A stretch of DNA of 34,930 bases from Methanotrichaceae archaeon. GTDB lineage: Archaea; Halobacteriota; Methanosarcinia; Methanotrichales; Methanotrichaceae. Made by a program: the position numbers and the translations under genes. This document shows positions 1 to 34,930 of this stretch, in pieces. A model generated the notes under the pieces. That model was not told where the DNA came from and did not search any database. It saw only the letters and a program-made list of their open reading frames with translations. Numbering within the stretch: position 1 is the first letter of the stretch; every line of letters begins with the position of its first letter. The DNA is taken from contig CAVWIG010000047.1 of NCBI GenBank assembly GCA_963754945.1, positions 1 to 34,930 on the forward strand, given 5' to 3'.

Positions 1-2
1 TA

Positions 3-713
3 CCAAATATCAGCATCTACGCCCTTGGGGTGGATATCTACAATCGCAAACCCACTCAACTTGAGTACGATGACCTCACTTACATATCCAGTGGACAATT
101 CTATTTCATCAACCCGAGCAGCGTTGGGGGTGGAATTTCCAATACTGTCACCGAAATACTACAAAGATCATGTGATAGAATATCCACTCAATCTGTTGCC
201 AAGAATGTAATCATCACCGATAGCATTTACCCTTACCTCAAGGTAACGGGAGCTAGTATAAGTCCAACCATCACAACGCACAATAGCGATGGTACAACCA
301 CCTTGGTTTGGAATCTCGGAGATATGCCGCAGGCCACGACAAATACCATAACCATTAACACCGCATTGGAGTTTAACAAACTGCCCATAGACGTATCCAA
401 TAAGAGGACAGCAGTTAGCTTCAGCCCGGCCATAACTACACCGCCATCACTTGTGACTTACACCGCCATAACTGACAAGGCACGGACTGTCCCTCTCCCC
501 GAGGGTGAACTCTCTGTCTTCTGTGGATCACCTCCCTCTTCGTTGATGGCGAATATTGTAGCGCCTCTAGTCTTGCATGGCCCAGCGACTAACAATACAT
601 CTGCGGAAAAGCCCATAGCAGTTACGAGGACGCCTGGCTTTGAGGGATGGGCAGCAGTAGTGGGATTACTTGGAGTTGTATATCTGTTTAGGAGGAAGAA
701 TGAGGGGGTATAA
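3..713 (+). CDS. 5'-truncated PGF-CTERM cell-surface protein, probably the end of a vWA domain followed by a DUF11-like beta-sandwich
   Basis: The frame is open back to the window edge (PNISIYALGV, resembling the vWA 'IYxIGV' strand, then DDLTYISSGQFYF). NVIITDSIYPYL...TTTLVWNLGD is DUF11-like. The C-terminus TPGFEGWAAVVGLLGVVYLFRRK is a PGF motif + TM helix + basic tail (archaeosortase A signal). Confidence 0.8.
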   Translation, partial: PNISIYALGVDIYNRKPTQLEYDDLTYISSGQFYFINPSSVGGGISNTVTEILQRSCDRISTQSVAKNVIITDSIYPYLKVTGASISPTITTHNSDGTTTLVWNLGDMPQATTNTITINTALEFNKLPIDVSNKRTAVSFSPAITTPPSLVTYTAITDKARTVPLPEGELSVFCGSPPSSLMANIVAPLVLHGPATNNTSAEKPIAVTRTPGFEGWAAVVGLLGVVYLFRRKNEGV

Positions 714-723
714 CCTCCTCATT
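699..723 (+). terminator. Hairpin overlapping the stop codon of the PGF-CTERM gene
   Basis: AATGAGGGGGT-ATA-ACCTCCTCATT forms an 11-bp stem with one G-U pair, followed by AT-rich sequence. Confidence 0.4.
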
Positions 724-804
724 TATATTCTAACATTTCTGGATGCTAAAATCGTCTGCATCACACAAAGTAATTACCTGTAAGTAAATTAGGAGGGAAA
801 TTGA

Positions 805-1116
805 ATGATGCATGATAGGCATAAGATCTACACCCTTTTTATTGGAGTAATAGTGGTAGCAGCCGTTTTATCATGCGGTTGTACTGAACTCGATAAACAA
901 ACAAGATCGGTAGGTACTTCCCTTGCCGGTGGCGAGTTGACTACTCACACTTACCTTTGGGGCGAAGTGGGCTTCCTGGACAAGACATACGACGTCGTTG
1001 TTCGAATCGCAGGTGTAACTGTTGTTGATGTAAAAGGTATTACTCAAAAAGATCTAGACAAGCTTACCCAAACCTATGAATCGATATTGAATAATATTAG
1101 CCCAGCTAAGCGATAG
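805..1116 (+). CDS. Small putative lipoprotein
   Basis: AGGAGGG SD at 791. Basic N-terminus, hydrophobic stretch and lipobox-like LSCGC. Confidence 0.7.
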   Translation: MMHDRHKIYTLFIGVIVVAAVLSCGCTELDKQTRSVGTSLAGGELTTHTYLWGEVGFLDKTYDVVVRIAGVTVVDVKGITQKDLDKLTQTYESILNNISPAKR

Positions 1117-1199
1117 CCAGTGAGGAGCCGGACGAAGTATCCAAATGCGAGAGTTTTGAACACAAGCAAAATGTTGCGTATATAATTTGTGGTATCATC

Positions 1200-2891
1200 A
1201 TGATAACGAATATTAATCATCAAGATAACAATATGCTGATCCCAGCTTTGATTAGGATTGGTGTGACTGGCCATAGAGATCTTAAAGATTCGGAATTAAT
1301 AAGGCGTAGTATAAGGGAAGCTCTCAATGAAATAGAAAATTTAATCAATAATTTAAGATATAATTGTGAATATACATTCTCAATACTTTCTCCACTAGCT
1401 GAAGGCGCTGATCGTCTAGTAGCCGAAGAAATTCTTAAGTGGCCTGGGAAAAAAGGAGACTTCAAACCGATTCTTGAGGCTGTGCTGCCATTTCCCGAAA
1501 CAGAATACATGCTTGACTTTAAGACTGAAGTTTCTAAGAGGGCTTTCAAAGATCTGTTGGATCAGGCGAAATCTGTCAAAGTTCTTACCCAAATAGGGCC
1601 TCGTAATGCAGCATACGAAAAAGTAGGGCGATACATCGTTAATGGCTGCGATCTTTTAATAGCAATATGGGATGGAAGTCCTGGTAAGGGAATAGGAGGA
1701 ACCGATGACATAGTCGATTATGCTCTCAAACGTAAAAGATACATAATATGGATAGACTCCGAGAGGGGAAAAATCAGGGATTATCCAGACATAAAAGCGA
1801 AGCTTAGATTCAAAAGTAATCTTGAATCAATTCTAAATCAGTTAGGTCGCTACAATAACGAACATATAGGCAGAAATAAGTCTAAATTCAATGTAGAAAT
1901 GGATCACTATTGCAATGAACTGATCGGAAATGCAGAGAATAATGGCATTTCTTCCGATGTCCTGAAGCCCATCATAGGGAGACCGATGTATCATTTGGTT
2001 AGGGCTAACATGTTAGCTGGCCTTTATCAAAAGTGCTACAATGAGATAGGATTCATAATCTACCTGTTTGCTGGAGCCTCAGTTCTGATTGTCCCCCTTC
2101 AAATTTTCTTTTTCCAACAATATGATAATTTGCTGTGGTTAGAAGTCTTTTTTATATCAATTGCAGTAATTTTATTTATATTATTAGAAAGATATTCTTG
2201 GCATAATAAATGGATTGAATATAGGCACTTAGCCGAGCAATTACGCGCTGCGATATTTTTCTCGCTGGCGGAAGACGCTAATAATCAGGATATATTTTCT
2301 AAACATGAAATCCCCAAATGTACTGTTGCAGGATCAACATCCTCTATAAGTAGTCCAAATTTTGTGATTAAATGGACAGAGTTAGCCGTTTCATGGATAA
2401 TGTTATCGCGACCTTTATCTCGAACAGAAATTCCAATTGAATCGCTCAGGAACTTTCTATCAGAGGCATGGATTTGTGATCAGCAATCCTATTACAGTAA
2501 TAAATGCCACGAATACCGATGGAAACATCTAGCGCTCGATGGGTTAGGTCTACTATTAATCTTAGCGACCATTTTTGCGGCAATTTTACATGCAAGTAAA
2601 ATTGAAATCCCTCCTCTAGGTCTCCGGGAAAGCCATCTTACTTTCGTAGCAATAGTGCTGCCGATAGCGGGTACAACAATTGCGGGCATTAGGGTCATTA
2701 AGGAATACATGCTTAATGCTGAGAGGTATAGGCATATGGCTAACCAACTCTCTGAGATTAAAAGTGAGATAAAACAAGCGAAAGATCTATCGAGTTTAAC
2801 TGAACTTGCCAAACATGCGCGAGACATTATGCTAGATGAACATGACGAGTGGCGTGTAGTTGTAAGCAGCACCGGCAAGCTCAATTTATGA
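1200..2891 (+). CDS. SLOG (YspA-like) nucleotide-binding domain fused to two SLATT/DUF4231-like 2TM modules
   Basis: SLOG motifs IGVTGHR, SPLAEGADRLVAE, EAVLPF and CDLLIAIWDG...GGTDDIVDYA. Two TM hairpins with SLATT-like signatures WIEYRHLAEQLR, WICDQQSYY and DEHDEW. Alternative start at ATG 1233. Confidence 0.75.
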   Translation: MITNINHQDNNMLIPALIRIGVTGHRDLKDSELIRRSIREALNEIENLINNLRYNCEYTFSILSPLAEGADRLVAEEILKWPGKKGDFKPILEAVLPFPETEYMLDFKTEVSKRAFKDLLDQAKSVKVLTQIGPRNAAYEKVGRYIVNGCDLLIAIWDGSPGKGIGGTDDIVDYALKRKRYIIWIDSERGKIRDYPDIKAKLRFKSNLESILNQLGRYNNEHIGRNKSKFNVEMDHYCNELIGNAENNGISSDVLKPIIGRPMYHLVRANMLAGLYQKCYNEIGFIIYLFAGASVLIVPLQIFFFQQYDNLLWLEVFFISIAVILFILLERYSWHNKWIEYRHLAEQLRAAIFFSLAEDANNQDIFSKHEIPKCTVAGSTSSISSPNFVIKWTELAVSWIMLSRPLSRTEIPIESLRNFLSEAWICDQQSYYSNKCHEYRWKHLALDGLGLLLILATIFAAILHASKIEIPPLGLRESHLTFVAIVLPIAGTTIAGIRVIKEYMLNAERYRHMANQLSEIKSEIKQAKDLSSLTELAKHARDIMLDEHDEWRVVVSSTGKLNL

Positions 2892-3049
2892 GTGAAATCG
2901 TATGCAAAGCAGATCTCTGCCGAAACATTAATATGCAGATCTTTGAACCTTGAGTTAACTCTGTAAAAGACAGATAAATCTGGGTTTCTATTGAGATGGA
3001 GTATCGTGAAATGACCAAGAGGATCAATTCTGTGATGGAGTGAAGGACT

Positions 3050-3697
3050 GTGTCAGTAAAGTACTCCTGTTTCATAAGTTATTGCCACGGTAAGCGGGAG
3101 CTAGTGTCGGAATTTATCCCGCAACTTAAAAAAACTTTGGAAGCCCACCTGGAACCATATCTTGAAGAAGAAGAATTAGAAGTGTTCTGCGACACTGAAG
3201 ACATCAATCCTGGGAATTTATACGAAGAGACTATCGCTCAGGCAATCTGTAATAGTCTTTGCATGATAGTAGTATATTCTCCCAAGTATGAACTTCACCA
3301 ATTCTGCCTTCGAGAGTTTCGAGCCATGGAGATCTTGGAAAAGAAGCGATTAAAACGTTTGGGAAAAAATGTACCTAAGGATTCAGGAATGATAATTCCC
3401 CTTATATGGAGAGGTGATATAGGAAACCTGCCACCAAGAATCTCAAACATTCGGCAACATTGTGATTTTACCAGAATTACTTGTGCGAGAAATCTCAGGA
3501 ATCAGCAAGCGTTAAAGAAAATTGATGATATAGCGCTATATATCTATAATCTATATAAATTTTTTGATAAATGTGGGTGGGATCCCTTCGAGAAATGTCC
3601 CTCATTCAGACTACCCGATGTTAACGAAGTTCCTCCGTTAAGGGATTCAAATAAGCCGCATTCAGCTCCCTTCCCTGGGAGATGGAGTGGTCCCTAA
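3050..3697 (+). CDS. TIR domain protein (TIR_2, FxsC-like) with the catalytic Glu intact
   Basis: CFISY, VFCD...INPG, MIVVYSPKY, FCLREF (WCxxE equivalent), IIPLIW. GTG start preceded by GGAGTGA. Confidence 0.88.
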   Translation: MSVKYSCFISYCHGKRELVSEFIPQLKKTLEAHLEPYLEEEELEVFCDTEDINPGNLYEETIAQAICNSLCMIVVYSPKYELHQFCLREFRAMEILEKKRLKRLGKNVPKDSGMIIPLIWRGDIGNLPPRISNIRQHCDFTRITCARNLRNQQALKKIDDIALYIYNLYKFFDKCGWDPFEKCPSFRLPDVNEVPPLRDSNKPHSAPFPGRWSGP

Positions 3698-5824
3698 ATG
3701 CTTCAAAAAAAAGCAGGCCAAGTAATAACTTTCTACTCCTTTAAAGGTGGAACAGGACGGTCGATGGCTCTGGCTAACGTCGCCTGCCTCTTGGCTCAGC
3801 ATCACATATATGGTGACAAAGGTGTGATAATGCTGGACTGGGATCTCGAGGCTCCGGGCCTGCACCGCTTCTTTCGGGATAGGTTCAACAAAGCCGAAGT
3901 GAAAAGTAAGGATTTAGTCGGCACTATTGAGGAGAGACCTGGGTTGATAGACCTCTTCTGGGAGATGAATAAGGAGCTAGAGGAGCTTTCTCTGTCAGCA
4001 GACAAGGAATGTATAACTGATGAGGATGAGTTCGTAATTAAATTGCTCAATAAAATCGATTTTAAAAGGTTTATTATAGAAACTGATATACCTAATTTAT
4101 ATATCATAAAAGCTGGTAGCTCAGGTGATCAATACTATTCTCGAATGCGCAGTTTCCCTTGGGAGTCGTTTTATAATCGGGCTCCATGGTTGATGAGAGC
4201 CTTTGCTGAGAGGCTATCAGAGCTTTATCAATACGTCCTGATCGATTCGCGCACTGGTCTCACAGATATAAGTGGCATATGCACAAAATTACTACCAGAA
4301 AAATTAGTTCTTGTTTTTACACCAAGCCGCCAAAGCTTAGACGGGGTATTGAATCTTGGCAGATGGGCGACTAACTACAGAATGGAATCAGATGATCTAC
4401 GACCTGTAATAATCTATCCTCTTCCTTCGCGAATAGAAGCTGCAGAACCCGAATTGCGGAGAATTTGGCGTTACGGAAGTGGAGATGAGATCAATGGATT
4501 TCAGCCACGATTCGAGAAACTCTTCGAGGAAGTCTACGAAATATCCGATTGCAACCTCGAACCCTATTTCAAAAAGATTCAGATACAGCATGTACCTCAC
4601 TATGCTTACGGGGAAGAAATTGCAGTACTGGATGAAGAGTGCAAGGACAGATTCTCTCTAACGGAGAGCTACGAGATCTTTACAAATTGGCTTGTGAACC
4701 TTTCAGGACCATGGGAGGCAAAAGATTCTATCAAGGCTGAGCCAAAGACCCTAATCGTAGATCAGATGTGCCGGACCGATTATAAGACGATAGGTGAAGC
4801 CATAATGGCAGCTAACCCTGGAGACGAAATCCTTGTGAGACCAGGCTTATATCAAGAGAGCCTTTTAGTTACCAAACCTTTGGAGATTGTAGGAGACGGA
4901 GATCGTGGTGATATAGTTATAAGGGCTGCAGACGGCAGCGTTATTACTTTCAGGACAACACGAGGTCGAATTTCGAATTTAACACTTCAGCAAGTAGGTA
5001 AAAAGGATTGTGTTGATATCTCAATGGGTAGATTGGATCTCGAAAATTGCGACATAACTAGTCAAGGTTCAGCATGCATTGGTATTAGTGGAGGCGCCGA
5101 CCCTAGGATCAGAAAATGTCTTATCCATGATAGCAGACAGAGTGGAGTCATTATCCATAATAGTAGCCAAGGTACGCTTGAAGACAATGAGATTTCTAGC
5201 AACTCTCTCACTGGAGTGGATATAAAGGAAGGGTCTCACCCCATTTTGCGCCGCAACAAGATTCATAATGGTAAGAATAGGGGAGTCTACATACATGAAG
5301 ATGGAAAAGGACTGATCGAGGAGAATGATATAACCAATAATGTAACTGGCGTAGAAATTAGCGGCGGTGGCAATCCTTTCCTGTCCCGTAATCGTGTTCA
5401 TGACTCTAGAAAAGATGGGATCTTGATTCAAAAGAAAGGCAAAGGTACATTGGAGGAGAACGATATCTACTCTAATGATTATGCTGGTGTGCGGATAAAG
5501 TCTGGTGGCGATCCGCTGATTATTCGAAATAAAATTCGCGATGGAAAAGGCGCCGGTGTATTCATCTTGGAAAAAGGCCATGGAAAGCTCGAAGATAACG
5601 AAATCTTTGGCAATACACATGATGGCATAGCTGTAGAAGAGGCTTATTGTTCAATACATCGAAATAAAATTTATCGAAATGGCTTCCATGGCATACATAT
5701 CCATTTCAACAGCAGAGGTCCTGATATCTCGGATAATGATTTGAGAGACAACCTAAAAGGAGCATTCCTTTTGCCTACTGATCGAAGTGGTTTAAAGCTC
5801 AAGCTATCTAATAACCTCGAATAA
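3698..5824 (+). CDS. ParA/MinD-like ATPase (KGGxGR variant) fused to a right-handed parallel beta-helix (NosD/PbH1-like)
   Basis: VITFYSFKGGTGRSMALANVA, LDWDLEAPGLHRFF, YVLIDSRTG, VPHYAYGEEIAV. The C-terminal half starts YKTIGEAIMAANPGDEILVRPGLYQE and continues with ~23-aa GVxIxxxxxG/PxLxxNxI repeats. Confidence 0.88.
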   Translation: MLQKKAGQVITFYSFKGGTGRSMALANVACLLAQHHIYGDKGVIMLDWDLEAPGLHRFFRDRFNKAEVKSKDLVGTIEERPGLIDLFWEMNKELEELSLSADKECITDEDEFVIKLLNKIDFKRFIIETDIPNLYIIKAGSSGDQYYSRMRSFPWESFYNRAPWLMRAFAERLSELYQYVLIDSRTGLTDISGICTKLLPEKLVLVFTPSRQSLDGVLNLGRWATNYRMESDDLRPVIIYPLPSRIEAAEPELRRIWRYGSGDEINGFQPRFEKLFEEVYEISDCNLEPYFKKIQIQHVPHYAYGEEIAVLDEECKDRFSLTESYEIFTNWLVNLSGPWEAKDSIKAEPKTLIVDQMCRTDYKTIGEAIMAANPGDEILVRPGLYQESLLVTKPLEIVGDGDRGDIVIRAADGSVITFRTTRGRISNLTLQQVGKKDCVDISMGRLDLENCDITSQGSACIGISGGADPRIRKCLIHDSRQSGVIIHNSSQGTLEDNEISSNSLTGVDIKEGSHPILRRNKIHNGKNRGVYIHEDGKGLIEENDITNNVTGVEISGGGNPFLSRNRVHDSRKDGILIQKKGKGTLEENDIYSNDYAGVRIKSGGDPLIIRNKIRDGKGAGVFILEKGHGKLEDNEIFGNTHDGIAVEEAYCSIHRNKIYRNGFHGIHIHFNSRGPDISDNDLRDNLKGAFLLPTDRSGLKLKLSNNLE

Positions 5825-5878
5825 GTGCGTGCGTTTAGAATTAAATAAATGGAGACTCATAGTTAATATCAATCACTT

Positions 5879-7444
5879 CTAATTGACTCCATTATTGATT
5901 AGGCCGTTTTCTTTTAGTACTTTTTCGATAGATAGCAAACGCGACTCAATTGATATTAGTTGTTCTCCAGGTATGATCTCCATATCTGACTGTGATAGAT
6001 CTTCTACTTCTGGAAGGCTAAATATACTTAGCTCATCGTTGAAAATTTGCTTGTTTCCCTTCTCGATTCTTGATAAAGAGTCCTCCAGTTTAGTTAACAA
6101 ACCATTTGGCCCAAAGAAATAGTTCTCAAGGGCTTCTGTAGTCCTTGCTGGCATCTCTGACCTTATTAATCCCGTTCTATTAAATTCTATATATCTGATT
6201 GAATTTTCGATTATCCTATAAATGCGATTTTCGAATGTTCCTTTTATTCTATGATTTCCTGAGGACCCATATGGATTCCTCAACAGAATTAAAATCTCGT
6301 TATTCCCATTTCCTATTTTGCGCCAGACTTGTACGTCTTTCTCTAAAATCTTAGTTTGCAAGGCTATTGATTTTCGAATCGCTTCAGAACTAAGAAAACC
6401 TCTGGCGAAAACATATGCATTATCTGCATTTTTAGGGTCGCACGAGAATAATCGTCCCTTGTTAAGCGCGGATCTAACGAGTTCATCTTCGTGCCCTTTT
6501 TTATCATTATCGATCCAATAGCACGGGACGAGGATTGGTGGAACATTGAGTTTATTCGATTGCTGAAATTGCTCCTTTACGGCAAGGCTAGGGGCATCCT
6601 CTCCAGGATAGTTCCGCTGTGCAATAAGCGGCTTCATAGTTTGATAGATGAATTTATTCGCCTCATTATAATCATATCTAAATTTTTCCATGAGGATCTG
6701 ATTATCCACCAATATAAGGCCGTCAATACCCAACCCAGTTCTCTTTGTAAGGAGATCGTAGATCGAAATGACCGCTCCTAAATCTCTTTTCTCCTCTTTC
6801 GCTCCTTGTTGCTTGTCCTCTCCCTCTTCGGTTAGAATGCCCAGTACTAAGATAGGAAACTCTTTTCGCTCAGCCCTTATGTATCCTGTTATTGGATTGA
6901 TGAAACCAGTTCCGGTGCCTCCGCCTAGAGATACTATGAACAGTATCCCATCACTCAAGCCCGATCTATTTTGGTTCTCTTCAGTTTCTGCTAAGGTGGT
7001 ATATGGGCGTATAATCTTCCATGTATTCCTGAGGATCGGGTTATCAAAGCCAGACTCTCCTATTGCGACTCTTCGCAGCTCTTGATCAAAATCGAATATT
7101 TCGAAAATAGCCTTCAGATATTCTGCCTGTCTAAAGAAACCCTGCTTTTTTAGGTCGTACCCGTATTTATCCTGTATAAGGCGTGCAGTTTTCGACTCCG
7201 TATCGAGAACATCGTGAGGTATAAAGTAGAATGGATAATATGCATTTCCTAGAGAGTTAACTGGTTTAAAAAACTTCGTATTCTCTGTCTCTTGAACATC
7301 TGCCTCAAGCCATAATCCTTTTGCATCACCAAAGCAGATGTAATTTCCTAAATACGAGCTAAAGATAGGAACATCATGGTTCTCTAAGAATATCTCAGCT
7401 ATTTTACCTCCACAACCACCTATCCCTACTATTAAGAGTTTCAT
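5879..7444 (-). CDS. Divergent tubulin/FtsZ/CetZ-superfamily GTPase
   Basis: CetZ-like T1 loop MKLLIVGIGGCGGKIAE, tubulin signature SLGGGTGTG, GLILVDNQ. 521 aa with a helical C-terminal extension. Confidence 0.85.
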   Translation of the reverse strand: MKLLIVGIGGCGGKIAEIFLENHDVPIFSSYLGNYICFGDAKGLWLEADVQETENTKFFKPVNSLGNAYYPFYFIPHDVLDTESKTARLIQDKYGYDLKKQGFFRQAEYLKAIFEIFDFDQELRRVAIGESGFDNPILRNTWKIIRPYTTLAETEENQNRSGLSDGILFIVSLGGGTGTGFINPITGYIRAERKEFPILVLGILTEEGEDKQQGAKEEKRDLGAVISIYDLLTKRTGLGIDGLILVDNQILMEKFRYDYNEANKFIYQTMKPLIAQRNYPGEDAPSLAVKEQFQQSNKLNVPPILVPCYWIDNDKKGHEDELVRSALNKGRLFSCDPKNADNAYVFARGFLSSEAIRKSIALQTKILEKDVQVWRKIGNGNNEILILLRNPYGSSGNHRIKGTFENRIYRIIENSIRYIEFNRTGLIRSEMPARTTEALENYFFGPNGLLTKLEDSLSRIEKGNKQIFNDELSIFSLPEVEDLSQSDMEIIPGEQLISIESRLLSIEKVLKENGLINNGVN

Positions 7445-8049
7445 CTTGCCACCACCTTCTCCACGCGGATAAGGAATGGAGACAACAGTATGACCTCCGA
7501 TACTAGAAGTCCCAGGAAAGCAGCCAATTCTGTTAAGGCTGGCGAGCTGTTAGGATATAAAGTTCCTGCGTAAGCGGAGCAAAATAAAGATACACCTAAC
7601 AACGGAATTGTTCCCATGATAAATTTTTTTGTAGTCCAAGAAATTTCGTAAAAGCTATAAAACCGCGCGAAACTAGCGCCAATTAATCCAGTCACAAGAA
7701 TCACTATAGCGCCAAGTATGAAGAAGCCAAGTGGGCTTGACGCTAAATCTGGAACACGGAAATAGTTTATACTAAACACGGTAGGTGTCAGAAAATAGAA
7801 ATATGCAATTGTCACAAAAAGAAGGCTCCATGCACTGATCGCTATTGCAATGAAATTCGAGCCCTGTGATTGTGACATCACCTCGTAAAGGAGTTCTCTC
7901 GAAATATGGCCTTTGGAGAGGCTTGATATCCTTTTGTAAACTCTTTCAAGATTATATATATGAAGCAGTATACCAAAAATCAAGAATCCCACAACTAGAA
8001 GCAATGTCAGGGGACTCAATAGCATTTGTATTAGACTTTCCAGATCCAT
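7441..8049 (-). CDS. Multipass membrane protein (about 5 TM helices), unknown function
   Basis: Several long hydrophobic segments. Likely ATG at 8049 just after the upstream stop (the track start is 8082). Its stop overlaps the tubulin start (ATGA). Confidence 0.75.
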   Translation of the reverse strand: MDLESLIQMLLSPLTLLLVVGFLIFGILLHIYNLERVYKRISSLSKGHISRELLYEVMSQSQGSNFIAIAISAWSLLFVTIAYFYFLTPTVFSINYFRVPDLASSPLGFFILGAIVILVTGLIGASFARFYSFYEISWTTKKFIMGTIPLLGVSLFCSAYAGTLYPNSSPALTELAAFLGLLVSEVILLSPFLIRVEKVVAR

Positions 8050-8053
8050 GAGA

Positions 8054-9517
8054 TTACTTCCCCCTTCTTCTATAGAACCCACGCTCCACTAGGACACCAA
8101 CCAGCAGGGATAATGTCATAATAAGCGATAGGTTTACGATCATCTCTGGGGCATAGATGGAATATCTCACAAGTTTGGTATTGATGCTTTCCGGTCCATC
8201 AATAATTGCTGATCCAGAGTTTCCGTTCTCATCCGGCAGAGAGTACTTGAAATAGTATCTGAACATTTGGCCGCAGTCTGCTACATCGAAAGGTTGAATG
8301 TCCTTAAAGGATACATCTTCGAATTTGTCGCCCGGTATGGGAACGGTCTGAGATGTTATATATCTCTGGGGGTGAGCAGGAGTATCTGTGTATAGACTCA
8401 CAGTTAACATCCCTCCATCAGGATTTTGGCTCTTTGCTTTGAACCCAAAGTTGTACTTCTGCCACCAGTAGTAGTTGTTATCCTCAGGATCCACAACTAT
8501 GTCTTTTGTTTTCATCATTGGGTTACGCTTCAAATGCGGTCCATCTCTAATCTCAGTCCATGTGGTGTTTTTGCCACCTAATACACCATCACTACAGGAA
8601 TAACGATAGCTGAAATTCTTGCCAGAGTCTTTTTCACTGAAAATATTCTTGTCTTTAGTGCTGAATTCTATTTTATCACCTAACTGGAACAATTTGGTTA
8701 TATTATTGGTTTCAATCCTATTGTTGAGAATATGGAGGGTTACACGTCTCATATCTTTTTTCAGATCAGTGTACGATGTGTTTTGAACCTTGTTGTCCAA
8801 AGTAGCAGTGTACTGAATAGTGTCGTCCCAGTTTGCAGGATCTGGGTTCACTAACATAGACGTATTGTTGATTTGTGGGGGAATGTTATAGACGTTGAGC
8901 GCCAGTTCGTGATAATATCCGTTTTCTGGATCATCTTTTTGAATGCTTGAATCGTATTTGTATTGCCCGTCTGTGACATAGATCTTTAATCGAACATCGC
9001 CTACTCGCCCGAGATAGTCAAAAGAGCTAAGTTCGGGAAAGATACGCAGGGATGTGTTTTCTCTACCGTCGTACTCGTTAACCTGAATTATCTGAGTGGC
9101 TACTTTGGCTGGTTTGAAGCTGCTCTCCCCTGGTTCCTGTATTTCTAGGGTTAAATATAGAGCCCTCCTGAGCTCAATAGGATTGGTGTTCACAACCAAG
9201 GCACCTATTTCTATTGGATCGTATCTAGAGATCGTCTTGTTTTTGGTGGGATAGTATAACCAGACTCCGGGCGGGACGTAATTTGTGGTTGTGAAGCTCT
9301 GTTTATAAAGTAGCGTTTTCAAGTAATCAAACCTATCCGGATAATTGGTCTTCCAGCTCTCCACTTGCCTGATGAAGTTCTCTATATCAGGAGACCTGCT
9401 TCCGCCTCCGCTGCTGCTTATTGTGACTTTTTTTGGGGGGGAGGGATGTATGTCACCTAAAGCGACAATGGTAAATAAACAAGTTGCCACGAGGAGAAGT
9501 ACCAAACTCTTCCTCAT
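8054..9517 (-). CDS. Secreted protein with a C-terminal membrane anchor
   Basis: Signal peptide MRKSLVLLLVATCLFTIVALG; Asn/Thr/Tyr-rich body with many NxS/T sequons; C-terminal TM helix + GFYRRRGK. TGATG overlap with the upstream gene. Confidence 0.8.
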   Translation of the reverse strand: MRKSLVLLLVATCLFTIVALGDIHPSPPKKVTISSSGGGSRSPDIENFIRQVESWKTNYPDRFDYLKTLLYKQSFTTTNYVPPGVWLYYPTKNKTISRYDPIEIGALVVNTNPIELRRALYLTLEIQEPGESSFKPAKVATQIIQVNEYDGRENTSLRIFPELSSFDYLGRVGDVRLKIYVTDGQYKYDSSIQKDDPENGYYHELALNVYNIPPQINNTSMLVNPDPANWDDTIQYTATLDNKVQNTSYTDLKKDMRRVTLHILNNRIETNNITKLFQLGDKIEFSTKDKNIFSEKDSGKNFSYRYSCSDGVLGGKNTTWTEIRDGPHLKRNPMMKTKDIVVDPEDNNYYWWQKYNFGFKAKSQNPDGGMLTVSLYTDTPAHPQRYITSQTVPIPGDKFEDVSFKDIQPFDVADCGQMFRYYFKYSLPDENGNSGSAIIDGPESINTKLVRYSIYAPEMIVNLSLIMTLSLLVGVLVERGFYRRRGK

Positions 9518-11232
9518 CAATATCTCCTCTCATCTACCCGGATGGTTGGGTGCCATGGCTGGTTCTCCCATTTGAGGGTAATCCAAGGCGGTTGATCGCT
9601 GGAATTATTTCCTAGTGTATAGTTTCTGAAAAGGCCGGATCTCTTCCAGGTAACAGAGTCGTCGGAAAACATCAGCTCCATCTCTACCTTGGGGAGGCTT
9701 GACCTGACCTCTGCGGAATAATCAAGGTTGGAATCCGGGCGATTCCTGGCGCTTTCGTTACGTACTGCCACGTCTATCTTCGGCCCTGGGAACTCCCCCA
9801 GGACTGAATTGTCCATTACCAATCTGTATTTGCCAACTCCAAGAACCTCTGGGGAACTCCGGAAAGACAGATCGGGCCATTTCAGAACGTTGTAGCTCAT
9901 GCTGTACGTTTGCCTTCCTTGAGCCTGCCAGATAGTGCTGTTCGGTGGCTGTATTTCCAGGCCTATATCACAAGCCGATTTGGTGGTAGTTATTCTGGCC
10001 GTATAGCTGAAGGGCGTGTAGATGGACCCGTTAGCCGGGGTTACGTTGGCTTCGATCTCCCAGCTATTCACATATGGGCCTTGATAGTCCTGGCCCAACA
10101 TATCCTTGGTGGAGTTGAAGCTTTCTGCTGAGCCGGGATAATGGAAACTGAAGTTGTAGCTTGATTGGCCAGCCACATCCTCATTGGAAGTGACTTTGAT
10201 GCCTGACCAGGTAAGCTGCTCCCAAGTAGAGCTGTTCACGTAGCTCTTGGCTCCTGCCAGGAAGTACTTCCCTGTCCCTGGGTCCAGCACATTCAATCCG
10301 ACATCAATTGGTTTGGACGCGTTGAGTTCTAGGCCGTAACTGAACTCCGTCCTCGGAGTTCCATTCAGAGGTGACAGAGTGTTATTCCTGAACTGCAGTG
10401 TTATCGGCCAGACTGGACCAACCTTGGGCTGCGACTCTATCCTGCCCACGAATCTGTAGTAAGCGGCATTAAAATCGAAGTTCAGGCTCTTGTTATTCCA
10501 GTATAGTGTCTGGTAGCTGCCTGGTGTAGAGTACTCCCGTTTGTCCAGATCAATCCAGGGGACGTTTTGGGACGGTCTGACCTGCAATGTTATGTTATCT
10601 TTGTAGCTTCCCAGTATCGTTACCTTATAACTGTAGAGATTCTCGTTCGTCCCTTGTTTTGGGCTGACGTCAGCATCACTATATTCGAAGATTGTTTTCA
10701 TCAATTGAGGATGGCCACTATAATCTTCAAGTGGCACAAGCTGTTCTCTAAATTGACTGATTTCGGCATGATACCAGGCCCTGTCCCATATTCTTGCGTC
10801 GTTCTTATCTTTGAGCCATTGGTTAAACTCGCCTTGATTGATGCTAGAATCATGGAAATTGACGCTAAATGCAATGATTTTCGTCTGGTGCGGGTCGACG
10901 AAAATGTCACTTTTGGTTTGTCCTAAATATGTCGAGGGGTTGTCTTTATCTGGACCTACCTTTAGTGTAACGCTATAGCTCAGGGTGGAACTCTGTTCAT
11001 TGGTAATTGGTATATTATATGTGACAGTACCGTCTACAGATAGAGGCTCTGCAGTCGAGCCTCCTTGCGAAAAAGAGACTTGGCACAAGGCCGTAGTGGT
11101 TAAAAGCATCATAACGGCACCGACGAGCATAACTAATTTGATGTAAGTCACTCTTACCACGCTCAACTCAGGACACGCTTTAAGGAAGCCAGTTCTCTTT
11201 ATTAAGTTTTTGGCGCAGGCATCCGATTCCAT
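9517..11232 (-). CDS. Secreted protein with about four ~100-aa beta-rich repeats
   Basis: Hydrophobic signal LVMLVGAVMMLLTTTALC (true start probably downstream of 11232). Repeats VSPKQG..YSY, LSPLNG..FSY, VTPANG..FSY. Confidence 0.78.
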   Translation of the reverse strand: MESDACAKNLIKRTGFLKACPELSVVRVTYIKLVMLVGAVMMLLTTTALCQVSFSQGGSTAEPLSVDGTVTYNIPITNEQSSTLSYSVTLKVGPDKDNPSTYLGQTKSDIFVDPHQTKIIAFSVNFHDSSINQGEFNQWLKDKNDARIWDRAWYHAEISQFREQLVPLEDYSGHPQLMKTIFEYSDADVSPKQGTNENLYSYKVTILGSYKDNITLQVRPSQNVPWIDLDKREYSTPGSYQTLYWNNKSLNFDFNAAYYRFVGRIESQPKVGPVWPITLQFRNNTLSPLNGTPRTEFSYGLELNASKPIDVGLNVLDPGTGKYFLAGAKSYVNSSTWEQLTWSGIKVTSNEDVAGQSSYNFSFHYPGSAESFNSTKDMLGQDYQGPYVNSWEIEANVTPANGSIYTPFSYTARITTTKSACDIGLEIQPPNSTIWQAQGRQTYSMSYNVLKWPDLSFRSSPEVLGVGKYRLVMDNSVLGEFPGPKIDVAVRNESARNRPDSNLDYSAEVRSSLPKVEMELMFSDDSVTWKRSGLFRNYTLGNNSSDQPPWITLKWENQPWHPTIRVDERRY

Positions 11233-11349
11233 AGAAAATTAAGAACTTTGCTTTACTGAGGGCCGAAACTAAGCAACAATACTTACCGCTTAACTGCAAT
11301 TAGACTAAATAATCGCGATCTTTGAAAAGAAAAACAGTGTAGAATTGGG

Positions 11350-12495
11350 TTAAATCCCCAGCACCTTGCCCGCGGCCTCGACACCTGCACCTCTGGATGG
11401 CAGCTTTCCCTCTTTGGCCAGCACCAGCTCCAAGGTCTGAATTGTTCTGAGGATATCGCTCGTGGAGCATACTCCCATAGTGCCTATCCTGAAGATCTTG
11501 CCTTTGAGCTTCTCCTGGCCTCCGGAGACGACCACTCCCTGCTTCTTCATGCCGCCCCTGAGCTTGTCATCAGTGATCCCGGCGGGCATCTTCATTGCCG
11601 TTACGGTATTGGAGTAATGAGAGTACTCGTTCACCTGGGGGAACAGCTCGATATCCAGCGCCTTTGCGGCTGCACGAACCGACTCGGCGAGCTTGGCAGT
11701 TCTGGTCTTGCGTGCCTCGAAGCCTTCCTCCTTGGCCATGTGCAGGGCCTCCTGTAGGGCATAGAATAGAGGTACTGCCGGTGTGTACGGAGTCTGGGCC
11801 GGGCTCTTTCTAGCACTCTTGAGGTGAGCCTTCAAATCTGCGTAGTAGCTTGCGCTCTTATCCTGGAATCGCTCCTCTGCTCGCGGGGACACGGAGACGA
11901 TTGCCAGGCCAGGGGGTACTGCCAGTGCCTTCTGGGAGCCTGTTATGGCTATATCAACATCCCAGGCATCGGTGTGGAACTCGTTGCCTCCGATTGAGGA
12001 GATACCATCCACGATGAATACGGCATCGTGCTTGTGGGCAAGTTTTCCCACCTCTTTTGCAGGGTTGATCAGCCCAACAGAGGTCTCGTTGTGGACCATT
12101 GCAACGGCCTTGGCACCCCCTTCGAGAGCAGCCTCAACCTTGTCCAGATCTATTGGAGTGCCCCATTCAGACTTTACGGGCACAGCCTTTCCATAACGCT
12201 CGCCTATCTCGGTGAACCTCTCACCGAACTTGCCATTTGATATTGTTACGATCTTGTCTTCCCTGCCGATTAGGCCGGCAACTGCTGCGTCCATGCCCAC
12301 AGTTCCGCTGCCGGTCATGACGACAATATCGTTCTTTGTCTCGAAAAAATCCTTGAGCAGATTGCGGCAATCTTCGTAAATAGCCCCGAAGTCGCCGCTC
12401 CGGTGGCTGATCATGGGCCTGGACATGGCCCGAAGTACTCGTGGCGCTACCTTCACTGGCCCCGGTATCATGAGCAACGTTTCTTCTATATCCAA
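11350..12495 (-). CDS. Class V PLP-dependent aminotransferase (alanine-glyoxylate/serine-pyruvate/phosphoserine type)
   Basis: LMIPGP, ISHRS, VHNETSVG, IVDGISS, ITGSQKAL (PLP lysine), TPYTP, FRIGTMG. TTG start. Confidence 0.93.
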   Translation of the reverse strand: MDIEETLLMIPGPVKVAPRVLRAMSRPMISHRSGDFGAIYEDCRNLLKDFFETKNDIVVMTGSGTVGMDAAVAGLIGREDKIVTISNGKFGERFTEIGERYGKAVPVKSEWGTPIDLDKVEAALEGGAKAVAMVHNETSVGLINPAKEVGKLAHKHDAVFIVDGISSIGGNEFHTDAWDVDIAITGSQKALAVPPGLAIVSVSPRAEERFQDKSASYYADLKAHLKSARKSPAQTPYTPAVPLFYALQEALHMAKEEGFEARKTRTAKLAESVRAAAKALDIELFPQVNEYSHYSNTVTAMKMPAGITDDKLRGGMKKQGVVVSGGQEKLKGKIFRIGTMGVCSTSDILRTIQTLELVLAKEGKLPSRGAGVEAAGKVLGI

Positions 12496-12528
12496 CAGGA
12501 TCCCTCAGATGGATACTGCTAGGGCGGC

Positions 12529-13164
12529 CTATATAAAACTAGCTTTTATACGCTGAGCCGTAACCCAGGTGTGCCTTGCACAGGGTGGAAGGTCTCCGTG
12601 CTCCTTAACCCACTTGCCCAGGAATTCGATGGTCAGGGGATCACCTGGGTAGCCGCTTCCTATTATGCAGTTCATGGACTGCTCCAGCTCCCGGACGGAC
12701 TTGTCTCTTTGCACCTTGGCCAGGATTGATGCGGCCGAGACTACCGGATAGTTCTGATCGGCCTTGTGTTCGGCCAGGATCTCCATGGATGTGCCGCTGG
12801 CTTTTCGTACCCGTTCGCCGAATCTGGCCTCGTTTACGTCCGCGGCGTCGAGGATAGCACGGTTTGCGGACGAAAGCCTCTGTAGAACCTGGGAAAAGCA
12901 GCGGACCATGATGTCATTCATGGTCATGACCTGGCGCAGCTCGTCTATGACTCTGGGGGCGACCTCCAGGATGTACTTATCGTCAGCTATCTTGTCTAGC
13001 TTCTTGGCCATGAGCTCCCTGCGCTCTGGAGTTAGCTGCTTGGAGTCCTTCACGCCGATCGCTGCCAGGTCGAAGAGCTTCTCCTCGTCGATGACAAGTC
13101 CTGCCACGAACATGGAGCCGATAACGGGGCCTTTGCCGGCTTCGTCTACACCAAGGAGGAGCAT
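12529..13164 (-). CDS. rnhB: Ribonuclease HII
   Basis: GVDEAGKGPVIG, GVKDSK, HKAD...VSAASILAKVQRD, GSGYP. Confidence 0.96.
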   Translation of the reverse strand: MLLLGVDEAGKGPVIGSMFVAGLVIDEEKLFDLAAIGVKDSKQLTPERRELMAKKLDKIADDKYILEVAPRVIDELRQVMTMNDIMVRCFSQVLQRLSSANRAILDAADVNEARFGERVRKASGTSMEILAEHKADQNYPVVSAASILAKVQRDKSVRELEQSMNCIIGSGYPGDPLTIEFLGKWVKEHGDLPPCARHTWVTAQRIKASFI

Positions 13165-13409
13165 TGAATTTTGGTTTTTGCGATGAAGATATTTTAAGTG
13201 ATCGACATCTGAGAAGAAAGAGTAACTCGCAGGTATGATGAATTGGTAATTCTGTATGTGGTGCTCTCATTTTCGGACTTATCATCTGGGCGGACGTGGC
13301 GGATTCACTTGTAGATTGCAAAACCCATGAAGGCCCGTATGAAGCTGGACATATCCTTGCTCTGCAAAGGTTCAACCTAATGCGACGTGAGTATGATGAA
13401 TTTTTGCTA

Positions 13410-14591
13410 GTGCACCATAACGCAAGTTTTAAATCTTATAAAAGGTCTAGAATATAGATTGTGGCAAGAAAAACAAAATTCTGTGTGAAACTGGAAGAGA
13501 AAGAACGAGAAGAGTTGAACCAGTACATCCGTCGTGGGAAGTCGTCTGCAAGGAGTTTAACTCGCGCAAGAATACTGCTCCTGGCCGATGGAGGGCAATC
13601 CGATGCGGAGATCATTGATGCATTGAAGGCGAGCAGAACGACAATAGTGAGGATAAGAAAGAGATATTTCGAGGGTGGCCTGGAATCTGCATTGAATGAA
13701 AGATCTCGCAGTGGAGCGCCTCCGAAGATAGATGCACGAGTTGAGGCTAAACTGACCGGCATTGCTTGCTCAGATCCGCCTGAAGGCAGATCGAGATGGA
13801 CGCTGAATCTATTGGCCGACAAGCTTGTTGAGCTGGGGGAAGTGGACTCGATCTCAGGAATGAGCGTTTGCAGAGCGTTAAAAAAAATGAAATAAAGCCA
13901 TGGCTCAAACAGCGATGGTGCATAGGGAGCATGACGAGCGAATATATCTGGAACATGGAAAATGTATTAACTCTGTACGAGCAACCATATGATCCGAGGC
14001 ATCCTGTGGTTTGTTTCGACGAGAGGCCATGCCAACTGATAGGCGATGTCTTAGTGCCTATACCCATGAAACCAGGCAGTCCGAAGAAGGTGCATTATGA
14101 ATACGTCCGTAACGGGACATGTTGCATCCTTATTGCTTTTGATCTTCATGCAGGAAAAAGAATGATTCGTGTCATGGAGCACAGGACAAGGGTGGACTAC
14201 GCCCATTTCATGAAAGAACTTACCCAGCAATATCCAGGTGTAGAATCCATTCGATTGGTCCAGGATAATCTCAATACGCATACTTCAGGCTCATTTTATA
14301 ATGCTTTTGCGCCTGAAGAGGCGTTTGAGCTGGCTAAGGAGTTCGAATATTATTATACGCCAAAGAAAGGTAGCTGGCTCAACATGGCTGAGATAGAACT
14401 CTCAGCCCTATCGAAGCAATGCCTCGATCGTCGGATTGGAGACATCGATACTTTAACCAAAGAGGCTTCGGTGTGGGCACAAGAACGTAACGCAAAAAAA
14501 ACTACTGTAAGATGGAAATTCACGAAGAATGATGCAAGATTAAAGCTAAACAGGCATTATATTAATTTGCAAAATTAATGTTATGGTGCAC
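13410..14591 (+). mobile_element. IS630-family insertion sequence, complete
   Basis: Terminal inverted repeats GTGCACCATAAC (13410-13421) and GTTATGGTGCAC (14580-14591), extending imperfectly inward. Flanking TA at 13408-13409 and 14592-14593, each in a CTAG context. Confidence 0.93.
13461..14578 (+). CDS. IS630 transposase, orfA (13461-13895) + orfB joined by a -1 frameshift
   Basis: HTH region RARILLLAD...WTLNLLA. DDE residues in CFDERP, VQDNLNTH and WLNMAEIE. A8 run at 13880-13887 gives LKK/NEIKPW. Confidence 0.9.
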
Positions 14592-14665
14592 TAGGTACAC
14601 TCTTTGTTCAGAACAGCACTTATTGCCACTTCAATAAGTAATAATTATTCGCAAATGATCATTCA

Positions 14666-16090
14666 TCATATCACCTTTGTATTTTTCCTAGCGGTAGCAT
14701 GTCCTTCGGCGAAATGCTCCGAATGCTCCAGGTTTGCAAAGGCCTTGGCAATAACTTCGCTAAGAGTGGGGTGTATCACCTGCGATTTTATCAGAGGCTC
14801 AGGGTCCTGGTATTCAGTGTTCATGAGGTAGACCACCTGCTGAACGAGTTCAGGTGCCTCAGAGCCGACAACGGTGCAGCCCAGGATCTTGCCGGTCTCT
14901 TCCTCTAATACGACTTTGACGAAGCCGTTCTCCTCGTCCATAGCAACTCCTTTGGCAACTTCGGTGTACTTGGCCCTTCCAATCAGAACTTTGTGCCCCG
15001 CTGCAACCGCATCAGATTCTTTCAGCCCGACACTCGCTACTGTGGGATGTGTAAAGACCGCATGCGGTACGGCATGAAAATCTACTCTCTCCTTCTGTGT
15101 GTTGGCGATGTTGTGCCATACGAGCTCCGCTTCGTAGTTGGCGGTGTGTCTGAACATGTGTTTTCCTATGGCATCGCCAAGAGCCCAAATTCCCGGCTTG
15201 CTGGTCTCCAGGTACTCATTTACTTTTATCCAGCCTTGTTTGTCGGTCTTCACTCCCGTATTCTCTGGTTTCAAGATATCAGAATTGGATATTCTCCCTG
15301 CTGCAACCAGGATTTCATCAGCCTGGAACTCGTAGACATTATTGTCGTCCAGGTTTCTGGCGAAAGCGATCTTTTTTCCGTCTCGCGCCTCGACCTTTAT
15401 CACCTCGTGGCGGACTAACAACTTCAAATCCCCCGACAGGACTTTCTTAACGATCCTGCACACCTCAGGGTCCTCGTTGTTCAACACCTGCGGGCTTCTT
15501 CCGAGGATTGTTACATCTGAGCCCATGGCAGATAGAAAATGGCCGTACTCACATCCTACGTACCCTGCGCCTATGATGACGATGCTCTTTGGAATCTCTG
15601 TAATATTCAATAGGGACGAGTTGTCAAGATAACCCGCTTCCTTTAGACCTGGGATGGGCGGTATGTGAACTCTGGCCCCCGAGACTAAAACGATTTTTGG
15701 TGCAGTCAGTATTTTGTCGCCTGATTTTAATGTATAGTTATCGATGAACTCTGCAGAGCTTCTGTACAGAGTGACTTTTTCCTCTGCCTCAACGGATCGT
15801 TCCAGCTCTTTTCTTCCGGATTCAACGACCGACCGCATCCGCTTAATTATCAGCTGAAAGTCGATCCCGGTTATGCTGGCCTCAACTCCAACAGACTTTG
15901 CGCCCTGAATTGTGCGGATTACATCAGCCGGATAGATGAGCATCTTGGAGGGTATGCATCCGTTGTTAAGGCATGTCCCGCCCAGGGGACCCTGTTCCAC
16001 TAGGGCCACTCTCATTCCTTCATACACCGCGTTAGAAACGATGTGCACCCCGGCCCCCGAGCCAATAACGATAAGGTCGAATTTATCCAT
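14666..16090 (-). CDS. lpdA: Dihydrolipoyl dehydrogenase-family pyridine nucleotide-disulfide oxidoreductase
   Basis: VIGSGAG, GGTCLNNGCIPSK redox disulfide, IIGAGYVGCE, IWALGD, HPTLSE. Confidence 0.85.
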   Translation of the reverse strand: MDKFDLIVIGSGAGVHIVSNAVYEGMRVALVEQGPLGGTCLNNGCIPSKMLIYPADVIRTIQGAKSVGVEASITGIDFQLIIKRMRSVVESGRKELERSVEAEEKVTLYRSSAEFIDNYTLKSGDKILTAPKIVLVSGARVHIPPIPGLKEAGYLDNSSLLNITEIPKSIVIIGAGYVGCEYGHFLSAMGSDVTILGRSPQVLNNEDPEVCRIVKKVLSGDLKLLVRHEVIKVEARDGKKIAFARNLDDNNVYEFQADEILVAAGRISNSDILKPENTGVKTDKQGWIKVNEYLETSKPGIWALGDAIGKHMFRHTANYEAELVWHNIANTQKERVDFHAVPHAVFTHPTVASVGLKESDAVAAGHKVLIGRAKYTEVAKGVAMDEENGFVKVVLEEETGKILGCTVVGSEAPELVQQVVYLMNTEYQDPEPLIKSQVIHPTLSEVIAKAFANLEHSEHFAEGHATARKNTKVI

Positions 16091-16102
16091 CTAACCGTCC
16101 AT

Positions 16103-17512
16103 CTGTACTTTCCAACTTTTTCGTATATTTATAATATCATCAGATTAAATTAGAATATAAATTTAATAAAAAAAATAAAAAGTAAGGGTTTTATACTAGG
16201 ATCAAATTCTCTCTTTTGGGAGTAGAATGATCAAAATAATAAAGGTACCATTACAATTAGAGCCGTTCTTGAATGAATTTCAGGATCTTTTTACGAAACC
16301 GAGTTATGGATCGTTTCGAGATTTGTGTGGAGCGTTAAGCGTGTGTGATAAATCCAAGACCGTTTCCAACCTTTGTGATACTATGGCCGAATGTAGGAAA
16401 GGAAAAAAAGCACGCTCTTCGTACAATTGGTTCTTTAGCGATGCGAATTGGGACGAGGATGAAGTTGCTCAACGCAAAGTGGACCTTTTTATTGAGAAAT
16501 TATGTTTAAAAGAAAATGATAGAATGTTGTTAATAATTGATGACACATACAATGAGAAGGAAGGAACTCAAACGGAAGGTGTAGGAAAATTTTATGATCA
16601 TAGTAAAGAAACCTACATTTGGGGTAACAATTTTGTTACCTCTGTTATCCAATCCAAAGGATTATTCATACCACATAAAGCTAAGATGTATATCAAGAAT
16701 GATGACGAAAATGAGAATTTTAGAACAAAAATGGAGATTGCCTTGGACGAGATCATTGAACCATTAGAAGTACCAAAAAGCATGGACCTTTATATCGTTT
16801 TCGATAGCTGGTGGTTTTCTTCTGATCTCTTTAACAAGTGTCTCAAATTAGGGCATAATATAGTCTGCCAAATCAAATCTGATAAGAAAATCAGGATAAA
16901 TAAGGACATGTGTTTTCAGGTTAGAGACTTAGCAAACCAAATTGAGGATAAGTATTTTATTAAGACAACTATTAGTGTTCGGGGCAAAAAGAAGACCTAC
17001 TATGCATTTGAAAAGAAGGTAGTCATAGACAAGGTAGGCGAAGTTAAACTTGTAGTCTCAAAGAGAAAAAAGGAGAGCACTACAAAATATTTTATAAGCA
17101 CTAATGAATCGCTTTCGTCGAAAGAAATACTCTCAATTTACGAGGATAGATGGGATATCGAGACGGCCCACAGAGAGACAAATCAAAAATTAGGATTCAA
17201 AGATTACCAATTAAGAGAAAAACAATCAATTGAAAGATTTATTCAGCTAGTCTTCTCAGTATGGACTGCGATTCTCTTATGGGAAATAGACAATCCGCCA
17301 TCTGGGGACGGTTCAAATCCAAGAACTATGGGCGACATGATCGACCTAGTAAAAATGCAAGCATTAGGTGAAACATTTGAATATGTGCTGATGTATTTTA
17401 ATATACCCGTACCGGAAGGCGGATTGCTTTATATACTCAGAAGCATGGGATTGAAAATATAATTTGATATAATTTAGAAAATATAAATAAAGGAGAAACT
17501 TGGAAAGTACAG
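16103..17512 (+). mobile_element. IS701-like (IS4 superfamily) insertion sequence with an 11-bp target duplication
   Basis: 20-bp TIRs: CTGTACTTTCCAACTTTTTC (16103-16122) versus the reverse complement of GAGAAACTTGGAAAGTACAG (17493-17512), 18/20 match. Direct repeat TAACCGTCCAT at 16092-16102 and 17513-17523. Confidence 0.92.
16227..17462 (+). CDS. DDE transposase, IS701-like
   Basis: LIIDDT, VFDSWW, YEDRWDIETAHRETNQKLGFKDYQLR. Confidence 0.9.
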   Translation: MIKIIKVPLQLEPFLNEFQDLFTKPSYGSFRDLCGALSVCDKSKTVSNLCDTMAECRKGKKARSSYNWFFSDANWDEDEVAQRKVDLFIEKLCLKENDRMLLIIDDTYNEKEGTQTEGVGKFYDHSKETYIWGNNFVTSVIQSKGLFIPHKAKMYIKNDDENENFRTKMEIALDEIIEPLEVPKSMDLYIVFDSWWFSSDLFNKCLKLGHNIVCQIKSDKKIRINKDMCFQVRDLANQIEDKYFIKTTISVRGKKKTYYAFEKKVVIDKVGEVKLVVSKRKKESTTKYFISTNESLSSKEILSIYEDRWDIETAHRETNQKLGFKDYQLREKQSIERFIQLVFSVWTAILLWEIDNPPSGDGSNPRTMGDMIDLVKMQALGETFEYVLMYFNIPVPEGGLLYILRSMGLKI

Positions 17513-17636
17513 TAACCGTCCATATCATAAAATATAATATGAATGCTATGCATCGACTTTTTTTGGGCAATTTTTTATATTGTCCCTAATCCTCTTTTCC
17601 TATTCTTAATCTTGGTCTACTTCAATTAGCGACCTT

Positions 17637-19301
17637 TTACATTTTATTTCTCGACATCCACCTGGCGGCTGGCTTTCGATCGCACGCACGGGCGAAGGCC
17701 TCTATCCCTCCTGGTCTGCCAATTATTGCCACAGAATCGCCTTGCCTTAACACCGCATTAATATCTATGCTGGGATTCGCCTGACCATTTCGCTCGATCG
17801 CCACGATCCCGCATCCGAATCTTCCGGGGATATCTAACGAGCCCAAAGTCCTTCTTAAAAGCCCGGATCCCTTATGGACTTTAAAAATCTTGACTACGAG
17901 ATCCTCAAAGAGCATATCAAGCACCTCATCTTCCCCCTGAGCTATCTTGGCAAGCATGTGGCTGGCGATGATGGGCACAGAGGCTACGTAATCGGCTCCC
18001 GCCCGGTAGATCTTCTCTGAGGACTTGATATGGTTAGCTCTAGCAACGATAAAGGTGCTGGGGTTAAGGTTTCTTATGAGCAGAGTAGAGTATATCACAT
18101 CCGGATCTTTGTCCAGCATGACCAGGGTGCCAACTGCATCCTTTATTCCGGCTTGAACCAGAGCCTCTTCTGAAGTTCCATCGCCTATCACGTGATTGAA
18201 AGGCCTCTCTCCCAAGTCTCGCAGATCAATCACTGTAGGGCTGATGCCGCTCTTGTAAATGGCCATGGCAACTTGCCTTCCGACGTCACCGTGTCCTACG
18301 ATTATTATGGGGCCCTCTCTTCGGCTCCCGATGGTGAGATCCTTAATCCTAGATAGCTGATCTTTGTCTCCTACAGCCATGAGCACTGAGTTGAGCTGGA
18401 TTGTGTCTTCTGGTTCTGGGTTGGGCTTGAACACACCCTTTTGCCAGATTCCAACTATGCTCGTTCCTGTTTCCTTTAAATGATCGTGGTTAGGACTCTT
18501 GCCGATCAGCTCACTCCGGGGATAGATAGGCAGCTCTGCCAGCAAAAGATCACCGAAAAGGGGGATCGCTCCAGGAAGTAGCTGCCTTTTGGAAGGAACA
18601 GCTATCTGAGCGATGAAGTTGCCCAGAAGCGTTTTTGGGGAGATTGCTCTTGATGCTCCGGCATAGCTTAGAATCTGGCACCTGGCCAGGTCGTCCACAA
18701 GGGCGATAATCTCGATATCCGAGACATCTCGGACTGCCATTATGGCCTCTGCGTTAAGCTCTTCGGTCTCGTTGGCTATGAACATCCTGGCATGTTCAAG
18801 GTTGACATTGACAAGAACCTCGCGATCTGTTGGGTCGCCCAGAACCGTTGGGTACTTCTGGTATATTCTCCTGGCCATATCTTCAGATCTCTCCAGGATC
18901 AGAAACGGCATCTTTAGCATAGTGAGCCGCTCCGTAAGGCTTTCCACTATAGAATTATATCCGCAAATTATTATGTGGTTGGTCATCTTGGGTGGCGCAG
19001 CAGTTGGAATGACCTTTGCCAGTTTCTCTATTCTTGGGGTAACCTCGAAGGGAAGGACCACGGCCCACAAGATGAACAATCCAGATACGCTGACTACGAT
19101 TGTGAATAAACGCCCTGCACCGCTACGAAAGACTATGTCTCCATAGCCTAGTGTAGTTATGGTTTCTATAACCCAGTAGATAGCGGTGATTGGATCTACG
19201 TTCTGTTTCTGTCCCTCATAGGTCATCAGCCCCATGAATACAAGACTGTAGATCGACGCCAGAGCAAAGAGTGCCAGGCCTAGCTTGACTGAACTGCGCA
19301 A
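17637..19301 (-). CDS. Potassium channel with tandem RCK (TrkA-N/TrkA-C) domains
   Basis: 2TM pore with TTLGYGD filter. Rossmann motifs IIICGY and IIIVGHGDVG, each followed by a TrkA-C-like region. Confidence 0.92.
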   Translation of the reverse strand: MRSSVKLGLALFALASIYSLVFMGLMTYEGQKQNVDPITAIYWVIETITTLGYGDIVFRSGAGRLFTIVVSVSGLFILWAVVLPFEVTPRIEKLAKVIPTAAPPKMTNHIIICGYNSIVESLTERLTMLKMPFLILERSEDMARRIYQKYPTVLGDPTDREVLVNVNLEHARMFIANETEELNAEAIMAVRDVSDIEIIALVDDLARCQILSYAGASRAISPKTLLGNFIAQIAVPSKRQLLPGAIPLFGDLLLAELPIYPRSELIGKSPNHDHLKETGTSIVGIWQKGVFKPNPEPEDTIQLNSVLMAVGDKDQLSRIKDLTIGSRREGPIIIVGHGDVGRQVAMAIYKSGISPTVIDLRDLGERPFNHVIGDGTSEEALVQAGIKDAVGTLVMLDKDPDVIYSTLLIRNLNPSTFIVARANHIKSSEKIYRAGADYVASVPIIASHMLAKIAQGEDEVLDMLFEDLVVKIFKVHKGSGLLRRTLGSLDIPGRFGCGIVAIERNGQANPSIDINAVLRQGDSVAIIGRPGGIEAFARACDRKPAARWMSRNKM

Positions 19302-19335
19302 ACGATGTACCCCATAAATAAGTTGGATCGAGATA

Positions 19336-20100
19336 TTAAATAGGTTCTGGATTTTGCATGATTCTATGAAAACTTCGAGCCTGCCGGTTCACCCACTCCT
19401 GTAAATCGTCATCTCCTACAACTGTCATAGTGGCTCTTCTCCACTTGCCGCAGCTCATTCCAACATCAGAGAAGTTCACGGAATACATCTCGGAGTTGCA
19501 ACATATATCCTGCATAGCATCGACATCGATCATCCGCCACCAGAGAACAGTCCAGCCTGACCTTGTAGCTCTTTCGAGAAGGTCCATGGCTCTTTCAACG
19601 TCTCTTATTTCCAGGTACGGAGGGTCTATCAGAAGAAGCGCAGGCTCGGATCTGTCCATTAAAGACATTACACCCGAAAAACCATCTCCAAGATGAAAAC
19701 AAAACTTATTCGATCCCGGAAGGGTTATGTCATGCCAAGAGGCAGCTACCTCCGGATTTATATCCCAGACGTCAGCTTTCAGGCCAAAGCCGGCTCTTGT
19801 GGCCGCCATCAGCACCAAGACAGCAGAACCAGGATAAATCATCAACCCCGAAGGATTCATATTTTCAAGGACGCCGAAATAGCTGAACTCTTTTAGAACA
19901 TCAATGTGCTTCCAACACTCGCCAATGCCATCCTGCCATTCGCCAGGCTTTTCCAGAGAGTAATTGGGATAACCCACGTGGCTCTCAAGGTAGGCGAGGT
20001 TCTTTTCCTTGGCCAGAAGATATTCTGCTACCTCTGCCAGGATAAAATGCTTCCATACATCTCCTGCGTTGCCTGCATGATTTCTGTGGTTGTAGCGCAT
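19336..20100 (-). CDS. rlmJ: RlmJ-like adenine N6-methyltransferase
   Basis: YNHRNHAGNAGDVWKH (RlmJ YRHSFHAGNHADVLKH pattern), YLESHVG, EWQDGI, YPGS, DGF, LIDPPY. Confidence 0.75.
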   Translation of the reverse strand: MRYNHRNHAGNAGDVWKHFILAEVAEYLLAKEKNLAYLESHVGYPNYSLEKPGEWQDGIGECWKHIDVLKEFSYFGVLENMNPSGLMIYPGSAVLVLMAATRAGFGLKADVWDINPEVAASWHDITLPGSNKFCFHLGDGFSGVMSLMDRSEPALLLIDPPYLEIRDVERAMDLLERATRSGWTVLWWRMIDVDAMQDICCNSEMYSVNFSDVGMSCGKWRRATMTVVGDDDLQEWVNRQARSFHRIMQNPEPI

Positions 20101-20208
20101 TAGTTTCGAAATTAAGTATTGAGATTTATGATGAAATAATTTACGTTCTCTTCGAATGCAAATAATAAAAAAAGAATATTAAATAAAATAGCTGAATTCG
20201 ATCTTTGT

Positions 20209-20673
20209 CTATTTGTTTAGGTACATACCCTTGGCGATATTGAATGTCTGAGACGGGGTCGCCATAACCATTCTCTGGGAATCCTCTGATGATGGCTGGG
20301 AGACAGCTGCAGTTACTGCTGCAGTCTTCAAGAGGCTCTTGTCCACCTCATTAGTCAGCCACCTGGCTCCACCTATGCCTATCAATATCGCGCCTGCTAC
20401 GGATGATAAGGTGAGGTTCAGCTCACTCATGCCTACGCCGCTTGAACCACTAAAAATGAGCGCTCCGCTGTACGAGCCGTAAAGCCCCCAGGAGATGAAG
20501 GCTGCAACAGCCCCTACAAGAACGTTACCTGCAATGCCCGGCCTCACGATACAGACGTTATCGACGGTCTCTTCACGAGGCACGACGAATCCATTATCGC
20601 TGATTATGGCATTGATAACGCCTCCAACAGCTCCCCCCAAAAGAACAATTCCCAACGGTATCCATAATGGCAT
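20209..20673 (-). CDS. Small Gly-rich 3-TM membrane protein (DUF4257-like)
   Basis: AGGAG SD. GGAVGG, GNVLVGAVAAF and GAILIGIGGARWL hydrophobic segments. Confidence 0.7.
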   Translation of the reverse strand: MPLWIPLGIVLLGGAVGGVINAIISDNGFVVPREETVDNVCIVRPGIAGNVLVGAVAAFISWGLYGSYSGALIFSGSSGVGMSELNLTLSSVAGAILIGIGGARWLTNEVDKSLLKTAAVTAAVSQPSSEDSQRMVMATPSQTFNIAKGMYLNK

Positions 20674-20929
20674 AGTCTCTCCTTTTCTTGGAACAGATCA
20701 GTCCGGCTCAGAGCTAAGAGGGCTCTGCTGGAACGCCGAACAAATCGATCCGATTATTTTCATTATAACTTTTCTTATTCTGAAATAGCTTTAATACTAT
20801 TTTAACTTTGTGTAATGATTAAAATGGACCGCTAAAAAGCTTTAGTACCACGAATGATAATTATAAGTATATTCTAAATGTTTGAAAACAAATGACCTTT
20901 CATGATAAGTGCAAAAAAAACGTGACTTA

Positions 20930-20971
20930 ATTTAGGTTGACCGAAATGATTATATTTAGGTTGACCTTAAT
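20930..20971. promoter_or_regulatory. Two tandem DtxR-family operator palindromes flanking a TATA-like box
   Basis: ATTTAGGTTGACCGAAAT (20930-20947) and ATTTAGGTTGACCTTAAT (20954-20971), 24 bp apart and both near-palindromic. TTATAT at 20950-20955. Confidence 0.75.
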
Positions 20972-20984
20972 GTCCTCGTAGAAT

Positions 20985-21692
20985 ATGCCCAAGGAACAGA
21001 TAGAGGAGTACGTCGAAGCCATCTTCGATATAGCCGGAGAGAAAGGCACAGCCAAGACCACCGAAGTTGCAAATAAGCTTAAAATCGCCCCAGCCAGCGT
21101 GACTGAGGTGTTCCAGAACATGGCCCGCAACGGCCTCGTCCAGTACGAGCCCTACAAAGGGGTCTCCCTAACAACGAGAGGGGTTGAGGCCGCGAAGAAG
21201 ATCAAGAGAAAACACAGGCTTCTCGAGGTATTCTTGGCGAAGATCCTTCACATAGCTCCTGAGAAGGTCCACGAGGAGGCTTGCAAGATGGAGCACTCCA
21301 TCTCCGATGAGGTCGGGGACGCCATATGCAGGCAGCTTGATGCCCCGGCCAGATGTCCTGACGGCAAACTGATATACCCCTGCGAAAAGGGTATTGAGAC
21401 CTGCAACCAGTGCAAAGAAGCATTAGAAAAAGATGTATCAGTTGGCCAAAGAAAAATTTTGCCTATTACCGACATGAAGCCCTGTCAGAAGGGAACAATC
21501 GCTTTTCTTCGAGGGAGCCGTAAGGTCATTCAGAGGCTTTCAGACCTTGGGCTTACTCCAGGAACGGAGGTTACACTAATGAGAAAGACTCCTCTCTTTG
21601 GGCCCATCGAGCTGTCGGTCAGGAGAACGTCCCTGGCAGTGGGACATGATATCGCTGACAACATCTTCGTCGAGGCTGCGAGGGGAGACTGA
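20985..21692 (+). CDS. DtxR/IdeR-family metal-dependent repressor with a C-terminal FeoA domain
   Basis: EEYVEAI, APASVTE (HTH), HRLLEVFL, EACKMEH metal site, QRLSDLGLTPG...GPI FeoA motif. Confidence 0.93.
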   Translation: MPKEQIEEYVEAIFDIAGEKGTAKTTEVANKLKIAPASVTEVFQNMARNGLVQYEPYKGVSLTTRGVEAAKKIKRKHRLLEVFLAKILHIAPEKVHEEACKMEHSISDEVGDAICRQLDAPARCPDGKLIYPCEKGIETCNQCKEALEKDVSVGQRKILPITDMKPCQKGTIAFLRGSRKVIQRLSDLGLTPGTEVTLMRKTPLFGPIELSVRRTSLAVGHDIADNIFVEAARGD

Positions 21693-21693
21693 A

Positions 21694-23658
21694 ATGATTG
21701 TCTGCCCGAGCTGTCCCCTGTCTAAGAAATTGAAGGGAAATGCAGATCTCATCGTGGCTTTAGCTGGCAATGCTAATGTTGGGAAGAGCGCAGTATTCAA
21801 CCAGTTGACTGGAGTTGACCAGATAATAGGCAACTGGCCGGGAAAGACCGTCGAACGCGCAGAGGGGATGCTGCATCATGAAGGACGAAAGATCAAGATA
21901 ATAGACTTGCCAGGGATCTACTCCTTCTCCACTTATTCAATGGAGGAGCTTGTATCCAGGGATTTCATAGCCCTGGAGAAGCCGGAAATAGTGGTCAACG
22001 TCGTGGATGCAACGGCTCTTGAGAGAAATCTGTTCTTCACTATCCAGCTTCTGGAATTAAATGCACCCGTGATAATCGCATTGAACCAGATCGATCTCAT
22101 GGAGAAGAAGGGCATCTCCATAGACTACGAGAAGCTGGAAGATCTCCTGGGAGCCCCGGTTGTTCCTACTGTTGCCATAAAAGGAAAGGGCATTTCTGAG
22201 CTGACCGAACAGATAGTGAAGTTGGCAGATCGTAGAAGAACTCCTCCAGAGATCAAATACGGAAGAGAGGTTGAGCAGAGGATAGAGGTGCTTGCGTCTC
22301 TACTAGAAAAAGTTGAGACCGACTATCCTCACAGATGGCTTGCCATAAAGCTTCTGGAAAGAGACGAGGAGATCACGAGGCTCATTGAGCGGCTTGACAA
22401 GAACATCGTTCAGGCTGCATGGGATCTGGCAGAGGAGATCGAGAGGATACATGGCGAGCCCAGCAGCGTGGTCATAAGTGCCGAACGCTACAAAATTGCG
22501 GATGAGATCGCAAGAACAGTCCAGAAGATCCGCACCGAGGAAGAAACGCTCACAGATAAGCTAGACAGAATTGCCCTGCATCCAATCCTCGGTTATTTGG
22601 GGATAGTTGGCGTCATAGGCGGCCTTTTGGTATGGACATTTGTTGTTGGGTCCTGGATTTCAGGAGTTTTGTCCGATGCGTTCAGTTTCATCGGGCAGTA
22701 CGAACCTGTGGTCTCAGGTCCGCTCGGAAATATTATCTGGAATGGTGCCTTCACGGGCTTTGTCGCGGGCGTAACCCTGGTTATACCATATGTGTTGCCG
22801 TTCTACATAGTATTAGCAGCGATCGAGGACTCGGGCTACTTAACCCGAATATCTCTCATGCTCGATAAGGGAATGCATAAGCTTGGACTGCACGGCAAGG
22901 CGATAATTCCCATGATCCTGGGTTACGGATGCAACGTGCCCGCATGCTTCTCATGCAGAATTATGGAGACTCCAAAGCAAAAGCTGGTAGCAGCGTTCCT
23001 GGTCACCCTGGTCCCCTGCACTGCAAGAACAGTTGTGATCCTTGGGCTGGTAGCAAAATTCGTCAGCATCTGGTGGGCCCTTGCGCTGTACGTCTTCGAT
23101 ATAATCCTCATACTAATTCTGGGAAGGATCGCGTTCAAAGTCGTGCCTGGAGAGTCGGTCGGCCTCATAATGGAGATGCCTAACTATCATGTGCCATCTG
23201 CAAAAGTCGTTCTGAAGCAGACATGGGCCCGAACGAAGTCGCTACTATGGATAGTCTTCCCGGCGTACATCATAGGCAGTGCCGTGCTTCAGGCAGTTTA
23301 CGCTGCAGGATTGCTGAACCCTGTTAACAATGTCCTGAGCCCAGTTACAGTGGGATGGCTCGGGCTGCCGGTTGCGGCGGGCATCCTCTTGATCTTCGGG
23401 ATAGTGAGAAAAGAGTTGACCATACTGATGCTGGCGGTAATATTCCAGACGACCAACTTTGCATCCATAATGTCTCCGGTGCAGCTGATAGTCCTGGCGC
23501 TTGTGACAATGATTTACGTCCCCTGCCTAGCCCTTATCCTCTGCCTTGCCAAAGAGTTCGGCTGGAAGAAGGCTTCCGGCATCACAGTTTTTGAGGTGAC
23601 GTTTGCGATCTTCCTCGGTGGGATTGTGTTCCGAATGCTGAGTTTGATTTTTAAGTGA
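21694..23658 (+). CDS. feoB: Ferrous iron transport protein B
   Basis: GNANVGKS, GNWPGKTVE, DLPGIYS, NQID, EDSGYL, GYGCNVPA, VPCTAR. Likely ATG at 21694, just after the repressor stop. Confidence 0.96.
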   Translation: MIVCPSCPLSKKLKGNADLIVALAGNANVGKSAVFNQLTGVDQIIGNWPGKTVERAEGMLHHEGRKIKIIDLPGIYSFSTYSMEELVSRDFIALEKPEIVVNVVDATALERNLFFTIQLLELNAPVIIALNQIDLMEKKGISIDYEKLEDLLGAPVVPTVAIKGKGISELTEQIVKLADRRRTPPEIKYGREVEQRIEVLASLLEKVETDYPHRWLAIKLLERDEEITRLIERLDKNIVQAAWDLAEEIERIHGEPSSVVISAERYKIADEIARTVQKIRTEEETLTDKLDRIALHPILGYLGIVGVIGGLLVWTFVVGSWISGVLSDAFSFIGQYEPVVSGPLGNIIWNGAFTGFVAGVTLVIPYVLPFYIVLAAIEDSGYLTRISLMLDKGMHKLGLHGKAIIPMILGYGCNVPACFSCRIMETPKQKLVAAFLVTLVPCTARTVVILGLVAKFVSIWWALALYVFDIILILILGRIAFKVVPGESVGLIMEMPNYHVPSAKVVLKQTWARTKSLLWIVFPAYIIGSAVLQAVYAAGLLNPVNNVLSPVTVGWLGLPVAAGILLIFGIVRKELTILMLAVIFQTTNFASIMSPVQLIVLALVTMIYVPCLALILCLAKEFGWKKASGITVFEVTFAIFLGGIVFRMLSLIFK

Positions 23659-24240
23659 ATACCCCGCAGCTTGCTGCGGGGATGAGCATGAAAACCGACT
23701 TAAGGGTAGTTGCATATTCGGCTTATGGTTAAATTAGGAAGGGCGAATCATTGCGTGTACAAAATTAGGTATCACATGGTTCTATGTATAAAGTATAGAA
23801 AGAAATTACTTTCTGGAAATAATAAGATTGAATATTTCAAGTATATTTGCTCAGAATTGGGAGAACGATATCAATTTGTATTTGATGCCATTGGGACTGA
23901 TGGAGATCACATACATATTTTCGTTGGAGCAGCTCCAAAGCATTCGCCATCAAGGATTATGCAAATAATAAAAAGCATAACCGCAAGAGAAATTTTCAAA
24001 AGATTTCCTGAAATCAAAAAAGCACTTTGGGGCAGCGAATTTTGGAGCGATGGGGGATATATTGGGACGGTAGGTGATGGGATATTATCGGACATAATTC
24101 GCAATTATGTCGAAATGCAAGGAACAACGGAAGAAAAAGAAGGATTTATGCAAATGAGTTTGCTTGAATTCGATTAACTTGGCGGCGGCGGGAACATGCC
24201 CCGCCTGCTTGCAGCGGGGTCCGCCGCCGCAACGTTTGAC
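23659..24240 (+). mobile_element. IS200-type element (TnpA only)
   Basis: Left hairpin CCCCGCAGC-TT-GCTGCGGGG (23662-23681) and related right hairpin CCCCGCCTGC-TT-GCAGCGGGG (24199-24219). No tnpB. Exact ends are approximate. Confidence 0.85.
23725..24177 (+). CDS. tnpA: IS200/IS605 Y1 (HUH) transposase
   Basis: YHMVLCIKYRK, DHIHIFV (HUH), LWGSEFWSDG, IRNYVEMQ (catalytic Tyr). Alternative TTG start at 23710. Confidence 0.94.
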   Translation: MVKLGRANHCVYKIRYHMVLCIKYRKKLLSGNNKIEYFKYICSELGERYQFVFDAIGTDGDHIHIFVGAAPKHSPSRIMQIIKSITAREIFKRFPEIKKALWGSEFWSDGGYIGTVGDGILSDIIRNYVEMQGTTEEKEGFMQMSLLEFD

Positions 24241-24284
24241 TATGTAAGTCGGGCGGAACGCCCATCTACAGCATTGATTATTCT

Positions 24285-25058
24285 TCACTCATCGGCATTT
24301 TCGTCCTTTCCGCTGCGAACGAACCTATCCCCATCTCGCTTAAGCTCGCTGACCATCTTCCCGTCAACGATCCTGAGGATCCTGTCCGTCTTCTTCGCCA
24401 TGACAATGTCGTGGGTGACCAAAATGAATGTCTGGTTCGTCTTGCGATTGAGTTCCCTAAGCAGTTCGTATATCCGGTTGGAGCTTTTTGTGTCCAGGTT
24501 TCCGGTAAGCTCATCCCCAATGACAACCGATGGCCGGTTCACAAGCGCCCTCGCCACAGCAACGCGCTGGTTCTGGCCTCCCGAAAGCTGGTTGGGCTTG
24601 TTATCCAGCCTGTCCCCCAGGCCGACGTCATCCAGAAGCGCCTTAGCCCGATCCCTTGCTACGGTCTTGTTTTCGCCTGCAATCAACATGGGCATCATGA
24701 CATTCTCAAGGGCTGTGAACTCCGGTATGAGATGGTGATACTGGAAGACGAAACCCAGCTCCTTGTTCCGGAGTCTGGCACGTTCGTTTGGACTGATCTT
24801 AGTGACGTCCGTCCCTTTGAGCGTGATCTGACCGCTGGTAGGTGTGTCCAGCAGGCCGATCATATTAAGAAGAGTGCTCTTTCCGCTGCCGCTTGGCCCA
24901 ACGATTGCCAGGAACTCGCCGCTTCTTATATTGAGGTTGATGTTGTCGAGGGCCACGACGTCCACTCCGCCTTTGTAGACCTTCATCAAGTCCCTGATTG
25001 CGATTATGTCGCTGTTTTCGACTTCGATTTCTTCAGTGTTGCCGCCAGTGTCGCTCAT
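24285..25058 (-). CDS. ABC transporter ATP-binding protein (LolD/MacB-like)
   Basis: GPSGSGKS, GFVFQ, LSGGQNQRVAVARAL, IGDELTGNLD, VTHD. Start uncertain (25058 or 25115). Confidence 0.92.
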   Translation of the reverse strand: MSDTGGNTEEIEVENSDIIAIRDLMKVYKGGVDVVALDNINLNIRSGEFLAIVGPSGSGKSTLLNMIGLLDTPTSGQITLKGTDVTKISPNERARLRNKELGFVFQYHHLIPEFTALENVMMPMLIAGENKTVARDRAKALLDDVGLGDRLDNKPNQLSGGQNQRVAVARALVNRPSVVIGDELTGNLDTKSSNRIYELLRELNRKTNQTFILVTHDIVMAKKTDRILRIVDGKMVSELKRDGDRFVRSGKDENADE

Positions 25059-25451
25059 TCTTATCGCACCCTGCGCCTTTAGTCCGCCAATCGCTTTCTT
25101 GCTCGGCATCGCCATTATGAGACCAGAACAGATAAGTTCCCTTCGTTCTGATTCCGAGCGGTTGGGGTTATGGATGCCTTCGTCATCTCTTGACCTGTCT
25201 TGACAACAGTTCGTACAATCTAATGAATATAAAAAGTGGCAGGATTAAAGAATGAAACCCAACTCGTCTTCTCTTTGTTTCTCGTAAAATGGGAGATTTC
25301 ACGCATTAGTATAAGTAAGTCTTACTAGAGCAAATCAATCTAGCTTAATCTTCTCTGGAGTCTTCGTATTGTTGTCTCAAGGGGCGAGTCTTCCAGGAGT
25401 CTCTCAATTTCAATCAAAAGCTTTTAATAAATTGTGATACAGTGATTAGCC

Positions 25452-26111
25452 ATGTCACCGAGATTCTTCTCGAAAAGCGAAGCAGTTTTATTCGGATGGA
25501 ATACTCTGAAGAAAAACTTCGGTTTCTTCCTGGGAATGCTGGCAATTATCGTAGCGGTCAACCTTCTAGTCGGCTTGGTAATGTCTTCATTCTCTGAGGA
25601 AGCACCAGAATTGCTGGTTATTGCAGTGAGCGTCATATCCTGGATTTTGGATTTGCTCATCAGCATGGGCGTCATTAAGATCTCCCTGAAGTTCTGCGAC
25701 CAGGAGAAGGCAACTTATCGTGATCTTTTCTCAGCTTATCGACTTCTGCTCAATTACCTGGTCGGATCGCTAGTCTACGGAATAATGGTGGCCATTGGGT
25801 TCGTCTTCCTAATCGTCCCCGGCATTTACCTGGCGGTCAAATATCAGTTTTACGACTACCTGATCATAGACAAGGGCATGGGACCTATTGAAGCCATCAA
25901 AAGAAGCGGAGTCCTGACAGAAGGCGTGAAGCAGAATCTGGTGCTGTTCTGGTTGGCTCTTGTTGGGATTAACATCCTGGGAATGATAGCCTTGGGAGTA
26001 GGGTTGATCGCAACTGTACCTGTTTCGTGGTTGGCCAACGCCTATGTCTATCGCAGGCTGCAGCTTCAGGCCGAGAATGATCGGGCCATTCCTCTAGCTG
26101 GCCTGGATTAG
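25452..26111 (+). CDS. Integral membrane protein (DUF975/YciC-like)
   Basis: Multiple TM helices; FLIVPGIYL, GPIEAIKRS, LGVGLIATVP...AYVYRRL. TTTTAATA TATA-like box about 25 nt upstream. Confidence 0.8.
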   Translation: MSPRFFSKSEAVLFGWNTLKKNFGFFLGMLAIIVAVNLLVGLVMSSFSEEAPELLVIAVSVISWILDLLISMGVIKISLKFCDQEKATYRDLFSAYRLLLNYLVGSLVYGIMVAIGFVFLIVPGIYLAVKYQFYDYLIIDKGMGPIEAIKRSGVLTEGVKQNLVLFWLALVGINILGMIALGVGLIATVPVSWLANAYVYRRLQLQAENDRAIPLAGLD

Positions 26112-26275
26112 ACTGACTAACTTTCCAGCAGGTGGCTCAACTATACACATCTGCTCCATTCGGTTTGATGGATGGCAGATGCACTTTTCTACTTTTGTCC
26201 GGATCGGTCACTATCAACAGATAGGACAGAGTTGATTGTGTAGAGTTGATTGGAATAAGTTCTTGAATAAAGCCA

Positions 26276-26854
26276 ATGCTTGATTATCCGATGATCTCCA
26301 GAATATACATCTCTCATGCCGAGCAGGACGAAGAACTGGCTCAAGAGCTCTCCAGGGCTCTGTGGAGAGTGGGGCTGGAGAGCTATGCTGCAATGTACAA
26401 GCTCAGCCCGGGTATATCCAGGGCAGAGCGGGTGTCTTTTGGAATTCGCAACTCTGATTGCCTGGTAGCCCTGCTGACCAAGGACGGCTCGGCCTCAGCC
26501 ACAGTGTGCCAGGAGATAGGCCTGGCCAGGGGCATTGATCTGCTAGTTATACCACTGTTGGAAGAAGATGCCTATTTGCCTTTTCTTATAGAGCATCTAA
26601 AGCCTATCGTCTTCTCCAGGCCTGAAATCAGCGACGCAATAGGGAAGCTGATAAGAACGCTCCGTGATTTGAGCAGTTTAGACTGGCTGAAGGTGACCTG
26701 TCCGAAATGCGGGGAGGAGATGACCCAGTACCTGACTCCTCAGGAAGATGTCGACGAGGCCCTACAGAAAGGCTCCTGTCTGGAGACGATCTGCAGCTAC
26801 TGCCAGAACAAGGTATCCTTGGACCCCAGGACCTTTGCACCGCTGCCAAAATGA
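26276..26854 (+). CDS. TIR domain protein with a C-terminal zinc ribbon
   Basis: IYISHA..D, SDCLVALLT, VCQEIGLA (catalytic Glu), VIPLL, then CPKC...CSYC. Alternative start at 26291. Confidence 0.85.
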   Translation: MLDYPMISRIYISHAEQDEELAQELSRALWRVGLESYAAMYKLSPGISRAERVSFGIRNSDCLVALLTKDGSASATVCQEIGLARGIDLLVIPLLEEDAYLPFLIEHLKPIVFSRPEISDAIGKLIRTLRDLSSLDWLKVTCPKCGEEMTQYLTPQEDVDEALQKGSCLETICSYCQNKVSLDPRTFAPLPK

Positions 26855-26968
26855 AGTCGCTCAATAGAGCTTACGAACTGAAGTTCGTATTTTGAAGGCC
26901 TTAACCGCCTCATTAGACCTCACTAGACAGAGGCTTAAATAATTTCAAGTGGAATCTCATAGATCGCA

Positions 26969-27928
26969 ATGGTAAAACTATCGTATTCCTTTGAATATGA
27001 GATAGATCCGATCCCACCGTATAATTTTGACCTCACCGTCAGAAAGCCAGCGGGTTGGTCTCTATTCACGCCCTTTGAAGTCTATGAGAAAGGCACTATT
27101 TGGACAGCAACTCATCACAGCGGCGTTCTCGTCGGCACCAAACTCATGTCAATGGGCACAACAGAGCAGCCGAAGATTAGTGCCCAGCTTTTTCTAAAGA
27201 GCGAACCTAAGCCGGAACAGCTAAACAAAATAAAGCAATCGCTGGCCCACGATCTCAGTGCGGACGGGGATCTGGCCGAGTTCTACCATCTAACCCAAAG
27301 CGACAGCATACTGAAGCTCGTGGTCGAGGATCTTTATGGAATGCACAGCACATCTTCGAGCACGATTTTCCCGGATGCTCTGCTGGCTATACTGCTACAG
27401 ATGACGACATTCAAGAGAAGTGATGAGATGATGAGCTGTCTCATAACCAATTATGGTGATGTCGCTGAATTCGACGGCCAGAAGGTGCGGGTATGGCCTT
27501 TGCCCAAAGCAATAGCCAAACACGACGCTCCAGAGCTTGCGAAGGCATGCAACCTCGGGTACAGGGCGAAGTTCGTGGCAAATCTTGCCAGAAAGCTTGA
27601 AAGCGAGAATTTTCCAACAACCGAAGAGCTGGAAAAGCTCACGCCAGAGGAGGCCAAAAGAAGGCTATTGGATTTGCCGGGAATAGGCGACTATTCGGCG
27701 GACATAATAAATCCCCACGGCGGATTTCCCATCGATGCATGGTCGGTTGATGTCTTTGGAAAGCTGTTCAATGGAGAAGAGCCCAAGGACAGAAGGAAGG
27801 CGATAGACGGGATAAAGAAAGAAGGACTGCGCAGATGGGGCAAGTGGTCGTGGATGGCGTTCTTCTATGTGGTGCAGGATCTTGATAATTTGTCGAGAAA
27901 GTTGAAGGTGGAATTAAGGCGAGAATGA
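26969..27928 (+). CDS. HhH-GPD DNA glycosylase (AlkA/3-methyladenine glycosylase-like)
   Basis: LGYRAK, LLDLPGIGDYSAD (HhH), FPIDAW. Confidence 0.88.
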   Translation: MVKLSYSFEYEIDPIPPYNFDLTVRKPAGWSLFTPFEVYEKGTIWTATHHSGVLVGTKLMSMGTTEQPKISAQLFLKSEPKPEQLNKIKQSLAHDLSADGDLAEFYHLTQSDSILKLVVEDLYGMHSTSSSTIFPDALLAILLQMTTFKRSDEMMSCLITNYGDVAEFDGQKVRVWPLPKAIAKHDAPELAKACNLGYRAKFVANLARKLESENFPTTEELEKLTPEEAKRRLLDLPGIGDYSADIINPHGGFPIDAWSVDVFGKLFNGEEPKDRRKAIDGIKKEGLRRWGKWSWMAFFYVVQDLDNLSRKLKVELRRE

Positions 27929-28014
27929 GTATTATTGAATTTCCACTGGTGCAGGTGGCCTGGCAATAAGTAGAAACTGGCAAATAGACGAAATAGTACA
28001 TATCATGAAAGAAG

Positions 28015-28563
28015 ATGAAGCAAAAAATTAGAATCACTGGGCCACAAGTCCACGAAGTAGGCTACAGATACTTCCTAATGAGCAATGCCCTTGACTTAGG
28101 CCTCAGAGGGTTCAACGCTCGCAATCGAACTGAAAACGGGGAGCAGGAGATAATAGCTCTAATCGAGGGCGATGAAGAGTTAATAGAAGACTTCAGGAAG
28201 CTGGTAGAGACCAAGAAGCCTGAGCACGCCAAGACATCAAGTGTAGCGTTCGAGGATTATGAGGGCGAAGTTATGCGAGCCGGTGAGTATGCACAGGTCT
28301 GCTCTGCAATTCAACTGAATAAGGCCATCCCCCTGTTGCTAGATATGAATGGTAAGATGGGTGGTCTGCTAGATATTAATGGTAAGATGAATGTTGTGCT
28401 AGACAAGATGAATGGCAAAATGGATGGTATGCTCGATAAGCAAGACAAATCCATCGAAGAAATCAGAGGTCTGCGGGTAGACATCATAAAACACAGCGAT
28501 GAGAGATTGATGCGGATCGAGAAGGATATACGAGCGATAAAATCCAAGATCGGGCTCCGGTAG
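28015..28563 (+). CDS. Acylphosphatase-domain protein with a coiled-coil tail
   Basis: ITGPQVHEVGYRYF and GFNARN (conserved Arg/Asn), ALIEG, repetitive helical C-terminus. Confidence 0.8.
   Translation: MKQKIRITGPQVHEVGYRYFLMSNALDLGLRGFNARNRTENGEQEIIALIEGDEELIEDFRKLVETKKPEHAKTSSVAFEDYEGEVMRAGEYAQVCSAIQLNKAIPLLLDMNGKMGGLLDINGKMNVVLDKMNGKMDGMLDKQDKSIEEIRGLRVDIIKHSDERLMRIEKDIRAIKSKIGLR
28337..28440 (+). repeat. In-frame ~30-bp tandem repeat (3 full units plus a partial)
   Basis: TGCTAGA...AATGG(T/C)AA(G/A)ATG units begin at 28337, 28367 and 28397, with a partial at 28430. Confidence 0.8.
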
Positions 28564-28726
28564 ATGGATCTTCTCTTAAAAAAAACGTCTCCCCAACCCA
28601 AAGCAGCCTAATGAATAGATTGAGGGTGGAGCTTATCGAGACAGCATTTAGGAAGGGTTGAGCGGCTTGACCTGCCCAGAACCTGCTGCTGACGTCGAAG
28701 TCTGATCCTCTCTTTTACCAAACCTT

Positions 28727-28734
28727 TTTATATA
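28727..28734 (+). promoter_or_regulatory. TATA box of the ribosomal protein operon
   Basis: TTTATATA ends 29 nt before ATG 28763, with an A-rich BRE-like segment upstream. Confidence 0.55.
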
Positions 28735-28762
28735 TCTACCATCTTCTCAACTCGGACATCTG

Positions 28763-29606
28763 ATGAACGGTTGCGGCGATAGAGCTATCCTAATCCCGTC
28801 CTCTCTAACCATGGAGTCGCGGGACCTGCGTGTTCGCACGCTCAAGGTCGGCCTCATCGCCAGGGCAGCAGCAGTGTTTCGCGTGAACCGAATCGTCATC
28901 TACAAGGACAAAGAGTTCGATGACTCCCGGTTCATAAGCATGGTGTTGCGGTACATGGATACCCCGCAGTACCTGCGTAGATTGCTCATCCCCCGCAGGG
29001 AGGAGCTGAGACACGTCGGAATTCTGCCGCCGCTGCGCACCCCTCATCATCCAATCAACTCAAAGACGTCAGCGCTCAAGATCGGCGAGTACCGAGTCGG
29101 AGCAGTCGTCGAAAGCGTCGGATCTGATGGCGGCGTATGGGTGGAAATCGGTGTCGATCGCCCAATTCCCCTTCGCACTGATAGAGAAGTTCGAAGCTGG
29201 ACAACGCCTAAGTGTCAGAATCTTTTCGCTAGACCCTCTCGCCGCTGAGCCTGTTGGCCGTAAAGAGATCCCCATATACTGGGGTTATGAGACAGAGGTA
29301 GTCGGGAGCCTGGAGGATTATCTTGGCTCGACGGACGCTTTTGTGCTTCTTACCTCAAGGAAGGGAACGCCTATAACGGCTGACCTCCTGCACAAGATAG
29401 GAAGAAAAGGAAGAGCAGGCCCTAGCGACCTTGCGGTGGTATTCGGCTCCCCTGCACGAGGCGTTGATGCATTCTTGAGTAAAGAGCTCATGGATAGATA
29501 CTGCATGATGAACACTATTCCGCAACAGGGAACTGAGACAGTCCGAGTAGAGGAGGCGGTCTATGCCACCCTCGCGCTGCTTAACCTAGTTGCAATGGAG
29601 GAGTAA
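28763..29606 (+). pseudogene. SPOUT-class RNA methyltransferase (COG2106/DUF171-like), frameshifted near 29185 (real or sequencing error)
   Basis: ORF1 has IARAAAVFRV, YMDTPQYLRR and GILPPLRTPHH. ORF2 (+1 frame) has YWGY, TSRKG, VFGSPARGV and NTIPQQGTETVRVEEA. Usual position upstream of rpl3. Confidence 0.8.
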
Positions 29607-30617
29607 ATGGGACATCTTCACCGACCAAGACGAGGTTCGCTGGCCTATAGCCCGAGAATACGAGCCAAGAGCGAGGTTCCAAGGATCAGGAGCTGGGCGG
29701 CTGACGGAGAGAAGGCTGGCATTACTGGCTTTGCAGGGTATAAAGCAGGCATGACCCACGTTATAATGATTGACGACAGGCCCAGAAGCCTCACCGAGGG
29801 CATGGAGATCTCCGTGCCAGTGACGGTTGTAGAGGTGCCGCCAATGAACGTTGTGGCTGTGCGCGCCTACGAGATGTACAACGGAGGGCTGCGCCCCGCT
29901 GGCGAGATCTGGGCCGATAACCTGGATTCCGAACTGTCCAGGGCCCTCACTCTGCCCAAGAAAACCAGAGGCTCTTCGGCAGAAGACCTCGAGGCCATTA
30001 TCGATCACATAACCGATATTCGAGTTGTAGCTCATACCAACCCCAAGCTCGTAAAAGGAATACCCAAGAAAAAGCCGGAGCTCATGGAGATGCCAATAAC
30101 AAACGGCTCGATGAGCGAGCGGCTGGAGATGGCGCGCGGGCTTTTAGGACAGCAGGTGCCCATATCAAACGTCTTCGAGGTTGGAGACATCCTTGACGTA
30201 TCTGCGATTACCAAGGGCAAGGGAACTCAGGGACCGATCCGGCGGTGGGGAATAATGCTTGCCAAGAGGAAGCACGCCCGTACCGGAAAAGTCAGACACG
30301 TAGGCAACCTGGGACCCTGGCATCCAGCGCACATCAGCTGGAGAGTTCCTCAACTGGGACAGATGGGATACCACCAGAGAACCGAGTTCAACAAGAGATT
30401 GATGGCCATAGGCAATGACGGATCTGAGGTCACTCCGGATGGAGGATTCCTCGGATATGGCGCAGTGAATAACCAATACATTCTGATTAAGGGAAGCTTG
30501 CCGGGGCCAGTCAAGAGACTGATAAGGATGAAAAAGGCAACAAGACCTGAAAAGAACTTCGTAAAGGCGCCTTCGTTCCTCTATGTGAGCAAGGATTCCA
30601 AGCAGGGATTGAGATGA
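29607..30617 (+). CDS. rpl3p: 50S ribosomal protein L3
   Basis: [38 protein letters not shown]. Confidence 0.98.
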
Positions 30618-31387
30618 AGGCTAACGTTATCGATTTATCAGGAAACCAGGCAGGTCAGATTGAGCTACCTGCCGTATTCGATGAGGAGTACAGGCCGGAC
30701 CTGATCAAGAGGGCCGTTCTCTCTGCTCAGGCCAACAGGTTGCAGTCCTACGGACCTCATTTCTATGCCGGCATGAACACATCCGCCAGGTCGTGGGGAC
30801 CGGGTCACGGTGTCTCGAGAGTTCCCAGGATCATCAACGCCAGACGGGCGGCAGGCATACCCATGGCCAGGGGAGGCAGAAGGTCTCATGCACCTCAGCC
30901 AAACGCCGATCAGACTGAAAAGATCAACATCAAGGAGAGGAGAAAGGCCATTCGCTCTGCCATAGCTGCAACGGCTGTATCCGACCTCGTCTCCGCGAGA
31001 GGACATATCTTCTCAGGGGAGCTGCCGGTCGTCGTCAAGAGCGACATAGAATCCCTGAACAAGACCTCAGACGTAAAGAAGTTCCTTGTGGCTGCAGGCC
31101 TATGGGGCGATGTGGAGAGGGCTGAGAACGGCAGAACCATACGCGCTGGCAAGGGGAAGCTGCGTGGAAGGAAGTACAAGAACCGCAAGAGCCTGCTCAT
31201 CGTTGTGGGAAAGGACCAGGGGCTAGGAAAAGCGGCGAGAAACCTGACGGGAGTGGACTTCATCAACGTGGACGGACTGAACGCAGAGATGTTGGCACCA
31301 GGCACCCACGCCGGAAGGCTTACGCTCTGGACTGAGGCCTCGCTACAGCGACTGGCGGAGAGGAACTCCAAGGAGCAGATAAGATGA
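30614..31387 (+). CDS. rpl4p: 50S ribosomal protein L4
   Basis: [48 protein letters not shown]. Confidence 0.98.
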
Positions 31388-31635
31388 TGATCATCAAGAG
31401 TCCGTTAATCACCGAGAAGGTCACCGGGATGATCGACTCCAACAACACCATGGAGTTCCTGGTGAACATGAGGGCAATCAAGCCTGATATCAAGAAGGCC
31501 GTGGAGGATCAGTTCGACGTAGAAGTAGTTTCGGTCAGAACCATGATCACTCCCCGGGGAGAGAAAAAGGCTATCGTAAAGCTGGCCGGAGATAACAAGG
31601 CCAATGAGCTTGCCACAAGGCTAGGACTGCTGTAG
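31384..31635 (+). CDS. rpl23p: 50S ribosomal protein L23
   Basis: [24 protein letters not shown]; operon position. Confidence 0.97.
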
Positions 31636-31643
31636 GTGGGATT

Positions 31644-32357
31644 ATGGGTCATAGATTAATGTCTCAGAACAGGGGCAAAGGAACACCGACATACAGGGCA
31701 CCGTCCCACAGGTATAGGACTGATCTGAAGCATATTAAAGTAGATCAGGATCAGACCATAAGGGGAGTTGTGCAGGATATAATGCGCGATCCTGCCAGGA
31801 GCGCGCCCGTAGCCCTCGTCACCCTGGACGATGGGGAGGAGAGGTACATCCTGGTGCCCGAGGGCATGTACGTGGGCCAGGAGATCGCTTGCGGCATTTC
31901 CGCGGAGATCCAGCCTGGGAACACGCTACATCTGGCAGAGATTCCTGAAGGTATACCAATCTGCAACGTTGAATCCCAACCGGGACACGGCGGTCAATTC
32001 GCACGCTCTTCAGGCGTCTATGCTATTCTGGTTGCCCACGATACCGGAACTACTGTAGTCCAGCTCCCCAGCGGAGAGATGAAGCGCCTCTCCCCTAAGT
32101 GCCTGGCGACTATCGGCGTCGTTGCCGGGGGCGGCAGGCCGGACAAGCCATTGGTCAAGGCCGGAAATAGCTTTTACAAGTTCCAGTCCAAGGCCAAGAA
32201 GTGGCCAATAGTTCGTGGTGTGGCTATGAATGCCGTTGACCACCCCTTCGGTGGTGGCGGTCGCCAGCACCCGGGAAGGCCTAAGACTGTGAGCAGGAAC
32301 ACCCCACCGGGACGTAAAGTCGGATCGATAGCCGCTCGCAGGACGGGCAAACGCTAA
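31644..32357 (+). CDS. rpl2p: 50S ribosomal protein L2
   Basis: DPARSAPVA, VRGVAMNAVDHPFGGG, GRKVGSIAARRTG. Confidence 0.98.
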   Translation: MGHRLMSQNRGKGTPTYRAPSHRYRTDLKHIKVDQDQTIRGVVQDIMRDPARSAPVALVTLDDGEERYILVPEGMYVGQEIACGISAEIQPGNTLHLAEIPEGIPICNVESQPGHGGQFARSSGVYAILVAHDTGTTVVQLPSGEMKRLSPKCLATIGVVAGGGRPDKPLVKAGNSFYKFQSKAKKWPIVRGVAMNAVDHPFGGGGRQHPGRPKTVSRNTPPGRKVGSIAARRTGKR

Positions 32358-32369
32358 AGGGGGATATCT

Positions 32370-32780
32370 TTGGCAAAGAAAGCAGGATCAAAACTTCCGA
32401 AGAGGAAGGAAGAGTTCACATATCGCGGTCATAAGGCAGCAGACCTGGCAAAACTTAGCACGGAAGAAGTTGCCGAGATGTTCCCAGCTAGGCTGCGGAG
32501 AACCATCAAGAGGGGCATCTCCAAGGAGCACAAAAAACTCCTAGCGAACCTTAAGACATCCGATAGCGTGAGGACCCATTTGCGGGATATGATCGTCTTC
32601 CCGGAGATGGTGGGAAAGAGCATAGAGATATACAACGGCAAGAGCTTCGAGAAGGTCGACGTCATTCCCGAGATGGTAGGACACTATTTCGGGGAGTTCG
32701 CGCTTACCAGGCACAGAGTAACGCATGGAAGCGCTGGAGTGGGTGCGACCAGGTCCAGCAAGTTCGTGCCGCTCAGGTGA
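32370..32780 (+). CDS. rps19p: 30S ribosomal protein S19
   Basis: [36 protein letters not shown] start. Confidence 0.97.
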
Positions 32781-32790
32781 GGTGTGAGAT

Positions 32791-33249
32791 TTGGGAAGAC
32801 TAAATTATTCGCTTGTGCCTGCAGGTCGCTCGTCCAGGGCTATGGGAATGGAGCTTCGCATCTCGCCTAAGCACGCTCGAGAGATCTGTAATTCCCTAAG
32901 GGGCATGAAGGTCATAGCGGCCAAGGCGTTTCTGGAAGACGTCGTAGCCCTGAAGAGGGCTGTCCCGTTCAAGCGTTATGCCAGAAACGTGGCCCATAGG
33001 CATGGCTTAGTAGGCGCTGATGCCGGCAGGTATCCCCAGAAGGCGGCGAAGGCCGTCCTGGAAGTGCTGACCAATGCCATGAGCAATGCAGAGTACAAAG
33101 GCATGGAACCAGACGGGATGAAGATCTATCACGCAGGTACCCTAAAAGGCAGGACCGTACGAGGATGGATGCCAAGAGCCATGGGCAGGGCAACCCCCAA
33201 GAACCATGAGACCGTATCGGTCGAGATGATCCTGACCGAGGTGAGCTGA
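32791..33249 (+). CDS. rpl22p: 50S ribosomal protein L22
   Basis: ISPKHAREIC, AVPFKR, GRYPQKAA, NAEYKG, PRAMGRAT. Confidence 0.97.
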   Translation: MGRLNYSLVPAGRSSRAMGMELRISPKHAREICNSLRGMKVIAAKAFLEDVVALKRAVPFKRYARNVAHRHGLVGADAGRYPQKAAKAVLEVLTNAMSNAEYKGMEPDGMKIYHAGTLKGRTVRGWMPRAMGRATPKNHETVSVEMILTEVS

Positions 33250-34023
33250 ATGGCCGTTGAGAAGAAGTTCGTGCAGGATGGCTTCACAAAGGCTTTGGTA
33301 AACGAGTACTTGGCCAAGGAGTTGAACCGTGCAGGGTATGGTGGGATGCAGATGAACAGGACACCCATGGGCACCCAGATCACGGTCTATGCTGAGAAGC
33401 CCGGCATGGTGATCGGAAAAGGTGGAAAGCTGATCAGAAAGATCACTCGCGACCTTGACCATAGGTTCCGATTGGACAATCCACAAGTCGATGTCCAGGA
33501 CGTTGGAAGGGGAGACCTCAACAGCCAGGTTGTGGCCAATAGGTTGGCATCCTCTCTCGAGAGGGGCTGGTACTTCCGCAAGGCGGGCCAGTCAATGCTC
33601 CGTCGGGTGATGGATTCTGGAGCGCGAGGCTGTGAGATAGTTATTAGCGGAAAGCTGACTGGTCCGAGGTCTAGGACTGAGAAGTTCATAGCTGGCTACA
33701 TAAAGCACTCCGGCAAGCCCGCCATCGAAATAGTCGACAAAGGGTACTCCGTTGCCATAAAGAAGCTTGGAGTGATCGGTTGCCAGGTAAGGATCATACC
33801 GCCTGACGTAACACCGCCCGACCAGTTCAAGATCATAGAGGTCCAGGTTCCCGAAACACAAATCAAGGCCGAAGCGCCGGTGCAAGAGGCTAAACCATCG
33901 GAGGAGAAGAAGAGCGAGCTCGACAAGCTTCTCGAGGCCGAGCCTGGAGCGCGAGAAGTCGCACCAGAGATCGTAGAAGAGCCAGCCGAGGCCGGAGGCA
34001 TCAGCCACTGCAGAGGAGACTAA
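33250..34023 (+). CDS. rps3p: 30S ribosomal protein S3 (acidic tail probably continues to 34165 after a frameshift)
   Basis: [44 protein letters not shown]. Confidence 0.96.
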
Positions 34024-34170
34024 GAAGTCGGCAGAAAAGCCGTCTGTTCCCGCACTGGAGTCGACAGAGATCGCTCCAATCGAGCTGGTCGAGGAAGCTC
34101 CAAAGGCCGAAGAAAAGCCTCCCGAAGCCACCGAGGAAAAACATTCCGAGGATATTGTGGGGTGATCTAG

Positions 34171-34371
34171 ATGGCCATATTCAAGATGGATGAGCTGCGG
34201 AACATGAGCACAGAAGAGATAGCCGAAGAGCTGAAAAAGCTACAAGGCGAGATAATCCGAGAACGTGGACTTGTCTCAGCGGGCGGCGCTCCTGAGAAGC
34301 CCGGAAGGATAAAGGACATCCGCAGGACCATAGCCAGGATCAAGACTGTTCAGAGGGAGCATACAAGTTGA
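34171..34371 (+). CDS. rpl29p: 50S ribosomal protein L29
   Basis: [28 protein letters not shown]. Confidence 0.97.
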
Positions 34372-34661
34372 TCCATAGACCGGAGAACTTGGCAAGGCAT
34401 GAGCTGATCGGACTTTCCGTCCTAGTGGTCGGGAGCACAGACAGGGGCCTTGTTGGCATCTCCGGTAGGATAGTGGACGAGACCAGGAATACGCTTCTAG
34501 TCGAGACAGAACGCGGGACAAAGCGAATTCCTAAATTAAACACGAGCCTTACCTTCACCCTGCTGGACGGGCAGAGGGCGAGGGTATCGGGCTCTATCCT
34601 GATCTCACGACCCGAGAATAGAATAAACAAAAAAATGCAGAGAACGAGGTGGAAACTATGA
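34368..34661 (+). CDS. rnp1: Ribonuclease P protein component 1 (Rpp29/Pop4)
   Basis: [30 protein letters not shown]; operon position. Confidence 0.95.
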
Positions 34662-34930
34662 GGGATATCGGACTGGATGTAAACGCGCCAGAGAAAACGT
34701 GTGAAGATCCGAAGTGTCCCTTCCACGGCAGCCTACCTGTACGCGGCCAAGTCTTCGATTGCGTAGTGGTCAGCGACAAGATGGCCCACACCGTGGTAGT
34801 ATTGCGCGAATTCGAGAAGAAGATAGCCAAATTCGAGCGCTATGAGAAGAGACAGTCCAAGATTCATGCGCATAACCCACCCTGTCTGGATGCAAAGACA
34901 GGAGATAGAGTCAAGATAGCGGAGTGTAGG
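34658..34930 (+). CDS. rps17p: 30S ribosomal protein S17 (3'-truncated by the window end)
   Basis: My translation from ATG 34658: [31 protein letters not shown]...[18 protein letters not shown]...[10 protein letters not shown]. Confidence 0.96.

Follow-up and report, generated by a model that had tools for sequence, protein, structure and literature searches.

Three neighbouring genes at positions 1200–5824 of an archaeal contig raise the question of whether a SLOG-SLATT membrane protein, a TIR protein and a ParA ATPase act as one signalling system or as two systems that lie side by side. The window, that is the whole stretch of DNA analysed, comprises 34,930 nucleotides of a Methanotrichaceae archaeon (contig CAVWIG010000047.1). 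A preliminary description of the sequence had reported three co-oriented, AT-rich genes encoding a SLOG-2xSLATT protein, a TIR with its catalytic Glu and a KGGTGR ATPase with a beta-helix. The three open reading frames (gA, gB and gC) were recovered at 1200–5824 on the + strand, all of them low in GC, and every domain call proved right. The motifs GVTGHR (gA), FCLREF (gB) and KGGTGRS (gC), which it had quoted, are readable in the translations.

The GC content is 38–43% between 1 and 9 kb of the window and mostly 45–56% in the remainder. A spacer of 158 bp (2892–3049) separates gA from gB. Inspection of its sequence revealed neither a long T-run nor a hairpin terminator, and a terminator scan, which was of the bacterial type and gave counts not above those of shuffles, returned no terminator in it. 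A separate promoter for gB could sit within this spacer. The TAA of gB is directly abutted by the ATG of gC, as read at the junction. Genes around the trio are mostly housekeeping genes or transposases and not known defence genes; a PGF-CTERM protein is encoded at 3–713, and an ISC1217-type transposase is among the window genes, both of which fit an archaeal origin.

gB and gC as a TIR-ParA pair

The gB gene (3050–3697, + strand, GTG start) encodes a small TIR protein of 215 aa that belongs to a ParA-coupled, 'TIR-FC'-like clade. Its TIR domain (aa 4–139) matched TIR_2 with 46.8 bits (cut-off 28). The catalytic residue, Glu89 (nt 3314–3316), is invariant across all 129 other aligned TIR domains. 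In a quick IQ-TREE phylogeny, gB groups with all 73 TIRs found upstream of ParA genes (SH-aLRT of the split 96%). It likewise scored 174 bits with a profile HMM of the ParA-upstream TIRs versus 46.6 bits with one of the TIRs adjacent to SLOG-SLATT genes. ThsB models matched gB weakly (E 0.035).

The gC gene (3698–5824, + strand) encodes a protein of 708 aa. Its N-terminal ParA/SIMIBI ATPase domain (3698–4732) is of the KGGTGR variant and matched AAA_KGGVGR (NF047398) with 120.9 bits (cut-off 90); the Walker A motif KGGTGRS (K16–S22, nt 3743–3763) can be read in the translation. Compared with 5883 relatives, the domain is 49–61% identical to the best 119, and fusions to TIR_2, nSTAND or TPR domains are frequent among these. 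The C-terminal part (aa ~350–708, 4745–5824, + strand) forms a right-handed parallel beta-helix and is predicted to be a cytoplasmic sensor. It was recognized by Beta_helix of Pfam (E 1.6e-46) and, in five stretches, by the para_beta_helix repeats of NCBIfam, and was modelled with a pLDDT of 95–98 over aa 350–708. Beta-helices of the gC type are also fused to FxsC-like TIRs (P0246, P0247 and P0253; 45–49% identity), to a Ser/Thr kinase (P0242; 37% identity) and to KGGVGR ParA domains (P0241 and P0255). The gC beta-helix is thus a recurrent sensor module.

The arrangement of the two genes was examined in 80 metagenome loci encoding the ParA clade of gC. A TIR gene (~200–230 aa) lies upstream on the same strand and within 300 bp of the ParA gene in 72 of them. 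No third gene recurs in these 80 loci, the biggest neighbour cluster (8/80) being housekeeping synteny, and the TIR-ParA dyad is therefore self-sufficient as a rule. At the nearest archaeal TIR-ParA locus (G328, L222), housekeeping genes occupy the place of gA.

Complex modelling supports binding between the two proteins. A model of the ParA domain (aa 1–345) with gB reached an ipSAE of 0.69 (best control 0.00); in calibration, 58 of 80 solved complexes attained the ipSAE mark, as did 2 of 110 mismatched pairs, counts that apply only roughly here because custom alignments were used. At least 77% of the contacts are common to the runs, and the pLDDT of the partner does not fall below 77. The lowest-error contacts are made by the C-terminal tail of gB (aa 205–213, APFPGRWSG; 3662–3688, + strand), a predicted ParA docking segment that is conserved, along with its FP motif, in an alignment of 36 sequences. 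We conclude that gB and gC very probably constitute a TIR-ParA dyad, in which translational coupling links a small TIR, predicted to be catalytically competent, to a KGGTGR-variant ParA with a beta-helix sensor, the tail of the TIR being the predicted site of binding to the ParA.

gA and its association with TIR genes

The gA gene (1200–2891, + strand) encodes a SLOG-2xSLATT protein of 563 aa, a predicted ligand-gated membrane effector. Its second SLATT_1 hairpin (aa ~413–559, 2436–2876, + strand) matched the Pfam model (PF18181) with 31 bits, above the cut-off of 26.3. The NCBIfam model (NF033634) matched two stretches of gA with 66.1 bits (cut-off 41). For the first SLATT-like hairpin (aa ~250–362, 1947–2285, + strand), SLATT_1 gave an E-value of 4.3e-6 at nt 2025–2282, and DUF4231 remained under its cut-off with 21.9 bits. 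The four TM-like segments of the protein make up two hairpins (aa 280–306 with 308–334, and aa 442–470 with 479–501). With scores above curated cut-offs and two-TM hairpins present, gA is a SLATT_1 protein.

The N-terminal domain (aa ~13–230, 1236–1889, + strand) was missed as a SLOG domain by all sequence-profile libraries searched, including Pfam and NCBIfam, and was identified by Foldseek, a check suggested in the preliminary description, together with conserved motifs. An AlphaFold2 model of gA (pLDDT 86.3, pTM 0.86) matched structures of the SLOG superfamily, namely YpsA (2nx2; probability 1.00, TM-score 0.70 on the target), the SLOG domain of ThsA (7uxs; probability 0.99), DprA, ShosA and the Moco carrier protein. 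The motifs GVTGHR, SPLAEGADR and WDG..GGT are present, and their GxTGHR, AEGAD and GGT cores are kept across 38 homologues, in which G21, T23, G24, H25, R26, S64, L66–D71, W157, G164 and G167 are invariant. Fold model and motifs agree in giving gA a YpsA-like, Rossmannoid SLOG fold with glycine-rich, predicted nucleotide-binding loops. The protein is a full-length member of a family of 1308 proteins (E<=1e-3, among 8000 scored candidates), of which the closest non-self relative is 40% identical. The RTasSLATT model of PADLOC matched it weakly (E 0.004).

The gA family shows an affinity for TIR genes. Of 80 loci, 38 have a TIR gene no more than 600 bp from the gA homologue, and 54 have one inside the flanks of ±8 kb; in 16 of the 80, the nearest TIR is at 0.6–8 kb, a much larger range. 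The remaining 26 homologues have no TIR inside ~8 kb. The adjoining TIRs belong to a different clade from gB in the tree. They are 190–1465 aa in size, mostly long, and have sensor-like domains of their own such as WD40 and CARDB. The proposal that the TIR feeds a SLOG-SLATT effector is thus supported at the level of the family (38/80 loci), but gB itself comes from the other, ParA-coupled clade.

A second trio was not found. The 80 gA-family loci contained no ParA match, the 80 ParA loci contained no SLOG-SLATT match, also at a relaxed threshold, and none of 25 loci from the archaeal phylum of the window had all three genes. Conserved co-occurrence of a gB-type TIR with a SLOG-SLATT effector was not observed in these samples, in which only pairs recur. 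A single protein (P0223) brings related parts together: its ParA domain is of the clade of gC (53% identity) and is fused to LSDAT-SLOG, DUF4231 and SLATT_1. Considering that no second trio exists among the searched loci, that gB is of the ParA-coupled clade and that the pairs are of known kinds, the three-step signalling model of the preliminary description is possible for this single locus, but does not describe a conserved system.

Proposed mechanism and alternatives

We give a little better than an even chance to the view that this is a hybrid locus made up of two recurrent conflict modules of two genes each, with one TIR common to both. The likeliest reading of its function, at about an even chance, is that the ParA-gated TIR serves both as an NADase and as the signal source for a SLOG-SLATT pore. 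The beta-helix of gC, which is of a polysaccharide-binding type, would sense an infection-associated ligand, and the ParA domain would then act as an NTP-dependent switch by which the TIR of gB is freed or activated to cleave NAD+. The SLOG domain of gA would bind an ADP-ribose-type product of gB, and the SLATT hairpins would open or oligomerise, so that the membrane collapses. The outcome may be abortive infection or dormancy through NAD+ loss and membrane failure. That gA forms such an added layer, reading the gB product and opening its SLATT hairpins, we regard as evenly balanced or marginally favoured. In support of a shared TIR are the proximity of the gA family to TIR genes, the P0223 fusion, the precedent of Thoeris types I and VII, and the low chance of the adjacency: the genome of the window (2.97 Mb) contains five TIR_2 genes and one SLATT gene, which puts chance adjacency at ~10^-3 if genes are placed at random. 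Against it stand the absence of the trio from the other loci searched, the different TIR clades, the possible promoter in the spacer and a second TIR gene in the window (26276–26854), which is of the 'A-type'.

The main alternative, which we consider a serious contender of clearly lower probability, is that gB and gC are a complete NAD+-depleting abortive-infection module and gA is an unrelated, stand-alone neighbour. The gA protein would then answer another nucleotide signal, possibly from another TIR of the genome such as that at 26276–26854, and would have arrived in the same low-GC island as the dyad. Consistent with such independence, the dyad occurs without a SLOG-SLATT gene in all 80 ParA loci and in its closest archaeal relative. 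Homologues of gA, in turn, are free of TIR genes inside ~8 kb in the 26 loci given above and in all 15 gA-homologue loci retrieved from the phylum of the window, where ParA is likewise absent inside ~8 kb, and are present in all sampled genomes of two archaeal families (6/6 and 7/7). The TIR at 26276–26854 scored 56.1 bits with the HMM of gA-associated TIRs and gave no score with the ParA-coupled set, the clade difference pointing the same way; three transposase genes separate this TIR from the gA-gB-gC region. What argues against independence is the small chance that the sole SLATT gene adjoins one of five TIR genes, the same-strand position of gA and gB at a distance of 158 bp with no terminator seen between them, the strong tendency of the gA family to occur near TIR genes and the existence of a ParA-SLOG-2xSLATT fusion.

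Two further explanations were weighed against the shared-TIR model. An improbable one holds that gA is the sole killer and gB a pure second-messenger synthase as in classical Thoeris, with NAD+ depletion irrelevant and the ParA-beta-helix protein substituting for the in-cis sensor region of ThsB-type TIRs. In line with this idea, most TIRs that adjoin a gA homologue are long and have sensor-like domains of their own, and gB is only a TIR with a short tail; the direct fusion of gC-type beta-helices to FxsC-like TIRs, in the manner of an in-cis sensor, fits as well. However, in none of the 80 loci is the TIR-ParA dyad accompanied by a separate effector gene, which argues that the TIR clade of gB is itself the effector. 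Still less probable, and in our view very unlikely, is that the locus has nothing to do with conflict: the ParA-beta-helix protein would function in the biology of polysaccharides or of the cell envelope, as do BY-kinases or beta-helices of the AlgG/NosD type, and the TIR and gA would serve housekeeping signalling. Fold searches lend this some appeal, the ATPase of gC matching BY-kinase folds besides ParA folds, and its beta-helix having AlgE4/AlgG epimerases, alginate lyases and phage tailspikes as best structural matches; the neighbourhood, mostly of housekeeping genes or transposases and not of known defence genes, also fits. Yet gC has neither a signal peptide nor a TM segment, and in 76 of the 80 loci its ParA clade is linked with TIR genes; the fusion partners of the clade are STAND, TPR, WD40 and TIR domains. 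The sporadic distribution (10 of 401 phylum genomes, that of the window included) and the position of the locus inside a low-GC island likewise speak against this reading.

Comparison with known systems

The preliminary description had recognized no named system in this combination. This no longer holds for its parts, the TIR with the ATPase corresponding to the TIR-ParA apoptosis system and the TIR with SLATT to Thoeris type VII, as far as the accessible parts of the two preprints describe them. The three-gene combination was found nowhere else searched, whereas the dyad and the TIR+SLATT pair are of kinds already known.

According to the accessible part of their preprint, TIR-ParA apoptosis systems were described by Li, Burroughs and Aravind in October 2026 as a computational prediction only; it also contains the switch model for the dyad, stresses multicellular bacteria and equates the same ParA clade with FxsT (bioRxiv 10.64898/2026.10.19.760177). 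The pair gB and gC shares with that description a small upstream TIR whose active site is intact and whose gene abuts that of a ParA with a variable C-terminal sensor, as well as the TIR and ParA clades, the gene order and the overlap. Coupling to an upstream TIR, a TIR-linked ParA clade with a TIR of the TIR-FC type, and a C-terminal sensor were all found here. The pair differs in that the sensor is a parallel beta-helix, absent from the main-text subtypes and without a mention in word searches of the preprint (10.64898/2026.10.19.760177), that neither TIR-FT nor a STAND module is fused to gC, that the window is archaeal and that a SLOG-2xSLATT gene lies upstream, outside the system as described in that part of the preprint.

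The actinobacterial FxSxx-COOH (Fxs) cluster is similar in that gB matches the N-terminal TIR model of FxsC and gC falls in the FxsT-equated clade, but gB has no FxsC-C domain and gC no TIR-FT. Membership of this cluster was rejected, since FxsC_Nterm (NCBIfam) gave gB 44.4 bits, well under its cut-off of 130, and no radical-SAM, FxsB-like match was found among the window ORFs scanned. Assignment to the candidate system PDC-M28 of PADLOC was rejected as well: PDC-M28B matches only the P-loop region of gC (aa 7–58, E 4.9e-17), and gA and gB were unmatched.

In the pairs of SLOG-2xSLATT and TIR genes (38/80 loci), gA finds its own effector family as a full-length member, but the TIR there is of the other clade and usually has sensor-like domains of its own, and ParA is absent in 80 of 80 loci. 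Networks of SLOG, SLATT and TIR proteins in nucleotide signalling were reportedly predicted by Burroughs et al. in NAR in 2015.

Thoeris offers a precedent for gA. In the accessible part of the preprint on type VII, a ThsB TIR is paired with the SLATT effector ThsH, the signal is canonical cADPR, and types I and VII are examples of SLOG-sensed and SLATT-executed TIR signalling (bioRxiv 10.64898/2025.12.03.692087). ThsH is annotated there with SLATT only and has its ligand pockets between SLATT protomers (bioRxiv 10.64898/2025.12.03.692087). The likeness to type VII, by that description, is a TIR gene adjoining that of a SLATT membrane effector, for which oligomerisation upon binding of a TIR product is proposed. 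It differs from the present locus, ThsH being compared by its description, in that gA has an N-terminal SLOG and two SLATT repeats, and gB is of the ParA-coupled clade and accompanied by an ATPase. With type I (ThsB and the SIR2-SLOG protein ThsA), gA would share the use of SLOG as a receptor for a TIR-made ADPR isomer; it differs in the lack of SIR2, in a SLOG nearer to YpsA and in an effector part that is membrane-spanning. Common to Thoeris and this locus is a TIR with a catalytic Glu (gB) beside an effector with a predicted ligand-sensing domain (gA).

Gene layout and the TIR-ATPase pair

The cassette comprises three open reading frames on the plus strand, gA (1200-2891, 563 aa), gB (3050-3697, 215 aa, GTG start) and gC (3698-5824, 708 aa), in agreement with the preliminary description in every detail. 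The initial residues of gB (MSVKYSCFISY) agree with the start of an archaeal homologue in locus L222, the ATG of gC directly follows the TAA stop codon of gB, and gA and gB are separated by 158 bp that contain no long T-run. Promoter and terminator scans of the window, which are of bacterial type while the host is archaeal, yielded counts no higher than those of shuffled sequences. The window is an entire contig (G000:C47, 34,930 bases) of a 2.97 Mb assembly of 54 contigs that is 87.7% complete, and an archaeal host fits in view of a PGF-CTERM protein (3-713) and an ISC1217-type transposase. The GC content is 38-43% in the first ~9 kb and mostly 45-56% beyond. Since no known defence genes flank gA-gB-gC in the window, the region is not a typical defence island. 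Transposase genes (DDE_3, 13868-14578; ISC1217/DDE_5-like, 16227-17462; IS200/Y1, 23710-24177) are scattered among housekeeping genes, which encode RNase HII, FeoAB, ribosomal proteins L3 and L2 and a TrkA-type K+ channel. Within the low-GC part that also holds gC, a four-gene operon on the minus strand (5879-11232) is convergent on gC. It encodes proteins of 571, 488 and 213 aa (the last multi-TM) without a family, and a 521-aa divergent tubulin/FtsZ-superfamily protein, which scores 31.6 bits on Pfam Tubulin, slightly below the cut-off, and whose closest Atlas cluster is archaeal, with Tubulin in half of its members.

According to our analysis, gB and gC very probably constitute a TIR-ParA module with a beta-helix sensor. 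The preliminary description did not recognize the three-part combination as a named system; of its parts, the TIR-ATPase pair matches the TIR-ParA apoptosis system put forward in October 2026 (Li, Burroughs & Aravind, bioRxiv 10.64898/2026.10.19.760177). That preprint describes a ParA fused to diverse sensors and preceded by a TIR whose active site is intact (TIR-FC, as in FxsC); its authors propose a relay in which the sensor acts on ParA and ParA in turn activates the TIR, whereupon NAD+ is destroyed. The individual domains were read correctly beforehand. gB carries a TIR_2 domain followed by a tail of ~75 residues, and its presumed catalytic Glu89 (in FCLREF) is invariant in every aligned TIR; in an alignment of 36 small TIRs of full length, Glu89 and Tyr80 are the sole two invariant columns, and a C-terminal tail that ends in an FP motif is shared. 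gC, described as a KGGTGR ATPase with a beta-helix, scores above the cut-off for the NCBIfam KGGVGR-variant AAA ATPase and contains parallel beta-helix repeats.

At E<=1e-5, the search with the gC ParA domain recovered 5883 relatives (8000 candidates scored). The top 119 non-self matches show 49-61% identity over 345 residues, and their C-terminal partners include TIR_2, nSTAND, TPR, WD40 and FGE-sulfatase domains, among others. Among 80 metagenome ParA loci (L086-L165, the best 80 of 586 confirmed stretches), 72 have a small same-strand TIR gene ending within 300 bp of the ParA start, typically encoding 200-230 aa and usually overlapping ParA by a few bases. A ParA-fused TIR occurs in 18 of the 80 loci, and a TIR is absent from four, in three of which ParA lies at a contig edge. 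In a quick IQ-TREE tree of 130 TIR domains, gB is placed among all 73 ParA-upstream TIRs (separating branch, 96% SH-aLRT), and it scores 174 bits against an HMM of the ParA-upstream set. The main split separates gB from all 40 TIR domains of the 38 gA-family loci in which a TIR lies no more than 600 bp away. ParA-fused TIRs cluster with these SLOG-SLATT-associated TIRs (15 of 16 on the same side), apart from the upstream TIR-FC. By alignment only, a Glu equivalent to gB Glu89 is present in 16/16 filtered ParA-fused TIR domains of L086-L165; the fused form (TIR-FT) is said to lack the former active site in the accessible preprint text (10.64898/2026.10.19.760177). Membership of the cluster in the Fxs peptide system was also considered and rejected: gB scores 44.4 bits on FxsC_Nterm against a cut-off of 130, and the window ORFs scanned gave no radical-SAM match.

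Modelling of the ParA domain in complex with gB supports binding between the two (ipSAE 0.69 as the median of three runs, best control 0.00; at least 77% of contacts agreeing between runs; partner pLDDT at least 77). In the calibration of the method, 58 of 80 solved complexes attained the mark, as did 2 of 110 mismatched pairs, counts that are only approximate here because our own alignments were supplied for the model. In the predicted complex, the conserved gB tail (aa 205-213) would dock on ParA residues 155-160, 188-198 and 223-236.

The model of gC forms a beta-helix over aa 350-708 (pLDDT 95-98), which in structure searches is most like the alginate epimerases AlgE4/AlgG, alginate lyases and phage tailspikes, and the N-terminal part resembles ParA and BY-kinase domains. 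As gC lacks a TM segment, the beta-helix should be cytoplasmic. Among 1.84 billion representative proteins, the combination of ParA (KGGVGR) and beta-helix was also found in P0241 (46% identity) and P0255 (39%); relatives of the beta-helix are fused directly to an FxsC-like TIR in P0246, P0247 and P0253 (45-49%) and to a Ser/Thr kinase in P0242 (37%). Within the top 120 ParA relatives of another database, Beta_helix was detected in the window's own protein only. The beta-helix is thus a recurrent module on TIR, ParA and kinase proteins, and the main text of the TIR-ParA preprint, whose supplements may list such a subtype, mentions no beta-helix sensor.

The SLOG-2xSLATT protein and its neighbours

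The reading of gA as a SLOG domain fused to membrane hairpins held up. Its C-terminal half matches SLATT_1 above curated cut-offs, the first repeat is SLATT_1-like (E 4.3e-6), and hydropathy reveals four TM-like segments, that is, two hairpins. The N-terminal 230 residues were recognized by none of the sequence libraries scanned. In an AlphaFold2 model built from 38 homologues (pLDDT 86.3, pTM 0.86), the best structural match is YpsA (2nx2, prob 1.00, TM 0.70 on the target), with further matches to DprA, ShosA and Moco-carrier/LOG-type proteins and to the 3'cADPR-bound SLOG domain of ThsA (7uxs, prob 0.99). All of these are SLOG-superfamily members, which on the evidence of the model assigns gA to the same fold. 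The motifs GxTGHR, S.LAEGAD and W.G...G.GGT are invariant across the 38 homologues. YpsA of B. subtilis has been reported as a cell division inhibitor; that YpsA is the closest fold to the gA SLOG and that a tubulin-like gene lies nearby may be coincidence.

In general, members of the gA family are strongly associated with TIR genes. There are 1308 relatives at E<=1e-3 (8000 candidates scored), and those listed are almost all full-length, 29-40% identical and mostly bacterial. Of 80 loci from genomes, chosen as the best among 555 confirmed stretches, 54 contain a TIR gene in the ±8 kb flank according to an iterated TIR HMM. The distance to the closest TIR is at most 150 bp in 33 loci, 150-600 bp in 5, 0.6-2 kb in 7 and more than 2 kb in 9; among the nearest cases, four are ORF calls that overlap in high-GC DNA. 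Direct phmmer searches with the window's TIR, ParA and beta-helix against the ORFs of these loci returned one weak, zero and zero matches, the low TIR count being a sensitivity artefact in light of the later HMM result. Both gene orders and both orientations are seen, and the TIR partners are 190-1465 aa long, often with WD40, CARDB or zinc-ribbon-like regions.

RyR-domain proteins replace the TIR as neighbours in 18 of the 80 loci (L008, L010, L011, L024, L030, L032, L034, L047, L048, L052, L059, L063, L065, L067, L078, L079, L081 and L085). These proteins are large and combine RyR with an AAA/STAND-like ATPase, with RelA_SpoT, TPR and LSDAT-SLOG, or with TrkA_N; fusions of the gA-type SLOG to RyR proteins, about 1100 aa in length, occur as well. 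RyR proteins therefore look like a second recurrent partner class of SLOG-2xSLATT effectors. A search for longer, fused forms of gA retrieved 20 proteins, one of them a STAND-SLOG-2xSLATT protein (P0350) and others fusing only the SLOG domain to AAA or RyR proteins; a fusion to TIR or ParA was found in none of the 20.

Linkage of gA to the TIR-ParA pair

A conserved neighbourhood of all three genes, proposed as a check in the preliminary description, was not recovered in any of the sets examined. Across the 80 gA-family loci, the only match of the ParA HMM was a weak one involving its TIR portion, and the 80 ParA loci gave no match to the gA-family HMM with the threshold relaxed to E<0.1. Beside the TIR-ParA pair, with at least 1 kb of upstream sequence in 46 of the 80 loci, no recurrent third gene was seen, the largest neighbour cluster covering 8 loci with the look of housekeeping synteny. 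Of 401 genomes sampled from the window's phylum (the window's own included), 10 carry the KGGVGR family and 19 gA homologues, and the trio is absent from the 10 KGGVGR and 15 gA-homologue loci fetched. Only two of these KGGVGR loci are of the TIR-ParA type (L184 and L185/L222), both without a SLOG-SLATT gene. The relatives nearest to gB and gC are in L222, where a 216-aa ORF lies ahead of the TIR and, further upstream, a 1064-aa ORF whose N-terminal residues look like those of an aminoacyl-tRNA synthetase. Gene gA homologues occur in every sampled genome of the archaeal families f26 and f27 (6/6 and 7/7; loci L193-L206 and L213-L221), with the match mostly confined to the 2xSLATT half, and no TIR or ParA was found in the flanks of the 15 loci fetched. 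These f26/f27 genes thus look vertically conserved, in contrast to the sporadic occurrence of a defence gene, which may point to a role outside defence for some 2xSLATT proteins. Genes related to gA are present in 22 of 401 Chloroflexota genomes; of the 21 re-searched, a single one encodes a KGGVGR ParA, and does so on another contig. The three genomes with L012, L019 and L021, including the 22nd Chloroflexota genome, gave no KGGVGR match. Viral contigs contained only four distant ParA relatives (26-35% identity) and, among 61 pattern matches, no gA relative, and so show no sign of a virus-borne system.

The main rival to a joint system, that gA and the gB-gC pair are independent neighbours, is a serious though on balance doubtful explanation. 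The trio does not recur, the pair is self-sufficient elsewhere, gA homologues stand alone in archaea, gB belongs to a different TIR clade from the gA-associated TIRs, and the 158-bp spacer also fits separate genes. Furthermore, the window holds a second TIR_2 gene of the sort that accompanies gA homologues (26276-26854, plus strand, 192 aa, 51.7 bits), which has a C-terminal CxxC...CxxC zinc-ribbon-like tail, scores 56.1 bits on the HMM of gA-associated TIRs and does not score on the ParA-coupled set. This could be the proper TIR type for gA, 23 kb away with three transposase genes between. It is followed by a gene (26969-27928, plus strand) whose ogg/AlkA-like glycosylase match is weak and well under the cut-off (E 2.2e-13). 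However, the genome has a single SLATT gene and five TIR_2 genes, the others outside the window being at G000:C41:3-329 (minus strand), C17:271229-271591 and C30:38077-38358, one of them cut by a contig end, and the chance of a SLATT and a TIR gene lying 158 bp apart under random placement is about 10^-3. The general affinity of the gA family for TIR genes likewise speaks against mere adjacency, as do two fusions. P0223 (936 aa) joins a ParA of the gC clade (53% identity) to an LSDAT-type SLOG, DUF4231 and SLATT_1, which, judged from its domains, is the receptor-effector layout of gA on the same ATPase clade, and P0350 indicates that the SLOG-2xSLATT module can couple to NTPase sensors.

A candidate pathway and its relation to known systems

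A working hybrid of the gB-gC pair with gA has, in our estimate, about an even chance of being correct, and we infer each of its mechanistic steps. The beta-helix sensor and ParA switch would activate gB, whose cleavage of NAD+ would both deplete NAD+ and release an ADPR-type ligand; this could be bound by the YpsA-like SLOG domain of gA, after which the two SLATT hairpins may breach the membrane. Precedents come from a Thoeris preprint of the Sorek group, in which 3'cADPR is read by SLOG in type I and a SLATT effector responds to a cADPR signal in type VII (bioRxiv 10.64898/2025.12.03.692087). The Aravind group has predicted that SLATT is an ADPR-regulated pore, and a link of YpsA-clade SLOG domains to NAD/ADP-ribose has been offered as a suggestion (PMC6459960). 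The stricter version, an archaeal three-part pathway in which ParA/beta-helix gates a TIR-FC-type TIR and a diffusible NAD+-derived messenger leads the YpsA-type SLOG to open a double-SLATT pore, is plausible but falls somewhat short of even chances. Because no second example was found, the three-part system stays hypothetical.

If true, this three-part pathway would be the first Thoeris-like system under ParA regulation, TIRs of the TIR-ParA apoptosis class could generate signals beyond consuming NAD+, and P0223 would be a fused form of the same pathway. TIR-ParA systems are so far a purely computational class, predicted a month ago. For the question of whether their TIRs only burn NAD+ or also signal, the locus offers a natural test case, with a minimal pair (a 215-aa TIR and one ATPase-sensor protein) beside a receptor-effector of the type that, in Thoeris, reads TIR products. 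Should gA respond to gB, two families of TIR immunity would be connected and TIR signalling would gain an NTPase checkpoint, in an archaeon. To our knowledge, such signalling systems have barely been studied in archaea. If the genes are mere neighbours, the finding shrinks to a new sensor subtype of a known class. Possibly of use to the field are also the SLOG-2xSLATT family, with an adjacent TIR gene in roughly half of the loci sampled, the recurrence of the beta-helix module and the predicted ParA docking of the conserved small-TIR tail.

PADLOC (2023) named none of the three genes or their relatives, so that no match to an already named system was obtained from it. In the literature searched, no paper on SLOG-SLATT together with TIR-ParA was found, though a SLOG-SLATT effector might be listed among the 29 putative Thoeris types in the preprint supplements, and the term KGGVGR did not occur. 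Compared with known systems, the parts and both pairings, TIR with ParA and SLOG-SLATT with TIR, are of known kinds. New are the beta-helix sensor subtype, within the visible text of the TIR-ParA preprint, the one-off placement of the pair beside a SLOG-2xSLATT gene in an archaeon, and the docking of the gB tail on ParA as predicted by the complex model.

Follow-up and report, generated by a model that had tools for sequence, protein, structure and literature searches.

CetZ proteins are the tubulin-like cell-shape proteins of archaea. FtsZ binds membrane anchors through its C-terminal tail, and together with those anchors (SepF in archaea, FtsA/ZipA in bacteria) it directs extracellular septal wall synthesis. 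Other described proteins are compared below for their domain architecture: STAND/NLR-like antiviral proteins such as Avs and bNACHT bear C-terminal sensor domains. According to Brown and Duggin 2023 (PMC9856176), genes for NAD biosynthesis lie next to cetZ in Methanosarcinales, and each genome has only one clear CetZ. That paper and Santana-Molina et al. 2023 (PMC9871819) cover non-canonical archaeal proteins of the tubulin superfamily, the Halo.Tub group among them. These are CetZ-like proteins of Halobacteriota with some tubulin-like blocks and uncharacterised neighbours, and they occasionally occur as tandem copies; the neighbours of Halo.Tub are mostly coiled-coil proteins. Neither of the two main texts mentions Methanothrix, Methanosaeta or Methanotrichaceae, or an operon of a membrane protein with Ig-like proteins. 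FtsZl1 proteins are about 1000 aa long, with a long coiled-coil region and an alpha-helical C-terminal domain, and the abstract of the paper describing them gives a von Willebrand A protein, a distinct GTPase and OmpA-family proteins as neighbours (Makarova and Koonin 2010, PMC2875224).

Within the 34,930-nucleotide stretch of Methanotrichaceae DNA analysed here (the window), ORF calling gave four tightly coupled genes, all on the minus strand, which we refer to as sec, surf, tm and tub (Table 1). The first-pass annotation had described them as coupled genes for, in order, a secreted protein, an anchored surface protein, a protein with about five transmembrane segments and a cytoplasmic tubulin homolog, and both the junctions read from the sequence and a hydropathy scan agreed with it. 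The real start of sec may lie about 25 codons inside its longest ORF, and most sec homologues are 532-571 aa long. RNA-library contigs from three libraries map onto sec, and one such contig has pieces on either side of the sec/surf junction, which do not imply a single transcript. Directly downstream of the operon lie genes for a SLATT-domain protein, a TIR protein and a KGGVGR-type ATPase with a beta-helix, which matches the PADLOC candidate PDC-M28B. We found no published description of the sec-surf-tm-tub operon in the main texts searched.

Table 1. Coordinates of the operon features in the window
Feature	Position	Strand	Details
sec	9517-11232	minus	571 aa as longest ORF
surf	8054-9520	minus	488 aa from TTG; 487 aa from ATG at 9517
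surf, as annotated from ATG	8054..9517	minus	
tm	7441-8082	minus	213 aa from GTG; 202 aa from ATG at 8049
tm, as annotated from ATG	7441..8049	minus	
tub	5879-7444	minus	521 aa
sec/surf junction	9515-9519	minus	TGATG; sec stop TGA (9519-9517) and surf ATG (9517-9515) share one base
surf/tm junction	8050-8053	minus	4-nt gap between surf stop TAA (8056-8054) and tm ATG at 8049
tm/tub junction	7441-7444	minus	ATGA; tm stop TGA overlaps tub ATG
Recombination breakpoint inside surf	~9000..9100		blastn and GC shift

The tubulin-like protein and its family

The hydropathy scan found no hydrophobic segment in tub, which is therefore predicted to be cytoplasmic. The protein carries the motifs GIGGCGG (T1), SLGGGTGTG (T4) and VDNQ, and its AlphaFold2 model (pLDDT 85.1, pTM 0.86) has the full two-domain tubulin/FtsZ fold up to residue ~466, followed by a linker of low confidence (478-497) and a helix at the C terminus (499-512), an arrangement that resembles the anchor-binding tail of FtsZ. 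With 4b45 and 3zid as the CetZ reference structures, the best VIA-align match was CetZ2 (4b45; Z 29.1, rmsd 2.8, 314 aligned), and further Z scores were 27.6 for a CetZ of Methanosaeta thermophila, 25.6 for BtubA, 24.7 for tubulin, 24.6 for FtsZ, 22 for TubZ and 21 for PhuZ, against 7.9 or lower for unrelated folds. Foldseek against the PDB placed eukaryotic tubulins on top (E about 1e-14, ~500 columns). In the family alignment the GTP pocket is conserved and the remainder of the protein is variable; invariant columns include G7, G9, G10 and G12 (T1), S172 and G174-G178/G180 (T4), T205 and D247/N248. The T7 region (YPGED...) differs from the catalytic-loop motifs of FtsZ and tubulin and is not invariant, so GTPase activation in a tub polymer is uncertain.

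By profile, tub falls below every curated family cut-off: it scored 31.6 bits against Pfam Tubulin (PF00091, cut-off 33; residues 161-206 only), 13.2 bits against PF13809 (Tubulin_2, cut-off 27) and 12.9 bits against TIGR00065 (FtsZ, cut-off 295), and no FtsZ_C domain was found in Pfam/NCBIfam scans. This agrees with the first-pass description of a divergent tubulin-like GTPase, and the predicted fold is fully of the tubulin type. The tub proteins form their own clade in a quick tree and do not nest within canonical CetZ, of which each Methanotrichaceae genome examined has a separate, well-conserved copy.

Over the GTPase domain the closest group by profile is FtsZl1. In hhalign comparisons the best profile-profile match of the tub family was to a sister family of 1050-1180-aa PF13809 proteins, at their N-terminal domain (probability 97.4, E 1.2e-11, score 96.7, 200 columns); weak direct matches reach E about 1e-6, and the quick tree unites both groups at support 98. 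Both are highly divergent, have inserts between T1 and T4 and are predicted at membranes with multi-gene partners. These likenesses raise the alternative that tub is a short FtsZl1 (Tubulin_2) member of the same kind of predicted membrane-remodelling system, which we consider very improbable. Apart from its low PF13809 score, tub is half as long, is without the long coiled coil and the alpha-helical C-terminal domain, and retains a complete predicted tubulin-type C-terminal domain, none having been detected in FtsZl1 (PMC2875224). Its partners are a five-TM protein and Ig-like proteins within one archaeal family, and the von Willebrand A, distinct GTPase and OmpA-family neighbours were not found in a Pfam scan of the operon proteins. 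The join in the tree connects very long branches (stems 5.33 and 1.64) and may be an artefact of them.

With CetZ, tub shares the two-domain fold, a DNQ-type T6 motif, a C-terminal tail after the core and a detectable profile relationship (hhalign probability 96.9, E 1.5e-10). Together with the structural matches to CetZ2 and the M. thermophila protein, this could suggest a divergent CetZ/FtsZ paralogue acting in cell shape or division beside functionally unrelated neighbours. Synteny largely refutes that idea, to which we give hardly any credence: the gene order and the 4-nt overlaps with tm and surf are kept in 27/27 loci, and second copies have their own partners. Separate FtsZ and CetZ genes are present in all three Methanotrichaceae genomes checked, and the window's own genome (88% complete) has one other strong Tubulin match. 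The tub clade, the TIGR00065 score and the missing FtsZ_C domain also count against a paralogue, as does the profile distance between tub and CetZ, which equals that between FtsZ and CetZ (scores 85 vs 83-87). Tub is only about 20% identical to CetZ, has 521 aa compared with about 367 aa, and carries family-specific inserts between T1 and T4. It also evolves much faster (identity within Methanotrichaceae 38-69% vs 69-98% for canonical CetZ), which is unusual for a cytoskeletal protein and speaks against such a role, and its gene is kept in one operon with those for a membrane protein and two surface proteins. Tub is a separate family of the tubulin/FtsZ superfamily, closest structurally to CetZ and distinct from CetZ, FtsZ and FtsZl1, and the window protein is, for this analysis, its founding member.

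Membrane and extracellular partners

Five hydrophobic segments were identified in tm (six hydropathy windows, two of them overlapping). Its first loop is basic and conserved (H30 ... QGSNF), and 11 columns are invariant among 18 orthologues; no Pfam, NCBIfam or PADLOC family matched. It adjoins tub in 27/27 loci and is a putative membrane adaptor of the tub GTPase. In complex prediction the tub-tm pair scored 0.59 against 0.00 for the best control, with runs sharing at least 86% of contacts and a partner pLDDT of at least 73. The mark used was reached by 58/80 solved complexes and 2/110 mismatched pairs, only 7/80 solved complexes and both passing mismatches scoring 0.60 or under, counts that apply here only roughly because the prediction was run on custom alignments. 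The model thus weakly suggests that tub contacts tm.

The hydropathy scan of surf gave an N-terminal signal-like segment and a C-terminal TM helix followed by RRRGK, and an AlphaFold2 model (mean pLDDT 80.4) has three tandem Ig/FnIII-like beta-sandwich domains at about 80-210, 212-331 and 333-446. The predicted layout is thus a signal peptide, a helical hairpin, the three domains, a TM helix and, on the cytoplasmic side, a short basic tail, in which E478/R479 are invariant in an alignment of 20 orthologues. In sec only an N-terminal signal-like segment was found. Sec has 14 N-X-S/T sequons and surf 8, and sec is probably a secreted glycoprotein with Ig-like beta-sandwich domains. It appears to contain internal repeats, since tblastn gave offset second alignments, so that the description of both extracellular proteins as repeat proteins holds. 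No curated Pfam or NCBIfam family matched sec in profile scans, and its Atlas leads were weak CARDB/DUF11/FixG_C Ig-like clusters (scores 0.83 or lower). Of 35 sec homologues only two bear a taxon name, a Methanotrichaceae archaeon and an 'uncultured archaeon'. The best VIA-align match of surf was to the Ig domains of PECAM-1 (Z 10.5, rmsd 6.3, 194 aligned), single Ig-like domains giving Z 9-10; folds of this kind are too generic to tell which structure sec and surf build.

The explanation we favour, at about an even chance, is that the operon encodes a system of GTPase filaments tethered to the membrane, which organises a structure of the envelope outside the cell and is evolving under pressure from viruses. 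Tub would bind GTP and polymerise into filaments at the inner face of the membrane, tethered by the co-inherited tm and perhaps by surf as well, through its conserved basic tail. Through tm and surf it would position or pattern an outside assembly of surf and sec, which might be associated with the sheath, with the septum or spacer plugs, or with the surface layer. The first-pass annotation had gone as far as a trans-envelope cytoskeletal machine: the predicted topologies fit a span of the envelope, to which the tub-tm model adds its hint, and the cytoskeletal function is putative. By analogy with the FtsZ divisome, the system would probably combine a GTP-dependent filament, a tail-adaptor tether and an assembly across the membrane. 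It differs from the divisome in that tm has no similarity to SepF, FtsA or ZipA in Pfam and NCBIfam scans, in that its partners outside the cell are structural (Ig-like) and not enzymatic, and in that three genomes dispense with the operon (see below).

Distribution and synteny

The order sec-surf-tm-tub recurs in 27 loci from 24 other genomes. Of 20 loci, each from a different genome, all 20 carry tm and surf and 18 carry sec, ordered alike and mostly with 4-nt overlaps; junction spacing was -4 to +6 nt in most of them, larger negative values being a product of longest-ORF start calls. Of seven further loci, second copies among them, all seven have tm and surf and six have sec. The neighbourhood is thus conserved among homologues, the recurrence of the order across the sampled loci means that the linkage exceeds chance, and because second copies bring their own partners, the module appears to be duplicated as a unit. 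One genome (G009) has a tandem tub copy, as occurs in Halo.Tub.

Methanotrichaceae (Methanothrix/Methanocrinis-type) are sheathed, filament-forming methanogens. The operon is specific to this lineage, occurring almost only there. Tub was found in 89/105 of its genomes, 61/64 of the high-quality ones and 15/16 genera, and strong matches among 301 genomes of the class were confined to the family (88/104). Elsewhere in the class matches were limited to E 1e-4 to 1e-7, and among the matches listed these were ORFs of 1050-1190 aa. The surf HMM hit 11/12 Methanotrichaceae genomes and 2/388 other genomes of the phylum (one strong, one E 4e-4), and the tm HMM 11/12 and 1/388. The one exception to the restriction is a contig in another family. 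G034 (99% complete), G043 (98%) and G045 (95%), all of high quality and from the largest genus, are without the tub family. In 13/20 loci the operon has one fixed position, next to RNase HII and an aminotransferase, and in these three genomes other ORFs, with no match to sec, surf, tm or tub, directly follow those two genes. The operon is therefore dispensable there, which counts against an indispensable role in division or plugs.

The sole tie of the operon to sheath or plugs is their shared taxonomic range. According to Medvedeva et al. 2024 (PMC11576556), neither what the plugs consist of nor which factors assemble the sheath is known, and no conserved context was found for the sheath genes. 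The operon is a candidate for a machine that links cytoskeleton and envelope in methanogens for which envelope assembly still lacks an explanation.

A variable cassette and relatives in STAND/NLR-like proteins

Among genomes of the same genus, flanking genes are 94-97% identical but tm is only 36-49% and tub 44-55% identical. By blastn against a same-genus genome (L048), positions 9069-13409 aligned at 79% and nothing below did, so that tm, tub, the downstream islet and the remainder of surf show no DNA homology. GC content is 40-41% over 6001-9000, 47-48% over 9001-11000 and 52-55% over 11001-13000. Over n=27 loci, the identities of tm and of tub to the window rise together (Spearman 0.48); with the flanking aminotransferase the coefficients were -0.32 for tm and -0.29 for tub (n=17), and 0.71 for sec. 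Because related genomes are not independent, p-values overstate these correlations. Tm, tub and the C-terminal end of surf behave like a rapidly evolving cassette open to exchange, and the tm-tub half varies independently of the genome around it.

A profile search of 1.84 billion representatives found rare metagenomic proteins in which a tub domain takes the place of the C-terminal sensor of NB-ARC/STAND and KAP NTPases. They form five clusters of 1-4 members each, with DUF4062+NB-ARC, CHAT+NB-ARC, Trypsin_2+NB-ARC or a KAP NTPase N-terminal to the tub domain. These relatives sit behind effector, NB-ARC and winged-helix modules, where sensors sit; the window tub differs in being free-standing, without an NTPase partner, and no fusion was seen in 105 Methanotrichaceae genomes. 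A tubulin-type sensor in STAND/NLR-like proteins was not reported in the literature searched, and the main text of PMC13581612 contains 'tubulin', 'FtsZ' and 'PhuZ' 0 times.

The hypervariable tm-tub half, the three genomes without the operon and the recruitment of tub into STAND/NLR-like proteins complicate a purely structural reading. Our main alternative is a biological-conflict module for virus sensing, exclusion or an abortive response. In such a module the hypervariable Ig-like proteins and tm-tub would recognise viruses at the envelope or stop them there, with tub as a signalling or effector oligomeriser, as in the STAND fusions. The low tm and tub identities between near-identical flanks would fit it, as would the homology break in surf at ~9069 with its GC drop, the decoupling from the flanks, the clean absences, the SLATT, TIR and PDC-M28B-like genes downstream and the fusions to NB-ARC and KAP modules. 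Even so, we think it rather unlikely. Known defence systems tend to occur patchily and to have been transferred widely, whereas this operon is near-universal in one family, often at a fixed site, with one contig only among 388 other genomes of the phylum. PADLOC matched none of the four proteins, and pattern scans of viral collections found no relatives. The fusions are rare and equally readable as NLR-like proteins that guard free-standing tub as a target.

Within the envelope-organising filament system that we favour, we read the exchangeable, fast-evolving cassette and the copying of the tub domain into a sensor position as signs that viruses interact with the module. The fused tub domains are 36-48% identical to the window tub and 58-65% identical to the tubs of one genus (g12).

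The four-gene operon and its distribution

The sec, surf, tm and tub ORFs are arranged head to tail on the minus strand and encode, in that order, a secreted Ig-like glycoprotein, a C-terminally anchored protein with three Ig-like domains, a protein with five transmembrane (TM) segments, and a tubulin-superfamily protein. The first-pass annotation had reported coupled junctions between them, and we found each as described: the sec stop TGA and the surf ATG share one base (TGATG, 9515-9519), the tm ATG at 8049 follows the surf stop after 4 bases, and the tm stop overlaps the tub ATG (ATGA, 7441-7444). The envelope-spanning topology it had proposed was likewise matched by a hydropathy scan of all four proteins, which gave no hydrophobic segments in tub, about five in tm, for surf both a signal-like N-terminus and, ahead of the sequence RRRGK, a C-terminal TM helix, and for sec a signal-like N-terminus alone. 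Sec carries 14 N-glycosylation sequons and surf carries 8. Upstream, across a 117-nt gap, the same strand encodes a class-V aminotransferase and RNase HII. The genes downstream converge on the operon; they encode a protein with a SLATT domain, another with a TIR domain, and a KGGVGR-type ATPase joined to a beta-helix.

Features of the window, with coordinates on the whole stretch
Feature	Position	Strand	Remarks
ORF at the window's edge	30-713	+	terminates in a PGF-CTERM motif
SLATT_1 protein	1200-2891	+	563 aa, domain C-terminal
TIR-domain protein	3050-3697	+	resembles the FxsC N-terminus
KGGVGR-motif AAA ATPase fused to parallel beta-helix	3698-5824	+	708 aa; PADLOC candidate PDC-M28B, E 4.9e-17
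Islet formed by the preceding three genes	1200-5824	+	low GC, convergent on operon
tub	5879-7444	minus	ORF
tm	7441-8049/8082	minus	ORF
surf	8054-9517/9520	minus	ORF
sec	9517-11232	minus	ORF
Gap in alignment to same-genus locus L048	13409-14608		16260-16282 in L048
IS630-like element	13461-14578	+	two overlapping ORFs, HTH_32/HTH_29 then DDE_3 transposase
Second transposase ORF	16227-17462	+	DDE_Tnp_2 / ISC1217-type, 411 aa, within a 35% GC stretch

We searched about 18 kb around tub in 20 genomes from at least 12 genera with the window's proteins. The neighbourhood that had been proposed from the window alone proved to be conserved: tm and surf were found at all 20 loci and sec at 18 (not found in L032 and L042), always in the order sec-surf-tm-tub, and 13 loci also had the aminotransferase and RNase HII upstream. 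Called ORFs mostly overlapped by 4 nt or were spaced by a few bases, the larger overlaps resulting from the choice of the longest-ORF start. Seven extra loci, picked for two-copy genomes or short contigs, all carried surf-tm-tub, and six carried sec, two of these weakly. A second copy elsewhere in a genome comes with its own partner genes. Separately, locus L080 (G009:C441) has tandem tub copies (1307-2692 and 3095-4507), the extra one directly downstream of the operon's tub; they are 46% and 59% identical to the window's.

As a protein query, tub matched 89 of 105 Methanotrichaceae genomes, including 61 of the 64 of high quality, in 15 of 16 genera. Within the class (301 genomes) strong matches were confined to this family (88/104); those elsewhere were weak and, among the matches listed, fell within long ORFs of the PF13809 (Tubulin_2) type. 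Profiles of surf and tm, run against 401 genomes of the phylum, each recovered 11 of the 12 genomes from the family and hardly anything outside it, with one extra surf hit at E 4e-4. The lone strong exception was a genome of another family of the same phylum (G335; one of that family's seven genomes matched), in which all four genes lie on a 14.8-kb contig of 41% GC (C75:1-14776); the contig was either transferred, in what would be a rare event, or mis-binned. In three high-quality genomes from the largest genus (G034, G043 and G045), the tub family was missing even by profile, other ORFs come directly after RNase HII and the aminotransferase, and none of the four genes was matched. The operon is near-universal in the family but dispensable.

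Tub as a member of a distinct tubulin family

Pfam Tubulin (PF00091) scored tub at 31.6 bits, short of its cut-off of 33, and covered only residues 161-206, around the T4 loop. Because homologues of tub carry precomputed PF00091 hits, this is a borderline miss of score and not of fold. Tub has both signature loops of the Tubulin/FtsZ superfamily, T1 as GIGGCGG and T4 as SLGGGTGTG, the latter agreeing with the GGGTG(S/T)G given as the superfamily T4 in the section of PMC2875224 concerned. In an alignment of 32 family members, G7, G9, G10 and G12 of T1 and G174-G178 and G180 of T4 are invariant. The whole of T1, T4 (SLGGGTGTGFINP), an LTE motif, VDNQ, PILVPCY and LLRNPYG are invariant or nearly so, and the remaining sequence is variable, with lineage-specific insertions of up to about 60 residues. 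In the superfamily, an acidic residue of the T7 loop activates GTP hydrolysis within the polymer, and catalytic T7 motifs take the form NxDxxD or GxxNxDxxE. The expected T7 region of tub, after H7, departs from both (YPGED...); since residues 282/283 are mostly but not always acidic, GTP hydrolysis activated in a polymer is no more than plausible.

A sequence search of solved structures with tub gave nothing better than E 0.38, to a tubulin. We modelled tub with AlphaFold2 from the 32-member alignment (pLDDT 85.1, pTM 0.86). Foldseek against the PDB placed eukaryotic tubulins on top (E ~1e-14 across ~500 columns), and an exhaustive VIA-align comparison with 48,161 representative chains ranked CetZ2 first. 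Aligned spans ran from residues 1-421 up to 1-467 against CetZ, BtubA, tubulin, FtsZ, OdinTubulin, TubZ and PhuZ (Z 20-29). As these Z scores lie far above those of unrelated folds, tub is predicted to adopt the two-domain tubulin/FtsZ fold in full, the core ending at about residue 466. Past this core the model has a low-confidence stretch (478-497) and then a C-terminal helix (499-512).

VIA-align matches of the tub model
Match	Z	Details
CetZ2 (4b45)	29.1	rmsd 2.8, 314 aligned, 20% identity
CetZ of Methanosaeta thermophila (3zid)	27.6	
BtubA	25.6	
Yeast tubulin	24.7	
FtsZ	24.6	
Asgard and Odin tubulins	~24	
Gamma-tubulin	22.9	
TubZ	20.6-22	
PhuZ	20-21	
Unrelated Rossmann folds	<= 7.9	

The family is a small one with sharp bounds. 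A search of 5.8 billion proteins yielded 366 relatives of tub at E <= 0.001 among the candidates scored; among the matches listed, the closest was only 69% identical and all organism-named hits were Methanotrichaceae, Methanothrix or Methanocrinis. In a profile search of 1.84 billion representatives, E limits of 0.001, 1e-10 and 1e-30 were reached by only 137, 94 and 52 proteins, respectively. A second tier of metagenomic proteins (P0306-P0356, 420-1300 aa, E 1e-49 to 1e-14) matched profile positions ~150-480, the C-terminal domain included, and may represent further undescribed tubulin-superfamily families related to tub.

We then considered the known families. Each of three complete or near-complete family genomes has an FtsZ gene separate from tub (TIGR00065 416-444 bits, FtsZ_C present) and a separate CetZ-type gene too (ORFs of 367-408 aa, PF00091 110-121 bits); the window's own genome (88% complete) has one other strong Tubulin match besides tub. 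Tub itself is not an FtsZ, as TIGR00065 gave 12.9 bits against a cut-off of 295.2 and FtsZ_C (PF12327) was absent. A genome's single CetZ orthologue would be expected to have ~360-400 aa and to match PF00091 strongly, whereas the new protein has 521 aa and matches PF00091 at 22-32 bits. A TubZ or PhuZ would be expected on a plasmid or phage, with a TubR-type adaptor or centromere; the tub locus, in contrast, is chromosomal, with RNase HII and the aminotransferase beside it at 13 of 20 loci, a Pfam scan found no DNA-binding partner among the operon proteins, and the structural Z of tub to TubZ/PhuZ (20-22) is below that to CetZ. Its viral fold matches (BFVD) were generic phage tubulins, 9-14% identical, and viral collections gave 310 and 166 pattern matches for relatives of tub and surf, respectively, none of which was confirmed.

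The remaining candidate, FtsZl1, is described in PMC2875224, in the passages that deal with it, as a protein of ~1000 aa with an FtsZ-like domain at its N terminus, a long coiled coil and an alpha-helical C-terminal domain, in which a tubulin C-terminal domain is not recognisable and whose gene neighbours encode vWA, GTPase and OmpA proteins. Tub differs in its length of 521 aa, its lack of a coiled coil, its predicted tubulin-type C-terminal domain, and its neighbours, a 5-TM protein and Ig-like proteins. The FtsZl1 family (PF13809) gave it 13.2 bits against a cut-off of 27, and gave 50.5 bits to a 1066-aa protein of a sister family. Profile-profile comparison scored the new family at 97 against the N-terminal domain of long PF13809 proteins from a sister family (1050-1180 aa; probability 97.4, E 1.2e-11), 85 against CetZ (probability 96.9, E 1.5e-10) and 38-55 against FtsZ; FtsZ against CetZ scored 83-87, and CetZ scored 40 against the PF13809 proteins. 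FtsZl1-type proteins of genus g21 in a sister family (1051-1182 aa, loci L068-L073) matched the GTPase domain of the new family best in profile comparison.

In a quick maximum-likelihood tree of 60 rows (32 from the new family and 14 from CetZ, all of the latter Methanosarcinia), each of five groups formed one side of a branch, with support of 89 for the new family, 98 for CetZ, 99 for FtsZl1-type proteins, and 98 and 90 for two FtsZ groups. A branch with support 98 set the new family and the FtsZl1-type proteins opposite FtsZ and CetZ, and nesting of tub inside CetZ is not supported. The new family may be sister to the FtsZl1-type proteins; we hold this tentatively because branches are long, the tree is a quick one and its CetZ rows come from Methanosarcinia alone. 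For the evolution of the cytoskeleton, tub adds a family that by prediction keeps the whole tubulin fold and lies, in profile space, between CetZ and the enigmatic FtsZl1 proteins, and that could aid alignment of FtsZl1 with the rest of the superfamily.

Variation of the tm-tub cassette and fusions of the tub domain

The operon proteins differ widely in how far they diverge between the window and two genomes of the same genus.

Identity of the window's proteins to those of two same-genus genomes
Protein	Genome 1	Genome 2
Aminotransferase	97%	97%
RNase HII	95%	94%
sec	67%	87%
surf	53%	60%
tm	36%	49%
tub	44%	55%

DNA homology to one of these two genomes begins at 9069, inside surf, and extends upstream, with none below 9069; GC drops to 40-41% over 6001-9000, compared with 52-55% for the housekeeping genes. 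Across 27 loci, the aminotransferase's identity to that of the window correlates with the identity of RNase HII (Spearman 0.81), of sec (0.71) and of surf (0.52) but not with that of tm (-0.32) or tub (-0.29), and tm and tub co-vary (0.48); related genomes are not independent, so these coefficients are descriptive. The window's tub is 53-59% identical to those of other genera versus 44% to that of one same-genus genome. Canonical CetZ, by contrast, is 69-98% identical across the family. From these sequence comparisons we read the tm-tub pattern as exchange or long-term maintenance of divergent alleles. Such a pattern is typical of loci under diversifying pressure.

Five representatives from the metagenomic profile search carry a tub domain C-terminal to other modules: DUF4062, NB-ARC and an APAF-type winged helix and helical domain in P0277 (48% identical to the window's tub); CHAT, NB-ARC and winged helix in P0284 (43%); Trypsin_2 and NB-ARC in P0332 (36%); NB-ARC in P0326 (40%); and a KAP NTPase in P0281 (45%). 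P0332 and P0326 end at contig ends. Free-standing tubs from one genus in the family share 58-65% identity with the tub part of P0277, which indicates that the fusion proteins stem from close relatives. Fusions are rare (clusters of 1-4 members, contigs of 2-6.6 kb), and with P0277 as query none was found in the 105 family genomes; an apparent NB-ARC-tub fusion in G031 was a spurious tblastn extension into query residues 417-564 at a normal sec-surf-tm-tub operon.

In STAND proteins, which are NLR-like NTPases, the C-terminal position is normally that of the sensor. The fused tub domain could be an integrated decoy of a host protein targeted by viruses, or polymerisation itself could be the trigger. 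A literature search brought up no report of a tubulin-type sensor, and the main text of PMC13581612 never uses the words 'tubulin', 'FtsZ' or 'PhuZ'. Together, the hypervariable cassette and the placing of tub in the sensor position suggest a cytoskeletal element in host-virus conflict, of interest to archaeal cell biology and prokaryotic immunity alike.

The islet downstream of the operon looks like a defence-type gene set; it is not conserved beside the operon in other genomes, except for a beta-helix match in the same-genus locus L079.

Hypervariability and STAND fusions, together with the adjacent SLATT/TIR/KGGVGR islet and the dispensability of the operon in three genomes, would fit the main rival to a structural role, in which the module is itself a conflict system. 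That reading sits less easily with an operon that is near-universal in its family, has a fixed chromosomal site and is missing from other taxa. Furthermore, PADLOC-DB 2.0, a 2023 library of described systems only, returned no family for any of the four proteins at E <= 0.001, and we regard a conflict system as rather doubtful. The structural and conflict readings are not fully exclusive, since a structural envelope module exploited by viruses would display both sets of features.

Partner proteins and possible function

None of sec, surf and tm reached a curated Pfam or NCBIfam family. The AlphaFold2 model of surf (pLDDT 80.4) comprises a signal peptide, a helical hairpin, three beta-sandwich domains and a TM helix; domains of Ig/FnIII/PKD type match the sandwiches at Z 8.5-10.5, which denotes a generic fold. 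Sec has internal repeats and weak Ig-like leads, and no Pfam family is assigned to the 35 homologues detected for it. Atlas look-ups for sec and tm gave scores <= 0.84 with low recognition values and serve as leads only. The first loop of tm is conserved and basic and, by the positive-inside rule, probably cytoplasmic.

Complex prediction for tub and tm, with our own alignments as input, scored 0.59 against 0.00 for the best control, with contact agreement of at least 86% and partner pLDDT of at least 73 across runs. Of 80 solved complexes 58 passed the mark, as did 2 of 110 pairs that were mismatched, counts that are rough for runs with own alignments; scores of at most 0.60 came from 7 of those 80 solved complexes and from both mismatches that passed. 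The prediction weakly suggests that tub contacts tm.

RNA runs contained at most 8% of sampled words. Contigs of three peat metatranscriptome runs aligned within sec at 90-99% likeness, and one X4 contig had pieces of at least 49 nt on either side of the sec/surf junction, although contigs cannot show a single transcript and the libraries may hold DNA. The same contigs left tub and most of tm uncovered, which proves nothing.

Literature searches brought up no paper describing the operon or the tub family; supplementary trees or tables might list tub as a 'non-canonical' member or give its expression. The relevant part of the Methanocrinis description says just that 'several FtsZ' genes are present. 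Medvedeva et al. 2024 (PMC11576556) state that how Methanotrichaceae build and divide within the sheath, and what spacer plugs are composed of, are unknown, as are the makers of sheath and plugs. They also report homologues of the 'major sheath protein' MspA (Mthe_1069, ABK14853.1) from a few strains only; by that distribution the near-universal sec and surf are unlikely to be MspA, and the surf model has ordinary Ig-like sandwiches.

The first-pass annotation had proposed an undescribed trans-envelope cytoskeletal machine, and this proposal is supported in part. The operon stands as real, conserved and lineage-specific, with its GTPase in a distinct family, whereas the function of such a machine we infer. 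In the best-supported reading tub would be a membrane-tethered GTPase filament system; tm, and perhaps also the tail of surf, would couple its filaments to an assembly that surf and sec form outside the cell. The system would be peculiar to a family set apart, in its envelope, by a sheath with spacer plugs. A link to plugs or sheath draws solely on this shared taxonomic range and is weakened by the three genomes without the operon.

A joint reading, improbable as a whole, has membrane-bound tub rings or arcs that would template, via the 5-TM adaptor, the inward assembly of a Methanothrix-type spacer plug, or of new sheath or septal material, from the Ig-like proteins. The tm-tub cassette would be swapped between lineages because viruses must breach or exploit the structure, and the tub domain would have been taken up by archaeal NLR-like proteins to serve as an integrated decoy or a co-polymerising sensor. 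If true, a tubulin homologue would pattern an extracellular proteinaceous structure, and the capture would be the first such case known in prokaryotes.

Methanotrichaceae rank among the leading methane producers that live on acetate. The operon offers a concrete, testable and family-specific candidate set: a GTPase, an adaptor and a pair of surface proteins.

Elsewhere in the window, the ORF at its edge ends in a PGF-CTERM motif, which marks surface proteins processed by archaeosortase, and a second transposase ORF lies within a low-GC stretch. The IS630-like element, flanked by RNase HII and a pyridine-nucleotide disulphide oxidoreductase, was inserted there recently, as same-genus locus L048 is without that stretch.
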